Origin: Candidatus Polarisedimenticolaceae bacterium
GTDB lineage: Bacteria > Acidobacteriota > Polarisedimenticolia > Polarisedimenticolales > DASRJG01
Length of the DNA stretch: 64,000 nucleotides
Assembly (NCBI GenBank): GCA_036275915.1
Contig: DASUCV010000009.1
Location: 223,198-287,197 of the forward strand
Direction: 5' to 3'
The notes below the pieces were generated by a model. It was not told the DNA's origin and ran no database searches. It was given only the letters and a program-made list of their open reading frames with translations. Both the position numbers and the translations under genes were made by a program. Every line of letters begins with the position of its first letter. The stretch's first letter is position 1. Positions 1 to 64,000 of the stretch are shown one piece after another.

Positions 1-3000
1 GGGCGGATCGCCGGGATCACCGAGATGACATCGTCGTCCGGCTCCGGCTCGACGCAGGTCACGCTCCAGTTCGACCTCTCGCGCAACATCGACGCCGCCG
101 CCCGCGACGTGCAGGCCGCCATCAACGCGGCGCGCGGCCAGCTCCCGGCGAACCTGCCGGGCAACCCCTCCTACAAGAAGGCGAACCCCGCGGACGCGCC
201 GATCATGCTCCTGGCGCTCACCTCGGACACGGTCGAGCGCGCAAGGATGTACGACGTCGCCTCGACGATCCTGCAGCAGAAGCTCGCGGAGCTGCGCGGT
301 GTCGGCCAGGTCGTCGTCGGGGGCGGTGCGTTGCCCGCGGTCCGCGTCGAGCTCGATCCGGCGGCCGTCTACGACAGCGGCCTCGCGCTCGAGGACGTGC
401 GCACCGCCCTCGCGGCGGCGAACGCGAACCGCCCGAAGGGCGACGTGGGCGACGACAAGCGCCTCTGGTCGGTGACGACGAGCGATCAGCTCCTGAAGGC
501 CGCCGAGTACGAGCCGCTCGTCATCAGCGCCCACGGCAGCGCCGCGGTGCGCCTGGCCGACATCGCGCGCGTCACCGACTCGGTCGAGGACCTCCACGCG
601 ACCGGCCTCGCCAACGGCAAGCCCGCGATCATCCTCATCATCTTCCGGCAGCCCGGCGCCAACATCATCGAGACGGTCGACCGCATCCGCGGCGTGCTGC
701 CGCAGCTCCGGGCGTCGCTCCCGCACGGCGTCGAGCTGCAGGTCATGATCGACGCCACCCGGACGATCCGGGCGTCGGTGCGCGACGTCGAGATCACGCT
801 CTTGATCGCGATCGGGCTCGTCGTCCTCGTCGTCTTCGCCTTCCTGAGGAGCGCGCGCTCGACGTTCATCCCGAGCGTGGCGGTGCCGATCTCCCTGATC
901 GGTACGTTCGGCGTCATGTACCTCCTCGGCTACAGCATCGACAACCTGTCGCTCATGGCCCTGACGGTCGCGACCGGGTTCGTCGTCGACGACGCGATCG
1001 TCGTCGTCGAGAACGTCACGCGGCATCTCGAGGAGGGGCGGACGCCGCTCGATGCCGCCCTGATCGGCGCCAGGGAGATCGGCTTCACCGTCGTCTCGAT
1101 CAGCCTCTCGCTCATCGCGGTCTTCATCCCGATCCTCTTCATGGGCGGGATCATCGGCCGCCTGTTCCGCGAGTTCGCCGTCACCCTCTCGGTCGCGATC
1201 GCGGTGTCGCTCGTCGTGTCGCTCACGACGACTCCGATGATGTGCGCCATGCTGCTGCGCCCGCACGGCACGACGCGCCAGGGGCGTCTCGCCGCGGCCG
1301 GCGAGCGCGCGTTCGATTTCATCCTCCGCGTGTACGGGCGGGGGCTCGACTGGGTGCTCCGCCATCAGCCCCTCACGCTCGCGGTGACCCTCCTCACGAT
1401 GGCGGGCACCGCCGCGCTCTACGTCGTCGTCCCCAAGGGGTTCTTCCCGCAGCAGGACACCGGCCGCATGAACGGCTCGCTCGTCGCCGATCAGGACGCC
1501 TCGTTCCAGGCGACGAACAAGAAGCTCTCGGCCCTCGTGGCGACCGTCATGAAGGACCCGGCGATCGAGAGCGCCGCCGGCTTCATCGGCGGCTCTTCGA
1601 ACACCGGCCGCGTCTTCGTCGGCCTGAAGCCCACGAGCGAGCGGACCGCCACCCCCGATCAGGTCATCGCGCGCCTGCGCGGCAAGCTCTCCGGCGTCCC
1701 CGGCGCGACGCTCTACCTCCAGGCCGTCCAGGACGTCCGCGTCGGCGGACGGTTCGGGGCGGCGCAGTACCAGTACACGCTCCAGGGGGACGACCCCGAC
1801 GAGCTCTCGTCATGGGCGCCGCGCGTCTACGCGAAGCTGCGCAGCCTCCCCATGCTCGCCGACGTCAACACCGACCAGCAGAACAAGGGCCTGCGCGCCT
1901 CGCTCACGATCGATCGCGCCACGGCCTCGCGCCTCGGCATCACGACGCAGCGCATCGACGACACGCTCTACGACGCGTTCGGGCAGCGCCAGGTCTCGAC
2001 GATGTACACGCAGCTCAACCAGTACCACGTCGTCATGCAGGTCGACGAGAAGCTCTGGCAGAACCCCGACGGCTTGAAGAGCATCTACATCCCCTCCACG
2101 GACGGCGGGCTCGTGCCGCTGTCCGCCATCGCGCGGTTCGGGAGCGGGACGGCCCCGCTCACCGTCAATCACCAGGGGCAGTTCCCGGCGATCACGATCT
2201 CGTTCAACCTCCCGGTCGGCGTCGCCCTGGGAACGGCGATCACCGCCATCAAGCGCGCCGAGTCGGAGATCGGCCTGCCGTCGTCGATCCGCGGCAGCTT
2301 CCAGGGCACCGCGAAGGAGTTCCAGGCCTCGCTCGCCAACGAGCCGATCCTCATCCTCGCCGCCCTGCTCGCCGTCTACGTCGTCCTCGGGATCCTCTAC
2401 GAGAGCCTCATCCACCCCGTGACGATCCTCTCGACGCTTCCGTCCGCCGGCGTCGGCGCGCTGCTCGCGCTCCTCGCGACGAACACCGAGCTGTCGGTGA
2501 TCGCGCTCATCGGCATCATCCTGCTCATCGGCATCGTGAAGAAGAACGCGATCCTCATGATCGACTTCGCGATCGAGGCGGAGCGCAGCCAGGGCAAGAG
2601 TCCCGAGGAGGCGATCCGCCAGGCGTGCCTCCTGCGGTTCCGGCCGATCACGATGACCACGATGGCCGCGCTCCTGGGCGGCCTGCCGCTCGCGATCGGC
2701 GGGGGCACGGGCTCCGAGCTCCGGCGGCCGCTCGGCATCGCGATCGTCGGCGGCCTCATCTTCAGCCAGATGCTGACGCTCTTCACGACGCCGGTCGTCT
2801 ACCTCTACCTCGACCGCTTCCGTCTCGCGTGGGGACGCCTGCGCGGCAAGGCCGTCCTCCGCCCGGCGCTCTTCGCCGTGCTCGCGCTCCTCCTCACCGC
2901 GTGCGCCGTCGGGCCCGACTACAAGAGGCCGCCGGCGCCGACGCCCGACGCGTACAAGGAGCTGCCGCCCGGTGCGCAGACGCTGCGGCCCGCGAGGCCG

Positions 3001-4287
3001 GAGGACAGCCACGCGCGCGGCCCCTGGTGGGAGGTCTACGGCGATCCCGAGCTGAGCACGCTCGAGGCCCAGGTCGACGTCTCGAGCCAGACGATCGCGC
3101 AGGCCGAGGCCGAGTACCGGGGGGCGCGCGCGGCGGCGCGCCTCGCGCACGCAGGCCTGTATCCCACGATCTCCACGAACCCCTCGGTGATCCGCTCGAA
3201 GGGCGTTTCCCGGTCGACGCTCACCGCGTCCTCGTCCCCCACCACGTTCTATGAAGTCCCGGTGGACTTCTCGTGGGAGGCGGATCTCTTCGGCCGCCTG
3301 CGGCGGACCGCCGAGGAGGGCGCCGCGCAGGCGCAGGCCTCGGCCGCCGATCTCGAAGGCGTGCGCCTCGCGATGCACGCGGAACTGGCGGTCGATTACT
3401 TCGAGCTGCGCGGGCTCGATGCCGAGGCGAAGCTCTTCGACACGACGGTCGATGCGTACAACGTCGCGCTCGAGCTGACGAAGAACCGCTACGCCCAGGG
3501 CGTCGCTTCCGGCGTCGACGTCGCGCAGGCCGAGACGCAGCTCGAATCGACGCACGCCCAGGCGACCGACCTTCGCCTCCAGCGCACCCAGCTCGAGCAC
3601 GCGATCGCGGTCCTCATGGGGAAACCGCCCTCCGAGTTCTCGCTTCCACCCGGTCAACCGCTCGCCGAGCCCCCCGGCGTTCCCGTCGGACTACCGTCCG
3701 ACCTCCTCGAGCAGCGCCCCGACGTCGCCGCCGCCGAGCGGCGCGCCGCCGCAGCGAACGCCGCGATCGGCGTCGCCCAGGCGGCGTACTTCCCCTCTCT
3801 GACCCTCAGCGCGTCGGGCGGCTTCGCCAGCTCCGCGCTCGGCGACCTCTTCTCGCTTCCGAGCCGCTTCTGGTCGATCGGCGCGGCCGCGCTCGAGACG
3901 ATCTTCGATGGTGGACGCCGACGCGCGGCCAAGAACCAAGCGATCGCCGGCTACGATGCGTCCGTCGCCGCGTATCGCGAGAGCGTGCTCACCGCGCTGC
4001 AGCAGGTCGAGGACAACCTCGCAGCGCTCCGCGACCTCGAGGTGGAAGCCTCCGAGCAGGCGAAGGCGACCGCCGCCGCGGAGCGCGCGCTCTCCCTGGC
4101 GCAGAACCGCTACAAAGCCGGGATCACGTCGTACCTCGAGGTCGTCGTCGCGCAAGCGGTCGCGCTCGGCGACGAGCGGGCGTCGGTCGATCTGTCGGTG
4201 CGGCGCATGGTGGCGAGCGTCAACCTGGTCCAGGCTCTCGGCGGCGGGTGGAACGCGGAGGAGCTTCGCTCAGGACTCCAGAAATAG
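1..4287 (+). CDS. RND (HAE1, MdtB/MdtC-like) efflux permease, 5'-truncated by the window edge, continuing in frame without a stop into a NodT/OprM-type outer-membrane-factor lipoprotein
   Basis: Frame 1 is open from base 1 (GRIAGITE precedes the first ATG at 25), so the 5' end lies outside the window. The sequence is MdtC-like (SSGSGSTQVTLQFDLSRNIDAAARDVQAAINAA..., multi-TM pattern, ...TTPVVYLYLDRF). From about 2839 the same frame encodes a signal peptide plus lipobox (ALLLTAC) and AVGPDYKRP..., the hallmark N-terminus of NodT-family OMFs, ending ...LVQALGGGW. No stop codon lies between the two parts. Confidence 0.85.
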   Translation, partial: GRIAGITEMTSSSGSGSTQVTLQFDLSRNIDAAARDVQAAINAARGQLPANLPGNPSYKKANPADAPIMLLALTSDTVERARMYDVASTILQQKLAELRGVGQVVVGGGALPAVRVELDPAAVYDSGLALEDVRTALAAANANRPKGDVGDDKRLWSVTTSDQLLKAAEYEPLVISAHGSAAVRLADIARVTDSVEDLHATGLANGKPAIILIIFRQPGANIIETVDRIRGVLPQLRASLPHGVELQVMIDATRTIRASVRDVEITLLIAIGLVVLVVFAFLRSARSTFIPSVAVPISLIGTFGVMYLLGYSIDNLSLMALTVATGFVVDDAIVVVENVTRHLEEGRTPLDAALIGAREIGFTVVSISLSLIAVFIPILFMGGIIGRLFREFAVTLSVAIAVSLVVSLTTTPMMCAMLLRPHGTTRQGRLAAAGERAFDFILRVYGRGLDWVLRHQPLTLAVTLLTMAGTAALYVVVPKGFFPQQDTGRMNGSLVADQDASFQATNKKLSALVATVMKDPAIESAAGFIGGSSNTGRVFVGLKPTSERTATPDQVIARLRGKLSGVPGATLYLQAVQDVRVGGRFGAAQYQYTLQGDDPDELSSWAPRVYAKLRSLPMLADVNTDQQNKGLRASLTIDRATASRLGITTQRIDDTLYDAFGQRQVSTMYTQLNQYHVVMQVDEKLWQNPDGLKSIYIPSTDGGLVPLSAIARFGSGTAPLTVNHQGQFPAITISFNLPVGVALGTAITAIKRAESEIGLPSSIRGSFQGTAKEFQASLANEPILILAALLAVYVVLGILYESLIHPVTILSTLPSAGVGALLALLATNTELSVIALIGIILLIGIVKKNAILMIDFAIEAERSQGKSPEEAIRQACLLRFRPITMTTMAALLGGLPLAIGGGTGSELRRPLGIAIVGGLIFSQMLTLFTTPVVYLYLDRFRLAWGRLRGKAVLRPALFAVLALLLTACAVGPDYKRPPAPTPDAYKELPPGAQTLRPARPEDSHARGPWWEVYGDPELSTLEAQVDVSSQTIAQAEAEYRGARAAARLAHAGLYPTISTNPSVIRSKGVSRSTLTASSSPTTFYEVPVDFSWEADLFGRLRRTAEEGAAQAQASAADLEGVRLAMHAELAVDYFELRGLDAEAKLFDTTVDAYNVALELTKNRYAQGVASGVDVAQAETQLESTHAQATDLRLQRTQLEHAIAVLMGKPPSEFSLPPGQPLAEPPGVPVGLPSDLLEQRPDVAAAERRAAAANAAIGVAQAAYFPSLTLSASGGFASSALGDLFSLPSRFWSIGAAALETIFDGGRRRAAKNQAIAGYDASVAAYRESVLTALQQVEDNLAALRDLEVEASEQAKATAAAERALSLAQNRYKAGITSYLEVVVAQAVALGDERASVDLSVRRMVASVNLVQALGGGWNAEELRSGLQK
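2839..2904 (+). other. Internal lipoprotein signal peptide and lipobox at the RND/OMF junction
   Basis: Codons 2839-2904 read L-RGKAVLRPALFAVLALLLTAC: a basic n-region, a hydrophobic core, and the lipobox L-T-A-C with the Cys codon at 2902-2904. The only conceivable in-frame initiators nearby are CTG 2839 and GTG 2878. Confidence 0.7.
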
Positions 4288-5529
4288 CTCCCCGCTCGCC
4301 GGATCGTACGAGAACAGCTCCGCGTAGCGCCCCCAGTTGATGACGTTCTCCAGCTCCTCATCGGCGTGCTCGCCGTACTCGTCCTTGAATCGGTCGAGGA
4401 AGTAGCCGCGGTCGATGCGCTGGTTGTCGTCCTGCTGAAGCGCCTCGTAGATCTTGTTCACGACCGGGATCCGCAGCACGCGTCCCGCGATCAGCTCCTT
4501 GCGCGCGAGGATGCTCGCCTCGGCGTAGGCGGAACCCAGCGGTGCGAGCGAGAGGTCGCCCTCGGCGACCGTGAGCATGCCGAGCAGCTCGCCGAGTTCG
4601 ACGACGGGGAGGACGTCGTCGATCTCGAGGGTCAGCTCGGCGGCGAGGCGGTACAGGTCCGCGCGTCCGCCCTCGGCGGCGAGCTTCTCGACGAGACCGG
4701 CGAGCGCGTTCGGGCGTGCCTTCGGCAGGCGCCGTCCCGCCTGGCGGACCTCGCCCTCGGGCCTCGTCTTGCCCGCGACCGCCGCGTAGACGGTGTCGAC
4801 GATCGCCTGGAACGCCGTGTCCTTGCGCCGGCGTGGGTGGCGCAGCGTCACCGGGATCTCGACCACGACCCGTCCGGGGTCCTTCCCCATGACGACGATG
4901 CGGTCGGCCATGAGCACCGCCTCCTCGATGTTGTGGGTCACCATGAGGATCGCCTTCGTCGGGATGGCGTGCGACGACCACAGCTCGAGCAGCTCGCCGC
5001 GGAGCGCCTCGGCCGAGAGCACGTCGAGCGCCGAGAACGGCTCGTCGAGGCAGAGCAGCTCCGGCTCGACCGCCATCGCGCGCGCGAAGCCGACCTTCTG
5101 CCGCATCCCACCCGACAGCTCTCGGGGGTACGCCGCCTCGAAGCCGTCGAGCCCGACCATGTCGATGAGCTTGCGGGCGCGCTCCTCGCGCTCGGGGCGC
5201 GGGATGCCGCGGGCGCGGAGGGCGACCTCGACGTTCTCCTGCACGGTGAGCCACGGGTAGAGGGCGAAGGTCTGGAAGACGATCGTCGCGTGCGGGTTCA
5301 CGCCCTCGACCGGGACGCCGCGGTAGCGCACCTGCCCCTCGGTCGCGGGGCTGAGACCGGTGATCACGCGCAGGAGCGACGACTTGCCGCAGCCCGACGG
5401 GCCCAGGAGGCACACGAACTGTCCCGCATCGACCTCGAGCGAGACTCCGGAGACGGCGACGAAGAGCTTGGGGGGACGCCCGTACGTCTTCGTCACCCGG
5501 TCCACGTTGAGAAGCGCTTCTCCGCTCAT
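4270..5529 (-). CDS. ABC transporter ATP-binding protein (NitT/TauT-like) with a roughly 160-aa C-terminal extension (AAA-associated C-terminal domain type)
   Basis: Walker A GPSGCGKSS, Q-loop, signature LSGGMRQKV, Walker B LLCLDEPFSALD and H-loop VTHN are present. An extra C-terminal domain follows (...LYRLAAELTLEIDDVLPVVELGELLGML...). The 3' end overlaps the convergent RND-OMF gene by 18 bp. Confidence 0.9.
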   Translation of the reverse strand: MSGEALLNVDRVTKTYGRPPKLFVAVSGVSLEVDAGQFVCLLGPSGCGKSSLLRVITGLSPATEGQVRYRGVPVEGVNPHATIVFQTFALYPWLTVQENVEVALRARGIPRPEREERARKLIDMVGLDGFEAAYPRELSGGMRQKVGFARAMAVEPELLCLDEPFSALDVLSAEALRGELLELWSSHAIPTKAILMVTHNIEEAVLMADRIVVMGKDPGRVVVEIPVTLRHPRRRKDTAFQAIVDTVYAAVAGKTRPEGEVRQAGRRLPKARPNALAGLVEKLAAEGGRADLYRLAAELTLEIDDVLPVVELGELLGMLTVAEGDLSLAPLGSAYAEASILARKELIAGRVLRIPVVNKIYEALQQDDNQRIDRGYFLDRFKDEYGEHADEELENVINWGRYAELFSYDPASGELFLES

Positions 5530-5539
5530 GGCGTCTCCA

Positions 5540-7243
5540 TCATTCCATGCGGTAGCGCTCTTCCGCGAGCCGGTAGAGCCGCGCCCAGAACACCCGGTTG
5601 ATCAGGACCACGGTGCCGACGAGCGCCAGGGTGCCCGCGAGGAGCATCGCGTAGTTCGCGTCGGCCGTCGCGGCCGCGATCGTCGCGCCGACGCCGACGG
5701 TCTGGTGCGTCTCGCCGCCGAACTCCACGAACTCGGCGACGATGCTGGCGTTCCACGCGCCGCCCGAGGCGGTGATCGCTCCGGTGATGACGAACGGGAA
5801 GAGCGAAGGGAGGACGAGCGTGCGCCATCGCGCCGCGCGCGTGAGACGCAGGAGATCGGTCGTGTCGCGGAGGTCCCGCGGAATCGCCGAGGCTCCCGCG
5901 ATCACGTTGAAGAGCAGATACCACTGCGTCCCCATGAGCATGAGCAGAACCGCCGCCAGGTTGAGGCCGAACGGAAGGCGGAGCAGCACGATGAGGATCA
6001 CGGGGAAGAGCGCCGTCGCGGGGACCGCCGCCAAGACCTGCGCCGCCGGCTGGAGCACCCGCGCGAGCCGCGGCCTCGTCCCGATCACGTAGCCGACAGG
6101 GAGCGTCCAGGCGACGGCGATCAGGAGCGACGCGGCCACGCGCGCGAAGGTCGCGAGGAGGCCCGCGCCGATCGTCTCCCACGAGGCGAGCGACAGCGAG
6201 GCGAGGAGCGACGCGGCACGGACGGCGCCGTAGAGGACGATCGCGACGAGGACGGCCCCCGCGACCCACGCGGGCCATCGAGATTCCTCGCGCCGGGCTC
6301 TGGGCTTCGCGTCCACGGCGAGCGAGGCGCGATCCATCCGATCCCCGAGCGGCGCGATCACGCGCGTCCGGATCTCCGCGGCGAGCCGCGAGCCGTCGAG
6401 GGCGTCGCGGAACCACGACGTCTGCGGCTGCTCGCCCTCCACCGACTCGATCTTGAACTTCGTCGCCCAGGCGAGGAGCGGCCGCCACACGACCTGATCG
6501 AGGACGACGACGATGGCGACGAGCGTGACGACGCCGAGCAGCACCGCGCGAAGATCTCCCGTCGACGCCGCGGTCTGAAGGTACGAGCCGAGCCCGGGCA
6601 GGCGGAAGTCGTGCGACCCGACCTTGAAGATCTCCGACGCCATGAGGAAGAACCAGCCGCCGGCCCAGCTCATCACACTGTTCCAGATGAGGCCGATCGC
6701 GGCGAACGGCAGCTCGAGGACGCGCAGGCGCATCCACGGCGAGAGCCGGAAGATCGAGGCCGCCTCGCGGAGCTCGCTCGGGATCGTCGTGAGCGACTGG
6801 TAGAAGGAGAACGTCAGGTTCCAGGCCTGCGAGGTGAAGATGAGAACGATCGCCGCGACCTCCGCCGCCGCGCGCTGCGGGAGCACGGCGGAGAGTCCGA
6901 GGAGGACGACCGGGAGGAACGAGAGGATCGGCACGCTCTGGAGGACGTCGAGGAGCGGCATCAGGACCTTGCGCGCTCCGGGGTTCCTCGCCGCGGCGTA
7001 GCCGTAGGCCAGGCTGAACCCGAGCGACAGCGCGTAGGCGGCGGCCATCCGGCTCACCGAGAGGAGCGCGTACCACGGGAGCGCACCCGGCGACGTCGAG
7101 ATCTCCGGCCCCGCGATCGCCGTCGGCGCGAAGAAGGCGAGGCGGACGCCCGCATAGAGCAGCGCAGCGATCCCCGCGAAGATGAGGACGTCGGCGAGCG
7201 CCGGCCGCCGCGGAAGTACCGGTCCGAAACGCAGTCGCCTCAC
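5540..7243 (-). CDS. ABC transporter permease with duplicated transmembrane domains (NitT/TauT-type, 567 aa)
   Basis: The polytopic hydrophobic sequence contains two BPD-type permease halves (two EAA-like loops: ...ELREAASIFRLSPW... and ...DLRDTTDLLRLT...). It starts at GTG and overlaps the hemerythrin stop (GTGA). It lies 10 bp upstream of the ATPase gene. Confidence 0.8.
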   Translation of the reverse strand: MRRLRFGPVLPRRPALADVLIFAGIAALLYAGVRLAFFAPTAIAGPEISTSPGALPWYALLSVSRMAAAYALSLGFSLAYGYAAARNPGARKVLMPLLDVLQSVPILSFLPVVLLGLSAVLPQRAAAEVAAIVLIFTSQAWNLTFSFYQSLTTIPSELREAASIFRLSPWMRLRVLELPFAAIGLIWNSVMSWAGGWFFLMASEIFKVGSHDFRLPGLGSYLQTAASTGDLRAVLLGVVTLVAIVVVLDQVVWRPLLAWATKFKIESVEGEQPQTSWFRDALDGSRLAAEIRTRVIAPLGDRMDRASLAVDAKPRARREESRWPAWVAGAVLVAIVLYGAVRAASLLASLSLASWETIGAGLLATFARVAASLLIAVAWTLPVGYVIGTRPRLARVLQPAAQVLAAVPATALFPVILIVLLRLPFGLNLAAVLLMLMGTQWYLLFNVIAGASAIPRDLRDTTDLLRLTRAARWRTLVLPSLFPFVITGAITASGGAWNASIVAEFVEFGGETHQTVGVGATIAAATADANYAMLLAGTLALVGTVVLINRVFWARLYRLAEERYRME

Positions 7244-7731
7244 GGGAGTGGATTTCGCCGGGAGACCGCTCGCATCGCCTCTTCGGCCGTCCGGGGTACG
7301 TCGGGTCCGTCGAAATGGGGCGCGAGCTTGACCGCGGGATAGGCTCGCATCGCGTCGAGCGCTGCGGCGACGTCTCCGGCGGACAGGCCGTCGCAGCTTG
7401 CGTAGACGCCGCCCGCACCTTCCTCACGCTCGTTGTGACCGATCAGAATCGAGCGAATCTCTTCGATGATCGCGGCCGTGGGCGTCGGTACGAGGAGGAG
7501 CGCGAGTGCACCGTGCTCCCGATGCAGCCGGGCAATGATGGACTTGTCGATCTCACCTTTGATCGCCGGGAAGAGGATCTTCTCCTCGATCCCGATATGC
7601 CGCAGCAGCCCCGCGCGGAGATCCTCGTAGCTCGCACGATCGACCTCGCCGGACGGCGTCACCGCCGATGCGAGCAGCGCGTCGAGCCGCTCGTGATCGG
7701 CGGCGAGGAACTTGAGAATCGGTCCCGCCAT
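7240..7731 (-). CDS. Hemerythrin-like (HHE cation-binding) domain protein, 163 aa
   Basis: His/Glu ligand pattern typical of hemerythrin-like domains: AADHERLD, RHIGIEEKILFP, LHREHGAL, IGHNEREE. There is no signal peptide. A 4-bp overlap joins it to the downstream permease gene. Confidence 0.7.
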   Translation of the reverse strand: MAGPILKFLAADHERLDALLASAVTPSGEVDRASYEDLRAGLLRHIGIEEKILFPAIKGEIDKSIIARLHREHGALALLLVPTPTAAIIEEIRSILIGHNEREEGAGGVYASCDGLSAGDVAAALDAMRAYPAVKLAPHFDGPDVPRTAEEAMRAVSRRNPLP

Positions 7732-7755
7732 GCGGCGCGAGTATAGGCGCCGTGC

Positions 7756-9558
7756 TCAAGGCGAAGCGAGCATCCTGCCCAGCGCCAGCGAGAGGTCGGG
7801 CCAGTACGTGATCAGGAGCACGCCCCCGCCGAGGATCGCGAGGAACGGCAGCACGTGGCGGTAGAGCGCGGTCATCGGCTTGCCGAAGCGCGACGACGAC
7901 AGGAAGAGGTTCAGGCCGACCGGCGGAAAGAGGAACCCGAGCTCGAGGTTGGCGAGGAAGATGACGCCGAGGTGGACGGGATCGATCCCGTACGCCGCCG
8001 CCAGGGGGACGACGAGCGGCGTCAGGATGACGATCGCCGAGAACACTTCGAGCACGCTCCCGAGCACGAGGAGCACGACGTTCAAGACGAGCAGGAACAC
8101 GAGCGGCGAGTGGATGTGCGCCTGCACGGCCGCGAGCACCGCGTCGGGGATCTGCGCCTCGACGAGGTAGCCGGTCATCCCGAGCGCGCAGCTCAGGAGG
8201 AGGAGCACGGCGCCGATCATCGCCGAGCCGCGCACCAGCGTCTTCGGCAGGTCGCCGAGGGTCAGGTCGCGGTGGATGAAGACGACGATCACGATGGTGT
8301 AGATCACCGCGAACGCGGCCGTCTCGAGGAGCGACGCCCAGCCGGTCGCGAAGAGCACGATCATCGCGACCGGGATCGACAGCTCCCACTTCGCCTCCCA
8401 GGTCGCGGCGGCGGCTTCCTTCACGGAGAACGGCTGCTTGGACGCGCGCACGCGCTTGCCGACCGTCATCCCGTAGAGCGCGACGATGAGGACGAGGAGC
8501 GTGCCCGGCAGGAGGCCCGCGAGGAAAAGCTTCTCGGCGGGGATCTTCGAGACGACGCTGTAAAGGATGACGGGGAGGCTCGGCGGGAAGAGGAGGCCGA
8601 GGCTTCCCGCGGCGGTGACGAGGCCGAGCGAGAACCCTTCCGGGTAGCCGTCCTCGCGCAGGATCGGATAGACGAGCCCGCCGAGGGCGATGATCGTCAC
8701 GCCGGAGCCGCCGGTGAACGCGGTGAAGACGGCGCACACCGCCGCGACGAGCACCGCGACCCCGCCCGGCATCCAGCCGAGGAGCGCGCGGAAGAACCGG
8801 ACGAGCCGGTGAGCGGCCTGCGAGTCCGCGAGCAGGTAGCCGCACGCGGTCAGGAGCGGGATCGCGGGAAGGGTCGGCGACGCAACGAGGCGGTAGATCT
8901 CCGCGGTGACGGCGGAGACGGGCGTCCCGTCACGGAAGAAGAAGAGCGCGGCGAGGCCGCCCATCGCGGCGAAGACCGGCGCGCCGACGAGCGTCGCGAT
9001 GATGACGAGCGCCGCGAGCGGCAGGACGAGGTGCCGCGAAAAGTCGGGGGCCGCCCCGAGTGCGACGACGAGCGCGACCGCCGCGGCGGCGAGCGCGCGA
9101 CCGCGCCACGAGCGCCCCGCCTTCAGGACGTAGAGGAGCGCCATGCCGGCGAGCGCCGCGGGCATGACCGTCTCGCCGAGCCACTCGGGAGCGCCGAACG
9201 GGAGCACGCGCCCCAGCGTCCGGTCGGCGAGCACGACGCGCACCGCCGCGAACGACAGCACCGCCGCCACGGAGGCGGCGACGGCGTGCGTCAGGAAGTC
9301 GGCCGCGACGCGCAAGCGACCCTCGCCCAGGAGGACCGCCGTCGAGAGACGGAGATGCTCCCCGGCGGCCGTCGCCGCGAGTCCTCCGAGGAAGGTCAGG
9401 AAGAAGGTGAGAACCTGGACGTAGCTCGACGCGCCCGGAACGTGGAACCGCCCGAACGGCCGAGCGGCGAAGTCGATCATCGGAAGGAGCGCGAGCAGGA
9501 GGAGCGACGCGACGAGCAGCGCCTCCCACATCCGTCGCGCGAGCTGGACCGGCCTCAA
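7756..9558 (-). CDS. TRAP transporter fused small/large permease (DctQ-DctM fusion), 600 aa
   Basis: An N-terminal part of about 160 aa with 4 TM segments (DctQ-like) is fused to a DctM-like 12-TM domain (...FTGGSGVTIIALGGLVYPIL..., ...LGFLFPPVGLNLFLSS...). A 4-bp overlap joins it to the upstream binding-protein gene. Confidence 0.85.
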   Translation of the reverse strand: MRPVQLARRMWEALLVASLLLLALLPMIDFAARPFGRFHVPGASSYVQVLTFFLTFLGGLAATAAGEHLRLSTAVLLGEGRLRVAADFLTHAVAASVAAVLSFAAVRVVLADRTLGRVLPFGAPEWLGETVMPAALAGMALLYVLKAGRSWRGRALAAAAVALVVALGAAPDFSRHLVLPLAALVIIATLVGAPVFAAMGGLAALFFFRDGTPVSAVTAEIYRLVASPTLPAIPLLTACGYLLADSQAAHRLVRFFRALLGWMPGGVAVLVAAVCAVFTAFTGGSGVTIIALGGLVYPILREDGYPEGFSLGLVTAAGSLGLLFPPSLPVILYSVVSKIPAEKLFLAGLLPGTLLVLIVALYGMTVGKRVRASKQPFSVKEAAAATWEAKWELSIPVAMIVLFATGWASLLETAAFAVIYTIVIVVFIHRDLTLGDLPKTLVRGSAMIGAVLLLLSCALGMTGYLVEAQIPDAVLAAVQAHIHSPLVFLLVLNVVLLVLGSVLEVFSAIVILTPLVVPLAAAYGIDPVHLGVIFLANLELGFLFPPVGLNLFLSSSRFGKPMTALYRHVLPFLAILGGGVLLITYWPDLSLALGRMLASP

Positions 9559-10565
9559 TGCGGCTTCTGCGCCCGGTACTCGGCGGAGGACTTGACCGCC
9601 AGATCGAAGTCATCCGCCGGCATGTAGGCGCCGCGGACGAGCGGGTAGACACTCGACGGCAGCTTGCGCCACGACTCGAGATCGGCGGCGGTCGGCTTCA
9701 CGACGATCAAGCCCTTCGACTTCATCGCGTCGACGCTCTGGGCCTCCTCGGCCCGCGTCTTGTCGCGCATGCGGCGCGCCGTTTCCTTCGTCGCGGCGAT
9801 GATCGCCGGACGCACGTCGGCGGGGATCTTGTTCCACGTGTTCTTGTCGATGACGATCCCGCCGATGAGGAGCGCCCAGTTGACGTCGGTCATGTTCTTC
9901 GCCGAGGTGTACCACTGCATGAGCGCGGCGATCTGCGGCGTCGTGCAGATGGCGTTGACGAGTCCGGTCCCAAGCGCGGTCGAGATCTCGGTGGCGGGGA
10001 GCGGGATCGGATGGAAGCCGGCGCCCTTCCACAGCTCGATGTACTTGTCGTCGCCCGCCCAGGCGAAGAGCTTCGCCGTCTTCAGCTCGTCCGGAGAGCG
10101 CGCCGGCGTCTTGGTGAAGAAGTGCGCCCAGCCGGCGTCGATCCACGAGAGGACGACGAACCCCTTGGCATCGAACTTCGCCTCGAGGGCCGGCGTGATC
10201 TTGTCGGCGACCCAGTCGGCCTCGGCGTAGTCCTCGAACAGCATCGGGATCTGGAGCGCGAGGACGCCGCGGTCGATGTCGGCGAGGCCGGAGGTCGCGA
10301 GGAACCCCGCGTTCAGCGTGCCGAGGCGGATCTTGCGCACGACGTCGGCGTCGTCACCGGCGACACCGCCGGCGTAGAGCTTGAGCGTGACCTTCCCTCC
10401 CGAGACCTGCTGCCACTTCTGCCCCATCTCCGTGAGCGAGGTGTTCCAGGCCGATCCTGCGGGAACGAGGGTCGCCATCTTGACGACGACCGTGTCGGCG
10501 GCGCGAGCCGTTCCGATCGCGAGGACGAAAGCGGCTGCGAGGGCGAGGCACCGGATGGTTCGCAT
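9555..10565 (-). CDS. TRAP transporter periplasmic substrate-binding protein (DctP family)
   Basis: Signal peptide MRTIRCLALAAAFVLAIGTARA. DctP-like body (...KLYAGGVAGDDADVVRKIRLGTLNAGF...). It sits between tatT-like and dctQM-like genes. Confidence 0.85.
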   Translation of the reverse strand: MRTIRCLALAAAFVLAIGTARAADTVVVKMATLVPAGSAWNTSLTEMGQKWQQVSGGKVTLKLYAGGVAGDDADVVRKIRLGTLNAGFLATSGLADIDRGVLALQIPMLFEDYAEADWVADKITPALEAKFDAKGFVVLSWIDAGWAHFFTKTPARSPDELKTAKLFAWAGDDKYIELWKGAGFHPIPLPATEISTALGTGLVNAICTTPQIAALMQWYTSAKNMTDVNWALLIGGIVIDKNTWNKIPADVRPAIIAATKETARRMRDKTRAEEAQSVDAMKSKGLIVVKPTAADLESWRKLPSSVYPLVRGAYMPADDFDLAVKSSAEYRAQKPH

Positions 10566-10572
10566 GGTTCCA

Positions 10573-11487
10573 TTACTCCAGGAAAAGGTCGTCGATCTTA
10601 GCGAGAAGCCAGCGCGCGCGCCGCTGCGCGACGAGGTTGGCCAGGCGGTACTCCGGAACGGCGTCGGGATTCACCGCGAGCGCCGCGTCGATCATCTCGG
10701 TGAACTCCTTGCGATTCTGCGTCCCGACCGAGACCGATTCCGCGAAGGCGAGGTACGGCGCCGCCCTCTTCCCCTTGGCCAGATCGAGCGCGGCTTTCAG
10801 CTCGGCCCGCGCCTTGTCGATCGACCCGCCCGCCGCGCCGGCCCGGCCGCCTTCATAAGAGATGTAGTAGTCGTGGATCACCCCGTCGCCGTATCCGGGG
10901 TCGAGCTCGAGGGCCCGGTGCATCAGGCTCTCGGCGACCGGGAGGTTCACCGCCATGGCGGCGTCGGTCTTGTCCGTCGCGATCGCGAGGCTCCACGCGG
11001 CCGCGGTCCAGTAGAGAAGCGGGACGTCGGACTTCTTCATCCCGGCGAGCGCCGCGTGCGCATCGGCGTCGAGCGCCTTGCGCAATCCCGGGTGGTCGAC
11101 CTCGAGGCCGCGCATCCCGTAGCCGAGGGCGCGCCGGTACATCTTCATCGCGCGCTCACGGAGATGGGTGGCGCGCGCCACGTCTTGGTCCTGGACGTAG
11201 TCGGCTTCGCTCGCGAGGTACACGTAGGCGTACTGCGCGAACCCCGACGACGCGGCCAGGAGGAGGCCCTTGTGGTTCGGCGTCGTCTCGAGGAGGCCTT
11301 CGATCGTCTTCAGGGCGAAGGGGGTCGCCTCGCCGACGAACTCGGGATCGTCGTCGCTCGCGTAGGTCGTGCCGCCCGAGGCCAGCGCGTCCCCCACCTT
11401 CCCGGCGGCCCATTTCTTGATGGAACAGCCCGGCGTCGCGGCGAGGAGAATCGCCGTCAGGAGGAGGAGTGTGACTCGGCGGCGCAT
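10573..11487 (-). CDS. tatT: TRAP transporter TatT-component family lipoprotein (TPR-like)
   Basis: Lipobox LAATPGC. The sequence follows the TatT family pattern as I remember it: ...SDDDPEFVGEATPFALKTIEGLLETTP..., DVPLLYWTAAAWSLAIA, IHDYYISYEG, RLANLVAQRRARWLL. It lies 7 bp upstream of the DctP-type gene. Confidence 0.75.
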   Translation of the reverse strand: MRRRVTLLLLTAILLAATPGCSIKKWAAGKVGDALASGGTTYASDDDPEFVGEATPFALKTIEGLLETTPNHKGLLLAASSGFAQYAYVYLASEADYVQDQDVARATHLRERAMKMYRRALGYGMRGLEVDHPGLRKALDADAHAALAGMKKSDVPLLYWTAAAWSLAIATDKTDAAMAVNLPVAESLMHRALELDPGYGDGVIHDYYISYEGGRAGAAGGSIDKARAELKAALDLAKGKRAAPYLAFAESVSVGTQNRKEFTEMIDAALAVNPDAVPEYRLANLVAQRRARWLLAKIDDLFLE

Positions 11488-11508
11488 CGGAGCGCGCAGT
11501 CTAGCGCA

Positions 11509-13983
11509 CTACCCCGGCGCCTTCTTCGCAGCCTCCGCGATGGCGTGGCTGCGCGCCTTCGCGGCCGCCGCGGCGGTCCGATCCCCCGTCGTCTCGTAGA
11601 CCGCGGCGAGCGCGTCCAAGTCCTCGATGAGATCCGGCGAATCCTTCCCCGACGCCTTCTCGTCGATCGCGAGCGTGCGCTCGTACAGATGTTTCGCGGC
11701 CGTCAGGTCGCCCGCGGCGCGGTGCACGTCGCCGAGCGAGAAAAGGACCATCGACACCGCGGGGTTGTCCGGCCCGAACTTCTTCTCGCGGATGGCGAGC
11801 GCGCGCTCGAGCGGCTCCTTGGCGGCGGCGGGGTTGCCGGATTGGATCCGCGCGTAGCCGATGTTGTAGAGCGTCTGCGCGACCCTCGGATGGTCGGGAC
11901 CGTACGCCTTCTCCATCGTGTGCAAGGTCCGCTCGAGCATCGGGAACGCCTTGTCGAACTGCTCGAGCTGCGCGTACGCGAGCGACACGTTGCCGAGCGC
12001 CTCGATCACCTCGCGGCTCTCCGGGTCGAGGAACTTCTCGCGGATGGCGAGCGCGCGCTCGAAATTCGAGAGCGCGCGGTCCAGGTGGCCGGTCCGCTGC
12101 TCGAGGACGCCGCGGTTCGTGAGGAGATCGGCGACATCGAGCGATCCGTCGTCGCCCGCGGCGTGAAGGAGAGCGACCCCTTCGTCGAGGTCCTTCTTCG
12201 CCCCCTCGAGATCGTCGACGTCGGTCTTGACCGAGGCACTGTCGACGAGGAATCGTGCCCTCTCGGCCGGGCTCGCATCGGGGGTCGCGGCAAGGATGGC
12301 CCGTGCGCGTTCGAGCGGCGCCAAGGCGGCCTTGGACTCCTTCATCTCTCCGAGCAGCCAGCCGTAACCGGTCAGCGCGCGCGCCAGCGCGAGGCTCGGA
12401 GCGCCGGCGTCGAGGATCGCGATCGCCTCCTCGTATTCCTTCCGGGACGACGTGTAGTCGCCGAGTCCTTCGAGCGTCTTGGCGAGCAGGACCTTCCCTT
12501 CCGCGACCTCGGTGGCTCCTCCGCCGAGCTGCGCCGTCCGGACCTTGACGCTGTCCTCGATCAGCGGCCGCGCGCGCGCGTAGAGACCGAGCCGCTCGTA
12601 GACGTCGGCGATCGCCGCCATGAGACGCGCCCGTACCAGCGGATCCTGCGCCAGCTCGAGACGGATCCGATCGGCTCCGCGGTCCAAGATCTCGCGCGCG
12701 GTGATCTGCTCGCTTCGTGCGCGGTCGGGCTTGCTGACGTCGAAGAGCCCGACGAGGAAGTCGTAGGTGTGCTTCGCGGTGCCGGCTTCCTCGCGGGCCG
12801 ATTTCTCCGCCGCCAGGGCGCGCGCGAGGTTCCTCTCGGAGCGAATGTAGAGGAACGACATGCCGATCGCCGCGACGACGGTCAGAAGAACGACGACGGC
12901 GGCCGCCGCGAACGCGCCTCGGTGGCGGGCGACGAGCTTGCGGATCTGGTAGATCGTGCTCGGCGGATGCGCGAGGATCGGCTCGCTGGCAAGCCAGCGG
13001 CGCACGTCCTCGCCGAGGGCTGCGACGCTCGCATAGCGCTGCTCGGGGTCCTTCTCGAGCGCCTTACGCACGATCGTCTGGAGATCGGCGTCGGGACGTC
13101 CCGGCCCCGGCCAATCCTTGGCGAGCGGGCGCGGCTCGACCTCGCTGATCGTACGAATGGCGTCGGCGAAGACCGACGGCACGTCGTAGGGCGGCTTGTC
13201 GACGAGCATCTCGTAGAGGATCAGGCCGAGCGCGTAGACGTCGGTGCGCACGTCGACGGCGGCGGGGTTGCCTTTCACCTGCTCCGGGCTCATGTAGGGG
13301 ACGGTGCCGCGGACGACGCCGGCGACGCTCGCGGGCGGCGCGCCCTCCTGATCGGGGTCGGTGAGCCGTGCGAGGCCGAAGTCCAGGACCTTGACGATCG
13401 GTCGCGTCGCATACGAGGTGTCGCTGCCCCGCGAATGTGACGGAGCGGACTCCGGCGGCAGCACGATGAGGTTCGACGGCTTGAGGTCGCGGTGGATCAC
13501 GCCGCGCTGATGTGCGTAGTGGACGGCGTCGCACGCGGCGAGGATGATCTCGAGCCGCTCGCGGAGCGCGGCCATGGTCCGCGGCCTCTCGCCGTGCCGC
13601 GCCGCAAGCCACGCGTGAAGGGTCTCGCCGGGAACCAGCTCCATCGCGAACCAGTGGTGCCCGTCGTCCGTGCGCCCAGACTCGAGGATCGCCGCGATCC
13701 CCGGGTGGACGAGGCGCGCGAGCATATCGGCCTCGCGGCGGAAGAGGCGCACGTGCAGCTCGCTGGCGATCGCGCCGCCCCTCACGACCTTGAGCGCGAC
13801 GCGGCGCCTCGGCGTCTCCTGCTCCGCCTCGAAGACGGTGCCGAATCCTCCCTCGCCGAGCTTTCGCAGCAGGCGGAATCCGGGCACGGCGACGGCCGAG
13901 AGAGGGACGGAGCCCTCGGGAATCGCGACGCCTCCCGTCGTCGCGGTCGGCGGGTCGGCCTTCGGGAATTCGCGGCCGGTCAT
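11509..13983 (-). CDS. Membrane Ser/Thr protein kinase with extracytoplasmic TPR repeats, 824 aa
   Basis: Hanks kinase motifs GEGGFGTVFEA, VALK, HRDLKPSN, DFGLAR and SPEQ. One TM segment (AFAAAAVVVLLTVVAAIGMSFLYI). The C-terminal half has repeated TPR-like units (...ALxxxExALAIxEKxxGPDHP...). Confidence 0.9.
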   Translation of the reverse strand: MTGREFPKADPPTATTGGVAIPEGSVPLSAVAVPGFRLLRKLGEGGFGTVFEAEQETPRRRVALKVVRGGAIASELHVRLFRREADMLARLVHPGIAAILESGRTDDGHHWFAMELVPGETLHAWLAARHGERPRTMAALRERLEIILAACDAVHYAHQRGVIHRDLKPSNLIVLPPESAPSHSRGSDTSYATRPIVKVLDFGLARLTDPDQEGAPPASVAGVVRGTVPYMSPEQVKGNPAAVDVRTDVYALGLILYEMLVDKPPYDVPSVFADAIRTISEVEPRPLAKDWPGPGRPDADLQTIVRKALEKDPEQRYASVAALGEDVRRWLASEPILAHPPSTIYQIRKLVARHRGAFAAAAVVVLLTVVAAIGMSFLYIRSERNLARALAAEKSAREEAGTAKHTYDFLVGLFDVSKPDRARSEQITAREILDRGADRIRLELAQDPLVRARLMAAIADVYERLGLYARARPLIEDSVKVRTAQLGGGATEVAEGKVLLAKTLEGLGDYTSSRKEYEEAIAILDAGAPSLALARALTGYGWLLGEMKESKAALAPLERARAILAATPDASPAERARFLVDSASVKTDVDDLEGAKKDLDEGVALLHAAGDDGSLDVADLLTNRGVLEQRTGHLDRALSNFERALAIREKFLDPESREVIEALGNVSLAYAQLEQFDKAFPMLERTLHTMEKAYGPDHPRVAQTLYNIGYARIQSGNPAAAKEPLERALAIREKKFGPDNPAVSMVLFSLGDVHRAAGDLTAAKHLYERTLAIDEKASGKDSPDLIEDLDALAAVYETTGDRTAAAAAKARSHAIAEAAKKAPG

Positions 13984-16652
13984 GGCTTCGGGAGCTCCTG
14001 CGTCCAGTTCGACACCACGACGATCGGTGCCGCGCCTTCGGAGGCGAGCGTGTTGACCACGAACGTCGCGCCGTCCGCCGCCATGTCGAGCGTGGAGTAA
14101 CCGGGGCGAAGGAGCACGCGGAAGAGCGGCGTCTCGGCACCCGGCTGCATCGACCTGGCCGCGAGCGGGACGCTCACGATCGTCCCGTCGGAACGCCAGT
14201 AGACGAGCTCACGATCGCCGGGGCCCCACTGCGGCAGCACGCCGCCGTGGGGCGAGATCTGGATACGGCTTCCGTCGCCCGTACCCGGCGCAGGCGCGAT
14301 GAAGACCTGAGGCTGACCCCCGCTCACGACGCCGTACGCGATGAAGCGCCCGTCATGCGAGATGCGTGCGAAGCTCAGGTTCTTGGTGCCCGTGTCCAGC
14401 CACTGAATCGATCCCGTGCCGTCCGCGGACGCGACGCCGAGGCGGTCCGCGAGCGTGGTGTTCCAGTTGCCGGAGCCGACGAGGAGCTTGCGGCCGTCCG
14501 CCGACCAGTCGACGGGCCACAGGTCTTCCTTGTCGGCCTTGAGAACCGTGCGCCCCGGCCCTCCGTCCGAGGCCATGACCATGACCGCGTAATCCCCGGG
14601 CTGATGCGTCGTCGCGACGTTCTTCGTGTACGCGATCCACCGGCCGTCGGGTGAGAACAACGGAACGTCCTCGTCCTCGTCACCGGTGGTGAGCCGCCGC
14701 GCGGCGCCCCGCTCGATGTCGTACACGAAGATGTCGCCGCTCGGCGTGAGCTGCGAGGAGTAGGCGATCCGTTTGCCGTCGTGCGAGAGCCGCACGGCGA
14801 AGTGGTTCCCGACCTCCGCGACCTTGCGCAGAAGCTTGCCGCTGCGGTCGCGAATCTGGATCTCGCTTCCCTGCGTCCCTCCGGTGGGCTGGTAGACGAG
14901 GACTCCCTTCTCGGTCACCGACACGTTGGCCTTCCAGGTCGAAGGGTCGAATTGCACGCGATCGGCGGTCGGTCGCGGCTCTCCCGTGAACTCCGCCTTC
15001 CTGGGATCGAACGGCCGCGCGATGAGCACGCTGTCCTGCACGTAGAAGAGGTAGCCGCCCGCGTACTGCGCATCGGTCGCGCACGGGACGAGCGTGCGAT
15101 TCTCTTTGCCGTCGAGCGAAGCGACCCAGACCGAATTCTCCTGGCCACCGACGTCGTCGTGATTGCCGGCGTAGTAGAGCAGGTGCTTCCCGTCGGGAAG
15201 GAAGTGCGGCCACCGGTGCGTGGTTTGCTTCGACGAGGCGAGGGTCGTCGCGGGTTGCGGCGTTCCACCCATCGCGGACACCTGCTGGAGCGCCGTCCGG
15301 TAGTCCGGAGAGAACACGATGACGCCGGAGGCGCTCCACGTTCCCCCGCGTCCGCCCGGCGCGGGACAGATCGCCATGACCTGCCGCGTGTCGATGTCGA
15401 CGCGCTTCAATTTCAGATCCGCGAAGAAGCCGAGCGAGTGCCCGTCCGGCGACCAGAACGGGTAGGTGGCGCTCTCCGTGCCGGGGATCGGCTCGGCCTT
15501 CAGCGAGGCGAGATCGCGCAGCCAGATCGAAGCGCCGCCTCGGTCGTCGACGGCGACGAACGCCACGCGCTTGCCGTCGGGCGAGATCACCGGCGGTCCC
15601 GCGTTGTCGCCCCCAAAGAGGAAGAGCGCGCCCTCGGGCGGCGTGACGATCGTGCGCATGACGCGTGCATCGTCCCCGTGACGGAGCGCGAGCAGCGCGA
15701 ACAGGGCGAGCGCGACGCCGAGCGCGCCGACGATCCAGCCGGTCCAGGCGATTCGCGGTCGCTTCATCGTCGCGACCGGCGCCGCACCGGCGGAGCTGCC
15801 CTCGCCGATCCAACGAAGTTGCAGGCGGACGTCGTGCGCGGTCTGGATCCGCTCGTCGGGATCCTTGACCAGGCACATGCGGATCAGATGGTCGAGCGCG
15901 GGAGGCGTCGTCGGCATCAGCTCCGCCGCCGGCCGCGGCGCGTCGCGCATGATCGCCGAGATCAAGCTCGCCTGCGTGGCGCCCTCGAACGCGCGCTTGC
16001 CGGTCGCCATCTCGTAGAGCACGCAGCCGAACGCCCACAGATCGGCGCGCGCGTCGGACTCGCGCCCCTCGAGCTGCTCCGGCGCCATGTACTGGAACGT
16101 GCCGAGGATCGTCCCCTCCGCCGTGAGCGGCGCCGCCACCGTGGGCGAGCTCGTCATCTCGCCTGGGCGCCCGAGGCCGGTCGCGCGCGCCAGGCCGAAG
16201 TCCATGAGCTTCGCCCCGGACTTTGTGAGCATCACGTTCCCCGGCTTGAGATCGCGATGCGAGACGCCGGCGCGATGCGCCCGGTCGAGCGCGTCCGCGA
16301 TCTGGCCGCCGATCCGCAGCACGTCGGCGAGCGGCAGCGCCCCCTTCGCGAGCCGTTGCGCGAGCGTCTCGCCCTCGATCAGCTCCATGACGAGGTAGTC
16401 GGTGTCGCCCTGGCGCCCGACGTCGTGGAGAGTGCAGACGTTCGGATGGTTCAGCGAGGAGACGGCCTTGGCCTCGCGCTCGAACCGCGCGCGGATCTCT
16501 GGGTTCGACGAGAGGTGCTGCGGCAGCACCTTGATCGCGACCTCGCGGCCGAGCCGCGTGTCCTTCGCGCGATAGACCTCGCCCATCCCTCCCGCGCCGA
16601 GCGGTGATGTGATCTCGTAGGGGCCCAGCTGGGTTCCGGACGCGAGCGGCAC
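13980..16652 (-). CDS. Membrane Ser/Thr protein kinase with C-terminal TolB-like beta-propeller repeats, 890 aa
   Basis: Motifs GAGGMGEVYRA, VAIK, HRDLKPGN, DFGLAR and APEQ. TM segment WIVGALGVALALFALLAL. The C-terminus has repeated WD40-like/TolB units (...FSPDGKRVAF..., WSPDGHSLGF, FLPDGKHLLY, LSHDGKRIAY, FSPDGRWIAY, WSADGRKLL...). A 4-bp overlap joins it to the downstream kinase gene. Confidence 0.9.
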   Translation of the reverse strand: MPLASGTQLGPYEITSPLGAGGMGEVYRAKDTRLGREVAIKVLPQHLSSNPEIRARFEREAKAVSSLNHPNVCTLHDVGRQGDTDYLVMELIEGETLAQRLAKGALPLADVLRIGGQIADALDRAHRAGVSHRDLKPGNVMLTKSGAKLMDFGLARATGLGRPGEMTSSPTVAAPLTAEGTILGTFQYMAPEQLEGRESDARADLWAFGCVLYEMATGKRAFEGATQASLISAIMRDAPRPAAELMPTTPPALDHLIRMCLVKDPDERIQTAHDVRLQLRWIGEGSSAGAAPVATMKRPRIAWTGWIVGALGVALALFALLALRHGDDARVMRTIVTPPEGALFLFGGDNAGPPVISPDGKRVAFVAVDDRGGASIWLRDLASLKAEPIPGTESATYPFWSPDGHSLGFFADLKLKRVDIDTRQVMAICPAPGGRGGTWSASGVIVFSPDYRTALQQVSAMGGTPQPATTLASSKQTTHRWPHFLPDGKHLLYYAGNHDDVGGQENSVWVASLDGKENRTLVPCATDAQYAGGYLFYVQDSVLIARPFDPRKAEFTGEPRPTADRVQFDPSTWKANVSVTEKGVLVYQPTGGTQGSEIQIRDRSGKLLRKVAEVGNHFAVRLSHDGKRIAYSSQLTPSGDIFVYDIERGAARRLTTGDEDEDVPLFSPDGRWIAYTKNVATTHQPGDYAVMVMASDGGPGRTVLKADKEDLWPVDWSADGRKLLVGSGNWNTTLADRLGVASADGTGSIQWLDTGTKNLSFARISHDGRFIAYGVVSGGQPQVFIAPAPGTGDGSRIQISPHGGVLPQWGPGDRELVYWRSDGTIVSVPLAARSMQPGAETPLFRVLLRPGYSTLDMAADGATFVVNTLASEGAAPIVVVSNWTQELPKP

Positions 16653-16661
16653 CCGTGGACT

Positions 16662-18515
16662 CTAGCGCAACGACACGAACGCCATGTAAACGATCCCGGC
16701 GATTCCCGTCGCGCTCGCGAGGAAGAGGCCCCGATTCGCGGCGACGGCGACCGCGCCGGCGGCTCCCGACGCCTTGGCGCGCCGGGCGCGGAGGATGACG
16801 ATCGGAACGAGGAGAACGACATCGAGCACCAGCGGCACGAGCAAGAACCAGAACGGCTCGAGCCAGCCCCCCGAGAAGAGACCGGCCGTTCCGCCGGCGA
16901 CCGCGAGGTCCATGCCGCGCATGAAGAAGAGCAGCGCCACGCCGGCGACGGCGAGCGCGCCGCCCGTCTGCGCCGTGTAGGCGTCGTGCTCCGTCCGGTC
17001 CGGGCTCACCTGGGCGCCGGTGAGGCGGCTGTGGACGGCGCCGTAACCGACATAGATGACGAAGCCGAAGTTGAGCCACGCGGCGAAGCGGAGCCACGAG
17101 GTCGGCGGCAAGAAATAGATCAAGTAGAGACAGGAGATGATGCCGAGCACCGGGAGAACGATCCCGCCGGGAACGCGGAACGGCCTCGGACGATTCGGGT
17201 CCTTCCGCCGGAGCACGATCGTGCCGGCGCAGACGAGGATGAACGCGAAGAGCGTTCCGATGTTCGTCAGGTCGACCATCTCGTCGAGGCTCGCGACCGC
17301 GGCGAAGACCCCGACGAAGAGTCCGGTGATGATCGTCGAGATGTGGGGCGTCCGGAAGCGCGGGTGCACCTTGTAGAAGGCTGGCGGGAGCAGCCCGTCG
17401 CGCGCCATCGAGAAGAAGATGCGGGGCTGGCCGAGCTGGAAGACGAGGAGCACCGCCGTGTGCGCGACGACGGAGCCGAACGCGACGATGCCGACGGCGA
17501 AGCCGAGCTTCGGGCTCGCGTGCTGGAGGGCGAGGGTCAGCGGCTCGGCCTGCTGGCTCGCGAGCGTCTTCGTCAGATCGGGGTAAGAGATGAGGCCGGT
17601 GAAGACCGCCGCGACGACGACGTAGACGACGGTGCACACGGCGAGCGACGCGATGATCCCGATCGGGAGGCTGCGCTGCGGGTCGCGCGTCTCCTCGGCG
17701 ACGGTCGAGACGGCGTCGAAGCCGATGTAGGCGAAGAAGACGATCGCCGCACCGGCGCTGATGCCGACGAAGCCGCCCGGCGCGAACGGCGTCCAATTCG
17801 CCGGCTTGACCCAGTAGCACCCGACGACGACGAAGAACGCGAGGATGACGAGCTTGATCCCGACCATGATCGCGTTGAAGCGGGCGCTCTCCCGGATCCC
17901 CCAGACGAGGACGATCGTTATCGCGGCGACGATGAGGACGGCGGGCAGGTTGAAGACGATCGGGATGCCGAAGAGGTGCGGTGCCGCCTTGAAGACGGTC
18001 GAGACGCCCGACGCGTCGATCATGTGGGACGCGGTCCGGTAATCGGTCGAGAGCCAGTCGGGGATGACGATCCCGAAGCCCGCGACGAACGTCTTGAAGT
18101 AGTTCGCCCAGCTGATCGCGACCGCGATGTTCCCGACCGCGTACTCGATGATGAGGTCCCAGCCGATGATCCACGCCACGATCTCGCCGAGCGTCGCGTA
18201 CGCGTACGTGTACGCGGAGCCCGAGATCGGCACCATCGCCGCCAGCTCGGCGTAGCAGAGCGCCGTGAAGCTGCACACGACCGCGGGGATGACGAACGAC
18301 AGCATGAGCGCGGGCCCGGCGCCGGGCCGGTTCGCGTCGCCCGCCGCCGCGGTGCCGATCGTCGCGAAGATCCCCGCGCCGATGATCGCGCCGATCCCGA
18401 GCAAGGTGATCTGGAGCGGGCCGAGCGCGCGGCGGAGCTTGTGCTCGGTGTCTTCCGCGTCGCGCAGGATCGAATCCAGCGATTTGATCCGGAAGAGGCG
18501 GCCGCGCGAGCTCAC
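16662..18515 (-). CDS. Amino acid permease (APC superfamily, cationic-amino-acid-transporter-like), 617 aa
   Basis: APC signature regions ...LLGIGAIIGAGIFATIG... and ...CYAELAAMVPISGSAYTYAY... with 12-14 TM segments. The track ORF (to 19058) has 181 Arg-rich leading codons overlapping the upstream gene. GTG at 18515-18513 gives MSSRGRLFRIKSLD...; this start is less certain than the gene itself. Confidence 0.85.
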   Translation of the reverse strand: MSSRGRLFRIKSLDSILRDAEDTEHKLRRALGPLQITLLGIGAIIGAGIFATIGTAAAGDANRPGAGPALMLSFVIPAVVCSFTALCYAELAAMVPISGSAYTYAYATLGEIVAWIIGWDLIIEYAVGNIAVAISWANYFKTFVAGFGIVIPDWLSTDYRTASHMIDASGVSTVFKAAPHLFGIPIVFNLPAVLIVAAITIVLVWGIRESARFNAIMVGIKLVILAFFVVVGCYWVKPANWTPFAPGGFVGISAGAAIVFFAYIGFDAVSTVAEETRDPQRSLPIGIIASLAVCTVVYVVVAAVFTGLISYPDLTKTLASQQAEPLTLALQHASPKLGFAVGIVAFGSVVAHTAVLLVFQLGQPRIFFSMARDGLLPPAFYKVHPRFRTPHISTIITGLFVGVFAAVASLDEMVDLTNIGTLFAFILVCAGTIVLRRKDPNRPRPFRVPGGIVLPVLGIISCLYLIYFLPPTSWLRFAAWLNFGFVIYVGYGAVHSRLTGAQVSPDRTEHDAYTAQTGGALAVAGVALLFFMRGMDLAVAGGTAGLFSGGWLEPFWFLLVPLVLDVVLLVPIVILRARRAKASGAAGAVAVAANRGLFLASATGIAGIVYMAFVSLR

Positions 18516-18526
18516 GATTGCGGACT

Positions 18527-20362
18527 CTACCGCATTCCTCCTGTCAATCGTTCGAGCTCTTGCCGGATCGCGGGGTCGGACGGGCTCAGGCGCGCGCCTT
18601 CCTGAAGCTCCGATCGCGCCGCCTCGATCTCCCGCCGCTGGACGAGGAGCCTCGCGAGATTGACACGCGCGTCCGACTGCCTGGGGTCGATCTCGAGACT
18701 GCGGCGGAGGTGCGCGATCGCCTCGTCGGTGCGGCCCGTGTTGCCGAGCACCACCGCGATCCCGTCGTGCGCGAGGGCGTGCCCCGGGTCGATGCGCAAA
18801 GCCTCGACGAAGCTCGCCTCGGCTTCCGCGAGCTTGCCTTCGCGGGTACGCACGGCGCCGAGCGTGGCGAAGAGGTCCGCGTCGCCCGGCCGCGAACGCA
18901 CGGCCTGCGTCAGGGCCTCGTCCGCCTCGCCCTGCTTCCCCTCCTGCATGAGCAGGACGCCGAGGTTCGCGTTCGCGACGGCGTGCGCGGGGTCCAGCGT
19001 CAGGATGCGGCGATAAACGTCGATCGCCTCGACCCCTCTTCCGGTCCTCGAGAGGCACGCGGCCAGCCGCTCGAGGGCGAAGAGCGCGTCCGGACGAGAC
19101 TTCAGGGCTTCCCGATACTGCCCGATCGCCTCCGCATCGCGACCGCGCGCCGCGAGCTCATTGGCGAGGCCCATGCGCGCCAGCGCGTTCCCGGCGTCGA
19201 CCTCCACGGCGTGGCCGAACAGCGTGAGACCGTCGCGCCAGACCGCGGCCTGGCCGTAGGAGACGCACGCGAGCACCGTCAGCACCACGGCCGTGCTCCA
19301 CGCGAGCGTGACTCTCCGGCGGACGAGGTCCGCGACACCCCAGACCACGACGATGAAAAGGCCCACGAGAGGCACGTAGGTGTAACGATCCGCGCGGCTC
19401 TGCTCGCCGACCTGGACGATGCCGATCACCGGGACGAGCGTGACGAGGTACCAGCCGACGCCCGTCACGAGGTACGGGCGACGGAGGCGCCACGCGAGCA
19501 CGACCGCCGCGACGAGCGCGATGAGCGACACCGCGATCTGCCACTCCGCGATCGGGATCACGTAGGGGTAGTGGATCGACAGCGGATGAGGCCAGAACAT
19601 CTTCTCGGCATAGACGCCGTACGAGACGATCGCGTTCGCAGCGCGCGCACCGAGCGGGACGACCTGGAGCGATCCGACGATCGACCACTGCGCGGCGAGC
19701 GTGACCACGCACGACGCCGCGGACAGCGCGAGCAGCGGAAGCTTCTCGAGCAGGGCTCGCCTCTCGAGCGGCCAGACATCGAGGAGCATGAGCGTCAGCG
19801 GGAATGTGACGAGCATCGGCTTCGAGAGGAGGCCGAGGACGAACGCCGCGACGACCACCGCGTAGGCGCCGCCCGAAGGCCGTCTCACCCAGCGGAGGTA
19901 AGCGGCGATCCCGAGGAACCAGAACACCGTGCTCAGCACGTCCTTCCGCTCGCTGATCCAGGCGACGGACTCGACGTGAAGCGGGTGGAGCGCGAAGAGC
20001 GCCGCGACGGTCGCGCTCCTCGCGGCGGAGCGGGTCATCGCCGCCAGGACATGGAAGAGAAGGAGCGTCGCCAAGACGTGGAGGATGACGTTCGTCGCAT
20101 GGAACACCGCCGGCGAGCGCCCGCCGATCGTCGCGTCGAGCATCAGCGAGATCCACGTCAAGGGATGCCAGTTGGAGGCCTCGAACGTGCGGAACGCCCA
20201 CGCGACGTTCCCCGGCGTCAGACCGCCCAGCACATGCGGGTTCTTCGTGACGTAAGTCGGATCGTCGACGCCGGCGAAATCGAAGCCGACCGTTTGCGCG
20301 TAGACCGCGACGGTGGCGGCCGTCAGGCCGAAATCGAACCCGAGCGTGGACCGTCGCAGCAT
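18527..20362 (-). CDS. Polytopic membrane protein with C-terminal TPR repeats, architecture like TMTC/PMT-type (GT-C) O-mannosyltransferases (DUF1736-like region)
   Basis: The N-terminal half of about 400 aa has many TM segments and the conserved stretch ...DDPTYVTKNPHV...NWHPLTWISLMLD...FHATNVILHVL...ALFALHPLHVESVAWISERKDVLS.... The C-terminal part of about 200 aa has TPR units (...AIGQYREALKSRPD..., AIDVYRRILTLDPAHA...). The ATG at 20362-20360 was verified; the track ORF start at 20491 adds 43 implausible codons. Confidence 0.7.
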   Translation of the reverse strand: MLRRSTLGFDFGLTAATVAVYAQTVGFDFAGVDDPTYVTKNPHVLGGLTPGNVAWAFRTFEASNWHPLTWISLMLDATIGGRSPAVFHATNVILHVLATLLLFHVLAAMTRSAARSATVAALFALHPLHVESVAWISERKDVLSTVFWFLGIAAYLRWVRRPSGGAYAVVVAAFVLGLLSKPMLVTFPLTLMLLDVWPLERRALLEKLPLLALSAASCVVTLAAQWSIVGSLQVVPLGARAANAIVSYGVYAEKMFWPHPLSIHYPYVIPIAEWQIAVSLIALVAAVVLAWRLRRPYLVTGVGWYLVTLVPVIGIVQVGEQSRADRYTYVPLVGLFIVVVWGVADLVRRRVTLAWSTAVVLTVLACVSYGQAAVWRDGLTLFGHAVEVDAGNALARMGLANELAARGRDAEAIGQYREALKSRPDALFALERLAACLSRTGRGVEAIDVYRRILTLDPAHAVANANLGVLLMQEGKQGEADEALTQAVRSRPGDADLFATLGAVRTREGKLAEAEASFVEALRIDPGHALAHDGIAVVLGNTGRTDEAIAHLRRSLEIDPRQSDARVNLARLLVQRREIEAARSELQEGARLSPSDPAIRQELERLTGGMR

Positions 20363-20425
20363 CCCCGATGGAACTCTACCGCATCGTTCGGCGCTACGAT
20401 GGCTCGCCCTAGAAGGAGGAGTCCG

Positions 20426-22411
20426 ATGCTGCGCACGAGCGCCCTCATCTTGCTGCTCGCCCTCTCCCCGGCCCGCGCCGAGGACGTTCACCCGACGGCG
20501 ATCGACGTCGCCCGCCTACGCGCTGCGAGCGATCCGGCGATCTCCGCCGACGGACGCCTCGCAGCGTACGTCGTCCAGGAGCCGAAGCTCGATCCCGACG
20601 CGAAGCCGAAGGACGGCGACACCACCGCGGGATGGTCGAAGAAGGCGCGTGTCTACGTCGTGCCGACTGCCGGTGGGGCGCCGAAGGCGATGACGTGGGA
20701 AGCGGACAGCATCTCGGGCCTCACGTTCTCTCCCGACGGACGCTCGCTCGCCTTTCTCCGTAAAGAAGGAGACAAGACGCGCCTGCGCGTGCTCCCGCTC
20801 GACGGCGGCGAGGCGCGGATGGTCGATACCGGGAAGCTCGAGCCTGGATCGCTCGCGTTCACGCCCGACGGCAGCCGCATCGCGTTCCTCGCCCAGACGC
20901 CCGAGACCGACGACGAGAAGGCCGCGAAGTTCAAGAGCGGCGGCGCCGAGCATTACGGGCACGAGTGGAAGCCGTCACACCTGTGGACGGTCCCTCTCGA
21001 GGGCGGCGAAGCGGCGCAGGCGTTCCGCGGCCCGCAGCACGTGGTCGAGTACGCGTTCTCACCGAACGGGAAAAGGCTCGCGCTCGTCCTGGCGCCGTCG
21101 TCCGATCCGTACGATGCGTCGAACCTGCTGCGACCGGCGATCGCCGACGTGAGCGGAGACGTCGCACGGTTCCTCGACGACAAGCCGGCGAATCTCCAGG
21201 GGATCGCGTGGTCGCCCGACGGGAAGAAGGTCGCGTGGATGAAGGGGGTGGAGACCCTCTCCCTCCTGAACGACCTCGTCGTCGCGGATCCCGACGGGCT
21301 CGGACGGACGAACGCCGCCGCGAAGCTCGATCCGACCCTCCAGTCGTTCGCCTGGCGCGGCGACTCTTCGTCGCTCGTGGCGCTCGTCGGCGAGAAGACC
21401 CGCTCGCGCCTGGTTCTCTTGGCCGCGGACGGCTCGCGGGTGCGCGATCTCGCGGTCCCGCCCGATCGTGTGCTCAATCCGATCGTCGCCGACAAGACCG
21501 CGAGCCGGCTCGTGACCCTCTCCTCGACCTTCACCGAGCCCGCAAACCCCTCGTCCTACGACGTCGAAGCCCAGAAGCTCAGCGTCCTCGCCGACGTCAA
21601 CCCCGAGGCGGCGAGCTGGCCGCATGGCACGATCGAGGTCGTCACCTGGAAGAGCCCCGAAGGCGCCACGATCGAAGGCGTGCTCACGACGAGCCCGAGC
21701 GTTACGTCAGGGACCAAGCCGCCGCTCATCGTCATGCCCCACGGCGGCCCCGACTCGATGACGACGGTCGGCTTCTCGATCTGGACCTCCTACTTCGGCG
21801 CGCGCGGCTACTCGGTCTTCCGCCCGAACTACCGCGGCAGCACCGCGTACGGGCACGACTTCTACGCCGCGAACCGCGGCCGCCTCGGCCCGATCGAGTT
21901 CATGGACATCGAGAGCGGTGTCGATGCCTTGATCAAGTCCGGCAAGGCGGATGCGTCACGCCTCTTCTACGGCGGCTGGTCCTGGGGCGGCTACCTCACC
22001 GTCTGGACGATCGGCCACACGACGCGCTACCGCGCGGCGGTCGCCGGCGCGGCCGTCGTCGACACCGTGTTCCAGTACGTGACCTCCGACATCAACCACG
22101 GCATCGCGGCGGAGTGGGAGTTCAAGGGGAACCCCTGGAAGCAGCTCGATCACTTCGACGCTTCGAGCCCGATGCGCTCCCTCGGCAAGGTCGCGACGCC
22201 GACCCTCGTCATCCACGGCGAGTCCGACGACCGTGTCCCCTTCGCGAACGGCCGCATGCTGTACCGCGCGATCTCCGACATCGGCGGCGAGGTCGAGTTC
22301 TACGCCTACCCGCGCGAGCCGCACGGTTTCAGGGAGAAGGCGCACATCGTCGACTTCCTGACACGCTGGGCGGAGTGGTACAAGGCGCACGACGAAACTC
22401 ACGGGCCCTGA
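20426..22411 (+). CDS. S9 family serine peptidase (prolyl oligopeptidase / acylaminoacyl-peptidase type) with N-terminal beta-propeller, exported
   Basis: AGGAGGAgtccg precedes the ATG at 20426. Signal peptide MLRTSALILLLALSPARA. Propeller repeats (FSPDGRSLAF, FTPDGSRIAF, FSPNGKRLA, WSPDGKKVAW). Catalytic triad context GGWSWGG, HGESDDRVP and EPHGF. The upstream 636 codons of the track ORF are antisense to the previous gene. Confidence 0.9.
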   Translation: MLRTSALILLLALSPARAEDVHPTAIDVARLRAASDPAISADGRLAAYVVQEPKLDPDAKPKDGDTTAGWSKKARVYVVPTAGGAPKAMTWEADSISGLTFSPDGRSLAFLRKEGDKTRLRVLPLDGGEARMVDTGKLEPGSLAFTPDGSRIAFLAQTPETDDEKAAKFKSGGAEHYGHEWKPSHLWTVPLEGGEAAQAFRGPQHVVEYAFSPNGKRLALVLAPSSDPYDASNLLRPAIADVSGDVARFLDDKPANLQGIAWSPDGKKVAWMKGVETLSLLNDLVVADPDGLGRTNAAAKLDPTLQSFAWRGDSSSLVALVGEKTRSRLVLLAADGSRVRDLAVPPDRVLNPIVADKTASRLVTLSSTFTEPANPSSYDVEAQKLSVLADVNPEAASWPHGTIEVVTWKSPEGATIEGVLTTSPSVTSGTKPPLIVMPHGGPDSMTTVGFSIWTSYFGARGYSVFRPNYRGSTAYGHDFYAANRGRLGPIEFMDIESGVDALIKSGKADASRLFYGGWSWGGYLTVWTIGHTTRYRAAVAGAAVVDTVFQYVTSDINHGIAAEWEFKGNPWKQLDHFDASSPMRSLGKVATPTLVIHGESDDRVPFANGRMLYRAISDIGGEVEFYAYPREPHGFREKAHIVDFLTRWAEWYKAHDETHGP

Positions 22412-22441
22412 CTCCGTAGAAGCGAGCGAGGGAGGGTTTCC

Positions 22442-23710
22442 ATGTCCACGACCCGGCGTGAATTCGTGGCGACGATGGCTCTGGCATCGCTCGGCCTTGC
22501 CTGCAAGACGAAGTCGGACGGAGGCGCCGGCGCCCCGCAGGCGGCCGCAAAGAAGCGGATCCTCATCCTCGGCGGCACGGGGTTCCTCGGGCCGAAGACG
22601 GTCGAGGCGGCGCTCGCGCGAGGGCACGACGTGACGATCTTCAACCGCGGGAAGCGAGAGAAGACCCTCCCCTTCCCCTACAAGAACGTCGAGCACCTCT
22701 ACGGCAACCGCGATCCCCTGCTGCCCGCGGAGGACGACAAGGGACCGGACGGCAAGCTGTTGAAGCCGGACGCGACGCCGAAGGGGCTCGAGCAGCTCCA
22801 GGGCAAGACCTGGGACGCCGTGATCGACAATTCGGGCTACTACCCGCGCATGGTCAAGGCTTCCGCCGAGCTGCTCGCGCCGAACGTGAAGCAGTACATC
22901 TACATCTCGAGCGTCTCCTGCTACGCGAGCAACAAGACGGTCGGTGCCGACGAGACGGCGCCGCTCGCGACGATCCCCGATCCGACCGTCGAGACGATGG
23001 GACCGAACTTCGAGAACTACGGCGCCTTGAAGGGCTACTGCGAGAAGGCGACCCAGGATGTATTCAAAGAGCGCGCGGCGATCGTGCGGCCGGGCTTCAT
23101 CGTCGGCCCCGGCGATCCGAGCGACCGGTTCACCTACTGGCCGGTGCGGATCGCGAAAGGCGGCGAGGTCCTCGCTCCCGGATCGCCCGACGATCCTACC
23201 GAGTGGATCGACGTGCGCGACCTCGCGGATTGGCTCGTCAAGCTCGTCGAGGACGGAACGGCGGGGACGTTCAACGCCCTCGGCCCCGCGCCGCCGGCGA
23301 AGTGGGGCGACGTCCTCACGGCCTGCGTCGCCGGTGCGAAGAGCGGCGCCACGTTGACCTGGGTCTCCGCCGATTGGCTCCAGAAGAACGGCAAGGACGA
23401 GGACGCCTTTCCGATCTGGCTCCCGCCGACCGGCGACTCCGCCGGCTTCCACACGTGGAGCTGCGAGCGTGCGCGGAAAGCAGGGCTCACCTTCCGCCTC
23501 GTGAGCGACACCGTCGCCGCGACGCTCGCCTGGATCCCGGCCGAGATGGAGCGGCGGGTCAAGGTCACGAAGGAGATGCAGGACGCGGCGAAGGCCGCCG
23601 GGAAGGAGCCGCCGAAGATGGCGGACCCGAACGTGCTCCGGGCCGGGCCGACGGCGGCGCGGGAGGCCGAGCTCCTGGCCAAGTGGAAGGCTGCCCCGAA
23701 GTCCGCATAG
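22442..23710 (+). CDS. NAD(P)-binding epimerase/dehydratase-family (extended SDR) protein with a twin-arginine signal peptide
   Basis: The N-terminus MSTTRREFVATMALASLGLACKT has a Tat-like RR motif plus an h-region. Rossmann motif ILILGGTGFLG. SD GGGAGGG lies upstream. Confidence 0.8.
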   Translation: MSTTRREFVATMALASLGLACKTKSDGGAGAPQAAAKKRILILGGTGFLGPKTVEAALARGHDVTIFNRGKREKTLPFPYKNVEHLYGNRDPLLPAEDDKGPDGKLLKPDATPKGLEQLQGKTWDAVIDNSGYYPRMVKASAELLAPNVKQYIYISSVSCYASNKTVGADETAPLATIPDPTVETMGPNFENYGALKGYCEKATQDVFKERAAIVRPGFIVGPGDPSDRFTYWPVRIAKGGEVLAPGSPDDPTEWIDVRDLADWLVKLVEDGTAGTFNALGPAPPAKWGDVLTACVAGAKSGATLTWVSADWLQKNGKDEDAFPIWLPPTGDSAGFHTWSCERARKAGLTFRLVSDTVAATLAWIPAEMERRVKVTKEMQDAAKAAGKEPPKMADPNVLRAGPTAAREAELLAKWKAAPKSA

Positions 23711-23720
23711 AATTCGGCGA

Positions 23721-25064
23721 ATGAGCGACCACCGCCTCCGCGTCTACGAGTCGATCCTCGAGCTGCTGTCGAGCGAGGACAATCCCACGCCGATCGTCCG
23801 CCTGAACAAGGTGGTCCCGTACAAGCACACCCAGGTCTTCGCGAAGCTCGAGTGGTACAACCCGTTCGGCGCCGTGAAGGATCGCATCGCGGCGAACCTG
23901 CTCGCCGACGCCGAGAAGCGCGGCGCGATCACGCCCGGCACGACGACGCTCGTCGAGCCGACGTCGGGGAACACCGGCCTCGGCCTCTCGATGATGGCGA
24001 ACGCGAAGGGCTACAAGCTGCGCACGCCGCTCTCGAACAAGATCCCGCAGGAGAAGCGGGCGGCGCTCCGCTTCTTCGGTGCGGACGTCATCGAGCTGAA
24101 CGACGAGCTGTGCCCGGCGCCCGGCGCGCCCGAAGGCGCGATCGCGGTCGCCCGGCAGCTCGCGTTCATGCCGGACTTCCACATGCTCGATCAGTACCGG
24201 AACGAGGCGAACCCCGAGAGCCACTACAAGACGACGGGTCCCGAGATCTGGAAGCAGACCGGCGGCAAGGTGACGCACTTCGCCGCGGGGCTCGGCACCT
24301 GCGGCACGATCACGGGCACGGGGCGCTTCCTCAAGGAGAAGAATCCGGCGGTCAAGGTAATCGGCGTGCATCCGGCGGAAGGCCACGACATCCCCGGCGT
24401 GCGCAGCATCGTGCAGCTCAAGCAGACCGAGCTGTTCCGCCCCGCCGAGTACGACGCGATGGTCGAGGTCCCGAACGACGAGGCGTACGCGCTCTGCCTT
24501 CGCCTCGTCCGGGAAGAGTCGATCATCGCGGGCCCCAGCTCGGGCATGGCGCTCGCGGGCGCGCTCAGGGTCGTTCCCGACGAGCCGGGCAACATGCTCG
24601 TCGTCATCTTCCCCGACAACATCTTCAAGTACGCGTCGTCGGTCGTGCGCCATTTCCCCGGGCTCTTTCCGCCCGCGGAGGCGCCCGTGCCCGCCGGCGC
24701 GGCGCAGGTCTTCGCGCGGCTCTACGACGAGATGGTGCGCCACGCGAAGGTTTCGCGCGACGCGGTGGACACGACGGAAGCGCAGGCGTTGATCTCGAAG
24801 AACGCCCTCGTCATCGACGTCCGCGGACCGGACCGCTTCGAAGACGCGCACGTCGCGGGCTCGATCAACATCCCCCTCCTCGAGCTGGGAACCTCGGCGG
24901 GCCTCCCCGCCGACCGCGACCGGCCGATCGTCTGCGTCTGCGACGTCGGCAACATCTCCGCCAACGGTATGCTCTACATCAAGTCGCTCGGCTACTCGAA
25001 CGTAAAGAGCTTGAGCGGAGGGATGCGCGCGTGGGCGATGCAGGGGCTGCCGATCGAGCCGTAG
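23721..25064 (+). CDS. Cysteine synthase-family PLP enzyme fused to a C-terminal rhodanese domain, 447 aa
   Basis: CysK/CysM-like: PTPIVRLNK..., PLP-lysine motif NPFGAVKDR (Lys codon 23877-23879), TSGNTGLGL, GLGTCGTITG and GPSSG. The C-terminal part of about 100 aa is rhodanese-like (...VIDVRGPDRFEDAHVAGSINIP...) with an active-site loop CVCDVGNIS (Cys codons 24933-24941). Confidence 0.85.
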   Translation: MSDHRLRVYESILELLSSEDNPTPIVRLNKVVPYKHTQVFAKLEWYNPFGAVKDRIAANLLADAEKRGAITPGTTTLVEPTSGNTGLGLSMMANAKGYKLRTPLSNKIPQEKRAALRFFGADVIELNDELCPAPGAPEGAIAVARQLAFMPDFHMLDQYRNEANPESHYKTTGPEIWKQTGGKVTHFAAGLGTCGTITGTGRFLKEKNPAVKVIGVHPAEGHDIPGVRSIVQLKQTELFRPAEYDAMVEVPNDEAYALCLRLVREESIIAGPSSGMALAGALRVVPDEPGNMLVVIFPDNIFKYASSVVRHFPGLFPPAEAPVPAGAAQVFARLYDEMVRHAKVSRDAVDTTEAQALISKNALVIDVRGPDRFEDAHVAGSINIPLLELGTSAGLPADRDRPIVCVCDVGNISANGMLYIKSLGYSNVKSLSGGMRAWAMQGLPIEP

Positions 25065-26920
25065 GCCTGGCCCTTCTCGCCCTGGCCGCCTGGGCTCCCG
25101 CCGCAGGCGCTCCTCCGGTCGACCCCGAGCCCATCAAGGTCCCGAACCTCTCCGAGCAAGTCGAGGTCCGCCTCGTCACGATCGACGTCATCGCGCTGGA
25201 CGGCCAGGATCGGACGGTGCCCGGTCTCGGAAAGGACGCGTTCCAGCTCTACGTCGACGGGAAGGAGACCCCGATCGACACGCTCGACGTGGTCTGCGAC
25301 GACGCGCCCGCCCCCGAGCCGCGCACGAAGAAGTTCGGTGATTGGGCCAGCCCACCCGACCTTGCGTCCGGCACGCGGAGGATCGTGCTCGCGTTCGATT
25401 ATCTCCATCTCCCGACCGCGATCTGCCCCGACCTCGACCCGCCCGGACCTTGCATGCTCCACACGCAGGCTCTCGAGGCGTTCCGATCGGCGCTCGCCGC
25501 GAAGTCGGACATCCACGACGAAGAGATCATGGTGGTGGCGCTCACCGGAGGCCTGCGCGTCGAGCAGCCGTTCACGAAGGACCGCGCCGCGGTGCTCGAG
25601 ACGCTGCGGCGGATGGAGTACGACGTCACCCTGTGGAACGGCCATTTCGACCCACTGACCGAGTACGGGATGTTCCGCACACTTCGCGTGCTCACGACGC
25701 TGCTGCATGCGGTTCCCGGACCGAAGTCGGTCGTGCTCCTGACCGCCGGCGACGGACCGACCATCGACTACGACAACGATTTCATGAAGCTGTCCGCCTC
25801 CGCGAGCGACGCGCAGACGCGCTTCTATCCGGTGGACTGCCGCGGCCTGTCGTCGAGGCTGTTCGGACCTCCGGAGGGATGGTCGCGGCTCGCATCGGTC
25901 ACGGGTGGACGCGTGACGGCAGCGGTGAACGACTTCACGCTCGGCTACGCGCGGGCGCGTCGCGATCTCGGCTGCCGCTATACGATCGGGTTCTACGATC
26001 GCCACCCCGAAGAGAACAAGACCCACAGGCTGCGGGTGGACAGCGCCAAGTTCGGTCTGAAGATCTACAACGCGGCGTCCTACTCGTTCCCGTCCCAGAA
26101 GGTCCGGCGCGCGATGGCCGTCGAGGCCGCCTTCGTGGTTCCATCGATGTTTTCGGGCGGTGGGATGCGCGCCACGGTCTTCCCGCTGGCACCGCAGAGC
26201 AAGACGGCGTGGGACGCGCTCGTCGCGGTCGATTTTCCCGTGCCGCCCGAAGCACTCGCCGAGAATGCCGGCGCGCACGAGTTCGGGGTCGTTCTCGCGC
26301 GCGGTCGCGAGATCGCGAAGCAATTCTCGCGCACCGTGAAGCTGCGCCGAAAGGGCGAAGGGAACGGTCAGGCCGAGCACAGGCTCACGTTCCTCGAAGT
26401 CGCCTCGCTGTCACCCGGCACCTACGGGCTCACCGCGGTTCTCTCCGCGTCCGGCAACGCCGACCCGTTCACCGCTCACTCCGAGCTGACGGTTCCCGAG
26501 ATCCCCGCGCGCGGCCCGTTCATCGTCGGCCCGATCATCGGTCGTCCCGCCGGCTCCGATCTCGTGATTCTCGGAGGAGAGAACCTCCTCGGCGCGCCCT
26601 CGGACCTTGCGGGCGGACCCAAGAGCTTCCGTCCTCTGCTCGTCACCGAGTCCGACCGCAGCGAGCCGCTGTTCGCGCTCACGCGGGTCTGCGCGTGGAA
26701 GAAGGATGCGAAGAAGGGCCCCTGGCGCGTCACGCGCCGGATCGGCGGTGATGAGGATGTCACGCTCGACGACGAGTTCTCCGGGTCGCCGAAAGGCGTG
26801 GCCGCCTGCGCGCGCTACCTGGACATGATCCCGGTGGATCGCCTCGGCATCGGGTCCCACACCTTCACGGCGACGGTGGGGGCGAGCTCGGGTGTCGCGA
26901 GGTTCCTACTGACGCCTTAG
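25031..26920 (+). CDS. Exported VWA-domain protein of the Acidobacteria-type VWFA-related family
   Basis: After a signal-like N-terminus (GLALLALAAWAPAAGA) the protein has the family-typical start ...EQVEVRLVTIDVIALDGQDRTVPGLGKDAFQLYVDGKETPIDTL..., then a VWA-like core (IVLAFDYLH...SVVLLTAGDG...). The start is assigned to GTG 25031 (GGAGGG 8 nt upstream), overlapping the previous gene by 34 bp. The start is uncertain. Confidence 0.7.
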   Translation: MGDAGAADRAVGLALLALAAWAPAAGAPPVDPEPIKVPNLSEQVEVRLVTIDVIALDGQDRTVPGLGKDAFQLYVDGKETPIDTLDVVCDDAPAPEPRTKKFGDWASPPDLASGTRRIVLAFDYLHLPTAICPDLDPPGPCMLHTQALEAFRSALAAKSDIHDEEIMVVALTGGLRVEQPFTKDRAAVLETLRRMEYDVTLWNGHFDPLTEYGMFRTLRVLTTLLHAVPGPKSVVLLTAGDGPTIDYDNDFMKLSASASDAQTRFYPVDCRGLSSRLFGPPEGWSRLASVTGGRVTAAVNDFTLGYARARRDLGCRYTIGFYDRHPEENKTHRLRVDSAKFGLKIYNAASYSFPSQKVRRAMAVEAAFVVPSMFSGGGMRATVFPLAPQSKTAWDALVAVDFPVPPEALAENAGAHEFGVVLARGREIAKQFSRTVKLRRKGEGNGQAEHRLTFLEVASLSPGTYGLTAVLSASGNADPFTAHSELTVPEIPARGPFIVGPIIGRPAGSDLVILGGENLLGAPSDLAGGPKSFRPLLVTESDRSEPLFALTRVCAWKKDAKKGPWRVTRRIGGDEDVTLDDEFSGSPKGVAACARYLDMIPVDRLGIGSHTFTATVGASSGVARFLLTP

Positions 26921-28473
26921 TGGGCCATCCCGCCGCCCTCGCGCTGGTGCGTCGGCTTCCGCATGAGCGGGATCAGTACGACCATCGCGATGAAGAGGCC
27001 GGAAAGGAACAGGAAGGCGTCGCGGTACGAGAGGAACGCGGCCTGGCGCTGGACGTCGCCCCAGACGGCCGCGAGCGCGCCGTTCGCGGCGGTCCACGCA
27101 TCGGCGCCCCGCGCCATGAGCGCGGACTTCGCCGCCGCCAGACGTTGCGCGGTCGCCGGGTCGAACGCATCGACATGGCCGCCGAGCTGCGCGACGTGCG
27201 TCTGCGTGTTGCGCGCGAGGATCGTCGTGACGATCGCGATGCCGAACGAGCCCCCGATGTTCCGCATGAGGTTGAAGAGGCTCGTGGCGTTCCCGATCTG
27301 CTCCTTGGGAATCGGATCGTTCGTCACCGTCGTGAGCGGGATGAAGATCATCGCCATCGCGGCGCCCTGCAGGACGAGCGGAAGGATGAAATCGCGCGGG
27401 CCGGCATCGAGCGAGAGGCGTGAGACGAGAAAGAGGGACGTCGACACGACGACGAGGCCGACGGCGAGGATCTTCCGGGGCTCGACGTGCGCCATGAGGA
27501 AACCGATCGCCGGCATCATGATGAAGGACGCGATGCCGCGCGGCACGTTGGTCAGGCCGGCCTGGAACGCGGTATAGCCGAGCAGCGTCTGCATGACGAG
27601 CGGCAGGAGCACGGTGCTGCCGAAGAGGACGAAGCCGAGCACGGTCATCAGGAACGTTCCCGTGGCCCAGGTCCGGTTCTTGAAGACGCGGAGGTCGACG
27701 ATCGGATGCTCCGCCGTCAGCTCGCGCCAGATCATCGCGACGATGCCGCCCACCGCGAGCACGAAGAGCGTCACGATGAGACGCGACGAGAACCAGTCGT
27801 CCTGCTGCCCCTTGTCGAGCATGATCTGGAGGGCGCCGATGCCGAGGACCAGGAAGCCCATCCCCCACAGGTCGATGCCCCCCTCCCGCCGCTTGATGTA
27901 GGGCGGGTCGAAGATGAAGATCTCCGTCATCGTGATCGCGAAGAGGCCGATCGGCACGTTGACGTAGAAGACCCAGCGCCAGCTCGCGTTGTCGGTGAGC
28001 CACCCGCCGACCATCGGTCCGAGCATCGGCGCGACGACGATCCCGAGGCCCCAGAACGCCATCGCCATCCCGCGTTTCTGCGGTGGAAACGATTCGAGAA
28101 GAATCGCCTGGGAGAGCGGCTGCAGCCCTCCGCCCGTCAGCCCCTGGATGACCCGGAAGACGATGAGAAAACCGAGGCTCGGCGCGAGGCCACAGAGGAA
28201 CGATGACGCCGTGAACCCGATCACGGAGGTCATGAGGAGCCGCTTGCGGCCGAAGTGGTTCGCGAGCCAGCCGGTCATCGGAAGGATGACGGCGTTCGCG
28301 ACGAGATAGGACGTCAGCACCCACGTCGCCTCCTCGTTCGAGGCGGAGAGGTTCCCGGCGATGTGCGGCAGCGACACGTTGACGATCGTCGTGTCGAGGA
28401 CCTCCATGAAGGTCCCCGCCATCACCGCGATGGCGACGAGCCACGGGTTGATCGCGGGCGTGGTGCGTTCCAC
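26917..28473 (-). CDS. MFS transporter, DHA2 (EmrB/QacA, 14-TM) drug-efflux family
   Basis: ...LDTTIVNVSLPHIAGNL..., ...GWLANHFGRKRLL..., ...VIQGLTGGGLQPLSQAIL...; 518 aa. It lies downstream of HlyD-type and TolC-type genes. Confidence 0.9.
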   Translation of the reverse strand: MERTTPAINPWLVAIAVMAGTFMEVLDTTIVNVSLPHIAGNLSASNEEATWVLTSYLVANAVILPMTGWLANHFGRKRLLMTSVIGFTASSFLCGLAPSLGFLIVFRVIQGLTGGGLQPLSQAILLESFPPQKRGMAMAFWGLGIVVAPMLGPMVGGWLTDNASWRWVFYVNVPIGLFAITMTEIFIFDPPYIKRREGGIDLWGMGFLVLGIGALQIMLDKGQQDDWFSSRLIVTLFVLAVGGIVAMIWRELTAEHPIVDLRVFKNRTWATGTFLMTVLGFVLFGSTVLLPLVMQTLLGYTAFQAGLTNVPRGIASFIMMPAIGFLMAHVEPRKILAVGLVVVSTSLFLVSRLSLDAGPRDFILPLVLQGAAMAMIFIPLTTVTNDPIPKEQIGNATSLFNLMRNIGGSFGIAIVTTILARNTQTHVAQLGGHVDAFDPATAQRLAAAKSALMARGADAWTAANGALAAVWGDVQRQAAFLSYRDAFLFLSGLFIAMVVLIPLMRKPTHQREGGGMAH

Positions 28474-28481
28474 GACGATCC

Positions 28482-29633
28482 CTACTTCACGAACACCGTC
28501 GGCACGACCGACATCCCGGGCCGGAGGCGGTGGTCCGGGTCCTGCCCGTCGTCGAGGACGATCTTGACGGGAAGCCGCTGCACGACCTTGACGAAGTTGC
28601 CGCTCGCGTTCTCGGGGGGGAGCATGCTGAACTTCCCGGCGGTCGCGCCGCCGATCGCGTCGACGTGCCCCGTGAACCGGCGCTTGTACGCGTCGACGTA
28701 CACCGACGCCTTCTGGCCGGGATGCATCGACCGGAGCTGGCCCTCCTTGAAGTTCGCCACGACCCAGACTTGATTGAGCGAGACGAGCGCCATCATCGGC
28801 TGACCCGGCTGAACGACCTGGCCCGGCTGGACGGTCTTCCGGCTGACGACGCCGGCGAGAGGCGCCGTGATCGTCGTGTAGCCCAGATTGAGCTTCGCCT
28901 GCTCGACGGCGGCGTCGTTCTTCCTCGCCACCGCCTCGGCCGATTGGAGCTTCGCGGCCGCCGCCTCCTTCTGATGCGGCGCCGACTCGGCCGCGGCGAG
29001 CTGGGCCTCCGCTTGCCGGACTTTCTCCTGTGCCGAGGAGACGCCCGCCTCCGCGGTCTGGATCGTCGCGGCCGCGCTCGTGTCCGCGGCGACCGCGGCG
29101 TCGTACTGCTGGCGCGAGACTTCGTCCTTGGCGACGAGCTGCCGGTACCGCTCGAGATCGGCGGCGGTCTTCGCGCGCGTCGCCTTCGCGTCCGCGAGTC
29201 GCGCGCCCGCGGCCTCCGCGTCACGCCGCGCGGCGCCGACCCCCGCCTCTGCGACCGCGAGCTGGCTCCCCGCGGTCGCCGAGGTGATCGGCACGTTCGC
29301 CTGGGCCGCCGCGGCCGCGCCCGACGCATCGGCGGCCTCGGCTTCCGCGCGGCGCAGCGCGACTTCGTAGTCCATGCGGTCGATCTTCACGAGGACCGCA
29401 TCGGCCGCGACGACCTGCTGATCCTGGACGGCGACCTCCTGCACGGTGCCCCCGACCCGCGGGGCGATCGTCACGATGTTCCCCTCGATCCACGCGTCGT
29501 CGGTGGACTCGCGCGTCCTCGCGTGGAGCCACCACGCCACGCCGACGATCGCGGCCACGAGCGCGCCGCCGCCGATGACGGCGATCGCGGCGCGCCGCCG
29601 TTTCGGCGTGAGCGCCGAAGGTTGCTCACTCAT
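28482..29633 (-). CDS. HlyD/EmrA-family membrane fusion (periplasmic adaptor) protein, 383 aa
   Basis: ATG at 29633-29631 gives MSEQPSALTPKRRRAAIAVIGGGALVAAIVGVAWW (TM anchor). This is followed by ...IEGNIVTIAPRVGGTVQEV..., an Ala-rich coiled coil, and ...LGYTTITAPLAGVVS...VWVVANFKE.... The first 100 codons of the track ORF are Arg/Ser junk. Confidence 0.85.
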   Translation of the reverse strand: MSEQPSALTPKRRRAAIAVIGGGALVAAIVGVAWWLHARTRESTDDAWIEGNIVTIAPRVGGTVQEVAVQDQQVVAADAVLVKIDRMDYEVALRRAEAEAADASGAAAAAQANVPITSATAGSQLAVAEAGVGAARRDAEAAGARLADAKATRAKTAADLERYRQLVAKDEVSRQQYDAAVAADTSAAATIQTAEAGVSSAQEKVRQAEAQLAAAESAPHQKEAAAAKLQSAEAVARKNDAAVEQAKLNLGYTTITAPLAGVVSRKTVQPGQVVQPGQPMMALVSLNQVWVVANFKEGQLRSMHPGQKASVYVDAYKRRFTGHVDAIGGATAGKFSMLPPENASGNFVKVVQRLPVKIVLDDGQDPDHRLRPGMSVVPTVFVK

Positions 29634-30966
29634 GCGGGGGCCCTCCCTCGTCCAAGAGGAACGTCGGGATCTCGTGCTCGGCGGTGCCGCGCGCCTTGGC
29701 GATCGCCATCCGCGACACGTTGTGCGCCTGGAGCGCCGCGATGTAATCGTCGGACGCCCGCGCGAGCGCGTCTTGCGCTTGAACCACCTCGAGGTTGCCG
29801 GCCACTCCCGCCTCGAACCGGTCCTGCGATTGCGCGACCTGCTCGCGCGCGAGGTCCAGCGCGTCCTTGGCGACGCGCACGCGCTCGTCGCTCGCGGCCA
29901 GGTCGAGGAGCGACGATCGCACGTCGAGCGCAACCCCCGCTTCCATGTCGGACAGGACGGCTTTGAGGCGTGACACCTCCGCGTCGTCTTGCATCACCTG
30001 GGCGCTGATCTGCCCCCCCTCGAAGAGAGGAAGGCGGAGCGCCAGCCCGAGCGTGTAGGTCCGCTCGAGGCTCGGCGCATCGTTGCCGATCACGCCGAAA
30101 TCGGCGTTGAGCTTGAGCGTGGGCACGCGCTGGCGGCGATCCGCGTCTCGCGCCGCCTCCGCTTGCTCGAGCCGGCTCTTCGTCTGCTTGAGGTCCTCGC
30201 GCGCGTCTTCCGCGTCCTTCAGCGTCGTCTCCAGCGAGACTTCGCCGGCGGGCTTGTAGACGAGCCCGTCCGAGAGCGTGAACATCGTGTCCAGCGGCAG
30301 CCCGATCGCGCGGGCGAGCGTGAGCTTGTCCTTCGCCGCCTGGTTCTCCGCCACGATCAACCGCTGGCGCTGCGCCTCGAGCTGGACCTTCGCGCGGAGG
30401 ACTTCGATCCCCGCGACGACCCCGGCATCGTTCAGGCGTTGCGCGTGCTCGAGGAGCGCTTTTGCCGCCGCCACCTGCTCTTGCGCCGCTTCGATCCGCC
30501 GCTCGTCGGACGCGGCCTGCAGGTACAGGTCGGTCGCGGCGACGACGACGGTCTCGCGCATCGCCGCGGCGCCGGACCGCGCCGCCTCCTCGCCGAAGCG
30601 GGCCGCTCGCTTCTGCCCGAGAGCCTGGAGATCGAGGACCGACTGCGACAGGTAGAGCCGTGCGTCGACGACGTTGAACGGCCCGACGAGAGGCGAGCCG
30701 CCCGCGGGCGCCGGGAATCCGTACGCCGCGAGGTCGATGATCTGACGCGATCCCGAGAGTCCCGCGCTGAGCGACGGCAGAAGGCGCGCGCGCGCCAAGT
30801 TGTCGGCACCCTCTGCGGTCTTGACCGCCTCACGGCTCGTGATCGCGGAGAGGTTGAAGTCGAGCGCGCGTGACACGGCGTCCGCGAGCGACAGCTGCAA
30901 CGGCTCCGTCGCGTGGACGCCGGAGACGACGATCGCGGCGAGCATGATGTGGGAGAAGGTGCGCAT
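29626..30966 (-). CDS. TolC-family outer membrane efflux protein
   Basis: Signal peptide MRTFSHIMLAAIVVSGVHA. Two TolC-like repeats are present (...LSLADAVSRALDFNL..., ...LLPSLSAGLSGS..., ...YLQAASDERRIEAAQEQV...). An 8-bp overlap joins it to the adaptor gene. Confidence 0.8.
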   Translation of the reverse strand: MRTFSHIMLAAIVVSGVHATEPLQLSLADAVSRALDFNLSAITSREAVKTAEGADNLARARLLPSLSAGLSGSRQIIDLAAYGFPAPAGGSPLVGPFNVVDARLYLSQSVLDLQALGQKRAARFGEEAARSGAAAMRETVVVAATDLYLQAASDERRIEAAQEQVAAAKALLEHAQRLNDAGVVAGIEVLRAKVQLEAQRQRLIVAENQAAKDKLTLARAIGLPLDTMFTLSDGLVYKPAGEVSLETTLKDAEDAREDLKQTKSRLEQAEAARDADRRQRVPTLKLNADFGVIGNDAPSLERTYTLGLALRLPLFEGGQISAQVMQDDAEVSRLKAVLSDMEAGVALDVRSSLLDLAASDERVRVAKDALDLAREQVAQSQDRFEAGVAGNLEVVQAQDALARASDDYIAALQAHNVSRMAIAKARGTAEHEIPTFLLDEGGPPHE

Positions 30967-31009
30967 CTGCGACTGCGAACCACTCTAGCACCGCGGATCG
31001 ACGTCGCGT

Positions 31010-31462
31010 TCAGTCTCGGTTCAGGACGGCTTGGATCGCCTCGCCGAGGCTCGCGAGGAAGCGCGCGCGGTCGGCGCGGGAGAACGGCGCGGGTCCTCCG
31101 GTCGCGGCGCCCATCTGACGGAGCTGCTCCATGAGCTCGCGGCTGGCGAGCGCGCCGCCGATCGAGTCTTCGGTGAACAGGCGTCCGTCCGGCGCGATGA
31201 CTCGCGCGCCCTTGCTCAGGGAGCGAGCGGCCAGCGGAACGTCCGCCGTGATCACGATGTCCCCCAACTTTGCGTGCTCCGCGATCCAGTCGTCGGCGGC
31301 GTCGAGCGCCGACTTCACCCGCACGTGACGGATCCCCTGACGTGCGGGGACACGCAGCGGGCCGCCGGACACGACGACGACCTCGACCCCCCGGCGGAGC
31401 GCGATGCGGTAGACGTCGTCCTTGACCGGGCAGGCGTCGGCGTCGACGAGGATCGACGGCAC
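31010..31462 (-). CDS. YaiI/YqxD family protein (UPF0178, DUF188), 150 aa
   Basis: ILVDADACPVKDDVYRIA...VVVVS...DAADDWIAEHAKLGDIVITADVPLAARSL matches the DUF188 pattern. Its GTG start (31462-31460) directly abuts the helicase stop codon (31465-31463). Confidence 0.8.
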   Translation of the reverse strand: MPSILVDADACPVKDDVYRIALRRGVEVVVVSGGPLRVPARQGIRHVRVKSALDAADDWIAEHAKLGDIVITADVPLAARSLSKGARVIAPDGRLFTEDSIGGALASRELMEQLRQMGAATGGPAPFSRADRARFLASLGEAIQAVLNRD

Positions 31463-32818
<1,356 letters not shown>

Positions 32819-32868
32819 CGGCTGAGTCCTTTCGACGGGAGGGGGAAAGCCCGGATGCTAGCGCGTGC

Positions 32869-34518
32869 TCAGCGCGAAGAGCAAAGGGAGGCGACCGCCG
32901 CGGCGGGCTCGTTCGGGATCCGGAGGGCGGTGAGCCGAGGCGCGGCACGGACGTTCGCCAAGAACCGCGCGGGGGTCAGCGGTGCTCCGACCGCATTCTC
33001 GAGCTCGCGGAGCGGCGGGCACGCGAGCGCCCGGCGCGCGAGCCGGAGCTGACCCATCACCGCCTCGTCGGGGTAGCTCTCCTCGGGCGGAGCGTAGCGC
33101 GCGTAGGTCCAAATCTCGCCGATGCGCTTCTCGTGCCCCGGGCGGCCGCGCGCCGTCAGCGCGATGCGGCCGGCCATCGGGTCCGCGAGGCCGAGCATGT
33201 CGACGATGTGGACTTCCGGCCCCGAGAGATAGCCGATCACCCCGATGACGGGAACCGCTGCATAAACCGTGGCGCCGGCATCGGCGCGGAGCGGCGCCGT
33301 CTCGTCGGGCCGATCGAACGGATTCAAGAGGAGGACGCGGCGGCCCTCCTTCGCCAGGCCGGCGAAGCGGGCCCCGTGGCGGCCCAGGACGCATCCGAGA
33401 TAGTCGTCGGCTTCGACGGGGTTCGCTCGATGGGTGGTGTTGACGTAGTAACCGCGCTCGTCGGCGATCCCTTCGCCGCCGATCTTGCCGGGATAGGACA
33501 CGCGCAGCGCCGCCGCGCAGACGACCGCCCACAGGACCACCGCGGCGGCCGCGATCACGCGCTTGCCGGAAACCCTGACCGCGGCCGCCGGGAGCAGCGC
33601 GCAGAAGAGCGGGATGAGCAGCATCCGTGCGTGCATGAAATCGCCGCCGACGCGCACGACGAAGAGCGCATGGAGCGAAGCCGCGACGAGCGCAGCGGAG
33701 GTCCACGACCTCGACGCCTTGGCGGGAAGCGCGAGAACGGCGAGCAGGAACAGGGGCAGCGGGAGCAGGTAGGGAACGATGAAATCGGACAGGTAACGCC
33801 AGCCTTGCGGCCAGTTCGCGAGCGCCGCCTCTTTCGCGAGCGCCGTGTTCGGCACGAGCGACGCGTAGTAGCCCATGCGGACGATCGTGAGCGCGACCGG
33901 AAGCGCCGCCGCCAGCGCGCAGGCCGCCAACGCTCGCCAGGGCGCGCGGCGCGCCCCGGGCGCCACGAGGACGAGGAGGAACACGGCGCTCTCGATCGCG
34001 CAGTCGGGCCGCACCAGCGGTCCCAACCCGAGCAGGAGCGGAAGCCACACCGGCCGCACCGGGTTGTCGTTCCCGCGGCGAGCGAGCGCGAGCCAGACAC
34101 CGCCGAGCCACGCGACGGCGAGGCCGTTCTCGAGCCCCGAGGTCGCGAAGTCCCACGCGGGAGGAAGCGAGGCGTAGACGAGCGCGCCGAGCGGAATCAG
34201 CGACCCTTCGCCGCGCGTCGTGAGAGCGGTGCCGTAGGTCGCAGCGATGAGACCGGCGAGGGTCAGCAGCAGCGCAAGCGCGCAGGCTTCATCCTCGAGA
34301 CGGAACGGCGTGAGCTTGTCCGCGACGGCCAGCAGCCCCACCCAGAGCGGACTGGTGGCCGCCTCCACGCGCTCGCCGGCGTTGAACACCGGCCCGTTCC
34401 CCGCCTCGATCTGATGGACGACCCGCAGGTCGATGAATCCGTCGTCGCTCGTCCAGCGACGCCGCCACGCCATCACCGCGAGCAGCAGGATCGGGATGAC
34501 GAGGAGACGTCGTCGCAC
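32869..34518 (-). CDS. Polytopic membrane protein, candidate GT-C-fold glycosyltransferase, 549 aa
   Basis: About 12 or more hydrophobic segments. An acidic motif sits in the first predicted external loop (WTSDDGFIDLRVV...GERVEAATSPLW), as in GT-C enzymes. The C-terminal part of about 150 aa is soluble. The functional call is an inference from architecture only. Confidence 0.5.
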   Translation of the reverse strand: MRRRLLVIPILLLAVMAWRRRWTSDDGFIDLRVVHQIEAGNGPVFNAGERVEAATSPLWVGLLAVADKLTPFRLEDEACALALLLTLAGLIAATYGTALTTRGEGSLIPLGALVYASLPPAWDFATSGLENGLAVAWLGGVWLALARRGNDNPVRPVWLPLLLGLGPLVRPDCAIESAVFLLVLVAPGARRAPWRALAACALAAALPVALTIVRMGYYASLVPNTALAKEAALANWPQGWRYLSDFIVPYLLPLPLFLLAVLALPAKASRSWTSAALVAASLHALFVVRVGGDFMHARMLLIPLFCALLPAAAVRVSGKRVIAAAAVVLWAVVCAAALRVSYPGKIGGEGIADERGYYVNTTHRANPVEADDYLGCVLGRHGARFAGLAKEGRRVLLLNPFDRPDETAPLRADAGATVYAAVPVIGVIGYLSGPEVHIVDMLGLADPMAGRIALTARGRPGHEKRIGEIWTYARYAPPEESYPDEAVMGQLRLARRALACPPLRELENAVGAPLTPARFLANVRAAPRLTALRIPNEPAAAVASLCSSR

Positions 34519-34536
34519 GCGGCCGCGAAGATACTC

Positions 34537-34956
34537 CTATTCCACGACGCGGACGGCGGCGACCCGGCGCCGGATCCTCTGGGAATCGAGATCGACGAGC
34601 CTCCCGTCGACCATGTTCTTGACCCCGCGGCCGCTCGACTCCAGGCCCCAAACCTCCGCGAGATAGGTCGTGTCCCCGATCTCGACGAACACGAGCCCGG
34701 AGACTTCGGGGTCTTCCCTTTCGGGAATCTGAGTCGTGTCGCACAGGAGCTTCTCGCTCCCGTTCTTGGCCCTGACCGTGAGAGCGTTCGGGCTGATCGA
34801 GCCGGCGACGTCGATCAGGTAGTCTCCCGGCGGGAGGACCTTGTTCCCGACGTGGAAGGCGAACGGCACGTTCGCTTCGACCGGCCCCGACCAGCGGGCG
34901 AAGAGCGAAGACGTGAGGGCGAGAGCGATCGCGATCGGAACGGTTCGAATCTTCAT
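34537..34956 (-). CDS. Small secreted hypothetical protein, 139 aa
   Basis: ATG at 34956-34954 is preceded by GGAGGT. Signal peptide MKIRTVPIAIALALTSSLFA. The mature part is beta-rich (NVPFAFHVGNKVLPPGDYLIDV...). I recognise no family. Confidence 0.6.
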   Translation of the reverse strand: MKIRTVPIAIALALTSSLFARWSGPVEANVPFAFHVGNKVLPPGDYLIDVAGSISPNALTVRAKNGSEKLLCDTTQIPEREDPEVSGLVFVEIGDTTYLAEVWGLESSGRGVKNMVDGRLVDLDSQRIRRRVAAVRVVE

Positions 34957-35039
34957 GGTCACCTCCGTGACCCCGCTCACGGTGATGGTCCCACGGATGG
35001 CGGCGACGCGCCGCGCGCGATGCCCGCAATCGGCCCGAT

Positions 35040-36887
35040 TCAGGGATTTGCCGTCGCGCCCTTAGGGAGATCACCGAGGCGGAAGACCGCCGTCGTCTGG
35101 TTCTCGACGAGCATGACGAGCTGCGTTTGCAGAAATGCGATGAACAGCGATCGATCGCGGTCGAGCGCGGACTGCGGGTAGAGACGGTCGTCGAGCAGGG
35201 GGAAGAGGAGCTGCTGCTCGAAGTACTGGTTCGCGGCGTCCTTGCGTACGACGACGTGGGTCACCCCTTGCGCACGCAGCTCGTCGGCGAATTTCTTCGC
35301 GTCGCCGGCTTCGCGCAAGCGCGCGAGCGACGCCGGCACCTCGTAGTTCGAGTCCGCGATGACCTCCCGATCGAGAAAGAAGAAGCGATTCTCGAACATG
35401 CCGAGCACCTTGCCGCCCGGCGGAACCGCTCCGTTCAAAATCGCGCAGAGGTCGAAGTTCGTGTTGCGGCCGAGCAGCTCGTCCCGTGACGACGTGAAGA
35501 GGGCGGCGCGCGACACGCCCTGCGCGGGCTCGACCGGGACCGCGATCACCTGGAGGGCGCCGGCGGCCATGACGACCGCGGCCGCGGCGGCGACCAGCCG
35601 AGGGCGCCCGGCGAACCGCGCCACGGGAAGCATCGCGGCGATCGCCATCACGGGGACCCACGCGACGAGGAACCGTCCGACCTCGCCGCTGACCGCCCAG
35701 CCGGCGCATCCGAGGAGCGTCATCGCCAGGATTCGGCGCGAGCCCGGCCGATAGCTGCGCGGCATCAGGAGAGCGGCGAGGATGAGCGCGAGCATGACGG
35801 CCGAGAATCCGGGCCTCAGGAAGACGTCGCGCGCCGCGACCATCTCGAACGGAAGCCGGAGCGCGTCGCCGAGACTGCGGTGCAGGAGCGAGAAGTAACC
35901 GAAATGGCGCGAGAGGTGCAGCACCTGGACGTCGCTCAGGCCGCGTCCTCCGAACAGACGGTAGGCCATCGGATAGACGGGATCGCCGGTGAGCATGAAG
36001 CTCTTCACGAGCCACGGGGCGACGAGCAATCCGAACGGCACGAGCATCCGCACCGCAGGGCGAGCGGCGGCGAGGAAGATCGCGGCGCTGAAGATCCATC
36101 CTTGATACTTCGCGCCCGCCGCCGCACCGCAGCAGATTCCGGCGAGCACGAGCCATCGACGCTCGCCGTCCCTGACGAACCGGAGGAGCAGGGTCGCCGC
36201 CGCGAGGAGGAACGTCGCGATGACCGGCTCGACGTAGCCGCGGCCGAGGTGCCACTGCACGATCGGATTCGAGACGAAGAGAAGCGCGGCGAGCCCGCCG
36301 AGACCTCGGCCCAGCTCGTCGCGCACGACCGAGCGGAGCCCGATGAGCGTCCAGAAGTTGAAGAAGAGGTTGAGCGCTTTGGCGGCGGTGAAGTCGCCCC
36401 ACGCCATCGGGTAGGTGTACAGCAGCTCCACGAGATGGGGCATGTTCGCGTACATGCCCGGCTGATACGTCATGGCGTGATGCGCGAGGTAGAGCTTCGG
36501 GAGCGCCAGGTGGTAGACGTTGTCGTCGTGCTCGAGGACCGGCGCCAGCGCGAGCGGAATCGCGGCGATGACGACGGCGGCGGCGACGAAGAACGCAGCG
36601 TCGTCGAGGTTTGGCGAAAGGGATCGCCACGGCTTCGCGCGGAGAAGATGGACGGCGCCCGAGAGCGCCGGCACCCCGGTCAGAAGAACGAGCGCCGGCC
36701 GGTAGAGGAGATGCATCGCGCCCAGAGCGAACGCCGCATAGCCGAGCACGACGAACCCGAGAACCGCGGCAATGAACGCGGAGGTGAGCCGCGGGGAGAT
36801 CCTTCGGCCGATCTCCCATGCCGCCAGATGGCACGCGGCGGCGGCCAGGAGGTTGCCGAGATACGCCGCGAGGTCGTGGAGCGACAT
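35040..36887 (-). CDS. Polytopic membrane protein, second GT-C-like candidate, 615 aa
   Basis: More than 12 hydrophobic segments. Acidic loop motif ...PVLEHDDNVYHLALPKLY.... The C-terminal soluble part of about 130 aa reads (...VTHVVVRKDAANQYFEQQL...). Function is an inference. Confidence 0.5.
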   Translation of the reverse strand: MSLHDLAAYLGNLLAAAACHLAAWEIGRRISPRLTSAFIAAVLGFVVLGYAAFALGAMHLLYRPALVLLTGVPALSGAVHLLRAKPWRSLSPNLDDAAFFVAAAVVIAAIPLALAPVLEHDDNVYHLALPKLYLAHHAMTYQPGMYANMPHLVELLYTYPMAWGDFTAAKALNLFFNFWTLIGLRSVVRDELGRGLGGLAALLFVSNPIVQWHLGRGYVEPVIATFLLAAATLLLRFVRDGERRWLVLAGICCGAAAGAKYQGWIFSAAIFLAAARPAVRMLVPFGLLVAPWLVKSFMLTGDPVYPMAYRLFGGRGLSDVQVLHLSRHFGYFSLLHRSLGDALRLPFEMVAARDVFLRPGFSAVMLALILAALLMPRSYRPGSRRILAMTLLGCAGWAVSGEVGRFLVAWVPVMAIAAMLPVARFAGRPRLVAAAAAVVMAAGALQVIAVPVEPAQGVSRAALFTSSRDELLGRNTNFDLCAILNGAVPPGGKVLGMFENRFFFLDREVIADSNYEVPASLARLREAGDAKKFADELRAQGVTHVVVRKDAANQYFEQQLLFPLLDDRLYPQSALDRDRSLFIAFLQTQLVMLVENQTTAVFRLGDLPKGATANP

Positions 36888-36903
36888 GGCGGCCGCATCT
36901 TAT

Positions 36904-36952
36904 CGAGGCTTTGCCTCGCGGCGTACGCGGCCGGAGTCGGGCTCGCGTACGC
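36904..36952 (-). terminator. Two hairpins downstream of the GFA gene (possible terminator / 5'-UTR structure)
   Basis: CGAGGC-ttt-GCCTCG lies at 36904-36918 and is followed on the minus strand by AUAAGAU. GCGTACGCG (36921-36929) pairs with CGCGTACGC (36944-36952). Confidence 0.25.
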
Positions 36953-36966
36953 CTGCGATCAGCGGA

Positions 36967-37359
36967 TCAATGCGGGGGATATTCGGCGAACTGCGGTGCG
37001 CTTCCGCCGATCTCGTCCCACGGCGCCTTGTAGGCGACCTGGCAGTGGAACGCCGGCATGAGGGCCACATCCTTGAGGACGCCGGCGCTGACGTAGTACG
37101 TCTCGCCGCCGTCGGCGTAGATCCCCGAGCCGCAGTTGCTGCAGAAGTAGCGGTCGGCGAATTTCTCTTCGTGGTACTTCTTGACCAGCTCCTTGCCGCC
37201 GGTGATCTTGAACCCCGACGCGGGTGCGACGACGACCGTCGCGCCCTGTCCGGTCCAGCGCGTACAGCGGGTGCAGTGGCAGGTCCCCAGCGCGCCTGCG
37301 CTTCCCACGTCGAACGTCACCTTGCCGCAGAGGCACTTGCCGTGGATGACATCGCTCAT
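36967..37359 (-). CDS. GFA (glutathione-dependent formaldehyde-activating / CENP-V-like) family zinc protein
   Basis: The Cys pattern CLCGKV...CHCTRC...CSNCGS is typical of the GFA domain. SD GGGAGAG lies upstream of the ATG at 37359. Confidence 0.85.
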   Translation of the reverse strand: MSDVIHGKCLCGKVTFDVGSAGALGTCHCTRCTRWTGQGATVVVAPASGFKITGGKELVKKYHEEKFADRYFCSNCGSGIYADGGETYYVSAGVLKDVALMPAFHCQVAYKAPWDEIGGSAPQFAEYPPH

Positions 37360-37429
37360 CGACTCTCCCTTTGCGCGCCATGAAGCGCGACGGGCGATCC
37401 TACAACCAGAAGCATCGAACGTCGAACCG

Positions 37430-37807
37430 TCACCGGCTCTCCTTCTTCTCGCGGGCTCGGTCGAGGAAGACGGAGAGCGCCCAGGCCACGAGCGAGACGA
37501 CGATGCCTCCGAGGAACGCCGCGCCGAACCCTTCGACGTGGAACCCCAGCCCGAGCGACGTCGAGATCCAGCCGGTGAACCACAGCATGAACGCGTTGAT
37601 GACGAGGAGGAAGATCCCGACCGTGAGGAGAACCGCCGGCAGCGACAGCAGCGTCACGATCGGCTTGACGATCGTGTTGACGACGCCGAAGACGAGCGCG
37701 ACGCCCAGGAGAAGGACCGGATTCCCCTCGAACGAGATCCCCGGGATGAAATGCACCGCGACCCACAGGGCCGCGGCGTTGATGAGCAATCGCAGGAGCA
37801 GACGCAT
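37430..37807 (-). CDS. DUF360 / 'phage holin family IV'-type small membrane protein, 125 aa
   Basis: MRLLLRLLINAAALWVAVHFIPGI...VFGVVNTIVKPIVTLLSLPAVLLTVGIFLLVINAFML...; 4 TM segments. ATG 37807 has GAGGAGG 6 nt upstream, so the longer track start at 37837 is rejected. Confidence 0.75.
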   Translation of the reverse strand: MRLLLRLLINAAALWVAVHFIPGISFEGNPVLLLGVALVFGVVNTIVKPIVTLLSLPAVLLTVGIFLLVINAFMLWFTGWISTSLGLGFHVEGFGAAFLGGIVVSLVAWALSVFLDRAREKKESR

Positions 37808-37855
37808 GTTCGCCTCCTCGAATAAGGCGAACAGCATAGTGCAAGCACGTGCGCG

Positions 37856-38584
37856 TCAGGAGCCGGGCTCGTAGACGCGGCGAACGGAGACCGTGCGCGA
37901 GCCCTTCGGTATCTTGAGCGTGCGCGTGACCTGAAGGAGCGGTTTCCCATCGTCCAAGGGAACGAGGGTGTAGGTCTCCTCGAACGTCTCGCCCGACCCG
38001 AGCGTCGTGGCTTCGTGGAGCTTCTCGCCGTCCCACTGGATCTGGGATTGCGCGGTGGTCCCGAATCGATCGTCGAGATGCGGCTTGCCGTCCGCCTGCC
38101 AATTCGTCATGCGCCCGCCGGTCTCGACGATCTGGAACATGCTCTCGTGCTGCGCGACGACGATGCTCTCCGGCATCTCTCGCATGAGCGACATCGCCGC
38201 CTCGATCACGGCACGATCGGGCTCGGCGCCGCGCGAGCCCGACGAGCTCCTGCCGCCGGAGCCCCCGTGGCCACCGCCGCCACCCCATCCACCTCCGCCG
38301 ACGCCGCCGCCGTGGCCGCCGTGACCTCCGTGGCCACCGCCGTATCCGCCGCCACCGCCACCTTCGCCGCCTTGCTCGTTCTCGACTTGCGGGGTATGTG
38401 CCGCCGGCAACGTCGCCTCGGGGTCATCGCTGAGCTTCGTGTTGAGCGTCCAGCTTCCGGCGAACGGGCAAGGAGCGACTGCCGTTGGTGGGGTGAGGTT
38501 GGCCGAAACGACCGTGGTCCCGTCGGCTTGCGCGGAGGAGAGGACGCAGACGGCGAACGCGCTGCCGACGATCCATCTCAGCAT
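37856..38584 (-). CDS. Secreted hypothetical protein with a Gly/His-rich low-complexity segment
   Basis: Signal peptide MLRWIVGSAFAVCVLSSAQA. Residues 71-119 read QGGEGGGGGGYGGGHGGHGGHGGGVGGGGWGGGGGHGGSGGRSSSGSRG (nt 38228-38374). A structured C-terminal domain of about 120 aa follows. Confidence 0.65.
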   Translation of the reverse strand: MLRWIVGSAFAVCVLSSAQADGTTVVSANLTPPTAVAPCPFAGSWTLNTKLSDDPEATLPAAHTPQVENEQGGEGGGGGGYGGGHGGHGGHGGGVGGGGWGGGGGHGGSGGRSSSGSRGAEPDRAVIEAAMSLMREMPESIVVAQHESMFQIVETGGRMTNWQADGKPHLDDRFGTTAQSQIQWDGEKLHEATTLGSGETFEETYTLVPLDDGKPLLQVTRTLKIPKGSRTVSVRRVYEPGS

Positions 38585-38644
38585 GTGAGTCTCGCTCCGG
38601 CCCCCCGGAGTCGTGCACCAGCTTCCTACCGGGCGCTTAACGGC

Positions 38645-40411
38645 CTACGAACCGGGCGCGAGCTCCGGAGCCCGGTAGATCTCCTGACCGTCGAGGAGTG
38701 TCAAGAGAACGCGCGTGCGCCCGATCTCGTTCGGAGGAATCGCGAAGAGGTCGTGCTCGAGAACGACGAGATCGGCGGCCTTCCCTGCCTCGATCGTGCC
38801 GGTCTCCTTCTCGCGGAAGTCGATCCACGCGCCGCGACGCGTGTAGCCCTCGAGCATCGACTCGAGACTCACGCGCTCTTCGGGGATGAACGAGGACACG
38901 GTCGCGGCGTCGGGATCGCTGCGCGTCACGCCGACCTGGATCGCCGGGAGCGGATCGACGGTGGTCACCGCCCAGTCGCTGCCGAAGACGACGGCGGCGC
39001 CGGAGCGCGTGACGCTCCCGATGGGATAGATCCAGCGCGAGCGCTCGGGGCCGAGGATGGGAAGGGTGAGGTTCGTGATGTACGGATCCGCGAAAGCCCA
39101 CAGCGCCTGGAAGTTCGCGACGACGCCGAGCTTCGCGAAGCGCGGGATGTCCGCCGGGTCGATCAGCTCGAGGTGCGCGATCTGGTGGCGTGCGTCGCGC
39201 ACGCCGTTCTTCGCCTGCGCGCGCTCGAACGCATCGAGCGTCATGCGCACGGCGCGGTCGCCGATCGCGTGGACGTGCACCTGGAAGTGCGCCCGATCGA
39301 GCGCCTCGACCAGATCGTTCAGCGCGTCGGGCGTGTAGCGCGGGAGTCCACGCGCGCCGGTCGGGTCGCCGAGATAGGGCTCGAGGAGCGCCGCGGTGCG
39401 CGATTCGATGACGCCGTCGGCAAAAATCTTCGCGGAGCTCGCGGTCAGGCGTGGACCGCGCGTTCGGGCGCGAAGCGCCTCGAGCTTCGCAACTTGCCCC
39501 GGTCCCGCCTCCGGGTCGGTCTCGAGAGCGACGGAAACCTTCGCGGTCAGCTCGCCGGCGTCGGAGAGCTTCTGGTAGATCCCGAGGATTCCCTCGCTCG
39601 CATCCGCCTCGGTGAACGACGTGATGCCGTGGCTCGCCATCTCGTGCAGCGCGCGGCGAAAGCCTTCGGCGACCTCGGCGAGCGGCGTCGGGGGAAGGTG
39701 CTCCTCCACGAGGCCGGCCGCCGATTCACGCAAGGTTCCCGTCGGCTCTCCGGTCTTGGGGTCGCGCTCGATCCGGCCGTCCTGAGGATCGGGCGTGTCG
39801 CGCGTGACTCCGGCGATCGCGAGCGCCGCGGTGTTCACCCAGGCCGAGTGGCCGTCGGACGATGCGATGAGGGCCGGCCGGTCGCCGACGATGGCGTCGA
39901 GATCTTGCCGCCGCGGCCCTTCGGGGAAAACCGGGAGTTGCCAGCCACGGCCGCGAAACCAGTTCTTCTTCGGGTCGGCGCCGGCGGGGATCGGATGATC
40001 GTGCGCGCAGCGACGGAGCGTCTCGAAAGCCGCCTCCGGCGTCGCGCACTGCGCGAGATCGCACCAGCTCAGCTGGACGCCGGCCTCGACGGGGTGCACG
40101 TGCGCATCGTGGAAGCCGGGGAGCAGCATGCGGCCGGCGAGCGAGACGACGCGCGTCGAGGGGCCGATCCAGCGCCTCGCTTCGCCGTTGTCCCCGACGA
40201 AGACGATGCGGCCGCCCAACACCGCGACCGCCTCCGCGCGTGGCCGCGCGGGATCGGCCGTATAGATCGTCCCGCCACGGAAGAGCAGATCGGCGGCATC
40301 ATGAGTCGCGATCTGTGTCGAGGCACCGTCGCGGCGGGAAACGCCAGGCCCGGTGCAGGAGGCGAGCAGGACGAGGACCGTCGTCGAGGCGAGCCGTCGA
40401 GCGAGCTGCAT
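38645..40411 (-). CDS. Amidohydrolase-family metallohydrolase (Amidohydro_3 / YtcJ-like) lipoprotein
   Basis: Lipobox VLLASCTG. Metal-binding motif PGFHDAHVHPVEAG, later HVHAIGDRA, and AVVFGSDW near the C-terminus. Confidence 0.85.
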   Translation of the reverse strand: MQLARRLASTTVLVLLASCTGPGVSRRDGASTQIATHDAADLLFRGGTIYTADPARPRAEAVAVLGGRIVFVGDNGEARRWIGPSTRVVSLAGRMLLPGFHDAHVHPVEAGVQLSWCDLAQCATPEAAFETLRRCAHDHPIPAGADPKKNWFRGRGWQLPVFPEGPRRQDLDAIVGDRPALIASSDGHSAWVNTAALAIAGVTRDTPDPQDGRIERDPKTGEPTGTLRESAAGLVEEHLPPTPLAEVAEGFRRALHEMASHGITSFTEADASEGILGIYQKLSDAGELTAKVSVALETDPEAGPGQVAKLEALRARTRGPRLTASSAKIFADGVIESRTAALLEPYLGDPTGARGLPRYTPDALNDLVEALDRAHFQVHVHAIGDRAVRMTLDAFERAQAKNGVRDARHQIAHLELIDPADIPRFAKLGVVANFQALWAFADPYITNLTLPILGPERSRWIYPIGSVTRSGAAVVFGSDWAVTTVDPLPAIQVGVTRSDPDAATVSSFIPEERVSLESMLEGYTRRGAWIDFREKETGTIEAGKAADLVVLEHDLFAIPPNEIGRTRVLLTLLDGQEIYRAPELAPGS

Positions 40412-40435
40412 CCGTTCAGCATAGTAGGTGCCGGG

Positions 40436-42469
40436 CTACCTCGTCACCGTCGCCCAGAACGGCAGGTACCTCTTCGCGTCCTTCACGCCTTGCTCGGTGA
40501 CGAGAGTCCCCGTCACGTTGAGCTTCGTCAGCTTCGAGACCTGCTTCAGGTGGACGAGGCCGGCGTCGGTCACCTTCGTCCCCGAGACGTTGAGGCCGGC
40601 GAGGCCCGGAAGCCGGCTCACCTGGGCGAGACCGGCGTCGGTGATGCCGTCGTTCGACAGATTGATCGACTCGAGCCGTGACAGACCCGCGAGGTGCACG
40701 AGACCCGCGTCGGTCACCTTGGTGTCCGCGAGGTTGAGGGTCGTGAGGCCCGAGAGCGTCCCGAGGTGGACGAGGCCGTCGTCGGTGATCGCCGTCCCCT
40801 TGAGACCGAGATACTCGAGCGACGTGAGCTCTCCCAGGCGTGCGAGGCCGCCGTCGGTGATCTTGGTCCCCGAGAGGTTCAGGACACGCAGAGCCGGTAG
40901 GGTCTTCATGACCTCGAGCGCTGCGTCGCCGGTCGATGCTCCCATGAGGCCGAGGCCGTGGAGGTTGGGCAAGCCCTCGAGCGCACGGACGTCCTCGTCG
41001 GTCACGGCCGCGTTGCCGAGGCTCAACTCTTCGAGATCGCGAAGCCGGGCCAGCATCGGGATCACCATCGCGAGGTTCGTCGCCTTGTCCAGCCCCACGC
41101 CGACGATGCGCGAACCTTGGCGCTTGACGGTGCCTCCGGCGGCCTCGATCGCCGCCTGCGGCGTACCCGGCGCCGGCGCGCTCGCGCTCTCGGGCTTGCC
41201 TCCCGTCGGCGGAAGCCGGAACTCCACGTAGTCCGAACGGACCGGGCGCACGAGGCGCTCATCGCCGGGATAGGGCTCGTCCCTGAGGTAGTAGCTCACA
41301 CGAACCCGGCGGTCCTCCGGGTAATAGAAGGCGTGCCAGAACGTGCGCATCGGCGGACGGGAGGGATCCGCCGCCTGCGACATCTGCGCATCGACGTTCT
41401 GATGGAAGCCGCGGATCGTCTCGTCGTCGAGCCTTCCGGCGGCCAGCTTTTCCGTGAGGTACGCGTAGCGCTTGCACGTCGACCTCGCCTTCTCCGCCGA
41501 AGGAGGCTTGCCGTCCTCGAGCTGCTTGTGAAGGGTGAAGTTCGTCATGACGAGCGGCTGGCCCGGGTTCTCGACGATGTACTCCTTGTTGTGGACCTCG
41601 GAGTACTCCCACACGAACGCGTTGCCGTTGCGGTCGGCGATCAGGTAGTGCACCGGGACGTACTGGTAGTACTGCTTCGTCGCCTGGAGCGCCTGCTTCG
41701 CTTCGTCGACCGTGGCGCAGGTATCGAGGAGCAAGCGCAACGTCTGGAGCTCGCTCACCCCGACCGCGGGCTCCCGCGTCGGCTCCGTCTTCGCGTGGCT
41801 GAAGATCTCGTCGTCCATCGCCAGCGTGACGGTGAGCCCTTCGGAGTTGATGCCGTCGAGCACCCCGCTCAAGAGATCGTAGGCGACCATCGCGATCGAG
41901 GCGTATCCGCGATCGGGATGCAGCTCGAGGAGGTACGGCCGCGCCGTCGGATGCAGCATGCCGGGCGGAAGGAAGCCGAAGCTGAGCGCGCCGGTCGTGA
42001 AGTCGTAGTCGCGGCTCACGACGCTCTTGCCGTTCGCGGTCGATGCGGGCGGCAGATGCGCGATGGAGCATCCGGCGCGCAGATCGGTGTATCCGAGGCT
42101 CGTGAAGTCCCAGCCGTCGTCGTCGATCGACTTGCCGAACGCCGCGGCGACGCCCCGCATCCGCTCGAGCAGGATGGGATCGTTCCGCTCGAGGAACTTG
42201 CGCATCGCGCGCGCTTGCACGGGATCCTTGGCGGCCGGGAGTCGCACGCCGTAGCGTTCCTTCCCGAGCTCCGCGAGGGCGCGGCCGATCTGCTCGTTCG
42301 TCCCCCGCAGGACGAGGTGGCGCACTTCGAGGGAGTCGCTCGGTCCGCCGGCGATGACACGATCCTCCTCGATCACGCTCCCCGACGTGGCGGGAGACGA
42401 GCAGCCGTGGAGGCCCGCGAGCAGGACGAAACCGAGGCACGGGATCGCTTCCGCGAGGCGGCGAACCAT
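40436..42469 (-). CDS. Lipoprotein combining an Ntn-hydrolase domain (peptidase C45 / acyl-CoA:6-APA acyltransferase-like) with eight C-terminal 24-aa leucine-rich repeats
   Basis: Lipobox LAGLHGC. A Gly-Cys self-processing-type site ...DLRAG|CSIAHL (Cys134), followed by ...RDYDF..., ...GINSEGLTVTL..., ...YLIADRNGNAFVWEY.... The C-terminus has 8 copies of LxxLxLxGTxVTDAGLxHLxxLxx (residues 479-670). Confidence 0.7.
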   Translation of the reverse strand: MVRRLAEAIPCLGFVLLAGLHGCSSPATSGSVIEEDRVIAGGPSDSLEVRHLVLRGTNEQIGRALAELGKERYGVRLPAAKDPVQARAMRKFLERNDPILLERMRGVAAAFGKSIDDDGWDFTSLGYTDLRAGCSIAHLPPASTANGKSVVSRDYDFTTGALSFGFLPPGMLHPTARPYLLELHPDRGYASIAMVAYDLLSGVLDGINSEGLTVTLAMDDEIFSHAKTEPTREPAVGVSELQTLRLLLDTCATVDEAKQALQATKQYYQYVPVHYLIADRNGNAFVWEYSEVHNKEYIVENPGQPLVMTNFTLHKQLEDGKPPSAEKARSTCKRYAYLTEKLAAGRLDDETIRGFHQNVDAQMSQAADPSRPPMRTFWHAFYYPEDRRVRVSYYLRDEPYPGDERLVRPVRSDYVEFRLPPTGGKPESASAPAPGTPQAAIEAAGGTVKRQGSRIVGVGLDKATNLAMVIPMLARLRDLEELSLGNAAVTDEDVRALEGLPNLHGLGLMGASTGDAALEVMKTLPALRVLNLSGTKITDGGLARLGELTSLEYLGLKGTAITDDGLVHLGTLSGLTTLNLADTKVTDAGLVHLAGLSRLESINLSNDGITDAGLAQVSRLPGLAGLNVSGTKVTDAGLVHLKQVSKLTKLNVTGTLVTEQGVKDAKRYLPFWATVTR
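40460..41035 (-). repeat. Eight tandem 72-bp coding repeats (24-aa LRR units)
   Basis: Units: LEELSLGNAAVTDEDVRALEGLPN / LHGLGLMGASTGDAALEVMKTLPA / LRVLNLSGTKITDGGLARLGELTS / LEYLGLKGTAITDDGLVHLGTLSG / LTTLNLADTKVTDAGLVHLAGLSR / LESINLSNDGITDAGLAQVSRLPG / LAGLNVSGTKVTDAGLVHLKQVSK / LTKLNVTGTLVTEQGVKDAKRYLP. Confidence 0.85.
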
Positions 42470-42492
42470 GGATGCACCTCCTACTTGCTTTT

Positions 42493-42525
42493 TGACCCTA
42501 GGTCAGTATCATAACCAGTGGTTAT
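42493..42525. promoter_or_regulatory. Two inverted repeats (candidate TetR operators) in the 48-bp divergent intergenic region
   Basis: IR1 is TGACC-CTA-GGTCA at 42493-42505. IR2 is ATAACCA-G-TGGTTAT at 42511-42525, with perfect 7-bp arms, and covers both candidate start codons of the TetR gene (GTG 42518, ATG 42524). Confidence 0.45.
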
Positions 42526-43123
42526 GACACGTCAAGCGGAAATTCGCTCCCCCCGCGAGCGCTACCGGGACCAGCTCCGGCGCGACATCCTCGACGCCGC
42601 CCGCGAGGCGTTCGCTCAGGACGGCTACGAGGGGGTCTCGATGCGCAAGCTCGCCGAGAAGATCGGCTGCTCGCACGCCAACCTCTACCTGCACTTCAAG
42701 GACAAGGAGGCTCTCTTCGAGAGTCTGGTCGAGGAGAGCTTCGACCGGTTCGCCGACGGCCTCCGCAAGCAGATCGAATCGGCGAAGGGCGGCGATCCGG
42801 TCACCTTGCTGCGGAAGGCAGGACGCGCCTACGTGGAGTTCGGCGTCGCGAACCCCGGCGTCTACGAGTTCGCGTTCCTCATGCGCCGGCAAGGCGTGAG
42901 CAAGCCTCACGTCAGCTACGAACGCCTGCGATCGCTCGTGCAGCGCTGCGTCGACGAGAAGCGATTCCGCCATGCGAACGTCGATGCCGCGAGCCAGGCG
43001 TTATGGGCAGCCGGCCACGGGATCGCATCGCTTCTGATCCTTCGACCCACGTTCGCCTGGTCCGATCGGCGGAAGCTGATCGGCCAAGTGATCGACTCGG
43101 CGGTGGACGGCCTCCTGGCCTGA
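42518..43123 (+). CDS. TetR/AcrR family transcriptional regulator
   Basis: N-terminal HTH ...ILDAAREAFAQDGYEGVSMRKLAEKIGCSHANLYLHFKDKEALF.... 201 aa from GTG 42518, or 199 aa from ATG 42524. Confidence 0.85.
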   Translation: MVMTRQAEIRSPRERYRDQLRRDILDAAREAFAQDGYEGVSMRKLAEKIGCSHANLYLHFKDKEALFESLVEESFDRFADGLRKQIESAKGGDPVTLLRKAGRAYVEFGVANPGVYEFAFLMRRQGVSKPHVSYERLRSLVQRCVDEKRFRHANVDAASQALWAAGHGIASLLILRPTFAWSDRRKLIGQVIDSAVDGLLA

Positions 43124-43124
43124 C

Positions 43125-43841
43125 TCAGCCGTGAATCTTCACCTTGCCCACGACGCTCTGGAGGACGATCGCCGGCCCGCCCGACCCGAGGATGGCGCGG
43201 TAATCGGCCTCTCCGGCCTCGACGAGACGAAGCCCCGGGACATCGCTCTCGACATGGCCTGCCACGCTGTGCGCCTCGAGCTGTGCGTCGGTCGACGGAG
43301 TGACCTCGAGATCGATGCCGCCGGTGACGCTGCTGACGCGGATCCCGCGGTCGCCGATGCCGGCGACGCTGAGCTCGAGACCGCCGGCGATGGAGCTCAT
43401 CCGCGCCTCACGCACGCCCGCCAGCTCGACTCGGCCCGCGATGCTCTCGAGCTTCAGCATGCCGTCTGTGGCGCCGACGCGAAGCGAGCCGGCGATCGTT
43501 CTCAGGCTCAAGTCGGCGCTGCGCGGCACGGTCAGCTTGACCTGCTGCGATCCGCGGACGTTGTCGCACTTGCTCTCGGTACGGATTTCGACCTTGGTCG
43601 GTGACGGCTCGATCACGACCGCGCCACACGCGAGGTCCTCCTTCGTCGGCGCCGAGCGGACGATGTCGACGTCGACCTTGCCGTCCCCACCGATCGCGAT
43701 CTCGACCGGCCCGGCGATCCGCGAGACGTCGACGGTGCCCCCGTCGGCCAGATCGAAAGTCTTGGAGATGTGCTCTTGCTCCGTCGCGGCGGCGGGGAGT
43801 GCCAGAAGCGCGGCGAGAATCAACGACCCGGTGTGCCTCAT
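43125..43841 (-). CDS. DUF4097-type beta-strand-repeat exported protein (putative adhesin-like fold)
   Basis: Signal peptide MRHTGSLILAALLALPAAA. Repeated units of the form ...IAGSLRVGATDGMLKLESIAGRVELAG...SSIAGGLELSV...SSVTGGIDLEV...HSVAGHVESDV.... SD GAGGAGG lies upstream. Confidence 0.7.
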   Translation of the reverse strand: MRHTGSLILAALLALPAAATEQEHISKTFDLADGGTVDVSRIAGPVEIAIGGDGKVDVDIVRSAPTKEDLACGAVVIEPSPTKVEIRTESKCDNVRGSQQVKLTVPRSADLSLRTIAGSLRVGATDGMLKLESIAGRVELAGVREARMSSIAGGLELSVAGIGDRGIRVSSVTGGIDLEVTPSTDAQLEAHSVAGHVESDVPGLRLVEAGEADYRAILGSGGPAIVLQSVVGKVKIHG

Positions 43842-43895
43842 GAGAACCTCCTCGTTCGGGTAATACGACCCTCGAGGGTGGCCGGTTCGGTCTTC

Positions 43896-44495
43896 TCAGC
43901 AATCGGCGCAGTGGTCCTCGCCGCGCCAAGCCTCCAATCCCTCACGACCGATGAAAAACGTCATGATCAGAGCCGCGACGGGGTCGGCCCACCACCAGCC
44001 GAAGGCGGCGTTGAGGGCCATGCCGCTCAAAGCGGAGAGCGAGAGCCACCAGCAGGCCGTTGCCTGGAACGCGTCCGCTTCGAGCGCCCGGCTCTCGAGC
44101 GCCGCGGCGGCTCGGCGCTTGGCCCGAGCGAGCCAGATCATGACGAAGAGGGAGATAACCGTCAGAACGATTCCTACCGCCGAGGGATGCGGCCGCTCGC
44201 GGGTCCAGAGCGTCCACGCGGAGTCGGCGACGATGTAGCCCGCGAGGAGAAACAGCGACGCGCCCACGAGCCGTTGCGCCGGCCGCTCGAGCCGATCGTT
44301 CTCCGATCGTAGGCGCCAGATCATGACCCCGGCCGACGCGCTCTCGATGAAGCTGTCGATGCCGAAGCCCATGAGCGCGACGCTACCGGCCATCGCCGCC
44401 GCCACGACGGCGATCAACCCCTCGAAGAGGTTCCATGCGACCGTCAGGTATTCGAGGCGCAGGGCGCGAGAGATCAGTGCGGCCCGGTTCGCCAT
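43896..44495 (-). CDS. Small cation-efflux (CDF-like) membrane domain protein, 199 aa, without a cytoplasmic C-terminal domain
   Basis: ATG 44495-44493. ...LEYLTVAWNLFEGLIAVVAAAMAGSVALMGFGIDSFIESASAGVMIWRL... with 5-6 TM segments. The C-terminus ends GEDHCADC. The 498 upstream codons of the track ORF are Arg-rich and out of frame with the real upstream gene. Confidence 0.7.
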   Translation of the reverse strand: MANRAALISRALRLEYLTVAWNLFEGLIAVVAAAMAGSVALMGFGIDSFIESASAGVMIWRLRSENDRLERPAQRLVGASLFLLAGYIVADSAWTLWTRERPHPSAVGIVLTVISLFVMIWLARAKRRAAAALESRALEADAFQATACWWLSLSALSGMALNAAFGWWWADPVAALIMTFFIGREGLEAWRGEDHCADC

Positions 44496-44530
44496 CACAT
44501 CTCGAACCGTTCCCACTCCCGCAAAGTCCT

Positions 44531-45826
44531 TCAGCTGAGCCCGTTCTTTGATACGGTCGTCATGACGTCCACGAACCGGTCCAGCTCCTCGGGCGTCGTG
44601 TACACGTTCGGGGTGACGCGGAGGCCCTGGAACTCGTCGTGGATGATCGGGACGACGAAGATCTTGTGCTGGTCCATGAGGTGGCTCGCGAGCTTGCTCG
44701 TGTCCACGCCGTCGATCTTCACGTTGGCGATCGCGCAGGACTGCTTGCCGTCCAGTGCGGTGTTGAACCGAACGTTCGGCAGCGCCTGGAGTCTTTCCGC
44801 CCAGGAGTGGGTGAGATAGCGGAGGCGCGCTTCCTTCCGCGCGGCGCCGATGCCGTTGTGGAAGAGGATCGCCTCGCCGATGGCGAGCTTCATGGCGGCC
44901 GAATGCGTGCCGATCTCTTCGTATTTCCGGATGTCGCCGGCTTGCGTCTGATCGGCCGCCATGAGCGGCCAGATCTTGGCGATCTTGTCCTTCTTGACGT
45001 ACAGCAGGCCGGTGCCGATCGGGGCGCCGAGCCACTTGTGAAGACTCGTCCCGAAGTAGTCGCAGCCGAGGTCGGCGCGCTTGAAATCGAAGTGCGCGAA
45101 CGAGTGCGCTCCGTCGACGATCGTCTCGATCCCCTTCGCGCGCGCCATGTCGCAGACCGCCTTGACCGGCGTGATCTGCCCGGTGATGTTGATGACGTGC
45201 GAGATGAGGATCAGCTTCGTCCGCGGGGTGATCCCCGCCTCGAACGCCTCGGCGATCTTCATCGGGTCGGCCGGCGCGATCGGCACCTTGATCAGCTTCA
45301 GCGAGAGCTTCTCGCGCTGCTCGCGCTGCCGGAGCGTCGTGAGCATCCGCGGATAATCCTGCGTCGTCGTGAGGATCTCGTCCCCCGCCTTGAAGTCCAT
45401 CCCCATGAGCAGGGTCTCGAGCGACTCCGAGGCGTTGCGCGTGATCGCGATCTCTTCCCGGTCGCAGCCGAAGATTCCGGCGAGCCCGGTCCTGACGCTC
45501 TCGCACTGGGGCTCGAGGATCTGCCACATCGTGTACGCCGGGAGATCCTCTTGCTGCCAGGTGTAGCGCGCGAACGCTTCGGTGACGATGCGCGGCGACG
45601 GGCTGACGCCGCCGTTGTTCAGGTTGACGATCCCGCGCGTGACCGTGTACGCCTGCTGAACCGTGAGCCAGTAGTCTTCGTCGGCGGCCGCCTGCGCGGG
45701 AGTCAGGTGGGCGATGCTCGCCGCGGCGGCACGCACGTCGTCGAGGAGACCGCTCACCGTCGCCGAGGCCAGCGCGGCGAGGCCGACGCCCCGGCCGGCC
45801 TGAGCGAGAAAGTCGCGGCGATCCAT
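44531..45826 (-). CDS. Aminotransferase class V-fold PLP enzyme (isopenicillin-N-epimerase / cysteine-desulfurase-like) with a twin-arginine signal peptide
   Basis: ATG 45826-45824 gives MDRRDFLAQAGRGVGLAALASATVSG (Tat motif RRDFL). Class V motifs are ...ITRNASESLE..., ...IVDGAHSFAH..., and the PLP-lysine context FGTSLHKWLGAP. Confidence 0.85.
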   Translation of the reverse strand: MDRRDFLAQAGRGVGLAALASATVSGLLDDVRAAAASIAHLTPAQAAADEDYWLTVQQAYTVTRGIVNLNNGGVSPSPRIVTEAFARYTWQQEDLPAYTMWQILEPQCESVRTGLAGIFGCDREEIAITRNASESLETLLMGMDFKAGDEILTTTQDYPRMLTTLRQREQREKLSLKLIKVPIAPADPMKIAEAFEAGITPRTKLILISHVINITGQITPVKAVCDMARAKGIETIVDGAHSFAHFDFKRADLGCDYFGTSLHKWLGAPIGTGLLYVKKDKIAKIWPLMAADQTQAGDIRKYEEIGTHSAAMKLAIGEAILFHNGIGAARKEARLRYLTHSWAERLQALPNVRFNTALDGKQSCAIANVKIDGVDTSKLASHLMDQHKIFVVPIIHDEFQGLRVTPNVYTTPEELDRFVDVMTTVSKNGLS

Positions 45827-45858
45827 CGGCGTCGATCCTAGTACAATCCGTTCTCTCG

Positions 45859-46929
45859 ATGCGTTTCTTCTGCGCCGCCGCGCTTGCGCTCTTGATGTTC
45901 TCGTCGTCCTCGGCACAGCTGACGGAGGCGAACGCCGATCGCTTCGCGAAGCTCGCGCTCGCCTGCGTGCAGAAGGAGTATCCGAACAAGATCGCGCACG
46001 TCCTGAACTCGCCGGAGGATGTGAAGGCGCCCCACGAGCTGACGCCGGCCTTCTACGGCTGCTACGACTGGCATTCCTCGGTGCACGGGCACTGGCTGCT
46101 CGCCACGCTGGCGCGTCGCTTCCCGCAGGCGCCCTTCGCGTCCGGCGCGGTCGCCGCGCTCGAGGCGAACATCACCCCCGCGCACGTCGCCACGGAGGTC
46201 GCCTACCTCGATCGTCCGGGCAACGAGACGTTCGAGCGACCTTACGGGCTGGCGTGGCTGCTGCAGCTCGCGTCGGAGCTTCGCGGCTGGAACACGCCGG
46301 CCGGGCAAGCGCTCTCGTCCGCGCTCGCGCCTTTGGAGCGTGCGGTCGTCGGCCGCCTGAGCGCGTGGCTGCCGAAGCTCGCGTACCCGATCCGCGAGGG
46401 CGAGCACGCTCAGACCGCATTCGCGTTCGGCCTGATCCTCGATCACGCGCGCGCGAGCGGCGACAAGACGCTCGAGGCGCTCGTCACCGCCAAGATCAGG
46501 GACTTCTACGTGAAGGATCGGAGCTGCCCGATCGACTACGAGCCGTCGGGGCAGGATTTCTTGTCCCCCTGCCTCGCGGAGGCGGACGTCGTGCGGCGCG
46601 TGCTGCCTCCCGCCGAGTTCGCGAAATGGCTGACGGCGTTCCTCCCACGCATCCCGCAGACAGCGTCCGCCGCCTGGCTCCCGATCGGCGTCGTCACCGA
46701 CAGGAGCGACGGGAAGCTGGCGCACCTCGACGGCTTGAACCTCAGCCGCGCGTGGATGCTACGTGGGATCGCCGCCGGCCTTCCGCCCGCCGATGCGCGG
46801 CGGAGAGCGCTCTTGGCCGCTTCGGAGGTGCACGCGCGGAGCGGCCTCGCCGCGGTGACCGGCGAGCACTACGAAGGCGGACACTGGCTCGGCAGCTTCG
46901 CCACCTATCTCCTCACTTCTTCTCCTTGA
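45859..46929 (+). CDS. DUF2891 family protein (exported)
   Basis: Signal peptide MRFFCAAALALLMFSSSSA. The family-typical stretch is ...LACVQKEYPNKIAHVLNSPEDVKAPHELTPAFYGCYDWHSSVHGHWLL.... Confidence 0.7.
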   Translation: MRFFCAAALALLMFSSSSAQLTEANADRFAKLALACVQKEYPNKIAHVLNSPEDVKAPHELTPAFYGCYDWHSSVHGHWLLATLARRFPQAPFASGAVAALEANITPAHVATEVAYLDRPGNETFERPYGLAWLLQLASELRGWNTPAGQALSSALAPLERAVVGRLSAWLPKLAYPIREGEHAQTAFAFGLILDHARASGDKTLEALVTAKIRDFYVKDRSCPIDYEPSGQDFLSPCLAEADVVRRVLPPAEFAKWLTAFLPRIPQTASAAWLPIGVVTDRSDGKLAHLDGLNLSRAWMLRGIAAGLPPADARRRALLAASEVHARSGLAAVTGEHYEGGHWLGSFATYLLTSSP

Positions 46930-48061
46930 ACGGAGTCCGCCACAGCACGCTGCCGCTGTCGTCGAAGAGCACGAGAGACGCCGACGGACGCCGCAGCTCC
47001 TCGCTCCCTTCCTGATTCTGGAGCGCGATCGAGCCTAGGGACGCGCGCACGACCCCTTCGTCGTTGGAGAGATCGAGGAAGGGAGACTCCCATGACCGCA
47101 GGCCCAGCTTGGCGCGGACCACACCGTCGCTGCCCGCGAGCGCCAGGTAGGGACCCGCGTCGGCCGATGCGGCGAGCTGGGCCGCGAGCCGGCCATCGCG
47201 ATCCGTCAGGGACACGCCGACGCCGCCGTCCCGCGCGACGGTTGCATGGAGGCCGGATTGGCCGCGCTCGCCGGCCAGCTCGAGCGTGGGGACGCCTTCC
47301 GCGGTCGTCTGGATCAACGCGCGCACCTTGCCGGCGGGGTCGAGAAAGCTCAGGGCCGGCTCGCCGGTCGGGAATGCCATCAACATCGAGCGGGGGTGGC
47401 CATTGCCGTCGAAGAGCGCGATCCGCGGTGCGCCACCGGCGCTGGTCAACGACAGCCGCTCGGTCCCATCCGGATCGGTGAAGCCGACGCTGGGCGTGCC
47501 CGCCGTGCTCGTCCGCACGACGAATCGCGTCGCGCCGTCGAGATCGGCGATGTGGAGGCGCGCCGTATCGTCGGGCTGCAACTCGAGCCCGGCGACCGAC
47601 TTCCCCCGACGCGACAGGAGCGCAACGCCGGGGGCGCCGGTCGCGGAGAGGGCGAGATGGGCGCGCGGCGTCCCGGTCGGGTCGGAGAGCACGACCGATG
47701 GAGCGCCGTCGTCGCCCACCTGCAGCGCGGCCCGCACCTTGCCGTCGGCGTCGTTCAAGCTGAGGCGGGGCGAGCCCGTGTCCGTCGTGACCTCGAGCAG
47801 CATGCGCGTCGTGTCGGTCGCATCCCGGAAGGTCAGCTGGGGCCGGCCGTCGAGCGCGAACCCGAGCCGGACGCGCACGCGGCCGTCGGCGTCGAGGAGG
47901 TGGAACGCGCTCGCTTCCGAAACCGGGGCGATCACACGCGGCGCCGCCTGGGCCGCGAGCAGCAGGAGACAGGCGATCGCGAGCGTCGCGTGAACGGTCC
48001 ACCGGAGCCGCCGGTTCTCGCGCTCGAGACGATCCACGCGGTCGATCAACGAGTCGTTCAT
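46913..48061 (-). CDS. Membrane-anchored hypothetical protein made of about 14 tandem 22-aa beta-hairpin-like repeats
   Basis: N-terminus MNDSLIDRVDRLERENRRLR (coiled-coil-like) plus a TM segment (WTVHATLAIACLLLLAAQAA). Repeats of the form h-x-h-x-D-x-x-G-x-x-R-x-x-L-x(5)-G-x-P follow (for example LSLNDADGKVRAALQVGDDGAPS, VGFTDPDGTERLSLTSAGGAPR, LSFLDPAGKVRALIQTTAEGVPT). The repeat region is nt 46931-47905. Confidence 0.7.
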   Translation of the reverse strand: MNDSLIDRVDRLERENRRLRWTVHATLAIACLLLLAAQAAPRVIAPVSEASAFHLLDADGRVRVRLGFALDGRPQLTFRDATDTTRMLLEVTTDTGSPRLSLNDADGKVRAALQVGDDGAPSVVLSDPTGTPRAHLALSATGAPGVALLSRRGKSVAGLELQPDDTARLHIADLDGATRFVVRTSTAGTPSVGFTDPDGTERLSLTSAGGAPRIALFDGNGHPRSMLMAFPTGEPALSFLDPAGKVRALIQTTAEGVPTLELAGERGQSGLHATVARDGGVGVSLTDRDGRLAAQLAASADAGPYLALAGSDGVVRAKLGLRSWESPFLDLSNDEGVVRASLGSIALQNQEGSEELRRPSASLVLFDDSGSVLWRTPFKEKK

Positions 48062-48102
48062 GATGGCCTCCTCCGCGTCATTATCGGATAGGCTGGCGCC
48101 GC

Positions 48103-49071
48103 ATGACGCCGACGACCCTTCTCAGCCCCGCCGAGATCGACGACGCGCGCGAGCGGATAAGGCCCTTCCTTCCGTCGACGCCCCTGCGCCGGTCGTTCGC
48201 GCTCGCGCCCCACGACGCGTGGCTGAAGCTCGAGTGCTGGCAGCCGACCGGCTCGTTCAAGGTGCGCGGAGCGCTGAACCACCTTCTCTCGCTCACCGAG
48301 GACGAGCGGCGGCGCGGCGTCGTCGCGGCCTCCGCGGGCAACCATGCGCTCGGGATCGCGTGGGCCGCCGAGACGCTCGGTGGCCGTCTCCCGGTCGCGC
48401 TCTTCGTGCCCGTCGGCGCTCCGCGGGCGAAGCTCGAGAAGCTGCGCACGTATCCGGTGTCGATCCACGAGTCCGGGGCGACCTACGAGGATGCCCAGGA
48501 CGCTTCCATGCTCCATGCGGAGGCCGAGGGCGCCCACCACGTGCACGCGTTCGAAGATCGACGGACCGCCGCGGGACAGGGCTCGGTCGGACTCGAGATC
48601 CTCGAGCAGCTCCCGGGGGTCCGTCGCATCGTGGTCCCGGTGGGCGGAGGAGGTCTGATCTCGGCGATCGCGGTCGCCGTCAAGGAGCGAGCGCCGTCCG
48701 TCCGCATCGTCGCCGTGCAGGCCGAGGCCTCACCCTCCTTGTCGGAGTCGCTCGCGCGGAACGAGCCACTCCTCCGCTACGCGGCCCGGCCGACGCTGGC
48801 GGACGGAGTCGCCGGAGGGATCGGCGACATCGTGTTCCGGCACCGGCACCTGATCGACGAGGTCGTGAACGTGCCGGAGTCCGCGATCGAGCAGGCGATC
48901 GTGGAGCTTCTCGCGAAGGATCAGGTGCTGGCCGAAGGCTCCGGTGCCGTCGGGGTCGGCGCTCTGCTCTCCGGCCGCCTCGCGGCGAACGGCGGGCGCA
49001 CCGCGGTCGTCGTGAGCGGAGGCAACATCGACATCGCGCACGTGGCGCGCCTCACGAGCGCGCGACGATGA
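48103..49071 (+). CDS. Threonine/serine dehydratase-family PLP enzyme (catalytic domain only, 322 aa)
   Basis: PLP-lysine motif PTGSFKVRGALN, ASAGNHALG, and the glycine loop VPVGGGGLISA. There is no ACT-like regulatory domain. Confidence 0.85.
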   Translation: MTPTTLLSPAEIDDARERIRPFLPSTPLRRSFALAPHDAWLKLECWQPTGSFKVRGALNHLLSLTEDERRRGVVAASAGNHALGIAWAAETLGGRLPVALFVPVGAPRAKLEKLRTYPVSIHESGATYEDAQDASMLHAEAEGAHHVHAFEDRRTAAGQGSVGLEILEQLPGVRRIVVPVGGGGLISAIAVAVKERAPSVRIVAVQAEASPSLSESLARNEPLLRYAARPTLADGVAGGIGDIVFRHRHLIDEVVNVPESAIEQAIVELLAKDQVLAEGSGAVGVGALLSGRLAANGGRTAVVVSGGNIDIAHVARLTSARR

Positions 49072-49072
49072 G

Positions 49073-50779
49073 CTAGCGCGCCGGCGCCGTCTCCTTCGGC
49101 GGCAAGGGCTTCGGCATCGGCTTGCGCGGCAGCATCTCGGGGCGCGTCGCCGCGTCGTAGACGACCGACGCGAGAATCGCGGCCGCCTGCATGAGGTCCG
49201 CCGCCTGCACGTGGTCGTAGACGTCGACGTTCGAGTGGTGCGTTCGCGTCGAGTAGTCGAGGGGATCCTGGATGAACTGGAACCCGGGCAGCCCGACCGC
49301 GTCGAACGGAAGATGGTCGGTCCCGCCGGTGTCGTGAATCGAGATCGTCTTCGCGCCGAGGTCCTCGAACGGCGCGAGCCACGCCGCGAAGATCGGACGC
49401 ATCATGTCGTTCCCCTGCAGGTAGACCCCCCGGATCTTCCCGGTGCCGTTGTCGATGTTGAAGTACCCCGACAGCTTCGCGTGCTCGGGGAGCGTGCGCA
49501 TCGTGACCATGTCGGCGAAGTGCTTCGTCACGTAGCCGCTCGAGCCGAGGATCCCCTGCTCCTCGCCGGTCCAGAGGCCGAGGCGCACGGTGCGGTCCAT
49601 CTTGAGTCCGAGGGTCTTGAGGATCCGCATCGCCTCGAGGACGACCGCCGAGCCCGCGGCGTTGTCGGTGGCGCCGGTGCCGGAGTGCCACGAGTCGAGG
49701 TGCGCGCCGAGCATCACCACTTCATCTTTCTTCGAGCCGCCTTCGATCTCGGCGACGACGTTCTTCCCGTCGAGGTCCTTCTCGTCGAACGTCGCCTCCA
49801 TGTCGAGCGCGATCCTCACCGGGATCTTCTTGTCGACGAGGCGGCAGAGCCGGTCGTAGGACTCCGGGGCCAGCGAGATCCGGGGAGGCGGGATCGGCGC
49901 CCCGTCTTCGTACGAGCCCGCGGCCTCGGCGAAAAGGATGCCCCCCATGCCGCGCGAGTCGCCGGAGAGGACGGCCGCCACGCCTTCCTCTTTGAAGAAG
50001 GTGTTGAGGCGGTCGCGCGTGTGCCGGAGACGGTCGGACAGGTCGTTCCTGACCGCGAACGGCGCCGAAGCGAAGAGCTGCTCCCTCTTCTTGGGATCGT
50101 CGGGGAGACTCGTGATCGGCCAGTGGATCGGCAGCGCGGCGATGGGCTCCGGCGCCTTCTGGAGGTCGCCGAGCTCCTTCTCGTCGAGACGGTGGGATTC
50201 GGCCTCCGTCGGGAGCGTCATCTCGCGGGGCTCGGTGAGAAGGACGAACTTCCCATGGAGCTTGCCCTTGTTGTCGGCGATGTACTTCGTGATGTGCGCG
50301 TCGAGCTTCGCCGGATCGCGATCGTCGCGCTTCTCCATTTCCTGCGCGCCAAAGAGCACCGCCACGACCGGCTCGCCGCTCACGACCCCATTCGTCCCCG
50401 ACGACCACGCGAGCGGCACGCCCTGCAGCGGCGCATACACCGGCGCCTCCAGATTCATCGTGAACCGCTTGAGCGACCAGCCCCGGCCGAACTTCCCCCA
50501 CGTCTCCTGGTGGGCGTTGTCGATCCCCCAGGACTTGATCGTCCTGACCGCCCAGTCCGCCGCCGCGCGCTGTCCCGGTGAGTTCGTGAGCCGCGGCCCG
50601 TTGGCGTCGGTCAGGAAGAACAGATGCTCCATGACCTTCGAGCCGCGGAACGCTTCGTCCTTGATGCGGTGGACCGTCGCGAGATCGACCTTCTCGTCGC
50701 CGGCGAGCGCCGAGACGGGAAGAAGCGCGATGAGGAGCGCGACGGTGCGTCGCGCGAGGTACGAGCGTGATTGAGTCAT
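49073..50779 (-). CDS. M28 family metallopeptidase with PA (protease-associated) insert, exported
   Basis: ATG 50779-50777 gives MTQSRSYLARRTVALLIALLPVSALA. Zinc-ligand contexts are ...MLGAHLDSWHSGTGATDNAAGSAVVLE..., ...LWTGEEQGILGS..., ...TGGTDHLPF.... Confidence 0.85.
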   Translation of the reverse strand: MTQSRSYLARRTVALLIALLPVSALAGDEKVDLATVHRIKDEAFRGSKVMEHLFFLTDANGPRLTNSPGQRAAADWAVRTIKSWGIDNAHQETWGKFGRGWSLKRFTMNLEAPVYAPLQGVPLAWSSGTNGVVSGEPVVAVLFGAQEMEKRDDRDPAKLDAHITKYIADNKGKLHGKFVLLTEPREMTLPTEAESHRLDEKELGDLQKAPEPIAALPIHWPITSLPDDPKKREQLFASAPFAVRNDLSDRLRHTRDRLNTFFKEEGVAAVLSGDSRGMGGILFAEAAGSYEDGAPIPPPRISLAPESYDRLCRLVDKKIPVRIALDMEATFDEKDLDGKNVVAEIEGGSKKDEVVMLGAHLDSWHSGTGATDNAAGSAVVLEAMRILKTLGLKMDRTVRLGLWTGEEQGILGSSGYVTKHFADMVTMRTLPEHAKLSGYFNIDNGTGKIRGVYLQGNDMMRPIFAAWLAPFEDLGAKTISIHDTGGTDHLPFDAVGLPGFQFIQDPLDYSTRTHHSNVDVYDHVQAADLMQAAAILASVVYDAATRPEMLPRKPMPKPLPPKETAPAR

Positions 50780-50847
50780 CGAAAGCCCCCGGACGCCGGC
50801 CTTGCGGCGGGCACGAGGCGCGAGACTAACACGCTGCAATGGTGGGA

Positions 50848-50879
50848 GGCCGTGGGTGACGCCGCCGTCGCCCACGGCC
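50848..50879 (-). terminator. GC-rich hairpin downstream of the basic-protein gene (possible intrinsic terminator)
   Basis: Arms ggccgtgggtgacg (50848-50861) and cgtcgcccacggcc (50866-50879) pair at 13 of 14 positions, with a 4-nt loop. It lies 28 nt after the stop at 50907. No clear U-tract follows on the minus strand. Confidence 0.3.
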
Positions 50880-50906
50880 GACGATCAAAGGAGACCAGCG
50901 TCCCCT

Positions 50907-51215
50907 CTAGGCGCTCGGCGTCATCCCCATCGCCGCCGCGACCTTCTTGCGCACGGCTCGGCGCACGACCCGGGCGACCTTGCGGACCCGGCGAGCCTTC
51001 CTGCGGGTGGTCCTGCGGCCCGTGCGGGCCTTCTTGCGGGCGGTCTTACGGGCGACGCGACCCTTCCTGCGCGTGACCTTCCGGGCCACGCGGCCCTTCC
51101 TGCGTGTGACCTTTCGCGCCACGCGCGCACGCTTGCGCGCGACCTTTCGGCCGGCGCGGCCCTTCTTGCGAGCGACGCGTCGTGCGACCCGACCGGCTTT
51201 TCGAGCTACCGCCAT
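50907..51215 (-). CDS. Extremely basic Arg/Lys-repeat protein, 102 aa (histone H1-like / nucleoid-associated candidate)
   Basis: ATG 51215 is preceded by GGGAGGA 5 nt upstream. Counted composition is 32 Arg plus 16 Lys out of 102 residues, with no Asp or Glu. The sequence contains repeats (VARKVTRRKGR twice). The antisense ORF (50947-51282) lacks an SD and reads as an R/T/F/L mirror. Confidence 0.65.
   Translation of the reverse strand: MAVARKAGRVARRVARKKGRAGRKVARKRARVARKVTRRKGRVARKVTRRKGRVARKTARKKARTGRRTTRRKARRVRKVARVVRRAVRKKVAAAMGMTPSA
51056..51121 (-). repeat. Tandem 33-bp coding repeat (2 units, 29/33 identical) within a broader degenerate basic repeat
   Basis: Unit A is 51056-51088 (cgcgacccttcctgcgcgtgaccttccgggcca) and unit B is 51089-51121 (cgcggcccttcctgcgtgtgacctttcgcgcca). 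Each encodes VARKVTRRKGR. Confidence 0.85.
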
Positions 51216-51469
51216 CGAATCCTCCCGCCTTCTTTCGAAGGCTCGTACCCGCGCGCGGCTGGATGCATCGTGCGGTGTCTGATCGTAACAGCGAATGGAG
51301 GATTAGGACTGCCTCGCCAGCGAGAAGTAATGCTTCGGGTGCGACGGGGCGTACAGCTCCTTGAAGTAGATGCCGGCGCGGCGAACGCCGCGGCGGCCAT
51401 GATCGCGGGCATGAGCATGGACGATCCCCCTCGGTGGGGTAATACGTCCCGCTCGCGTTTTCGTTGCCG

Positions 51470-52153
51470 TCAGAGCGCGACGGTGAGCGCCTCGCCTTGC
51501 ATCACGAAATGCAGCGCCGCGCCCTTCGTCCGCGAGATCTGCAGATCGTAAGTCTTCGAGAGGTAGGTCTTCTTCGCGCCGTACACCTTGGCGGTGAGCC
51601 GGTGCGTCCCCGCCGCGACCTGGATCGGATCCCACGTCGTGGTCTGGGAGATGAACAGCAACGGTTTCTGGAACGGCTCGTTGAAGATCGGGGCGCCGTC
51701 GAGCAGGACGACGAGGTTCCCCTGCCTCAGCGTGCTCTTGATGCTGATCGTGATGGGAGTCGTCGGCCCTGCGGCCGTCGCGGCCGGCTTCGCCGTCGTG
51801 CTCGCCGCGGGGGTCGCCGGCACGGCGGCGAGCGGCGTCGCCGTCGAGCACGGGCCGAGCGCCGGGCTCGCCGTCGTCTGCCACTCACGAATCGACCGAG
51901 CCGGCGCCGGCGCGGATCCCGGCGCCGCGGCCGGCGTCGCCAGCGTGGCTCCTGCAAGCGTGCGTCCGGTCGGCGCGACCGCCGGATTCGCTGCGGGCGC
52001 GACGGGCGCGGGTGGCGCCGGCGGCGCCATCCACTCGCGAATCGATTGGGCCGGAGGCTTGGGGGCGTCGGGCTGATCGCCCGCGTGCGACGGCGATATC
52101 GTCGTGCCCAGCGCAAGCATCGACAGACCGGCGAGCATTCTCGTGCGGAGCAT
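51470..52153 (-). CDS. Secreted Pro/Ala-rich hypothetical protein with a C-terminal beta-rich domain, 227 aa
   Basis: ATG 52153-52151 has GGGAGGA 7 nt upstream. Signal peptide MLRTRMLAGLSMLALGTTISPSHA. A P/A/T-rich linker contains a duplicated motif (PAQSIREWM / PARSIREWQ). The C-terminal part of about 95 aa is ordered (...ITISIKSTLRQGNLVVLLDGAPIF...). The upstream 42 codons of the track ORF have low GC3 and are rejected. Confidence 0.6.
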   Translation of the reverse strand: MLRTRMLAGLSMLALGTTISPSHAGDQPDAPKPPAQSIREWMAPPAPPAPVAPAANPAVAPTGRTLAGATLATPAAAPGSAPAPARSIREWQTTASPALGPCSTATPLAAVPATPAASTTAKPAATAAGPTTPITISIKSTLRQGNLVVLLDGAPIFNEPFQKPLLFISQTTTWDPIQVAAGTHRLTAKVYGAKKTYLSKTYDLQISRTKGAALHFVMQGEALTVAL

Positions 52154-52346
52154 GGTGAGGTCCTCCCGTACGCGTCGAATATCGGCGTCCGAAGGGCGCC
52201 GCGCAGCCACGCTTTTCTTCACCGCGAGTTCAGGTTCGTTATCGAGGCGGGGTGTATTTTTGTGATTGGGCATCAGCACCTCGACGCCCCCGGCAATAGC
52301 GCATCGTCAGGGTCGTCACACGCGGATGCCGGGATGACAAGCGAAC

Positions 52347-52375
52347 TTGACAACCCCTGCGGGCGCCTCTACGAT
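52347..52375 (+). promoter_or_regulatory. Sigma-70-like promoter candidate for the XRE operon
   Basis: TTGACA (52347-52352), a 17-nt spacer, then TACGAT (52370-52375), 21 nt upstream of the ATG at 52397. It is flanked by further TGACAA/TTGAC copies at 52335, 52387 and 52392. Confidence 0.4.
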
Positions 52376-52396
52376 GCCATGGAAAGTTGACTTGAC

Positions 52397-52615
52397 ATGG
52401 CGACGACGATTCAAAACCGGGTCCGGGACCTCCGCACGGCTCGCGGGTGGACGCAGCAAGAGCTGGCGGATCAGGTCGGCGTGTCGCGGCAAAGCATCAA
52501 CGCGATCGAGTGCGAGCGCTACATTCCGAGCCTTCCCCTGGCGCTGACTTTCGCGCGGGTCTTCGCATGCTCGACCGACGCCATCTTCACGTTGTCCAGG
52601 AAGAAGGGATCATGA
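52397..52615 (+). CDS. Small XRE-family helix-turn-helix transcriptional regulator, 72 aa
   Basis: ...RVRDLRTARGWTQQELADQVGVSRQSINAIECERYIPSLPLALTFARVF... is a classic HTH_3 pattern. The stop overlaps the next start (ATGA at 52612-52615). Confidence 0.85.
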   Translation: MATTIQNRVRDLRTARGWTQQELADQVGVSRQSINAIECERYIPSLPLALTFARVFACSTDAIFTLSRKKGS

Positions 52616-52827
52616 GCCTCCTAGAACGGTTCGTCGACGAGAGATTCCTCACGCACCGGTTGCGCTCGACGAGCATCGCCGGAATGGCCGGAGTGCTGAC
52701 GGCGTGGGGCATCTTCATGTACCGCTATCTGGCGCAGAGCCGCTTCAGCGCCGATCTGTTTGCCGTCATCGCCGTCATGGCGGTCGCGAAGCTGGCGGCG
52801 ATGGCCTGGTTTTACTCGAGACACTGA
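52612..52827 (+). CDS. Small two-TM membrane protein, 71 aa, translationally coupled to the XRE gene
   Basis: MSLLERFVDERFLTHRLRSTSIAGMAGVLTAWGIFMYRYLAQSRFSADLFAVIAVMAVAKLAAMAWFYSRH has two hydrophobic helices and an ATGA overlap with the regulator gene. Confidence 0.55.
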   Translation: MSLLERFVDERFLTHRLRSTSIAGMAGVLTAWGIFMYRYLAQSRFSADLFAVIAVMAVAKLAAMAWFYSRH

Positions 52828-52837
52828 GGAGAACACC

Positions 52838-53044
52838 GTGATCCAGAACCCACGCACGATCTTCCGTCTCGCGATGGCGTCGCTCTTGGTCATGCTCGTG
52901 TGGCCGAGGGTGGTCGGTCCATTCTTGAAGCTCGGCACCGACTGGAGCGACGGCCTTCGCGGCCTTTTCCTCGGGCTGACGATCGGCTTGCTCTTCGTCT
53001 CGATGCGGCTGAAATCGCGCGGGCAGCGAGAGCAACGACCCTAG
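52838..53044 (+). CDS. Small two-TM membrane protein, 68 aa
   Basis: GTG 52838 has GAGGAG 6 nt upstream. [68 protein letters not shown] has two hydrophobic helices and a basic tail. The stop overlaps the convergent molybdoenzyme gene by 4 bp. Confidence 0.45.
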
Positions 53045-55236
53045 GTCCGCCCCGCCCACGAATACCCGCTCTTCGACAGCGGCAGCTTGCGGACCCGCTC
53101 GCCGGTCGCGGCGAAGATCGCGTTCGTGATCGAAGGCAGTACCGGAGGCAGCGCCGGCTCGCCGAGGCCGGTCGGCGGGTTGTCGCTCTCCAGGAAGTGC
53201 GCGTCGATCGCCGGCGGCGCCTCGGACATGCGCAGCGGCATGTACTCGGGGAGGCTCCCCTGCACGGCGCGCCCGCGGTCGAAGGTGATCTCGAGCCTCA
53301 TCACCTGGCTCAGGCCGTCGATCACGGAACCTTGTACCTGCTGCGTGGCGCTGCTCGGATTGATGATCGGCCGGCCGATGTCCATCGCGACCCAGACCTT
53401 GTTGACGCTCACCGCCTTGTTCTGATCGACGCTCAGCTCGGACACGATGGCGCAGTAGCCGTAATGGCAGAAGTGGCCGGCGATACCGAGGGCGGTTCCG
53501 TCGGGCAGCAATCTCGCACCCCAGCCCGCCTTCGAGGCCGCCAGTTCGTACACGCCGCGCATGCGCTTCGGGTTGAAGCGCGCCAGGGCGTTCCCGCCTT
53601 CTTCTTCCGGGAGCGGGGTCGCGTCGAGCATTGCGAGGCGGAACTGGAGCGGGTCCTTGCCGGCCGCGGCGGCCAGCTCGTCGAGGAACGATTGGATGAC
53701 GAAGCAGATGCCGTTGTCGCCCGGCGCGCGCAAGGCGCCGGTGGGGACGCCGAGCGGCATGACGGAGGAGTGTAGGGTGAAGTTCGGGATGAACCGCGCC
53801 GGGAACTGATCGCCGCCCATGCCCGCGGAGCGTGCGAAGCGCTCGCCCTCGCCGAAGCTGATGAAATGGTCGCGCCAGGCGACAGGCTTGCCGGCCGCGT
53901 CGACACCGGCCTTCAGATAATGGAAGCCGGCCGGGCGATAGAAGTCGTGACGCATGTCGTCTTCGCGCGTCCAGAGCAGCTTCACCGGGGCCTTCATCTT
54001 CTGCGCGATGGCCGCGGCCTCGACCATGTAGTCGTTGTTCAGCCGGCGGCCGAAGCAGCTTCCCATGCGCGTGAGGTGGATCGTGATGTCGCTCTCGGCG
54101 ACGCCGAGCGTCTGCGAGACCAGCTCCCGGCCGCTTTGCGGTGTCTGCGTCGGCGCCCAGATCTCGAGCTTCGATCCGTTGAAGCGCGCGGTGCAGTTCA
54201 TGACCTCCGCCGAAGCGTGCGCGAGGAACGGGTAGAAGTAGGCAGCTTCCACGGTCTTCGCGGCGGAGCCGAGCGCGGCGTCGACGTTGCCGTCGCTGCG
54301 CAGCGTGCGCGCGGGCGGCTTTCCCGACAGCTCCTCCGCGCGGCGCGCGAACTCGTCGGTGCTCTGGTCGGTCTTGGCGCCTTCGTTCCACTTCACCTCG
54401 AGCTTGCCGCGGGCCTTCTGCGCCGCCCACCAGCTGTCCGCGACGATCGCGACGCCGCCGAGCAATCCCGCGAGCCCGGATTGGCCTTCGATGACGAAGG
54501 CGCTTCTCACGCCCGGCATCGCCTTGATCGCGTCGAGGTTGGCCGAGACGACCTTCCCGCCGAAGACCGGGCACTTCTCGAAGACGGCCGCGAGCATCCC
54601 CGGCACGACGACGTCGATCCCGAAGAGCGGCTTGCCGGTGACGATCGCGAGGTTGTCGACGCCCGGAGTGGGGCGGCCGATGATCGTGAACGCCTTCGGG
54701 TCTTTGAGCGTGAGCGTCGCGAGATCCGGCGGCGACAACCGTGAGGCGCTCGCCGCAAGCTCGCCGTACGTCGCCGCGCGCTTCGTCGGGCGGTGCGTGA
54801 CGTGGCCCCCGGCCGTGGTGCACTCGGACTCCGGCACCTTCCACCGCTGCGCGGCGGCGCGGACGAGCATGAGGCGCGCCGCGGCGCCCGCCTGGCGCAT
54901 CGGCAGCCATTGGTTCGGCACCGCCACGCTGCCGCCGGCGAATTGATCGCCGTATTTCTCGTCGTAGTCGGCCTGCTCGACCCGGACGTCCTTCCAGTCC
55001 ACGTCGAGCTCGTCGGCGATCAGCATCGGCAGCGTCGCCTTGATGCCCTGCCCGACCTCGGGGTTCTTTCCGATGATCGTGATCGCCCCGCCGGCGTCGA
55101 TGCGCACGAAGGCGTTGAGGATGGAGGACGAAGCGGCCGAATCCTTGGCGAGCGTGTGGACGCCGAGCAGCATCCCGCCGCCGGCGATGGCGCTGACTTT
55201 CAGGAACGTGCGACGCGGGACCGCTGTGATCTCCAC
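53041..55236 (-). CDS. Xanthine-dehydrogenase-family molybdopterin-binding subunit (IorB / aldehyde-oxidoreductase large subunit type) with a Tat signal
   Basis: The N-terminus [30 protein letters not shown] is a twin-arginine signal. 731 aa with typical IorB-like blocks (...[18 protein letters not shown]..., ...CFGRRL..., ...[23 protein letters not shown]...). Confidence 0.9.
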
Positions 55237-55245
55237 GGCGGCGCT

Positions 55246-55701
55246 CTACGCCCGGCCCGAGGCCCTGCGCACCGCCTCGCGGATCCGCAGGTAGGTGCCG
55301 CACCGGCACAGGACGCCGTCCATCGCCGCGTCGATCTGCGCGTCGGTCGGCTGGGGCGTCCTCGCGAGGAGGGCGGCGGCCGTCATGATCTGCCCCGCCT
55401 GGCAGTAGCCGCACTGCGGAACGTCGACCGCCATCCATGCCTTCTGGACCGCATGCGTTCCGTCGCCCGAGAGCCCCTCGATCGTCGTGATCCGTTTCCC
55501 GGCGACGCTACCGACGGTCGTGACGCAGGAGCGCGTCGCCTCGCCTTCGACGTGCACGGTGCACATGCCGCAGACCGACATGCCGCAGCCGTACTTGGTG
55601 CCCTTGAGGTCGAGAACGTCGCGCAGCACCCAGAGGAGCGGCATGTCCGCCGGCGCGTCGACCGTCCGTGGCTGCCCGTTGACGTTGAGCTTGACCGGCA
55701 T
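55246..55701 (-). CDS. (2Fe-2S)-binding small subunit of the molybdoenzyme (IorA type), 151 aa
   Basis: ATG 55701 is preceded by GGGGGAGG. The two cluster motifs are [12 protein letters not shown] and CGYCQAG...CRCG. Confidence 0.9.
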
Positions 55702-55792
55702 CGCGTCACCTCCCCCGTCGAGGTTAACGCGAGTCGGACGAGGCAGCGAGCCGATGTCGTGCCGGCTCGCTGCCTCGTGATGACGAGCTAGC

Positions 55793-58700
55793 TTATGGAC
55801 AGGCGTTCGCGCTCGCCGCGATCTCCGCATCGCGGCTCTGGACCTGCTTCGGCGAGCCGTCGTCGTAGGTCCCGCCGCCGCAGACGTTCCTCACCCGGAC
55901 CAGGTAATAGAGCGGGCCGCCGGGCGGAATCGCGGCGCCGATGTCCCAGGACGTGCCGTTCAGGTTGGCCACTTCGCAGCCCGCGGACGTGAAGTTGCCA
56001 CCCGAGCTTCGAAGGTTGTTGATGTTGCCGTGCACGACGTCGTAGCCGCTGGCGCCTGCAATCGAGGTCCAGGAGAGCAGCGACTTCGTCGGCATGGTGA
56101 GCACCGGTATGCCGGTGGGAGGCGTGCCGGGATCGACGACGCCGTCGCAGTTGTTGTCGATGCCGTCGCACAGCTCCGGCATCCCCGGGTTGATGTTCGG
56201 GTTGTTGTCGTTGCAGTCCTCGCCGGCGGGGTAGCCGTCGCCGTCGGCATCCGTGAGGCACGTCGCGTCGACCTCGAGTGCCAGATCTCGGTCGATGTCG
56301 TCGTTGTAGGCGCCACCGTCGACCCAGGAGAAGCCGACGAAGCGGAAGCGGTACGGGTTCGAGCGAATCGCTCCCTCCGAGGCCGAGATCGCGTAGGCGC
56401 CGCCGCCGCTCCCAGGCTCCATCGTGGCGTAGATCGACAGCCAGTACGTCCCGGCCGACAGGCGTTGGGTGACGTTGAAGTTGGGCTCCCAGAGCTTGCC
56501 GTCGGCCCGATGGCCGAGCGATTGTCCCGGGACGACGCACGTTCCGCCCGCCGAACAGTCCGTCGCGGCGACGCACATCGTTCCCGGGCTGTTCGAGCAG
56601 TACGAGTGCACCGTCCAGTTCCCGATCATCGTCCCGGGATAGCCGGAGGCGTCGTGGTAGAGGTGCGCGACGGCATCCCATTCCTTCGACGCGTCCTGGA
56701 GGACGCCTCGGAACGCGGTGACGTCGCAGACCTTCCCCGCGGGCACCACGAAGTCCTCGGCGCTCTCGCGTGTCGACACGCCCGGAACGTCGACCGCCTG
56801 ACTTTGGGAGATGAGGTCGACCTCTCCGTTCGTCCAGAAGGTCCCGGGATTGCCGAGGTACTCGTACGCGCCCAGGTCGCAAGCGACCTCGGGATCGCGG
56901 AACATGCCGCGGACGTCGTTCGCCGCGCAGGTCGACGGTGCGCCGGCGTCGAGGGCCGGCGAGCCGGGCTTGACGCGCAGGTCGGACCCGGGAACGCGGA
57001 AGAGGGGATCGACGTTGAGGATGCCGGTGCCGCCGGGATACCCGCCCTGCACGATACTCGTCGAGACGGCGGCGGCCGCGCCGCTGATGTCGCCCCCAGT
57101 GTTCCCCCAAAGGATCGAGTTGCGGATCGTCACGGTGCTCGGCGTGAAGACGTAGATTCCGCCGCCGCTCGTCGGCGCGGAGTTCGCGCTGAGCGTGACG
57201 TTGTTGAGGCGCAGCGCGGCTTGCCAGTCGAAGACGCCGCCCCCGATGTCGGACGTCGCCTGGTTGCCCTGGAATTCGACGCTGTCGAGGACGACCGAGC
57301 CGACCGTGGTGCCCAGCCACGACGAGAGGCCGCCGCCGCGCGTTCCCTGGTTCGCGAGGAACCTGGAATTTTCGATGTGCGGCGTCCCGCCCTCCGTGAA
57401 GAGGCCGCCCCCTTCGCTGACGGCGGTGTTCCCCTGGAAGGTGATGAACGTGAGGCGAGGGCTTCCGTTCTCGTTCCACATCCCGCCGCCCTTGTTGTTC
57501 GTCGAGTTGTTCACGAGCGTGATGTGCTGGAGGCTCGGCGCGCCGCTCTCGTTGTAGATCCCGGCGCCCCTCTGGACGGCGAAGTTCTGCTGGACGACGA
57601 GCTGCCGCAGCGTCGGATAGCCTCCAAGGATCAGGATCCCGGCTCCGCGCTCGTAGGGGACCGTGGGCCCGTCGGCATGGCCGAAGCTCACCGTGAAGCC
57701 GTCGAGCACGGCGCTGTCGTCGATCGTCGCCGCCGCGCTGACGACGTTGTAGCTGTTGTCGCCACTCGTGGCGGCCGATCCGATGTTCCCCGACAGGATC
57801 GAGACATGCGCCTGCGGATCTCGAGTACCTCCCCCGTGCGGGTAGCCCCCGAGCATCGTCACGCCGTTCTTCAGCAGGAAGGCGCCGGTGCGGTCGCCCG
57901 AGTGCACGTGGGTGAAGGTGTTCCAGTCCGGCAGGTAGGTCCCTTCTGCGATGAGGATCCTCGCTCCCGGCGTCGCCAGCTTGATCGCTTCGTTGAGCTC
58001 CTTGAATGCGTTGGCCCACGAGGTCCCGTTGTTGAGCCCGGCGGCTGTGCTGTCCACGTAGTAGACCTGATTCATGGCATCGAGGGCGGCCTTCAAGTTG
58101 GGGAGCGGCCCGAGGTGGCGGGCCCCGGCCTGCGCCGTTCCCGTCGAAACGAGGAGGCTCTTGATCAGTGCCGGCGGGGCGGGCGTCTGGTTCTGCTGCT
58201 TGTGCGCCTGCTCGAGGAGCGCGACCGCGCCGGTGATCATCGGCCCGGAGCTCGAGCTGCCGCTGAAGTCCGAGCGGTAGTAGACGTTCTTCCCCTCGGC
58301 CGAGTAGAGGAACGGGCCTGTGGGATAGGCGCCGGTGGTCACGACGGAATCGCCCCAGCCCTGGAGATCGACCGTCGCGCCGTAATTGCTCCACGATTGA
58401 TAGCTGCGCGGCGTGGCCATGTGCGGCGACTGCCCTCCGGTGACGAGGAGCGCGCCCGAATCGTTCTGGAGGAGGAACGGCCAGTGGTTGTCGTTGCCGG
58501 TCGAGTACACGGGATCGTCGAGGTTCTGGCCGCCGTTGCCGGTGGTCTCCACGACGTTGATGCCGTTCGCGACGAGCGTCAGGATGGCGTCGTAGACGGG
58601 TTTCGACCATTCCATGGGGACGTAGTTCTGTCCACCGAACGGTCCGACCATCTGCTGCTCGATGAGCACGACGTCGCCGGCGGACATCGCGGCGCCGCAT

Positions 58701-59491
58701 TCCATGAGCGGACGGACCACGCTGTAGCCGATGTCCGTGGAGGCGCCGGCGAGGAAGCCGGAGACGCCGTACGAGATCCCCGTGGTGCCGGTACCGTCGT
58801 TCTTCGAGGCGATCTCCCCCCACACGCCGGTGCCGTGATCGTCGCCGAACGGATCCCAGGGGATGCGCCCGACGACGCTGATGGGCGGCAGGTCCACATG
58901 GTTGAAGTTGATCCAGTACTCGACGTCGCACACCTTGACGCCCGAGCCGGTCCAGCCGCGGGACCAGGCGTTGCGCGCATCGATCCCGTTCGGCGCGGCG
59001 TCGAGGTAGTCCTGGTAAGGGTTGGCCGGCGGCTGCGAGTAGTCGGGTGCCGTCGGCGACTCTACGGGCTTGGGCACGAAGTACGCAGCCTCGACGCTCG
59101 GGTAACGCTCGAGAATCTCCTTCGCGTGCACGGCGGTCATCCCCGGAGGGAGCTGCAGGCGGAAGTAATTGTTGAGATCGGGGAGCGGCTTGGTGCGATT
59201 CGCCTGACCGTTCTGGCGCAGGCGGTCGAGCACCTCTTCGGCGACCGAGTGCGTGCGATCCCAGCTCTCCTCGCCGAAGGCGCCGAGGATGCCCCGGAGA
59301 TCCGATTGGACGGAGGATTGGCCTCCGACATCGGTGGGGCGTCCCTGACGCAGGCGGACCGTCGTCCCCTCCTTGAACTTCACGTCGAGGAGATTCGGCT
59401 CGTAGCCGGAATCGATCACCGGAGGCGCCGCGAAGGCCAAGCCTCCGGCCAAGATGACGGACAGGACGACCGCGAGCTTCGTGATGTTCAT
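55793..59491 (-). CDS. 1232-aa secreted multidomain protein: propeptide, S8 subtilisin-like peptidase, right-handed parallel beta-helix region, beta-sandwich-like region, MopE-like Cys/Asp motif and a C-terminal domain
   Basis: ATG 59491-59489. Signal peptide [22 protein letters not shown]8 triad contexts are KVCDVEY (Asp), GDDHGTGV (His) and [12 protein letters not shown] (Ser). This is followed by ...[27 protein letters not shown]... and repeated GGG(I/L/M/V)-type beta-helix turns. [40 protein letters not shown] is encoded at nt 56132-56250. Confidence 0.85.
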
Positions 59492-59528
59492 GGGTCCACC
59501 CCCTTCTCGCGGGTCAATAACGGAAACG

Positions 59529-59557
59529 CTGACGCTTGTTACGGGGTGCGGTAAATT
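59529..59557 (+). promoter_or_regulatory. Sigma-70-like promoter candidate giving a very short or leaderless mRNA for the ECF sigma gene
   Basis: CTGACG (59529-59534), a 17-nt spacer, then TAAATT (59552-59557). The ATG lies 7 nt downstream and has no SD. Confidence 0.3.
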
Positions 59558-59564
59558 GACTCGG

Positions 59565-60305
59565 ATGGGAGGGAACGACGACGAATTTCGGGGAAAGAAG
59601 AAGCTCTTCCAGACGACGCAGTGGAGTGTCGTCTTGCGGGCGGGCTCGGGCGAGGCGGAGCATGCAAACGCCCTCGCCACCCTCTGCCAGGACTACTGGC
59701 GTCCCGTGTACGCCTACGTCCGCTGGCGCGGGTACGACGCCGAGGTGGCCCGCGATCTGACCCAGGGGTTCTTCGCCGCGCTCCTCGAGCGACGCGGCCT
59801 CGAGCTGGCGCGCAAGGAGCGGGGCCGGTTCCGGGACTTCCTCCTCACGTCGGTCAAGAACTTCCTCGCGCACCACCACGAGCGGGAGCAGGCGCTCAAG
59901 CGAGGAGGTGGCCGCTCTCCGGTCCGCCTCGACGCCGACCCCGAAGCCTCCCTCGCGGGAGTGCCCTTACCTGCCACCCACGAGACACCCGAGAAGATCT
60001 TCGAGCGGCGCTGGGCGATGACCGTCCTCGATCAGACGATGCTCGATCTCGCCGCCGACATGGAGCGCGAGGGGCGCGTGGAGCGGTTCGACATGCTCCA
60101 GCCCTACCTCGTGAGCGATACCGAGCCGCCCCACGCGGACCTCGCACGCGAGCTGAAGATGTCGGAGTCCGCGGTGCGGGTCGCGCTGCACCGGCTGCGG
60201 CACCGTTTCGGTGAGGCCCTGCGCGACCGCGTCGCCCGCACCCTCGAAGACCCGAGCCGCGTCGAGGACGAGCTGCGCTATCTCATCGGCCTTGTCGGCG
60301 CGTAG
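59565..60305 (+). CDS. ECF-type sigma-70 family RNA polymerase sigma factor, 246 aa, of the kinase-associated kind
   Basis: The ATG at 59565 was verified. N-terminus ...TTQWSVVLRAG.... Region 2 ...YWRPVYAYVRWRGYDAEVARDLTQGFFAALLE.... A long linker follows. Region 4 HTH ...HADLARELKMSESAVRVALHRLRHRF.... The longer track start (59454) overlaps the divergent gene and is rejected. Confidence 0.8.
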   Translation: MGGNDDEFRGKKKLFQTTQWSVVLRAGSGEAEHANALATLCQDYWRPVYAYVRWRGYDAEVARDLTQGFFAALLERRGLELARKERGRFRDFLLTSVKNFLAHHHEREQALKRGGGRSPVRLDADPEASLAGVPLPATHETPEKIFERRWAMTVLDQTMLDLAADMEREGRVERFDMLQPYLVSDTEPPHADLARELKMSESAVRVALHRLRHRFGEALRDRVARTLEDPSRVEDELRYLIGLVGA

Positions 60306-60319
60306 TAAGAAAAACTTGG

Positions 60320-63154
60320 TTACTGTCCCCTTACGACCTTCCGAACCTGATCGAACCAGTTGAGGATCTCCACGACACGGTCGCCCGGATACTGGGCGGC
60401 CACCGGCCTCACGCCGAGGAAGCGCTCGCCGTCGGCGGCGAACCCGTTCAGCTCGACGAAGTCCGAGGGGATCTTCACGAGATCCCTCGGTAGGCCGGCC
60501 GAGATCCCGCTCGCGGTCGCCGAGAGCGGGACGGACATGAGCCAACGATCCGGTCCTTCTTCGCGCACGTACACCAGCTCGTTCCCGCGAGGAGACCAAT
60601 GGGGCAGGGTGCCTCCGCCGCGCGAGACCTGCCACGTTCCGTTCCCCGTCGGCAGCGGCCGGATGTAGACCTCCCAGTGCCCACCGACGTTCGTCTGATA
60701 GGCGAGCCAACGGCCGTCGGGAGAAACGGCAGGGCTCGCGGGATTGGTCTCTCCGAATCCCGTGAGGCGCCGCGAGTCTCCGCCTTCCGTGCGTGTGAGG
60801 TAGATGGCATCCGGTGCCAAGTGGACGACTCCCGGCCCCTCCTCCGTGCGAACGACGAGTCTCGCGAATTCGCCGTCGACGTCGATCGGAAGACGCCGGG
60901 GCGCGCCGGTCCCATCGGCGTCGGCCGCATACAGGTGCAGGGTGGCGCCCCCTTCCGCGTCGGAGGAAACGAGCAGCTGGCGCCCATCGGGAAACCAGGA
61001 CCGGAGCGCGATATTTCCCGCGGACCTGGCACGGGTCGTCGATCGCCGGTCCAGGTCGTAGACGGCGACCGTGTCGGTGGCGCCGAACACCGTCGAAGCG
61101 ATCCGCGTCCCGTCGGGTGACAGGATCGGCCGGTAGTAGGGCTCCAGCGGAGCCCCCACGGACGTGACGTTCCCCCGCCGGTCGAGCCAGACGAGCTCGT
61201 TGCGCGCGATGTCCTCGCCTCCTGGGACGAAGACGATCGCCCCCGCATCGGAAGCGACGGCGAACTGCGCGGCGCCGCTGCCCGGCGACGTCATCACGTT
61301 CGACAGGATGCGGACCGGTGGCCCGGTGACTTTCTCAGACCGGAGGTCGAAGGGCACCGCCACGATGGCGCCGTCCCGCGCGTAGACGATGTGGCCGGTC
61401 GGGAGGTACCTGGCGAACGACCCGCCGCGAATGAGCGTCTTCCAGGACTTCGTGTCGAGGTCGAGCAGGGCGATCTCGCCTTCGTCGAACGACGTGATCC
61501 CTTCCTTCTTGATCGTGAAGAGCAGGTGGCGGCCGTCGGGAAGCGCGGACGGCCAGCGGTGGGACACCTCTCCCTTGGAGGTGTCGGGAACGGTGAGCGT
61601 CAGGGCCGCGCCACCGTTCTCTCCCACCATCATCAAGCCGGCTTTCGCCGCCGGAGAGAAGACGATCCCCCGTTGCGTCCAGGCGGCCCCCTTCATCCCA
61701 CCCACGCTGAGGTTCTCGGTGATGAGGGTCGGCGAAGCGCCGTCGAGACTGACCTTGTAGAGGCCGCGCCCGGAGAAACCGAGCCACTTGCCGTCCGGAG
61801 AGAAGAACGGGTCGAAGGCGGCGTTCGCCGCATCGGGTGAGGCCACACACCGGGTGGCGATCTCGTCGGCCCGGCGCACGCAGATCGACCAATCGATCCC
61901 GTTCGTCCGTGGCGTCTTTCCGAAGTAGGCGATCGTCATCCCGTCGGCCGTGACGGCCACGCTCGAGTGGTCCGAGGCGCGAAAGCCCGGGTGAGCCGGA
62001 TCGGTGACGTCGACCCTGAGCGGGATCACGGGCGCGTTGCCGGCGTGGATGTCCGGACCGGAGCGCGGGGCCCTCATCGCGATCGCCGCCGACACGACGG
62101 CGGCGACGACCGCGAGACCGGCGATGCTCCACGGGAAGATGTCGCGGCGGCGGCGTGGAACCGATTTCGTCGCGGCTACGGCGCCGGAAGAGGTCCACTC
62201 ACGCCCCTCGCGGACGCGCTCGAGCTCGATTCGCAGGTCGCCGGCATCGCGGAGACGGCGCGTCGGGTCTTTCTCCAGGCATCGCTCGATCAGCTCGCGC
62301 AGACGCGCCGGCGTGCGAGACGGAAGGGCCTCCCAGCTCGGATCCCACTCGATGATCCTGACGAGCACGTCCGTCGCGGTATCGCCCTCGAACGCGCGCT
62401 TCCCGGCGAGGCATTCGTAGAGCACGCAGCCGAGCGACCAGATGTCCGTGCGCCGGTCGACCGGGCGGCCGCGCGCCTGCTCGGGACTCATGTACGGAAC
62501 GGTCCCGATCACCATCCCGGGCTTCGTGAACTGCAGGCTCGCCGTCCGCGACAGACCGAGATCCTCGGCGGCCGGCTCTTCATCGAGCGCCTTCGCCAGA
62601 CCGAAATCGAGGATCTTCACCTTTCCGTCCGGCGTGATCATGACGTTCGAGGGCTTGAGATCCCGGTGCACGATCCCGCTCTCGTGCGCGGATTCGAGGC
62701 CGTCGGCGACCTGGGCGAACACCGACAACGCTTCGTCGATCCGCATGGGACCAGATTTCAGCCGATCGGCCAGCGAGTGCCCCTCGACGAGCTCCATGAC
62801 GAGGAAGTGCGTGTCGTCGTCGAGCTCCTCGAAGCCGTAGACGGCGGCGATGTTCGTGTGGTTGAGCGAGGCGGCGACACGCGCCTCGCGCCGGAACCGC
62901 GCGTTGCGCTCCGGGTCGTTCGCGACCCTCGCCGGCAGCACCTTGATCGCCACCTCTCGATCGAGACGGTCGTCGTGCGCTCGATAAACCTCTCCCATCC
63001 CGCCGCGTCCCAGACGCGAGACGATCCGGTAAGACCCGAGCTGATCGGGAGCCGACGCTTCGAGGCCGAGCCCGAAGAGACATTTGGGGCAGGGCTGGCC
63101 GGCGGGCCGCTCGGTGCCGCACTTCGCGCAACGGACGATCGGCTCGCTCGACAC
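60320..63154 (-). CDS. Membrane Ser/Thr protein kinase with an N-terminal Cys4 zinc-ribbon-like motif and C-terminal TolB-like beta-propellers, 944 aa
   Basis: The N-terminus is MSSEPIVRCAKCGTERPAGQPCPKC. Kinase motifs are GRGGMGEVYRA, VAIK, HRDLKPSN, DFGLAK and SPEQ. TM segment WSIAGLAVVAAVVSAAIAM. Propeller repeats are FSPDGKWLGF, LPDGRHLLF, LSPDGTRIAS, WFPDGRQLLV and VSPDGRWLAY. Confidence 0.9.
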   Translation of the reverse strand: MSSEPIVRCAKCGTERPAGQPCPKCLFGLGLEASAPDQLGSYRIVSRLGRGGMGEVYRAHDDRLDREVAIKVLPARVANDPERNARFRREARVAASLNHTNIAAVYGFEELDDDTHFLVMELVEGHSLADRLKSGPMRIDEALSVFAQVADGLESAHESGIVHRDLKPSNVMITPDGKVKILDFGLAKALDEEPAAEDLGLSRTASLQFTKPGMVIGTVPYMSPEQARGRPVDRRTDIWSLGCVLYECLAGKRAFEGDTATDVLVRIIEWDPSWEALPSRTPARLRELIERCLEKDPTRRLRDAGDLRIELERVREGREWTSSGAVAATKSVPRRRRDIFPWSIAGLAVVAAVVSAAIAMRAPRSGPDIHAGNAPVIPLRVDVTDPAHPGFRASDHSSVAVTADGMTIAYFGKTPRTNGIDWSICVRRADEIATRCVASPDAANAAFDPFFSPDGKWLGFSGRGLYKVSLDGASPTLITENLSVGGMKGAAWTQRGIVFSPAAKAGLMMVGENGGAALTLTVPDTSKGEVSHRWPSALPDGRHLLFTIKKEGITSFDEGEIALLDLDTKSWKTLIRGGSFARYLPTGHIVYARDGAIVAVPFDLRSEKVTGPPVRILSNVMTSPGSGAAQFAVASDAGAIVFVPGGEDIARNELVWLDRRGNVTSVGAPLEPYYRPILSPDGTRIASTVFGATDTVAVYDLDRRSTTRARSAGNIALRSWFPDGRQLLVSSDAEGGATLHLYAADADGTGAPRRLPIDVDGEFARLVVRTEEGPGVVHLAPDAIYLTRTEGGDSRRLTGFGETNPASPAVSPDGRWLAYQTNVGGHWEVYIRPLPTGNGTWQVSRGGGTLPHWSPRGNELVYVREEGPDRWLMSVPLSATASGISAGLPRDLVKIPSDFVELNGFAADGERFLGVRPVAAQYPGDRVVEILNWFDQVRKVVRGQ

Positions 63155-63174
63155 CGTGGGATTTTAGCGTGCCG

Positions 63175-63209
63175 GAGCGCCCCGCGCGGCTCGTCCGCAC
63201 GGGGCGCTC
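63175..63209 (-). terminator. Strong GC hairpin 4 nt after the msrAB stop (possible terminator)
   Basis: GAGCGCCCCG (63175-63184) pairs with CGGGGCGCTC (63200-63209), plus an inner GCGG/CCGC pair around a 5-nt loop. On the minus strand it is followed by CGGCACGCUAAAAUCCC. Confidence 0.4.
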
Positions 63210-63212
63210 ATT

Positions 63213-64000
63213 TCATTGCTTGCTCGTGAAGAGGCGCGCGAGCTCGCCGTATCCTTCCTTATCGAGATTCTCCACCGGGATGAAACGTAGGGCGGCCGAG
63301 TTCATGCAGTAACGCATCCCCGTCGGCGCCGGACCGTCGGCGAAGACGTGCCCCAGATGGGAGTTCGCGAGCTTGCTGCGCACCTCGGTCCTCGACATGG
63401 TCAGACTCCGGTCGTCCTGTGTCGCGATGTGCTTCGGATCGATCGGCTTCGTGAAGCTCGGCCAGCCCGTGCCCGAGTCGAACTTGTCGCGCGAGCTGAA
63501 GAGCGGCTCTCCCGAGACCACGTCGACGTAGATGCCGTCCCTGTGGTTGTCCCAGTAGGCATTGTGGAAGGGAGGCTCGGTCCCCTCCTTCTGCGTGACG
63601 TTGTACTGGAGAAGGTCGAGCTTCGCCCGCAGCGTCTCATCGGCCGGCTTCTTGAACCCATCGCCGGTCCATGCCGTGACCGACTTCGTGCGCCGATGGC
63701 AAGCGGCGGATCCGCCTTTCTCGACGTACTGCTGATGGTAGGCCTCCGCTTTCGTGAACGTCGCCGCCGGAACGATCTCGGTGACGACAGGTGCTGCGAG
63801 CTCACCCGACGACGCGAGCCGCTTCCGCGACGCTTCGGCCCGGGCCTTCTGGTCCTCCGTGAAATAGAAGATGACCGAGCGGTACTGGCTTCCGTGGTCC
63901 GGACCCTGACGGTCGGGAGTCGTCGGGTCGTGGATGCTCCAGAAGAGATCGAGCAGCTCGTCGTAGGAGACGAGCGCCGGATCGTACTCGACCTCGACCG
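63213..64000 (-). CDS. msrAB: Bifunctional peptide-methionine sulfoxide reductase MsrA-MsrB fusion, 5' end outside the window
   Basis: My hand translation upstream of the track ORF stays open to the window edge. It reads ...[45 protein letters not shown]... (MsrA), then ...[51 protein letters not shown]...[11 protein letters not shown] (MsrB). Confidence 0.9.

Follow-up and report, generated by a model that had tools for sequence, protein, structure and literature searches.

The window, by which we mean the whole 64,000-nucleotide stretch of DNA that was analyzed, opens inside an RND gene that is already running, with the N-terminal 74 residues of the RND protein lying outside it. Translation of positions 1–4290 in frame 1 gives a reading frame that stays open without interruption from nucleotide 1 to the stop codon at 4285–4287, and the RND frame thus continues without a stop into an outer-membrane factor (OMF), as the original prediction had stated. 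The gene product is NCBI HEX4824231.1 (hereafter P0275), a 1502 aa protein from a Candidatus Polarisedimenticolaceae MAG. Its first part, encoded on the plus strand at positions 1–2811, is an MdtC/MuxC-like permease that ends with TM12 at approximately nucleotide 2811 (...LTLFTTPVVYLYL). The Pfam profile ACR_tran (PF00873) matches residues 2–937 at 996 bits, and the NF033617 RND_permease_2 profile is matched along its entire length (positions 1–1009 of 1009) at 1308.3 bits against a cut-off of 1250, which places the protein among the HAE-1-type RND permeases. Against the MdtC equivalog profile NF007905 the score of 1418.7 bits falls short of the cut-off of 1774; judged by these scores, the RND part is MdtC-like and cannot be called MdtC.

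The second part, a mature NodT-type OMF at positions 2902–4287 inclusive of the stop codon, is 461 aa long (2902–4284), close to the predicted ~460 aa of a NodT/OprM-like protein. Here, the Pfam profile OEP matches the C-terminal part of P0275, and TIGR01845 outer_NodT is covered completely (positions 1–460 of 460) at 436–440 bits against a cut-off of 210; the mature OMF by itself scores 429 bits over profile positions 10–460 of 460, and unfused orthologues score 416–449. Because both the RND and the OMF match their family profiles at full length and in the same frame, the fused frame is not a product of chance. Downstream, a convergent gene for an ABC-type ATPase (4270–5529, minus strand; Pfam ABC_tran and AAA_assoc_C) shares 18 nt with the 3′ end of the OMF, and the efflux operon ends there.

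The two parts are joined by the sequence ...TTPVVYLYLDRFRLAWGRLRGKAVLRPALFAVLALLLTAC|AVGPDYKRP, in which the cysteine codon TGC occupies positions 2902–2904. Immediately after TM12, a positively charged segment at 2812–2865 (DRFRLAWGRLRGKAVLRP, 6 K/R) is homologous to the RND tails of unfused relatives, for example DRFRLRWERLRRKAVRRPVPAEGKA and DRLRLAIGRLRARVLGRPLPEGSRA, each ending at its stop codon; by this homology, the segment is taken to be a leftover of the cytoplasmic C-terminal tail of the RND that now serves as the n-region of a signal peptide. It is followed at 2866–2901 by a hydrophobic h-region (ALFAVLALLLTA), a 13-aa uncharged stretch before the cysteine and a candidate 13th transmembrane helix of N-in, C-out orientation. 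The lipobox L-T-A-C at 2893–2904 ends in the predicted diacylglyceryl site, and the predicted signal peptidase II cut falls between the alanine (2899–2901) and the cysteine (2902–2904), with another alanine at +2. The intact lipoprotein signal peptide that had been read at these positions is therefore borne out by the sequence: an n-region (RLRGKAVLRP), an h-region and a lipobox that conforms to [LVI][ASTVI][GAS]C reproduce the anatomy of a Sec/SPII precursor, with the signal peptide starting ~1020 residues into P0275 rather than at its N-terminus.

The start codons of the junction are also as originally described. No in-frame ATG or TTG is present between 2806 and 2904, and the start-like codons are limited to a CTG at 2839–2841 and a GTG at 2878–2880. 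The CTG is the only non-canonical candidate start that would yield a full signal peptide. The GTG is the sole canonical in-frame start codon of the junction, with an anti-SD pairing of −1.7 kcal/mol, and at only 8 codons before the cysteine it comes too late for a signal peptide. The nearest in-frame ATG upstream, at 2770, lies within TM12.

Alignment of the junction with orthologous loci, which the original prediction had proposed, brings out what is missing. A stop codon follows the RND in all 15 unfused relatives that were compared, and in most of them the OMF start overlaps the RND stop as (A/G/T)TGA with a GGAGA motif upstream, the RND and OMF genes being in different frames. The tail and the signal peptide together have a median length of 50 aa in these 15 relatives versus 30 aa in the window, and DNA alignment with more distant relatives places a gap of about 45–62 nt at the junction of the window, its borders being approximate. 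A simple loss of the stop codon, one part of an alternative raised by the original prediction, was rejected because the two genes of the relatives occupy different frames, the stop of one overlapping the start of the other, and ~45–60 nt are missing from the window. We instead picture a deletion of ~45–60 nt that would have removed the last codons and the stop of the mdtC-like gene together with the ribosome-binding site, the overlapping start codon and the n-region of the OMF gene, joining the two genes in frame. The closest RND, P0284, is 89% identical and unfused, so the fusion event may be recent; by gene calls, the P0284 locus reads marR-MFP-mdtB-mdtC-omf-DctQM-DctP and is syntenic with the window. 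Scans of genome and metagenome collections returned neither the same junction nor an OMF relative closer than about 60%.

The fusion is not confined to this genome. We defined the fused class as single ORFs of ~1500 aa that contain a full RND, a basic linker of 22–45 aa with an h-region and a lipobox cysteine, and a full OMF; a database search for RND+OMF ORFs of roughly this size, as originally suggested, recovered 37 full-length proteins of 1466–1547 aa from metagenomes and uncultured soil bacteria. P0275 conforms to the pattern of the other 34 clean fused proteins that were parsed, and all 35 keep a K/R-rich linker, a hydrophobic stretch (13–31 aa) and [GAS]-C, most of them with no methionine in the junction. 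Across an alignment of 19 fusions, the lipobox cysteine (C1042 of P0275) never varies. In the DNA of two fused loci, L067 and L069, the junction contains no usable canonical start (ATG/GTG/TTG) and the OMF is intact. For four protein clusters (P0283, P0282, P0278 and P0290), the same fusions had been assembled independently from JGI and ENA samples. Matches to a 350-aa junction query, all of them ≤607 aa and many with garbled frames, were discarded as evidence of fusion.

A neighbor-joining tree of 213 RND domains, combined with Fitch parsimony, resolves ~12 fused clades, which points to roughly a dozen independent origins of the fusion among uncultured soil bacteria. Several of these clades keep the fusion down to 51–77% RND identity, and two fused proteins, P0131 and P0273, are 58% identical overall; P0275 forms a clade of its own, and its nearest neighbor in the tree is unfused. 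A further fused locus, L068, preserves an operon of the order marR-MFP-mdtB-mdtC::omf. Because no separate OMF gene was called in this ~16.5-kb locus, the fused OMF appears to be the only one of the operon. The protein matches also included double RND proteins, MdtB-MdtC-like and about 2100 aa long. Literature searches, which extended to internal lipoprotein signals, found no published account of a natural RND-OMF fusion.

Given this recurrence, we asked how well the junction of the window itself withstands scrutiny. The exact sequence occurs on one contig of one short-read MAG assembly and forms a one-member cluster, the close relatives are all unfused, and many of the apparent fusions in the databases come from error-prone assemblies: P0006, P0007, P0010, P0011 and P0085 have garbled frames, locus L042 is fragmented, and one discarded apparent fusion sits on a heavily frameshifted contig. 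Such observations would fit an assembly or consensus error, the part of the original alternative that retains some standing with the junction seen in one assembly, or a harmful deletion that arose recently in one strain and would leave the OMF unexpressed or trapped and the gene an incipient pseudogene. We regard both as unlikely. After an erroneous 1-nt indel, the SD, the start codon and the whole tail should still be present, whereas neither a remnant of the RND tail nor one of the SD or OMF start was found in any frame at the junction, the other two included, and the gap is 45–60 nt; this error was thus rejected. Synteny on both flanks speaks against an artefact and led us to reject a chimeric join, and the genes that adjoin the fusion in the window read as long, unbroken ORFs whose domain matches are full length. 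Against a dead gene, neither domain is truncated, and the profile score of the OMF lies within the range of functional orthologues. Finally, equivalent fusions have been reproducibly assembled from independent samples and conserved over long evolutionary times, which indicates that junction deletions of this kind are viable.

A different reading accepts the joined frame and has the OMF translated separately by internal initiation, from CTG 2839 or, with lower likelihood, from GTG 2878 or ATG 2770, to give a normal ~50-kDa prolipoprotein, the read-through product being minor or non-functional. Initiation at CTG 2839 would produce M-RGKAVLRPALFAVLALLLTAC, which has the textbook form of a signal peptide for a lipoprotein; 3 nt ahead of this codon is a GGGGA, with an anti-SD pairing of −5.5 kcal/mol; and some fused homologues (P0272, P0296 and P0004) do carry an in-frame methionine in the linker. 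Yet the SD-like signal is unremarkable, since pairing as good or better occurs at 23% of the codons of the ORF, and it compares with −6.2 to −7.4 kcal/mol at the real sites of the relatives, on what is a weakly discriminating measure. CTG starts are very rare in bacteria; GTG 2878 has no SD and stands 8 residues before the cysteine; and the GGAGA motif and the (A/G)TGA overlap of the relatives are deleted in the window. Across the fused class, most homologues have no junction methionine, the linker methionines that exist vary within clades, and L067 and L069 keep their OMF intact with no usable ATG, GTG or TTG. With no usable canonical start and no positive support for the non-canonical one, we consider internal initiation quite improbable.

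Taken together, these data argue for the remaining alternative of the original prediction, a genuine fusion with release of the OMF by signal peptidase II, which is favored by fusions that are repeated and persistent, that keep the features of a lipoprotein signal, and that usually do so with no internal start. We think it probable that P0275 is an RND-OMF polyprotein whose signal peptide enters the membrane as a 13th transmembrane helix and from which signal peptidase II frees a lipidated OMF, the processing being deduced from sequence. The RND C-terminus is cytoplasmic in the structures of AcrB and MexB. Because of this topology, and because what remains of the tail is strongly basic, the h-region of the OMF would be expected to insert N-in/C-out after TM12. 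Sec would then translocate the 461-aa OMF domain, Lgt would lipidate Cys968 (numbered in the frame of the window; C1042 of the full protein), and LspA, that is, signal peptidase II, would cleave before it. The mature lipoprotein would be N-acylated and delivered by Lol to the outer membrane, where it would act as the usual exit duct, and the signal peptide would stay on the RND as an extra C-terminal helix. Insertion, lipidation, cleavage and retention of the helix are all predicted steps; the cysteine that is invariant among the aligned fusions lends indirect support to processing by Lgt and LspA. That the chain instead stays uncleaved, a single polypeptide with the OMF held covalently to the inner-membrane pump, is scarcely credible. 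No spacer follows the cysteine, and the mature chain, beginning C-AVGPDYKRP..., has the N-terminus of free OMFs. In solved OMFs such as OprM this N-terminus sits at the outer membrane, and a link of zero length could not bridge the periplasm from a helix in the inner membrane. The invariance of the lipobox cysteine, for its part, is explicable only by lipidation and processing at that residue.

The proposed polyprotein departs from known systems in distinct ways. It shares its families, an MdtC-like RND and a TIGR01845 OMF, with the MdtABC and MuxABC-OpmB operons, and the relatives of the window share the gene order marR-MFP-mdtB-mdtC-omf; upstream of the mdtC-like gene, both the P0284 locus and the fused L068 carry genes for an MFP and a second RND. 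Those operons, however, encode the OMF in a gene of its own, which has a start of its own and whose product bears the signal peptide at the N-terminus, while here one ORF carries an internal signal peptide. An architectural precedent is FbcH (fbcH) of Bradyrhizobium japonicum, a cytochrome b-c1 polyprotein that Thony-Meyer, James and Hennecke (PNAS 1991) reportedly described as split at an internal signal peptide. FbcH and P0275 share a layout in which a polytopic inner-membrane protein, its C-terminus in the cytoplasm, runs on in the same ORF into a signal peptide and then an exported protein; in FbcH, processing at that peptide reportedly produces two subunits that belong to one complex. FbcH is cut by type I signal peptidase and both of its products stay at the inner membrane; here, a lipobox points to the type II enzyme, the released product must reach the outer membrane via Lol, and the processing is read from sequence. 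In E. coli, prolipoprotein signal sequences moved to an internal position reportedly underwent modification and processing (Hayashi et al., J Biol Chem 1985). Such engineered constructs, in E. coli and B. subtilis, resemble the present junction in that an internal signal behind extra N-terminal sequence is still lipidated and cleaved; they are artificial and carry short soluble extensions, whereas P0275 has a natural 1000-aa, 12-TM transporter ahead of the signal. Subunit fusion within the RND superfamily is exemplified by SecDF of Thermus, which is one chain (PMC8277102). Thermus SecDF and the ~2100-aa double RND proteins likewise fuse neighboring genes of one membrane machine, but they unite partners of the same membrane and require no cleavage, while the RND-OMF fusion joins components of two membranes.

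The fusion itself may be near-neutral or mildly useful, in that it dispenses with separate initiation and makes synthesis equimolar. If MdtB2C-type heterotrimers are formed, one OMF per MdtC mismatches the 3:3 stoichiometry of the pump, which argues against a stoichiometric advantage. More tentatively, RND-OMF polyproteins could represent a previously undescribed, positively selected way of building a tripartite pump, with a permanent 13th helix, an internal Lgt/LspA site and a channel freed beside its own pump; we find this possible and somewhat doubtful. Were it true, a positively selected fusion would couple synthesis, stoichiometry and perhaps assembly in cis, and a natural polyprotein processed by signal peptidase II would give two products that reside in different membranes.

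If the polyprotein reading is correct, Lgt, LspA, Lnt and Lol can process a native signal peptide preceded by a 1000-residue membrane protein of 12 helices, and the extra helix that an RND pump retains is a signal peptide foreign to it. The recurrence suggests a simple rule: where the gene for a protein with a cytoplasmic C-terminus stands ahead of one that encodes a secreted protein, fusion would be almost neutral because signal peptidase separates the products again. For annotation, 1500-aa fusions that are labeled only ‘RND permease subunit’ hide the OMF of their operon, and lipoprotein predictors restricted to N-termini miss the internal signal. RND-OMF fusions would also serve as natural constructs with which the order of pump assembly and the targeting of OMFs can be studied.

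Frame 1, which enters the window already open, meets no stop codon until 4285–4287, bearing out the original prediction that an RND permease continues uninterrupted into an outer-membrane factor (OMF). Pfam ACR_tran matches the first 937 residues of the frame-1 product (996 bits) and OEP its final ~460 residues, while in NCBIfam the N-terminal part groups beside MdtC/MuxC-type RND permeases and the C-terminal part matches TIGR01845, the NodT-type outer-membrane factors (440 bits, cut-off 210). Two full-length family matches sharing one frame led us to reject the idea that high GC content had left this frame open by chance. The junction reads ...TTPVVYLYLDRFRLAWGRLRGKAVLRPALFAVLALLLTAC|AVGPDYKRP with the lipobox Cys encoded at 2902–2904, confirming the expected lipoprotein signal peptide ahead of a ~460-aa OMF; as also anticipated, the in-frame start-like codons within 2806–2904 are restricted to CTG 2839 and GTG 2878.

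The window product is 100% identical to HEX4824231.1 (P0275, 1502 aa), annotated as ‘multidrug efflux RND transporter permease subunit’ on a 432-kb contig of a Candidatus Polarisedimenticolaceae (Acidobacteriota) MAG. At full length, it clears NF033617 (1308, cut-off 1250) and TIGR01845 (437, cut-off 210) and falls below the MdtC equivalog cut-off.

In the closest genomes and metagenome contigs, from Thermoanaerobaculia and other Acidobacteriota, RND and OMF are two genes, the RND C-terminus being 84–92% and the OMF 50–60% identical to the window. Alignment of the junction with these orthologous loci, a check proposed earlier, revealed an RND gene terminating in a stop codon and an OMF in a different frame; in most, the RND stop and OMF start share (A/G/T)TGA, closely preceded by a GGAGA motif. 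The nearest RND overall (P0284, 89% identical) lies in the order marR-MFP-mdtB-mdtC(1037 aa)-omf(487 aa, 4-nt overlap)-DctQM-DctP, and DctQM and DctP genes are likewise found downstream in the window. RND tail and OMF signal peptide together span a median of 50 residues in unfused relatives, versus 30 residues in the window, counted from the D in ‘DR’ up to the Cys. The window segment RLAWGRLRGKAVLRPA is homologous to the tails of relatives, such as RLAIGRLRARVLGRPLPEGSRA*, and the LFAVLALLLTAC after it is the counterpart of h-region plus lipobox in the signal peptides of their OMFs. DNA alignment places a ~45–60-nt gap in the window, taking in the tail end, the Shine–Dalgarno (SD) sequence, the overlapping stop and start codons and the n-region of the OMF. 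This gap and the two-gene state of the relatives argue, on sequence comparison, that the window fusion is a derived, lineage-specific deletion. Simple loss of a stop codon, part of one alternative in the original prediction, did not hold up, given the gap and the differing OMF frame of the relatives; a single-base error was ruled out because the window's other two frames hold no remnant of the missing tail, SD and start.

Querying 1.84 billion cluster representatives with the junction, together with two full-length searches, recovered 37 full-length RND–OMF proteins of 1466–1547 aa, plus partial ones, realizing the suggested search for ORFs of ~1500 aa; many further apparent fusions from error-prone assemblies with garbled frames were dropped. 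Many apparent RND–OMF ‘fusions’ in metagenome protein sets are frameshift-ridden assembly products, betrayed by genes in pieces and arginine-rich garbled stretches (the DNA locus L042, ENA ERZ25039509 contig_157625, and proteins P0006, P0007, P0010, P0011, P0085 and P0132), and any census of these fusions needs such artefacts filtered out. Identical or near-identical fusions came from independent assemblies: P0283, P0397 and P0398 (two JGI, one ENA), P0282, P0399 and P0400 (JGI and two ENA contigs, 268 kb and 457 kb long), and the pairs P0278/P0395 and P0290/P0403. The lipobox Cys column is invariant in an alignment of 19 fusions, and all 35 parsed junctions combine a linker bearing 3–9 K/R with 13–31 consecutive uncharged residues and [GAS]-Cys. 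About half of these junctions contain no Met, and where one is found it is not conserved within clades; the DNA of two fused loci, L067 and L069, offers no ATG, GTG or TTG at a usable position. The linkers evolve fast, with indels, yet keep these features, as signal peptides do. In the operon marR-MFP-mdtB-mdtC::omf (L068, GCA_037025665.1), no separate OMF gene was called within the ~16.5-kb locus. Taken together, RND–OMF fusions are real as a class.

Two partial RND–OMF fusions belonging to a more remote RND family, P0142 (566 aa) and P0205 (789 aa), carry a hydrophobic stretch without a lipobox Cys at their junctions (...LLLVSFTSAKASLFTVGPDYKQP and ...LAPGSEAALWKIGPDYQKP), pointing to an internal signal of type I (Ala-X-Ala-like) in place of a lipoprotein signal. 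Topping the full-length searches were ~2100-aa proteins with RND domains only (P0276, 2095 aa; P0277, 2065 aa; P0279, 2197 aa; P0281, 2146 aa; P0405, 2131 aa), which resemble double-RND fusions of MdtB with MdtC and would be another way of joining subunits in this type of operon.

None of the components is unusual in itself, the fusion being made up of an MdtC-like RND, a NodT OMF and a lipobox. Databases hold the architecture under generic names only, or under a double TIGRFAM label in IMG, and no description of natural RND–OMF fusions was found in the literature searched; a large review of tripartite pumps covers other fusions only, and a survey of outer-membrane pore families describes such proteins as rarely fused, giving no RND case. 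None of the best PDB matches is a solved chain spanning both RND and OMF.

While the class is well supported, the fusion at the window locus is reasonably supported. At 90% identity P0275 clusters with no other protein and is known from a single contig. This exact junction was thus assembled once only and may therefore reflect an artefact of assembly or a deletion that is recent and deleterious. Against this stand the intact RND and OMF domains, an OMF score of 429 bits within the 416–449 of unfused orthologues, clean neighbouring genes and the reality of the class as a whole.

Between OMF and DctQM/DctP, the window holds a minus-strand pair: an AAA_assoc_C-containing ABC-type ATPase (4270–5529), which shares 18 nt with the region of the OMF stop, and a 633-aa ORF without a Pfam match (5526–7427). 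At the closest relative's locus, by contrast, DctQM comes immediately after the OMF. Three large Ser/Thr protein kinases, their C-terminal regions of the TPR or PD40 beta-propeller type, lie on the minus strand at 11509–13983, 13980–16652 and 60320–63154, the adjacent two overlapping by 4 nt. Minus-strand ORFs of 887 aa (52775–55438) and 1047 aa (55788–58931) match no family in Pfam at E ≤ 1e-5 and could be genuine genes of a new kind or, in this GC-rich DNA, spurious reading frames.

For the fused product, we infer a course of insertion, translocation, lipidation, cleavage and Lol transfer that leaves a 13th helix. RND permease C-termini are cytoplasmic, as in the AcrB and MexB structures. 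The remaining RND tail in the window is strongly basic (DRFRLAWGRLRGKAVLRP) and, like a signal-peptide n-region, would hold the following hydrophobic stretch N-in/C-out, with the OMF domain then translocated. Lgt would diacylglycerylate the lipobox Cys, LspA would cut the bond preceding it, and the mature lipoprotein, with Ala at +2, would be handed to Lol; the signal peptide would stay on the RND as the 13th helix, for which we expect no specific role because its sequence is not conserved. Cleavage seems required, since no residues separate the Cys from the normal mature OMF N-terminus, which in solved OMFs sits at the outer membrane; the invariant Cys likewise points to cleavage. That RND and OMF stay one chain is implausible on geometry, as an uncleaved chain could not span the periplasm. 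Internal initiation at CTG 2839 is an unlikely alternative that nothing supports; the best upstream anti-SD pairing there (−5.5 kcal/mol) is equalled or bettered at 23% of ORF codons, and GTG 2878 is without such pairing and too near the Cys. The proposed processing is plausible by analogy: E. coli reportedly processes internalised prolipoprotein signal sequences (work attributed to Hayashi and colleagues, 1985), and the B. japonicum fbcH product reportedly gives rise to cytochromes b and c1 through cleavage at a signal peptide within it (attributed to Thony-Meyer and colleagues, 1991).

Fitch parsimony on a neighbour-joining tree of 213 RND domains (37 fused) gave ~12 state changes and 13–14 fused-only groups, figures to be read as orders of magnitude and not as exact numbers, given a rough distance tree and a biased sample. 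The window protein is a singleton there, its nearest neighbour being unfused (89%) and the nearest fused protein 72% identical. Groups keeping the fusion reach down to 76% RND identity (seven members), 74% (four), 68% (four) and 51% (three), and the fusions P0131 and P0273 share 58% identity over their entire 1500 residues, the junction aligning without gaps. The recurrence has an easy explanation: where genes overlap by 4 nt, with a cytoplasmic C-terminus upstream and a signal peptide downstream, any small in-frame deletion would give a precursor whose two parts are separated again by the peptidase of the cell. These data show the RND–OMF fusion to be recurrent and stably inherited, and hence compatible with function.

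Follow-up and report, generated by a model that had tools for sequence, protein, structure and literature searches.

Acyl-CoA:isopenicillin N acyltransferase (IAT/AAT), encoded by penDE of Penicillium chrysogenum, belongs to MEROPS family C45 and has a Cys-Ntn fold (structures 2x1c/2x1d/2x1e). The enzyme is peroxisomal and uses acyl-CoA. Its precursor has ~100-110 residues before a Gly-Cys site, and the alpha and beta subunits are 11 kDa and 29 kDa (PMC2692852). The C59 choloylglycine hydrolases (bile salt hydrolases, BSH, and penicillin V acylases, PVA; for example, 4wl2 and Bacillus sphaericus 3pva) share the clan and fold, but their nucleophilic Cys, which follows Met, a short propeptide or the signal peptide, is at, or next to, the mature N-terminus and there is no 110-residue alpha chain. 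Leucine-rich repeats (LRRs) of the FBXL, GALA and RNI kinds are found in cytosolic eukaryotic adaptors or host-injected effectors. The GALA repeat has a period of 24 residues, while the ribonuclease-inhibitor subtype alternates repeats of 28 and 29. In the TetR/TetA paradigm, regulator and target genes diverge from a short intergenic region, where two palindromic operators cover the promoter of the target as well as the start of the regulator gene; the target is an efflux pump. Here, we compare these systems with a locus in a 64-kb stretch of Candidatus Polarisedimenticolaceae DNA (the window). Our reading, which we think likely to be correct, is that the locus encodes a Sec-exported, self-cleaving C45 hydrolase, joined to an independent LRR binding module, and controlled by a TetR switch that is relieved by ligand.

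An ORF of 677 codons, on the minus strand at 40436-42469, was recovered exactly as first called. A public protein (P0001) is identical over its full length and is named 'C45 family autoproteolytic acyltransferase/hydrolase [Candidatus Polarisedimenticolaceae]'. The layout is confirmed as a signal peptide, a C45 Cys-Ntn proenzyme domain, a Pro/Ala-rich linker and eight LRRs. The gene and its parts, from the 5' end, are:

42477..42482, minus strand: ribosome-binding site AGGAGG, 7 nt 5' of the C45-LRR ATG
40436..42469, minus strand: complete C45-LRR coding sequence, 677 aa plus stop (ORF call and identical public protein)
42401..42469, minus strand: signal peptide, residues 1-23, containing a lipobox-like LHGC in which Cys23 is putatively lipidated
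42071..42400, minus strand: predicted alpha chain (pro-region), residues 24-133, 11.9 kDa
42068..42070, minus strand: codon of Cys134, the invariant, predicted N-terminal nucleophile, exposed by self-cleavage at Gly133/Cys134
41198..42070, minus strand: catalytic beta-chain core, residues 134-424, 32.8 kDa (profile matches, invariant columns and Foldseek)
41162..41197, minus strand: Pro/Ala/Gly-rich flexible linker, residues 425-436; pLDDT <50 for 423-434
41060..41161, minus strand: N-terminal LRR cap, residues 437-470; helix plus beta-hairpin, conserved AAGGTVKRxGxRVV, pLDDT ~87-90
40484..41059, minus strand: eight 24-residue LRRs, residues 471-662 (register, Pfam and pLDDT >90)
40439..40483, minus strand: C-terminal cap, residues 663-677 (KDAKRYLPFWATVTR); L669 and P670 invariant

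Long, overlapping and spurious ORFs occur in the region (e.g. 40958-42514, plus strand, and 41259-42440, minus strand). Logically, the fusion might then be an artefact of annotation or assembly, or a chance ORF in a genome of 68-70% G+C. We give this explanation almost no credence. The identical public protein is on a 432-kb contig, both halves have significant profile matches, the parts yield confident structure models, and a ribosome-binding site and promoter are correctly placed. Most directly, more than 100 full-length orthologues, from independent assemblies, have the same architecture; together with their alignment, these refute an artefact.

The orthologues are 55-86% identical and come almost entirely from Polarisedimenticolia and Thermoanaerobaculia. 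The family appears to be restricted to a few Acidobacteriota lineages. Apparent matches without LRRs proved to be truncated or frameshifted. The original prediction would have been undermined had the LRR part been a separate gene in orthologues. Since enzyme and repeats form a single gene in more than 100 of them, this challenge fails, and stable fusion is established. The C45-LRR family is real and conserved, yet uncharacterised. Our literature search found no characterised member, no characterised bacterial C45 enzyme, and no characterised example of an Ntn hydrolase combined with LRRs; the original prediction knew of no such combination either. Outside the clade, relatives of the catalytic domain are standalone, and no accessory module other than the LRR is recognisable anywhere in the catalytic subfamily. 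These standalone 'C45 family peptidases' (~375-440 aa; for example P0123 and P0127, from Gemmataceae and Chthonomonadaceae) are equally uncharacterised. They are 30-57% identical throughout the catalytic domain and its C-terminal beta-hairpin extension, and many have signal peptides. Unlike the C45-LRR proteins, they lack the LRR domain and, in the three contexts examined, an adjacent TetR gene.

An Ntn-hydrolase domain is present as originally proposed. Its catalytic part ends at about residue 424, and thus occupies roughly 400 residues after the signal peptide, rather than ~440. The prediction had asked for a choice between C45 and C59, and profile scores favour the former. NCBIfam model NF040521 (C45_proenzyme) matches residues 55-389 over its entire length (1-313 of 313), scoring 116.8 bits against a cutoff of 85. 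Pfam AAT (PF03417) scores 56.6 bits (cutoff 23.2; 3.8e-15). Pfam CBAH (PF02275) also passes, at 27.1 bits (cutoff 20.4), but is far weaker than AAT, and NCBIfam bile_salt_hydro (NF038245) reaches just 18.9 bits against a cutoff of 350. The catalytic domain was modelled with a mean pLDDT of 90.6 and a pTM of 0.91. When this model was compared with solved structures, using Foldseek, the top 7 matches were IAT entries 2x1c/2x1d/2x1e, in precursor and mature forms (E 9e-15 to 1.6e-12, TM 0.51-0.60), consistent with an alpha-beta-beta-alpha Ntn fold closest to that of IAT. BSH and PVA structures formed a second tier (E ~1e-10). Note that the IAT match is distant, with a TM of ~0.55 and 14-16% identity. 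Furthermore, IAT lacks the C-terminal linker and eight-repeat domain. Conversely, a sequence profile matched only C59 enzymes in the PDB, aligning over the DG(V/I)N(E/S)(K/E)GL and (V)MTN blocks. The closest chain was 4wl2, the exported Pectobacterium penicillin V acylase, at E 1e-7 and with partial coverage. The C59 enzymes also lack LRRs. The family lies near the C45/C59 boundary. Subunit sizes help to place it: 110 residues separate the signal peptide from Cys134, and the predicted alpha chain and beta core (11.9 and 32.8 kDa) resemble the 11-kDa alpha and 29-kDa beta subunits of IAT (PMC2692852). Assignment to C45, rather than C59, is supported by the HMM cutoffs, the alpha chain and the fold ranking.

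The active site is well conserved. The predicted Gly-Cys site is present, as DLRAG/CSIAHL, and A132, C134 and S135 are invariant among 25 aligned orthologues. The residue before the nucleophile is Gly in 95 of 120 orthologues and Ala in 20 (115 of 120 together). The DGCTT motif of IAT corresponds to (R/K/H)A(G/A)CS here. Blocks SRDYD (152-156), LHPTARPY (172-179), DGxNSEG (205-211) and MTNF (308-311) are also invariant in the 25-orthologue alignment, where the two further blocks noted originally, GINSEGLTV (206-214) and YLIADRNGNAFVWEY (275-289), were found and are largely invariant. In a 60-sequence alignment that includes standalone relatives, the Cys, an R-x-x-D pair and T-N are still invariant. 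The structure model places Cys134 on a central beta-strand (133-139), after the sole low-confidence loop of the domain. Domain identities, and conservation of the nucleophile and Ntn motifs, are therefore established.

We turned to the location of the protein. The N-terminus, MVRRLAEAIPCLGFVLLAGLHGC, contains the LAGLHGC string noted originally, with Cys23 as its last residue. The lipobox consensus is [LVI][ASTVI][GAS]C. Hence, in the L-H-G-C version here, His at -2 is atypical; close orthologues have canonical ATGC, VTGC or AAGC. Every orthologue examined has an N-terminal export signal. A lipobox Cys is present in 54 of 109, while the other 55 carry an AxA-type signal peptide. The protein is probably lipid-anchored, via Cys23, in its own genome, but anchoring seems optional across the family, about half of which has the lipobox. 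The description of a lipoprotein would suit this gene and not the family as a whole.

Export bears on chemistry. IAT is the best fold match and is an acyltransferase, the NCBIfam name covers both 'acyltransferase' and 'hydrolase', and related C59 enzymes are also capable of acyl transfer. The C45-LRR enzyme might therefore use a thioester or amide donor and pass its acyl group to an acceptor amine in the envelope (to remodel a lipid or lipoprotein, for example), rather than hydrolyse its substrate. We consider this improbable. All orthologues have export signals, and acyl-CoA is cytoplasmic and so unavailable outside that compartment. Similarly, no acyl-carrier or ligase gene is conserved near the C45-LRR gene in the loci examined. 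IAT-like, acyl-CoA-dependent transfer by the exported enzyme is unlikely. Given its location outside the cytoplasm, the enzyme most likely acts as a hydrolase (deacylase).

The LRR module was found as described, with eight 24-residue repeats in perfect register at 471-662 (consensus vhLxxLpxLexLNLsGTkvTDaGL). Matches to Pfam LRR_4 (63.1 bits, 2.3e-17), LRR_8 (44.1 bits, 1.7e-11), LRR_14 (40.5 bits) and LRR_6 (37.8 bits) all exceed cutoffs, and the model alternates strand and helix at pLDDT >90. The repeats are old, being 17-54% identical to one another. For residues 445-677, the best structural neighbours are CC/GALA proteins, namely FBXL2 (6o60_C), Legionella LegL1 (4xa9) and Ralstonia RipG4 (9j7j), together with ribonuclease inhibitor (4per/2bex), at 18-27% identity; NLRP3 is another neighbour. 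The original 'RNI-type' label is thus correct at the superfamily level. The strict ribonuclease-inhibitor subtype does not apply, however: since the period is exactly 24 in all eight repeats, the subtype is CC/GALA-like. As in CC/GALA proteins, the second half of each repeat forms a helix. In contrast to those comparators, there is Thr at the ladder position (LxLxGTxVTD), there is no F-box, and the protein is Sec-exported, from a free-living acidobacterium, with the repeats fused to an enzyme.

What might the repeats do? One explanation is that a protein, lipoprotein or lipopeptide is bound on their concave face, so that the N-acyl amide bond of this ligand is presented to Cys134. The enzyme would then be a macromolecule-directed deacylase, not a small-molecule amidase. 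The LRR is always kept within the clade and, as above, is the sole accessory module of the subfamily. In repeats 4 and 6-8, conservation is stronger at concave positions (entropy 0.2-0.5) than at convex ones (0.75-1.2), although the concave positions of repeats 1-3 and 5 are variable. Against this explanation, orthologous linkers differ in length, from a few residues to ~70 (alignment columns 448-510), and repeat number runs from 6 to 9. Such variation speaks against the binding face and the active site being held in a fixed arrangement. Furthermore, standalone relatives at 40-57% identity retain the same catalytic motifs without LRRs, and the whole-protein model leaves the domains undocked, with a pTM of 0.51 and no confident inter-domain geometry. 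Note that, because this arrangement is poorly predicted, the LRR might still contribute directly to the active site. On balance, we regard selection and presentation of a macromolecular substrate by the LRR as a tentative possibility. The initial proposal, that the solenoid selects the target, is an inference, given the flexible and variable linker, the undocked model and a concave face that is conserved only in part. The low-confidence, variable linker, the range of repeat number and the conserved concave positions suggest that the LRR is an independent binding module, and a tethering or partner-binding role would fit at least as well as direct choice of substrate.

Regulation of the C45-LRR gene is suggested by its surroundings. 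The relevant features are:

42524..43123, plus strand: divergent TetR-family gene, TetR_N plus TetR_C_33; counted from the conserved ATG, it encodes 199 aa (GTG 42518 is the start in the ORF list)
42508..42535, minus strand: sigma-70-like promoter of the C45-LRR gene; TTGACG 42535-42530, 16 nt, TATGAT 42513-42508
42506..42530, no strand: predicted operator O1, a 25-bp imperfect palindrome with its centre at 42518 and the core ATAACCAcTGGTTAT at 42511-42525
42493..42505, no strand: predicted operator O2, a perfect palindrome (TGACC-TAG-GGTCA) just 3' of the -10 hexamer, over the expected transcription start
38645..40411, minus strand: downstream gene for an Amidohydro_3 lipoprotein (Pfam 4.9e-106), after a 24-nt gap

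The divergently adjacent TetR gene of the original prediction is real. Its product has PF00440 (3e-17) and PF13305 (1.5e-09) domains. Profile and structure comparisons of the C-terminal domain (TetR_C_33) gave no ligand clue and no informative solved relative. Among the loci fetched, 18 have an orthologue next to the enzyme gene and divergent from it, at enzyme identities as low as 55%, while all other neighbours vary. In all, 383 TetR orthologues were found, several on the same contig as an orthologue of the enzyme. Judged by gene order, the divergent TetR is a conserved partner of the C45-LRR gene, which is new here. In three loci (L001, L002 and L019) its place is taken by genes for an ECF sigma factor and a 113-aa membrane protein, apparently a sigma/anti-sigma pair that replaces TetR. 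The Amidohydro_3 gene, by comparison, was absent from every orthologue locus examined and is outside the conserved module. No terminator was found between it and the C45-LRR gene, and the two are possibly co-transcribed here.

The intergenic region, of ~55 bp, resembles that of the TetR/TetA paradigm, although the target here is an exported Ntn hydrolase. The C45-LRR promoter is the sole promoter-like site between 38400 and 43300, where 0.1 would be expected by chance. Predicted operator O1 has 12-nt arms, 92% complementary, and spans the promoter spacer, the -10 hexamer and the TetR start codon; an equivalent site is conserved in TetR-type loci. The exact sequence TGACCNNNGGTCA occurs once in the window, as O2. 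The composite of O1, -10 hexamer and O2 is found once per locus, and always in the intergenic region, in 11 related loci, with variants elsewhere. The conserved TetR pairing, and the geometry of operators and promoter, are established by these data. Repression by TetR, and its relief by a ligand, would follow the paradigm.

Genes with a dedicated TetR or ECF sigma factor typically respond to xenobiotics or envelope stress. Hence, the enzyme could be an inducible acylase that detoxifies a foreign N-acyl compound or quenches it as a signal (an acyl-homoserine lactone, a penicillin V-type beta-lactam or a lipopeptide antibiotic). The regulator would sense the compound, or envelope stress caused by it, and the only task of the LRR would be to keep the enzyme at the cell surface. 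Consistent with this, the two genes form a module in otherwise unrelated neighbourhoods, and one MAG has two copies (L008 and L018). Moreover, exported 4wl2 is the closest PDB chain by sequence, and one preprint reports AHL-acylase activity for PVAs of this clan (bioRxiv 10.1101/788646). However, the enzyme resembles PVA only weakly, and its fold agrees better with IAT. The conserved module has no efflux or resistance genes in the examined loci, PADLOC gave no matches, and domain and structure comparison ties the TetR to no particular ligand. Overall, we consider a detoxifying or quenching role doubtful.

The best reading of these data is that the C45-LRR product is an inducible amide hydrolase, in the envelope or outside the cell, whose LRR module binds a macromolecular partner. 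By analogy with IAT, the proenzyme would be exported by Sec, fold, and then cleave its own Gly133-Cys134 bond. This would produce a 12-kDa alpha chain, bearing the lipid, and a 59-kDa beta chain, which may stay associated non-covalently. The new N-terminal Cys134 would be the nucleophile, attacking a non-peptide amide (N-acyl) bond. From the beta chain, the flexible Pro/Ala linker would lead to the eight-repeat FBXL/GALA-like solenoid, an independent binding module that may hold the enzyme on, or recruit it to, a partner macromolecule or a carrier of the substrate, in the envelope or outside the cell. A TetR dimer is predicted to bind the two TGACC-N3-GGTCA operators, which overlap the -10 hexamer, the transcription start and the regulator's own start codon. 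Release would be triggered by a small molecule, for which the substrate or a product is a plausible candidate. In a sister lineage, the ECF sigma/anti-sigma pair may fill this role. A bolder version combines these elements: the surface-tethered deacylase would be induced by its substrate, with the LRR capturing a target that is a macromolecule or an amphiphile (a lipopeptide or lipoprotein of foreign origin, or a carrier-bound acylated signal) and delivering its N-acyl bond to Cys134, while TetR, or the ECF system, reports the target. We think this version unlikely as it stands.

Environmental genomes encode many bacterial C45 Ntn hydrolases, and we found none with a known substrate. One subfamily, in a single acidobacterial clade, has gained both a protein-binding solenoid and a private transcriptional switch, which provides two experimental handles absent from standalone relatives. 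The effector of TetR could reveal the inducing molecule, probably the substrate or product, and the LRR is usable as bait for the partner. If the enzyme is a plain amidase with a tether, this would be a routine domain fusion. Conversely, if the solenoid captures the target of a deacylase, an Ntn hydrolase would for the first time have been shown to recognise its target through a repeat solenoid, and no bacterial C45 enzyme would have been assigned a function earlier. Should signals, antibiotics or lipoproteins be deacylated at the cell surface, this would be a new way of targeting Ntn hydrolases, and would give insight into interactions between little-known Acidobacteriota of soil and sediment and the organisms around them.

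The open reading frame for the C45-type hydrolase fused to leucine-rich repeats (C45-LRR) is where the original prediction placed it, at 40436-42469 on the minus strand, and encodes 677 aa. An AGGAGG ribosome-binding site is 7 nt 5' of the ATG. A public protein, on a 432-kb contig, matches the product over its full length with 100% identity (P0001; 'C45 family autoproteolytic acyltransferase/hydrolase [Candidatus Polarisedimenticolaceae]'). All sequence strings quoted previously were found: LAGLHGC (Cys23), DLRAG/CSIAHL (Cys134 after the slash), GINSEGLTV and YLIADRNGNAFVWEY. The accompanying lipoprotein claim holds in part. The window protein does have LHGC with Cys23, but the His at -2 is atypical. 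Furthermore, all orthologues are equipped with an export signal at the N-terminus, yet a lipobox Cys is found in only 54 of 109; the signal peptides of the others are of the AxA type. Hence, lipid anchoring is optional across the family.

Whether the catalytic domain belongs to family C45 or C59 (bile-salt hydrolases and penicillin V acylases) was to be checked. The NCBIfam model C45_proenzyme scored 116.8 bits, against a cutoff of 85, and was covered completely by residues 55-389. Pfam AAT scored 56.6 bits, versus 27.1 bits for CBAH, the C59 family. Residues 24-424 were modelled with AlphaFold from 60 aligned sequences, distant standalone relatives among them, giving a mean pLDDT of 90.6 and a pTM of 0.91. 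The top seven PDB matches to this model were all Penicillium chrysogenum isopenicillin-N acyltransferase (IAT), a C45 enzyme, in precursor and mature forms (E values 9e-15 to 1.6e-12, TM 0.51-0.60, identity 14-16%). Both kinds of C59 enzyme ranked after these (E ~1e-10). Note that C59 enzymes were the sole matches in a sequence-profile search of the PDB, aligned across the DG(V/I)N..GL and MTN blocks. Within the Cys-Ntn clan, the family is therefore close to where C45 and C59 meet. It is the overall architecture that decides for C45. Self-cleavage of IAT at Gly102-Cys103 generates alpha and beta chains of 11 and 29 kDa (PMC2692852). Likewise, 110 residues (11.9 kDa) separate the signal peptide from Cys134, and the catalytic core that follows is 32.8 kDa. 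Membership of C59 fails on both nucleophile position and equivalog score. We conclude that profile scores, the IAT-first fold ranking and the alpha-segment architecture all point to C45, as does every feature testable in silico.

The active site is strongly conserved. In 25 full-length orthologues (57-83% identity) A132, C134, S135, S152-R153-D154-Y155-D156, LHPTARPY, DGxNSEG and MTNF are invariant. The Cys, the R-x-x-D pair and T-N stay invariant in an alignment widened to standalone relatives with as little as 37% identity. Of the best 120 among 597 matches, 95 have Gly immediately before the Cys and 20 have Ala. In the domain model, a central beta-strand carries Cys134 and follows the one loop of low confidence. 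This predicted placement is the geometry expected for an Ntn precursor.

Eight 24-residue repeats, in perfect register, were confirmed at residues 471-662 (consensus vhLxxLpxLexLNLsGTkvTDaGL), and Pfam LRR_4, LRR_8, LRR_6 and LRR_14 all score above their cutoffs. Identity among the repeats is 17-54% (amino acid) and 38-71% (nucleotide), which rules out recent expansion; the repeats are old. The nearest structures to this half of the protein are FBXL2, the GALA-type LRRs of LegL1 and RipG4, ribonuclease inhibitor and NLRs. Hence, the earlier 'RNI-type' label is right at the superfamily level, while the strict 24-residue period makes the subtype CC/GALA-like. In a full-length AlphaFold model, using 25 orthologues, the LRR solenoid has pLDDT >90 and the catalytic domain is moderate. 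The arrangement of the two is not predicted with confidence (pTM 0.51). The number of repeats varies between orthologues: six in P0041, seven in 17 proteins, eight in 49 and nine in P0112 and P0114. Similarly, the length of the Pro/Ala-rich linker varies, from a few residues to ~70. Since both are variable, and the linker flexible, the LRR is best seen as an independent binding module, outside the catalytic pocket. Conservation is higher at the concave positions in repeats 4 and 6-8, and in the C-terminal cap, than on the convex face. Computed on fairly close orthologues, this lends modest support to a conserved LRR partner. The same cassette was absent from other proteins across the 318 kb searched.

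The prediction that both halves form one gene was borne out. A word-indexed search gave 597 matches, of which the best 120 are mostly 640-730 aa, with AAT and LRR domains, and 56-86% identical. Two entries among these, P0109 and P0111, list PF03417 alone. Both reach the LRR region before a frameshift or contig end, and so are not LRR-less orthologues. A scan of one genome per species (185,579 species) identified 15 C45-LRR loci, in Polarisedimenticolia, Thermoanaerobaculia and unclassified Acidobacteriota, plus a few bins labelled Planctomycetota, Krumholzibacteriia and Angelobacter. Note that these labels derive from metagenome-assembled genome (MAG) bins. Loci L009, L012, L014 and L016, with orthologues at 55-71% identity, come from bins assigned to Planctomycetota, Krumholzibacteriia, Angelobacter and Planctomycetaceae. 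Such outlying labels may reflect mis-binned acidobacterial contigs or lateral transfer of a two-gene module. Searched exhaustively with HMMER, the catalytic domain by itself matched 739 representatives (50% clustering), 200 of which were below 1e-30. Only one full-length representative, P0121 (690 aa), has the length of the LRR fusion. The rest are standalone, ~375-440 aa and 30-57% identical; their source names, in Gemmataceae and Chthonomonadaceae, give only 'C45 family peptidase'. No accessory module was recognisable in the longer relatives P0199, P0232, P0212 and P0267. Because catalytic-domain relatives elsewhere are standalone, and lack recognisable modules, the LRR is a derived addition in a single clade.

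The TetR gene reported to adjoin C45-LRR is a consistent partner. An orthologous regulator (TetR_N and TetR_C_33 domains) is divergently upstream in the window and at 18 of the fetched loci, some of them in Thermoanaerobaculia with enzyme identity as low as 55%. All other neighbours change between loci, even at 76-81% enzyme identity. We found 383 TetR orthologues; the best 120 of the 383 are 70-83% identical and several share contigs with enzyme orthologues. One genome, MAG M3-S_metawrap_bin.237, has two paralogous TetR/C45-LRR modules on separate contigs (L008 and L018). The TetR gave no clue to its ligand: NCBIfam and PDB matches were driven by the DNA-binding domain, and the homology search returned close orthologues only. 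The spacer between the two genes is ~55 bp, and the region contains the following.

42535-42508: sigma-70-like promoter, TTGACG-16-TATGAT, the sole one in 4.9 kb (0.1 expected by chance)
centre 42518: O1, a candidate operator palindrome spanning the promoter spacer, -10 hexamer and TetR ATG
42505-42493: O2, a candidate operator palindrome (TGACCTAGGGTCA) spanning the expected transcription start

The sequence TGACCNNNGGTCA has a single exact occurrence, at O2, in the 64-kb window. The composite O1/-10/O2 pattern occurs once per locus, always intergenic, at 11 related loci, with variants elsewhere. As read from the DNA, this candidate layout is the classical geometry of repression and autoregulation.

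Three loci lack the TetR and have an ECF sigma factor with a 113-aa membrane protein in its place.

L001, 5580-7000: ECF sigma, 113-aa membrane protein and DUF6249 gene
L002, 5593-6992: ECF sigma, 113-aa membrane protein and DUF6249 gene
L019, 3551-4950: ECF sigma, 113-aa membrane protein and DUF6249 gene

In each case the sigma and 113-aa pair is co-directional with the enzyme gene, 8-17 nt upstream, and a divergent DUF6249 gene is alongside. The 113-aa protein has a single membrane pass and no Pfam family; its gene overlaps the sigma gene by 4 nt. From its position, it would be an anti-sigma factor. The L019 enzyme gene, from a long-read MAG, is broken over four reading frames (4737-6965), likely due to sequencing frameshifts rather than pseudogene formation. 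With the TetR and ECF versions alike, the enzyme would be conditionally expressed. No TetR or ECF-type regulator adjoined standalone relatives at the three loci examined.

Other genes in the window were considered as functional context.

25-4287, plus strand: 1420-aa mechanical ORF, AcrB-type RND transporter (988 bits) then outer-membrane efflux domain
37856-38584, minus strand: 242-aa ORF, signal-peptide-like N-terminus, Gly/His-rich tract of ~50 residues (GGEGGGGGGYGGGHGGHGGHGGGVGGGGWGGGGGHGGSGG)
38645-40411, minus strand: Amidohydro_3 protein (4.9e-106), lipobox-like LLASC, 24 nt past the C45-LRR stop
43125-43841, minus strand: exported DUF4097/LiaG-like ('toastrack') protein, weak matches
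44531-45826, minus strand: class-V PLP enzyme, twin-arginine-like N-terminus MDRRDFLAQAG, best NCBIfam match PvdN

No terminator was found between C45-LRR and the Amidohydro_3 gene, and the two may be co-transcribed in the window. A conserved operon was rejected, since the Amidohydro_3 gene is absent near every orthologue examined, even at 76-81% identity. The PvdN-like, Tat-exported PLP enzyme, 2 kb away, raised the idea of siderophore or secondary-metabolite maturation, by analogy with PvdQ/PvdN. However, it scores 148 bits to PvdN, a periplasmic pyoverdine-tailoring protein, far under the cutoff of 650, and is thus outside that family. Furthermore, this neighbour is not conserved, and the large ORFs of the window cover efflux, kinases, permease and S9 peptidase, with no NRPS or siderophore genes among them. 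We rejected this context also. The DUF4097/LiaG-like gene is convergent with TetR, ends 2 nt past its stop and is not conserved beside orthologues. The 242-aa ORF had no match in Pfam or NCBIfam, and PADLOC found no anti-phage defence match for the enzyme, TetR or neighbours. The 1420-aa ORF probably joins two neighbouring genes that the ORF list reads as one; the AcrB-type match covers profile positions 78-1021, the N-terminus being lost at the window edge.

With domain identities, conserved catalytic motifs, a stable fusion, export signals, TetR pairing and operator/promoter geometry established, we infer autoprocessing, chemistry, LRR role and ligand-dependent derepression as follows. TetR would keep the C45-LRR promoter shut until some small molecule appears. 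The protein would be exported by Sec and, in the window's genome, probably lipidated at Cys23. Once folded, it would self-cleave between Gly133 and Cys134. The lipid would remain on a 12-kDa alpha chain, with the 59-kDa beta chain (core, linker and LRR) held non-covalently, as in IAT. Cys134 would act as the nucleophile, attacking an N-acyl amide bond. Acyl-CoA is absent outside the cytoplasm. Hydrolysis is therefore favoured over transfer of the IAT type.

Our searches of the literature for bacterial C45 enzymes, PF03417 and this architecture returned no paper on the fusion or on a characterised bacterial C45. A JGI entry already names the architecture ('Acyl-coenzyme A:6-aminopenicillanic acid acyl-transferase/Leucine Rich repeat'). 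What the analysis describes is an LRR-fused C45 hydrolase, confined to one clade, with a TetR or ECF switch of its own. Its domain assignments are routine; the conserved regulator and binding module make function approachable by experiment.

Follow-up and report, generated by a model that had tools for sequence, protein, structure and literature searches.

Within a 64,000-nucleotide stretch of DNA from a Candidatus Polarisedimenticolaceae bacterium (hereafter the window), a reading frame on the minus strand had been reported, in a reading made from the sequence alone, as an uncharacterised membrane-anchored protein composed almost entirely of a short β-hairpin repeat. This locus raises three linked questions: whether the frame is a gene, what structure its repeats would build, and what a protein of this kind might do in the cell envelope.

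The repeat protein is encoded by a real gene

The reported frame proved exact: it begins with ATG on the minus strand and encodes 382 residues, and the four example repeat units, the N-terminal DRVDRLERENRRLR and the C-terminal LVLFDDSGSVLWRTPFKEKK quoted in the sequence-only reading all occur verbatim in its product (Table 1). We graded its ribosome-binding site as strong, and found neither a promoter nor a terminator consensus near the gene. Searches of the whole window for paralogs of the repeat protein, Rfam families and tRNAs found none. Codon-position GC in the frame is 0.73/0.54/0.89 (GC3 0.89), and a public assembly (Logan SRR25158177) carries an identical 382-residue product, called there independently. 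An ortholog shares 64% identity, the same length and the same repeat count; properly aligned, the two genes show a dN/dS of about 0.40. Identity between their products is 89% at the repeat positions D5, G8, R11 and G20, 72% at hydrophobic positions and 54% at all others. The reported frame is confirmed as a real gene.

Table 1. Features of the 382-residue repeat protein and its gene (positions counted from the first nucleotide of the window).
Feature	Position	Strand	Evidence
Complete coding sequence, 382 aa plus stop codon	46913..48061	-	ORF list, ATG start, codon-position GC
Shine-Dalgarno-like GGAGGAGG, 5 nt upstream of ATG	48067..48074	-	Direct reading of upstream sequence
Zipper-like segment, residues 5-20, LIDRVDRLERENRRLR, predicted cytoplasmic	48002..48049	-	Family column statistics anchored on Asn
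Hydrophobic helix, residues 21-40, WTVHATLAIACLLLLAAQAA	47942..48001	-	Kyte-Doolittle scan
Linker into first strand, residues 41-52, PRVIAPVSEASA	47906..47941	-	Family alignment
Twelve consecutive β-hairpin repeats, residues 53-328	47078..47905	-	Repeat HMM, periodicity, family logo, AlphaFold2 strands
C-terminal cap, residues 329-382	46913..47077	-	Family consensus

Long open reading frames overlap the gene on both strands, and if one of these (46905..48002 on the minus strand, 47246..48091 or 47286..47993 on the plus strand) were the expressed frame, the reported one would be no gene. Such shadow frames are, however, expected at 70% GC, and their products are rich in Arg, Pro and Ala. The codon-position GC pattern given above, the thousands of protein-level homologs and selection centred on motif positions are all seen only in the reported frame. 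This evidence supports the reported frame, and we give next to no credence to expression from another frame or strand, which the sequence-only reading had named as the finding that would overturn it.

A 23-residue repeat fills the ectodomain

The repeat unit had been described as 22 residues long, which is one residue short. A repeat HMM and a self-similarity analysis, the kind of repeat definition that the earlier reading had proposed, both give 23-residue units. Direct reading and the HMM identify one exceptional unit of 24 residues and one of 22, and BLOSUM62 self-similarity of the ectodomain is maximal at an offset of 23 (z = 9.9 against 300 shuffles), with harmonics at 46 and 69 and a half-period at 11, 34 and 57. 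Of the roughly 14 consecutive units first counted, twelve stand as full units, and the remainder resolve into a unit lengthened by a 10-residue insertion, followed by a half unit at the end of the array. Across the 14 units, positions 1 and 3 are hydrophobic in every case, and D5, G8 and R11 are found in 10, 13 and 10 units, respectively. A family logo built from 1,049 units gives the consensus L-x-L-x-D-x-x-G-K-x-R-A-x-L-x-V-x-x-D-G-x-P-x, with hydrophobic residues almost always at positions 1, 3, 12, 14 and 16 of each repeat. The commonest spacing between family repeats is 23 residues (377 cases), followed by 22 (152 cases).

The array ends in a cap, in which a hairpin carrying the 10-residue insertion RASLGSIALQNQEGSEELRRPSAS leads into the terminal hairpin LVLFDDSGSVLWRTP, a short tail (FKEKK) and the stop codon. 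Its family consensus is RAVLG.T.LE...TG....RP.SSLVLFDKDGKVIW.AP, ending LVLFDxxGxVLWxxP. A C-terminal [W/F/Y]xxP motif is present in 170 of 206 members, and 64% of these carriers end exactly at the proline. Conservation within the ectodomain is highest at the two free sheet edges, namely the first strand and the W-x-x-P cap. The sequence-only reading made no mention of a conserved cap.

A very large bacterial family lies outside curated databases

When the 382-residue protein and as many as 10 relatives were searched against Pfam, NCBIfam, PADLOC and PHROGs, nothing rose above noise; in Pfam, the protein itself had no match at E ≤ 10, and 10 relatives had none at E ≤ 1. The protein thus remains unassignable to a named family, as originally stated, and profile searching, which might have placed it in an existing repeat family, assigned none. 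Full-text literature searches, both with two of its motifs (LERENRRL, SLVLFDKDG) and for repeat families of single-layer sheets, likewise turned up no description of the family.

A genome-collection scan with the single 382-residue protein as query returned no match. We surveyed distribution and gene neighbourhoods by profile, as had been suggested, and an exhaustive profile search retrieved 22,457 cluster representatives at E ≤ 1e-3, of which 1,378 reached E ≤ 1e-30. Most of the homologs belong to uncultured bacteria from soil and groundwater, spread over many phyla, including Methylomirabilota, Planctomycetota, Acidobacteriota and Nitrospirota. There was no phage match, and the only plasmid matches were to three Ca. 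Manganitrophus replicons. Several paralogs occur per genome, and repeat number varies in the family, with an ectodomain of 6-20 hairpins across 150 full-length members. The family is therefore very large, bacterial and without an entry in any curated database; its size had gone unremarked in the earlier reading.

When 67 genome loci were clustered by neighbour and three metagenome contigs were inspected, no neighbour was conserved across phyla. Synteny is limited to close Methylomirabilota relatives, with at least four different paralog contexts, all of miscellaneous metabolism, and of four window neighbours tested, none recurs at the locus of the 64%-identical ortholog. Gene context therefore gives no functional lead.

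The predicted fold is an open, one-layer hairpin ribbon

We predicted structures with AlphaFold2 and compared them with known folds in Foldseek, a route that the sequence-only reading had itself proposed. The 382-residue protein, entered without its initiator Met so that model numbering runs one below the true residue numbers, was modelled with a pLDDT of 78.5 and a pTM of 0.59, and a homolog (P0001) with a pLDDT of 92, a pTM of 0.71 and a strictly regular 6+5+7+5 strand/loop pattern in DSSP. Both models, built on shallow alignments of 38-40 sequences, show a helix followed by a regular, continuous hairpin meander; modelling tends to give such meanders by default for hairpin-repeat sequences. 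The best global Foldseek matches are open single sheets: MORN1 (6T4D, 6T4R and 6T69) for the homolog model, with a TM-score of 0.62-0.65 and an rmsd of about 5.6 Å over about 217 columns, and engineered OspA single-layer sheets at 0.4-0.5. For both models, the best E-values belong to engineered OspA derivatives. The fold class is predicted to be a one-layer hairpin β-ribbon, in place of the β-solenoid or spiral first suggested. The two equal 5-residue loops, combined with an odd period, imply that the sheet faces would alternate. Charge correlation and mutual information in pooled repeats (590 two-repeat windows) are weak and ambiguous, and the weak pairs 16-22, 15-23, 2-10 and 5-11 fit two parity-preserving turns.

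The repeats had been likened to YD/RHS hairpins, and the known YD/Rhs repeats (PF05593, TIGR01643) do form a long antiparallel strip from hairpins of about 20-23 residues, a similar period. If the hairpins spiralled in this way, they would form a closed or solenoidal container, and Foldseek lists Rhs, teneurin and Tc-toxin shells at E-values of about 1e-8 to 1e-5. However, the query-normalised TM-scores of these matches are 0.11-0.21 and their rmsd values 14-28 Å, which indicates local hairpin similarity only. There is no match to an RHS_repeat or YD HMM at E ≤ 10, and no YD dipeptide, plug or Rhs core; position 4 is Tyr in only 18% of repeats, and never with the conserved D-x-x-G-R-L context after it. 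About 28 strands are far too few for a shell, and the protein, with an ectodomain of about 340 residues and no other domain, would have to be ten times larger for a cavity to fit inside. The range of 6-20 repeats within the family also argues for an open rather than a closed structure. We consider the YD/Rhs-type shell or solenoid essentially refuted.

Another closed arrangement would be a β-propeller of the PQQ, PD40 or TolB kind with two hairpins per blade, in which about 28 strands would make about seven blades. A weak phmmer match to TolB (E = 0.088) points this way, as does the terminal motif h-h-h-h-D-x-x-G-K-h-h-W, which we take to be reminiscent of PQQ-type blade motifs. No PQQ, PD40 or WD40 model matches, however, the AlphaFold2 models are not closed, and no propeller is among the top Foldseek matches. 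Moreover, the variable and in part odd hairpin counts of relatives are incompatible with a fixed blade number, and a propeller is scarcely credible.

MORN and OspA sheets share the predicted architecture

Junctophilin combines a MORN array with a single membrane anchor. The homolog model finds its best global structural counterpart in the MORN1 proteins of T. brucei, T. gondii and P. falciparum (6T4R/6T6Q/6T4D). MORN repeats (PF02493) share the 23-residue period measured here, a β-hairpin of two strands of about six residues with a 5-residue turn and a connector of 5-6 residues, and an elongated, twisted antiparallel sheet, which in our case is predicted. In published structures, the MORN repeat is a 23-residue hairpin (6+5+6+6) with the consensus YxGEWx2Gx3GxGx3Yx2Gx2, and nine repeats measure about 80 Å (PMC7725318). 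In place of the YxGxW and GxG glycines and aromatics, the present family has L-x-L-x-D-x-x-G-K-x-R-A-x-L. The 382-residue protein has no Pfam MORN match at E ≤ 10, MORN1 is absent from a family-profile search of the PDB at E ≤ 10, and hhalign of the family alignment against MORN1 gives a probability of 0.05% (E = 0.85). The settings also differ: characterised MORN proteins are cytosolic and eukaryotic, whereas the family's bacterial array is predicted to be extracytoplasmic, behind an N-terminal anchor that carries a zipper.

OspA and its engineered derivatives (PSAM; 3EEX, 3CKA, 5Z1O, 2FKJ) likewise have a 23-residue hairpin, with an x-x-G turn and an A-D-G/K turn, and the OspA central sheet is a continuous single layer. 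In the search of the PDB with the family profile, the sole sequence-level match was the engineered OspA hairpin array 3EEX (E = 4.7e-6), though E-values against repeat arrays are inflated by summing over copies. Because only artificial multi-copy arrays were matched and wild-type OspA was not, this match probably reflects convergence and summed repeat scores. We read the sequence of 3EEX itself as that of a hydrophobic-ladder variant, and PSAM designs with hydrophobic cross-strand ladders are soluble face-to-face dimers with a cross-β interface (PMC9523718). OspA is a lipoprotein whose sheet is capped at both ends by globular domains, whereas the family member has 13 natural repeats and no globular domains: we found no Pfam match (Lipoprotein_1) and no lipobox in the N-terminus, and the ectodomain consists wholly of repeats. 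Judged at the level of sequence, the protein is not MORN, YD/Rhs or OspA. The predicted architecture itself would nevertheless be a known one, the same as that of MORN-repeat arrays and the OspA central sheet.

A zipper-like helix runs into a probable membrane anchor

The charged N-terminal helix and single transmembrane segment of the sequence-only reading are borne out by one hydrophobic segment at residues ~21-40, which is found in 185 of 206 inspected family members. The helix preceding it carries a heptad pattern that the earlier reading did not mention. In the 382-residue protein, the a/d positions are L5, V9, L12, N16 and L19; across the family, taking the Asn as column 0, columns -11, -7, -4 and +3 are 99-100% hydrophobic, and column 0 is Asn in 75% and His in 25%. 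Complementary g-e' charges pair R(-8) with E(-3) and E,Q(-1) with K,R(+4). These features match the signature of a parallel dimeric leucine zipper of the GCN4 type, in which Asn at 'a' favours parallel dimers. The soluble zipper spans only about 2.5 heptads, short for an autonomous coiled coil, and small residues at the 'a' positions +7 and +21 carry the heptad on into the hydrophobic segment. In the AlphaFold2 prediction, both segments form a single unbroken helix.

Family members carry on average 4.0 K/R in the 15 residues ahead of the hydrophobic helix and 1.9 after it, a positive-inside distribution that fits an extracytoplasmic repeat domain. The window also encodes a TolC-type outer-membrane factor, which implies a diderm host, and the periplasm-facing, N-terminally anchored topology proposed earlier agrees with both observations. 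The linker into the first strand has the family motif VEAxxF (SEASAF, with F53, in the 382-residue protein), and its A and F are nearly invariant right ahead of the first repeat. A Tat signal peptide, in whose motif (S/T-R-R-x-F-L-K) a nearly invariant RR precedes a hydrophobic residue two positions on, was considered and rejected: among members, the second Arg is conserved in 73% and replaced by W in 14%, and the second residue past RR is K/R in 95%, not hydrophobic.

At about 16-19 residues, the hydrophobic helix is short. After it come AQA|AP in the 382-residue protein and a signal peptidase I-like G/A-Q-A in about 75% of the family, so signal peptidase may cleave here. If the helix were a signal peptide cut after G/A-Q-A, the product would be a secreted or periplasmic ribbon, whose sticky hydrophobic residues and free edges could polymerise edge-to-edge or face-to-face into a matrix, a surface layer or an amyloid-like material. 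The family residues fit cleavage in part (-3 is G/A in 90% and -1 is A/S/G in about 74%, and +2 is often Pro), the hydrophobic core measures only about 16 residues, and the several paralogs per genome and the variable repeat number would suit an assembling material. In the closest folds, MORN1 and the CPAP G-box, terminal repeats mediate tail-to-tail dimerisation and higher-order assembly (PMC7725318). Against this, about a quarter of members have T, V or M at -1, which signal peptidase I disfavours. The strongly conserved n-region and the heptad continuing into the helix would be hard to explain if discarded, subfamilies without the zipper keep the N-terminal hydrophobic anchor, and no secretion or assembly genes are linked. 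A self-assembling ribbon is thus unlikely, and a cleavable signal ending at AQA|AP is less likely than a signal-anchor.

A membrane-anchored scaffold is the favoured model

We tentatively favour, at a probability of roughly 45%, a model in which the protein is an N-in/C-out, probably zipper-dimerised, rigid β-ribbon, about 12 nm long, that serves as a scaffold or spacer projecting into the periplasm. The 2.5-heptad zipper, with Asn16 at 'a' and complementary g/e' charges, would run unbroken into the membrane helix and would most likely join two chains in parallel; with the anchor uncleaved, the protein would be bitopic. Outside the membrane, the 12 hairpins, the insertion unit and the half hairpin would form a one-residue-thick, twisted antiparallel sheet. 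Scaling from the length of nine MORN repeats, 13.5 hairpins would make an open rod of about 12 nm, and the length in relatives would scale with repeat number. In a single-layer sheet, the five hydrophobic positions must be covered, either by pairing of the dimer's two ribbons or by a bound partner. The resulting stalk or platform would present the distal cap and the sheet faces for periplasmic protein-protein contacts, and its role would be structural, as scaffold, spacer or tether, rather than one in catalysis or transport.

The same hydrophobic positions could serve a different purpose. Leu/Ala/Leu/Val positions might line a longitudinal groove of curved hairpins, as in MORN arrays, and one or two such grooves could bind a partner's amphipathic helix or shuttle lipid-like molecules outward, as LptC/LptA or AsmA-type bridges do. 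The five conserved positions per repeat are consistent with this idea, and an inner-membrane N-terminal anchor joined to an elongated β-domain is LptC-like in outline. One member lies directly behind a CusA/TolC efflux operon, but this context occurs in one lineage only. As a precedent, MORN1 has a 16 Å deep longitudinal groove of conserved residues, and MORN4 uses this groove to bind its partner helix (PMC7725318). However, the 50 best Foldseek matches listed for each model include no Lpt, AsmA or TamB structure. The strands, at 6-7 residues, are short for a lipid-enclosing taco, and there is no cross-phylum linkage to envelope-biogenesis genes. We regard a groove carrier or bridge as quite improbable.

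An extension of the favoured scaffold model would make the protein an envelope 'ruler' or tether. Here the zipped chains would pair their ribbons by the hydrophobic positions into a finite, water-soluble cross-β rod, perhaps with a hydrophobic channel inside, that would extend across much of the periplasm and dock by its C-terminal edge strand to peptidoglycan or a component of the outer membrane. Its reach would depend on the number of repeats (6-20 hairpins, about 5-18 nm). This more specific proposal is speculative, and we think it rather improbable as a whole. TonB and TolA combine an N-terminal anchor, a long rigid middle of variable length and a conserved C-terminal end able to dock by β-strand addition. 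The likeness of the family to them, in its anchor, elongated rigid middle and conserved C-terminal end, is one of functional analogy only: there is no homology, and the TonB and TolA rods are Pro-rich or α-helical. Those proteins are also energised and encoded in operons with ExbBD or TolQR, none of which is seen here.

Discussion

Nature offers few long single-layer β-sheets, and most work on them has centred on OspA, MORN proteins and designed mimics. The family described here would add tens of thousands of natural single-layer sheets with a very regular 23-residue unit, and would place such a sheet in a new setting, the bacterial envelope, behind an N-terminal zipper-anchor. Its 22,457 representatives without a Pfam or NCBIfam model constitute a sizeable gap in protein-family coverage of soil and groundwater phyla. 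If the ruler proposal were true, the family would be an independently arisen, bacterial and extracytoplasmic counterpart of junctophilin-type MORN tethers. Ribbons that paired or spanned the periplasm would represent a new element of envelope architecture and a natural model for soluble cross-β assemblies; should they do neither, this would still be a definable new domain family that deserves a database entry.

Coding status and immediate surroundings of the gene

The 46913..48061 (-) frame is coding, as judged from its GC content by codon position (0.73/0.54/0.89) and from a GGAGGAGG box located 5 nt upstream of its ATG. The public assembly Logan SRR25158177 contains a gene call whose product is exactly the window protein, and metagenome contig Ga0068859 carries an ortholog with 64% identity and an equal number of repeats. 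On these grounds the gene called by the sequence-only reading is real, and every peptide it quoted is found in the product. Overlapping ORFs on both strands were considered as the gene and rejected as Arg/Pro/Ala-rich shadows, expected at ~70% GC; that one of them is the expressed frame instead is practically negligible. Structural positions of the protein are under selection; relative to the 64% ortholog, dN/dS is ~0.40, and identity is 89% at D5/G8/R11/G20 (numbered within the repeat unit), 72% at hydrophobic positions and 54% elsewhere.

The gene stands alone within the window. A convergent DUF2891 gene shares 17 nt with its 3' end (46913-46929), and a divergent gene for a PLP-dependent enzyme lies across a 41 bp upstream gap (48062-48102). 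A search of window 46500-48500 revealed neither a sigma-70-like promoter nor an intrinsic terminator.

Coordinates of features in the window
Feature	Position	Strand	Remarks
Window protein ORF	46913..48061	-	ATG start, 382 aa
Repeat array	47078-47905	-	23-residue period, half-period at protein level
Large Ser/Thr protein kinase	11509-13983	-	TPR or PD40 (TolB-like propeller) tail
Large Ser/Thr protein kinase	13980-16652	-	TPR or PD40 tail; 4-nt overlap with adjacent kinase gene
Large Ser/Thr protein kinase	60320-63154	-	TPR or PD40 tail
Acyl-CoA:6-APA acyltransferase / choloylglycine-hydrolase-type (Ntn hydrolase)	40436-42469	-	677 aa; C-terminal leucine-rich repeats, a pairing unusual for a bacterium
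RND pump and outer-membrane factor	25-4287	+	One unbroken frame

The protein is built from a 23-residue repeat

Self-similarity is maximal at offset 23 (z = 9.9 versus shuffles), with harmonics at offsets 46 and 69; the repeat period is therefore 23 residues, replacing the 22 proposed earlier. Twelve full units (residues 53-328) are followed by a unit extended by an insertion of 10 residues, and half a unit closes the array. Because of a half-period of 11-12 residues (offsets 11, 34 and 57; z = 4.8-5.7), each hairpin looks like two similar half units of a strand plus a D-G turn, and an origin of the repeat from an 11/12-residue element is suggested. A family logo built on 1,049 repeats shows L1 (69%), L3 (73%), D5 (86%), G8 (82%) and K9 (47%), then R11 (92%), A12 (71%), L14 (87%) and L/V16, and lastly D19 (48%), G20 (62%) and P22 (40%). 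Hydrophobic residues occupy five positions of each repeat at frequencies of 84-100%.

A very large family that curated databases do not describe

Word-indexed searches returned just 12, then 38 relatives, none of them named. Counted as representatives of 50%-identity clusters, an exhaustive profile search gave 22,457 at E<=1e-3, a tier that may contain unrelated repeat or membrane-helix matches, 11,722 at E<=1e-10 and 1,378 at E<=1e-30. No Pfam, NCBIfam, PADLOC or PHROGs model matched the window protein or ten relatives, bearing out the earlier view that it has no named family, and we found no description of the family in the literature. The window protein is thus one member of a very large family without a description in any curated database.

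A pattern-limited search of species-representative genomes yielded 67 family loci, all in MAGs, several of which hold more than one copy. The majority are Methylomirabilota/Rokubacteria; the others are Planctomycetota, Acidobacteriota, Chloroflexota, Verrucomicrobiota, Omnitrophota, Armatimonadota and Dormibacterota. Replicons of Ca. Manganitrophus (Nitrospirota; CP114554, CP114558 and CP114563) also hold members, annotated 'hypothetical protein'. Every family match is bacterial apart from one (L012 8001-8822, on the 286 kb contig DATIWG010000035.1) in a MAG labelled Nitrosotalea sp., which reflects contamination in binning or else a rare copy in an archaeon.

Family members are membrane-helix proteins whose entire extracytoplasmic part is a hairpin array of variable length. 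Among 206 inspected sequences, 185 have a hydrophobic helix and 170 a C-terminal [W/F/Y]xxP cap motif; ectodomains span 6 to 20 hairpin lengths (150 full-length members), the window protein lying toward the long end with ~14. Some members depart from this plan: in P0059 (437 aa) the zipper and membrane helix are flanked by hairpin repeats on either side, and P0051 (574 aa) is all repeats, without an N-terminal helix. Gene fusion, incomplete gene calling or genuine variation could account for them.

An N-terminal zipper and a C-terminal cap

In residues 5-20 (LIDRVDRLERENRRLR), L5, V9, L12, N16 and L19 follow a 4-3-4-3 spacing. Across 118 relatives anchored on the Asn, the heptad columns are 99-100% hydrophobic and the central column is Asn (75%) or His (25%). 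Asn at the 'a' position of leucine zippers is a classic specifier of parallel dimers, as in GCN4, and the flanking charge pairs, R(-8)/E(-3) and E,Q(-1)/K,R(+4), resemble g-e' salt bridges in parallel coiled coils. Small residues recurring at +7 and +21 carry the heptad into the sole hydrophobic helix (residues 21-40), and AlphaFold2 predicts both segments as a single unbroken helix. Across the family, K/R content is 4.0 over the 15 residues that precede the helix and 1.9 over the 15 that follow it, which fits a putative N-in/C-out topology. A Tat signal was rejected, since the arginine pair is variable and a charged residue follows two positions later.

The helix might alternatively be a cleaved signal. 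AQA|AP in the window protein and G/A-Q-A in ~75% of relatives agree with the -3/-1 rule, and a short hydrophobic core is likewise in keeping with a signal; counting against cleavage, the -1 residue is disfavoured in a quarter of members and the part lost would be the family's most conserved N-terminal feature. We consider a cleaved, self-assembling ribbon unlikely.

At the C-terminus, a cap (consensus RAVLG.T.LE...TG....RP.SSLVLFDKDGKVIW.AP) exceeds the internal repeats in conservation, and 64% of cap-bearing members (n=170) terminate exactly at the Pro; the window protein ends ...RASLGSIALQNQEGSEELRRPSASLVLFDDSGSVLWRTP then FKEKK. Conservation peaks in the cytoplasmic heptads and at the two free edges of the sheet.

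Predicted architecture resembles MORN and OspA sheets

The AlphaFold2 model of the window protein (40-sequence alignment; pLDDT 78.5, pTM 0.59; numbered as residue number minus 1) has a long N-terminal helix, then ~30 short strands. That of a canonical homolog, P0001 (pLDDT 92, pTM 0.71), is strictly regular: strand 6, turn 5, strand 7, connector 5 residues. Foldseek against the PDB ranked engineered OspA single-layer sheets top for both models, and for the shorter model the closest global match was to MORN1 crystal structures (TM 0.62-0.65; rmsd ~5.6 A over ~217 columns). The MORN repeat is a 23-residue hairpin of two strands of 6 residues each, with a loop of 5 and a connector of 6, and builds an elongated twisted sheet bearing a longitudinal groove (PMC7725318). 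Scaled from nine MORN repeats at ~80 A (PMC7725318), the window protein would be ~12 nm long and family members ~5-18 nm.

The family profile aligned unit for unit with 3EEX, an engineered OspA hairpin array (unit STFELFNEKGELSFKLITRADKS), at E = 4.7e-6, a value inflated through repeat summation; its search of the PDB gave no match to wild-type OspA or MORN1, and hhalign against MORN1 gave a probability of 0.05%. The predicted architecture is thus MORN/OspA-like, whereas by sequence the protein lies outside MORN, OspA and YD/Rhs.

The sequence-only reading described the protein largely correctly, but its YD/Rhs and solenoid analogies were not supported. Rhs, teneurin and Tc-toxin shells were retrieved with good E-values, yet with query-normalised TM of just 0.11-0.21 and rmsd of 14-28 A, so the likeness is confined to local hairpins. 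The AlphaFold and Foldseek checks it proposed returned a predicted OspA/MORN1-like single-layer sheet of 23-residue hairpins; a YD/Rhs shell or solenoid is very improbable, and a closed propeller more so. As to whether positions 1/3 and 12/14/16 lie on one side of the sheet, two equal 5-residue turns and an odd period would make the faces alternate; the signal from pooled-repeat covariation was too weak to discriminate.

Gene neighbourhoods and host envelope

At the 46 loci where the family gene was cleanly called, neighbours were conserved among close relatives only, in at least four different paralog contexts, and were unrelated metabolic genes in every context; none of four window neighbours tested was common to the 64% ortholog locus. 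Gene context therefore tells only that the family gene works on its own. The survey proposed earlier thus produced a distribution, and no neighbours conserved beyond close relatives.

One Ca. Manganitrophus member (L075 5860-6654; 264 aa) has a plain N-terminal helix without the zipper and an atypical C-terminus. It lies immediately downstream of a TolC / adaptor / FixH / CusA-CzcA metal-efflux operon and is adjoined by ArsR and mer genes; the efflux-operon arrangement is common to both replicons inspected (CP114554 and CP114558; L075 and L076).

An RND pump and a TolC-type outer-membrane factor encoded in the window show that the host is diderm. Their frame joins an AcrB-type pump (Pfam ACR_tran, truncated by the window start) to an outer-membrane factor (Pfam OEP) ~300 residues beyond. 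Near 2800-2900 the frame passes without a stop codon from the pump C-terminus ...DRFRLAWGRLRGK directly into the lipoprotein signal AVLRPALFAVLALLLTAC|AVGPDYKRPP. Possible explanations are a pump-OMF fusion polyprotein, loss of a stop codon coupled to an internal start, and an error in the sequence.

A possible periplasmic stalk

We propose that the zipper and helix would pair two chains in parallel and that the ribbons may form a rigid rod. As the predicted sheet is one residue thick, the five hydrophobic positions per repeat would need cover, by ribbon-ribbon pairing or by a partner. Both have precedents: engineered single-layer PSAM sheets with hydrophobic ladders form soluble face-to-face dimers (PMC9523718), and MORN4 binds a partner helix in its conserved groove (PMC7725318). 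A carrier or bridge using such a hydrophobic groove is improbable. From the parallel zipper, the rod, the covered positions and these precedents, we favour, at roughly 45%, a zipper-dimerised stalk or platform serving as scaffold, spacer or tether in the periplasm; the architectural part of this reading is much firmer than the functional part.

Overall, the predicted single-layer sheet of 23-residue hairpins is an architecture with known examples. What is new is the consensus of the repeat, its extracytoplasmic setting in bacteria and the combination of zipper anchor and cap, and the window protein merits family definition.
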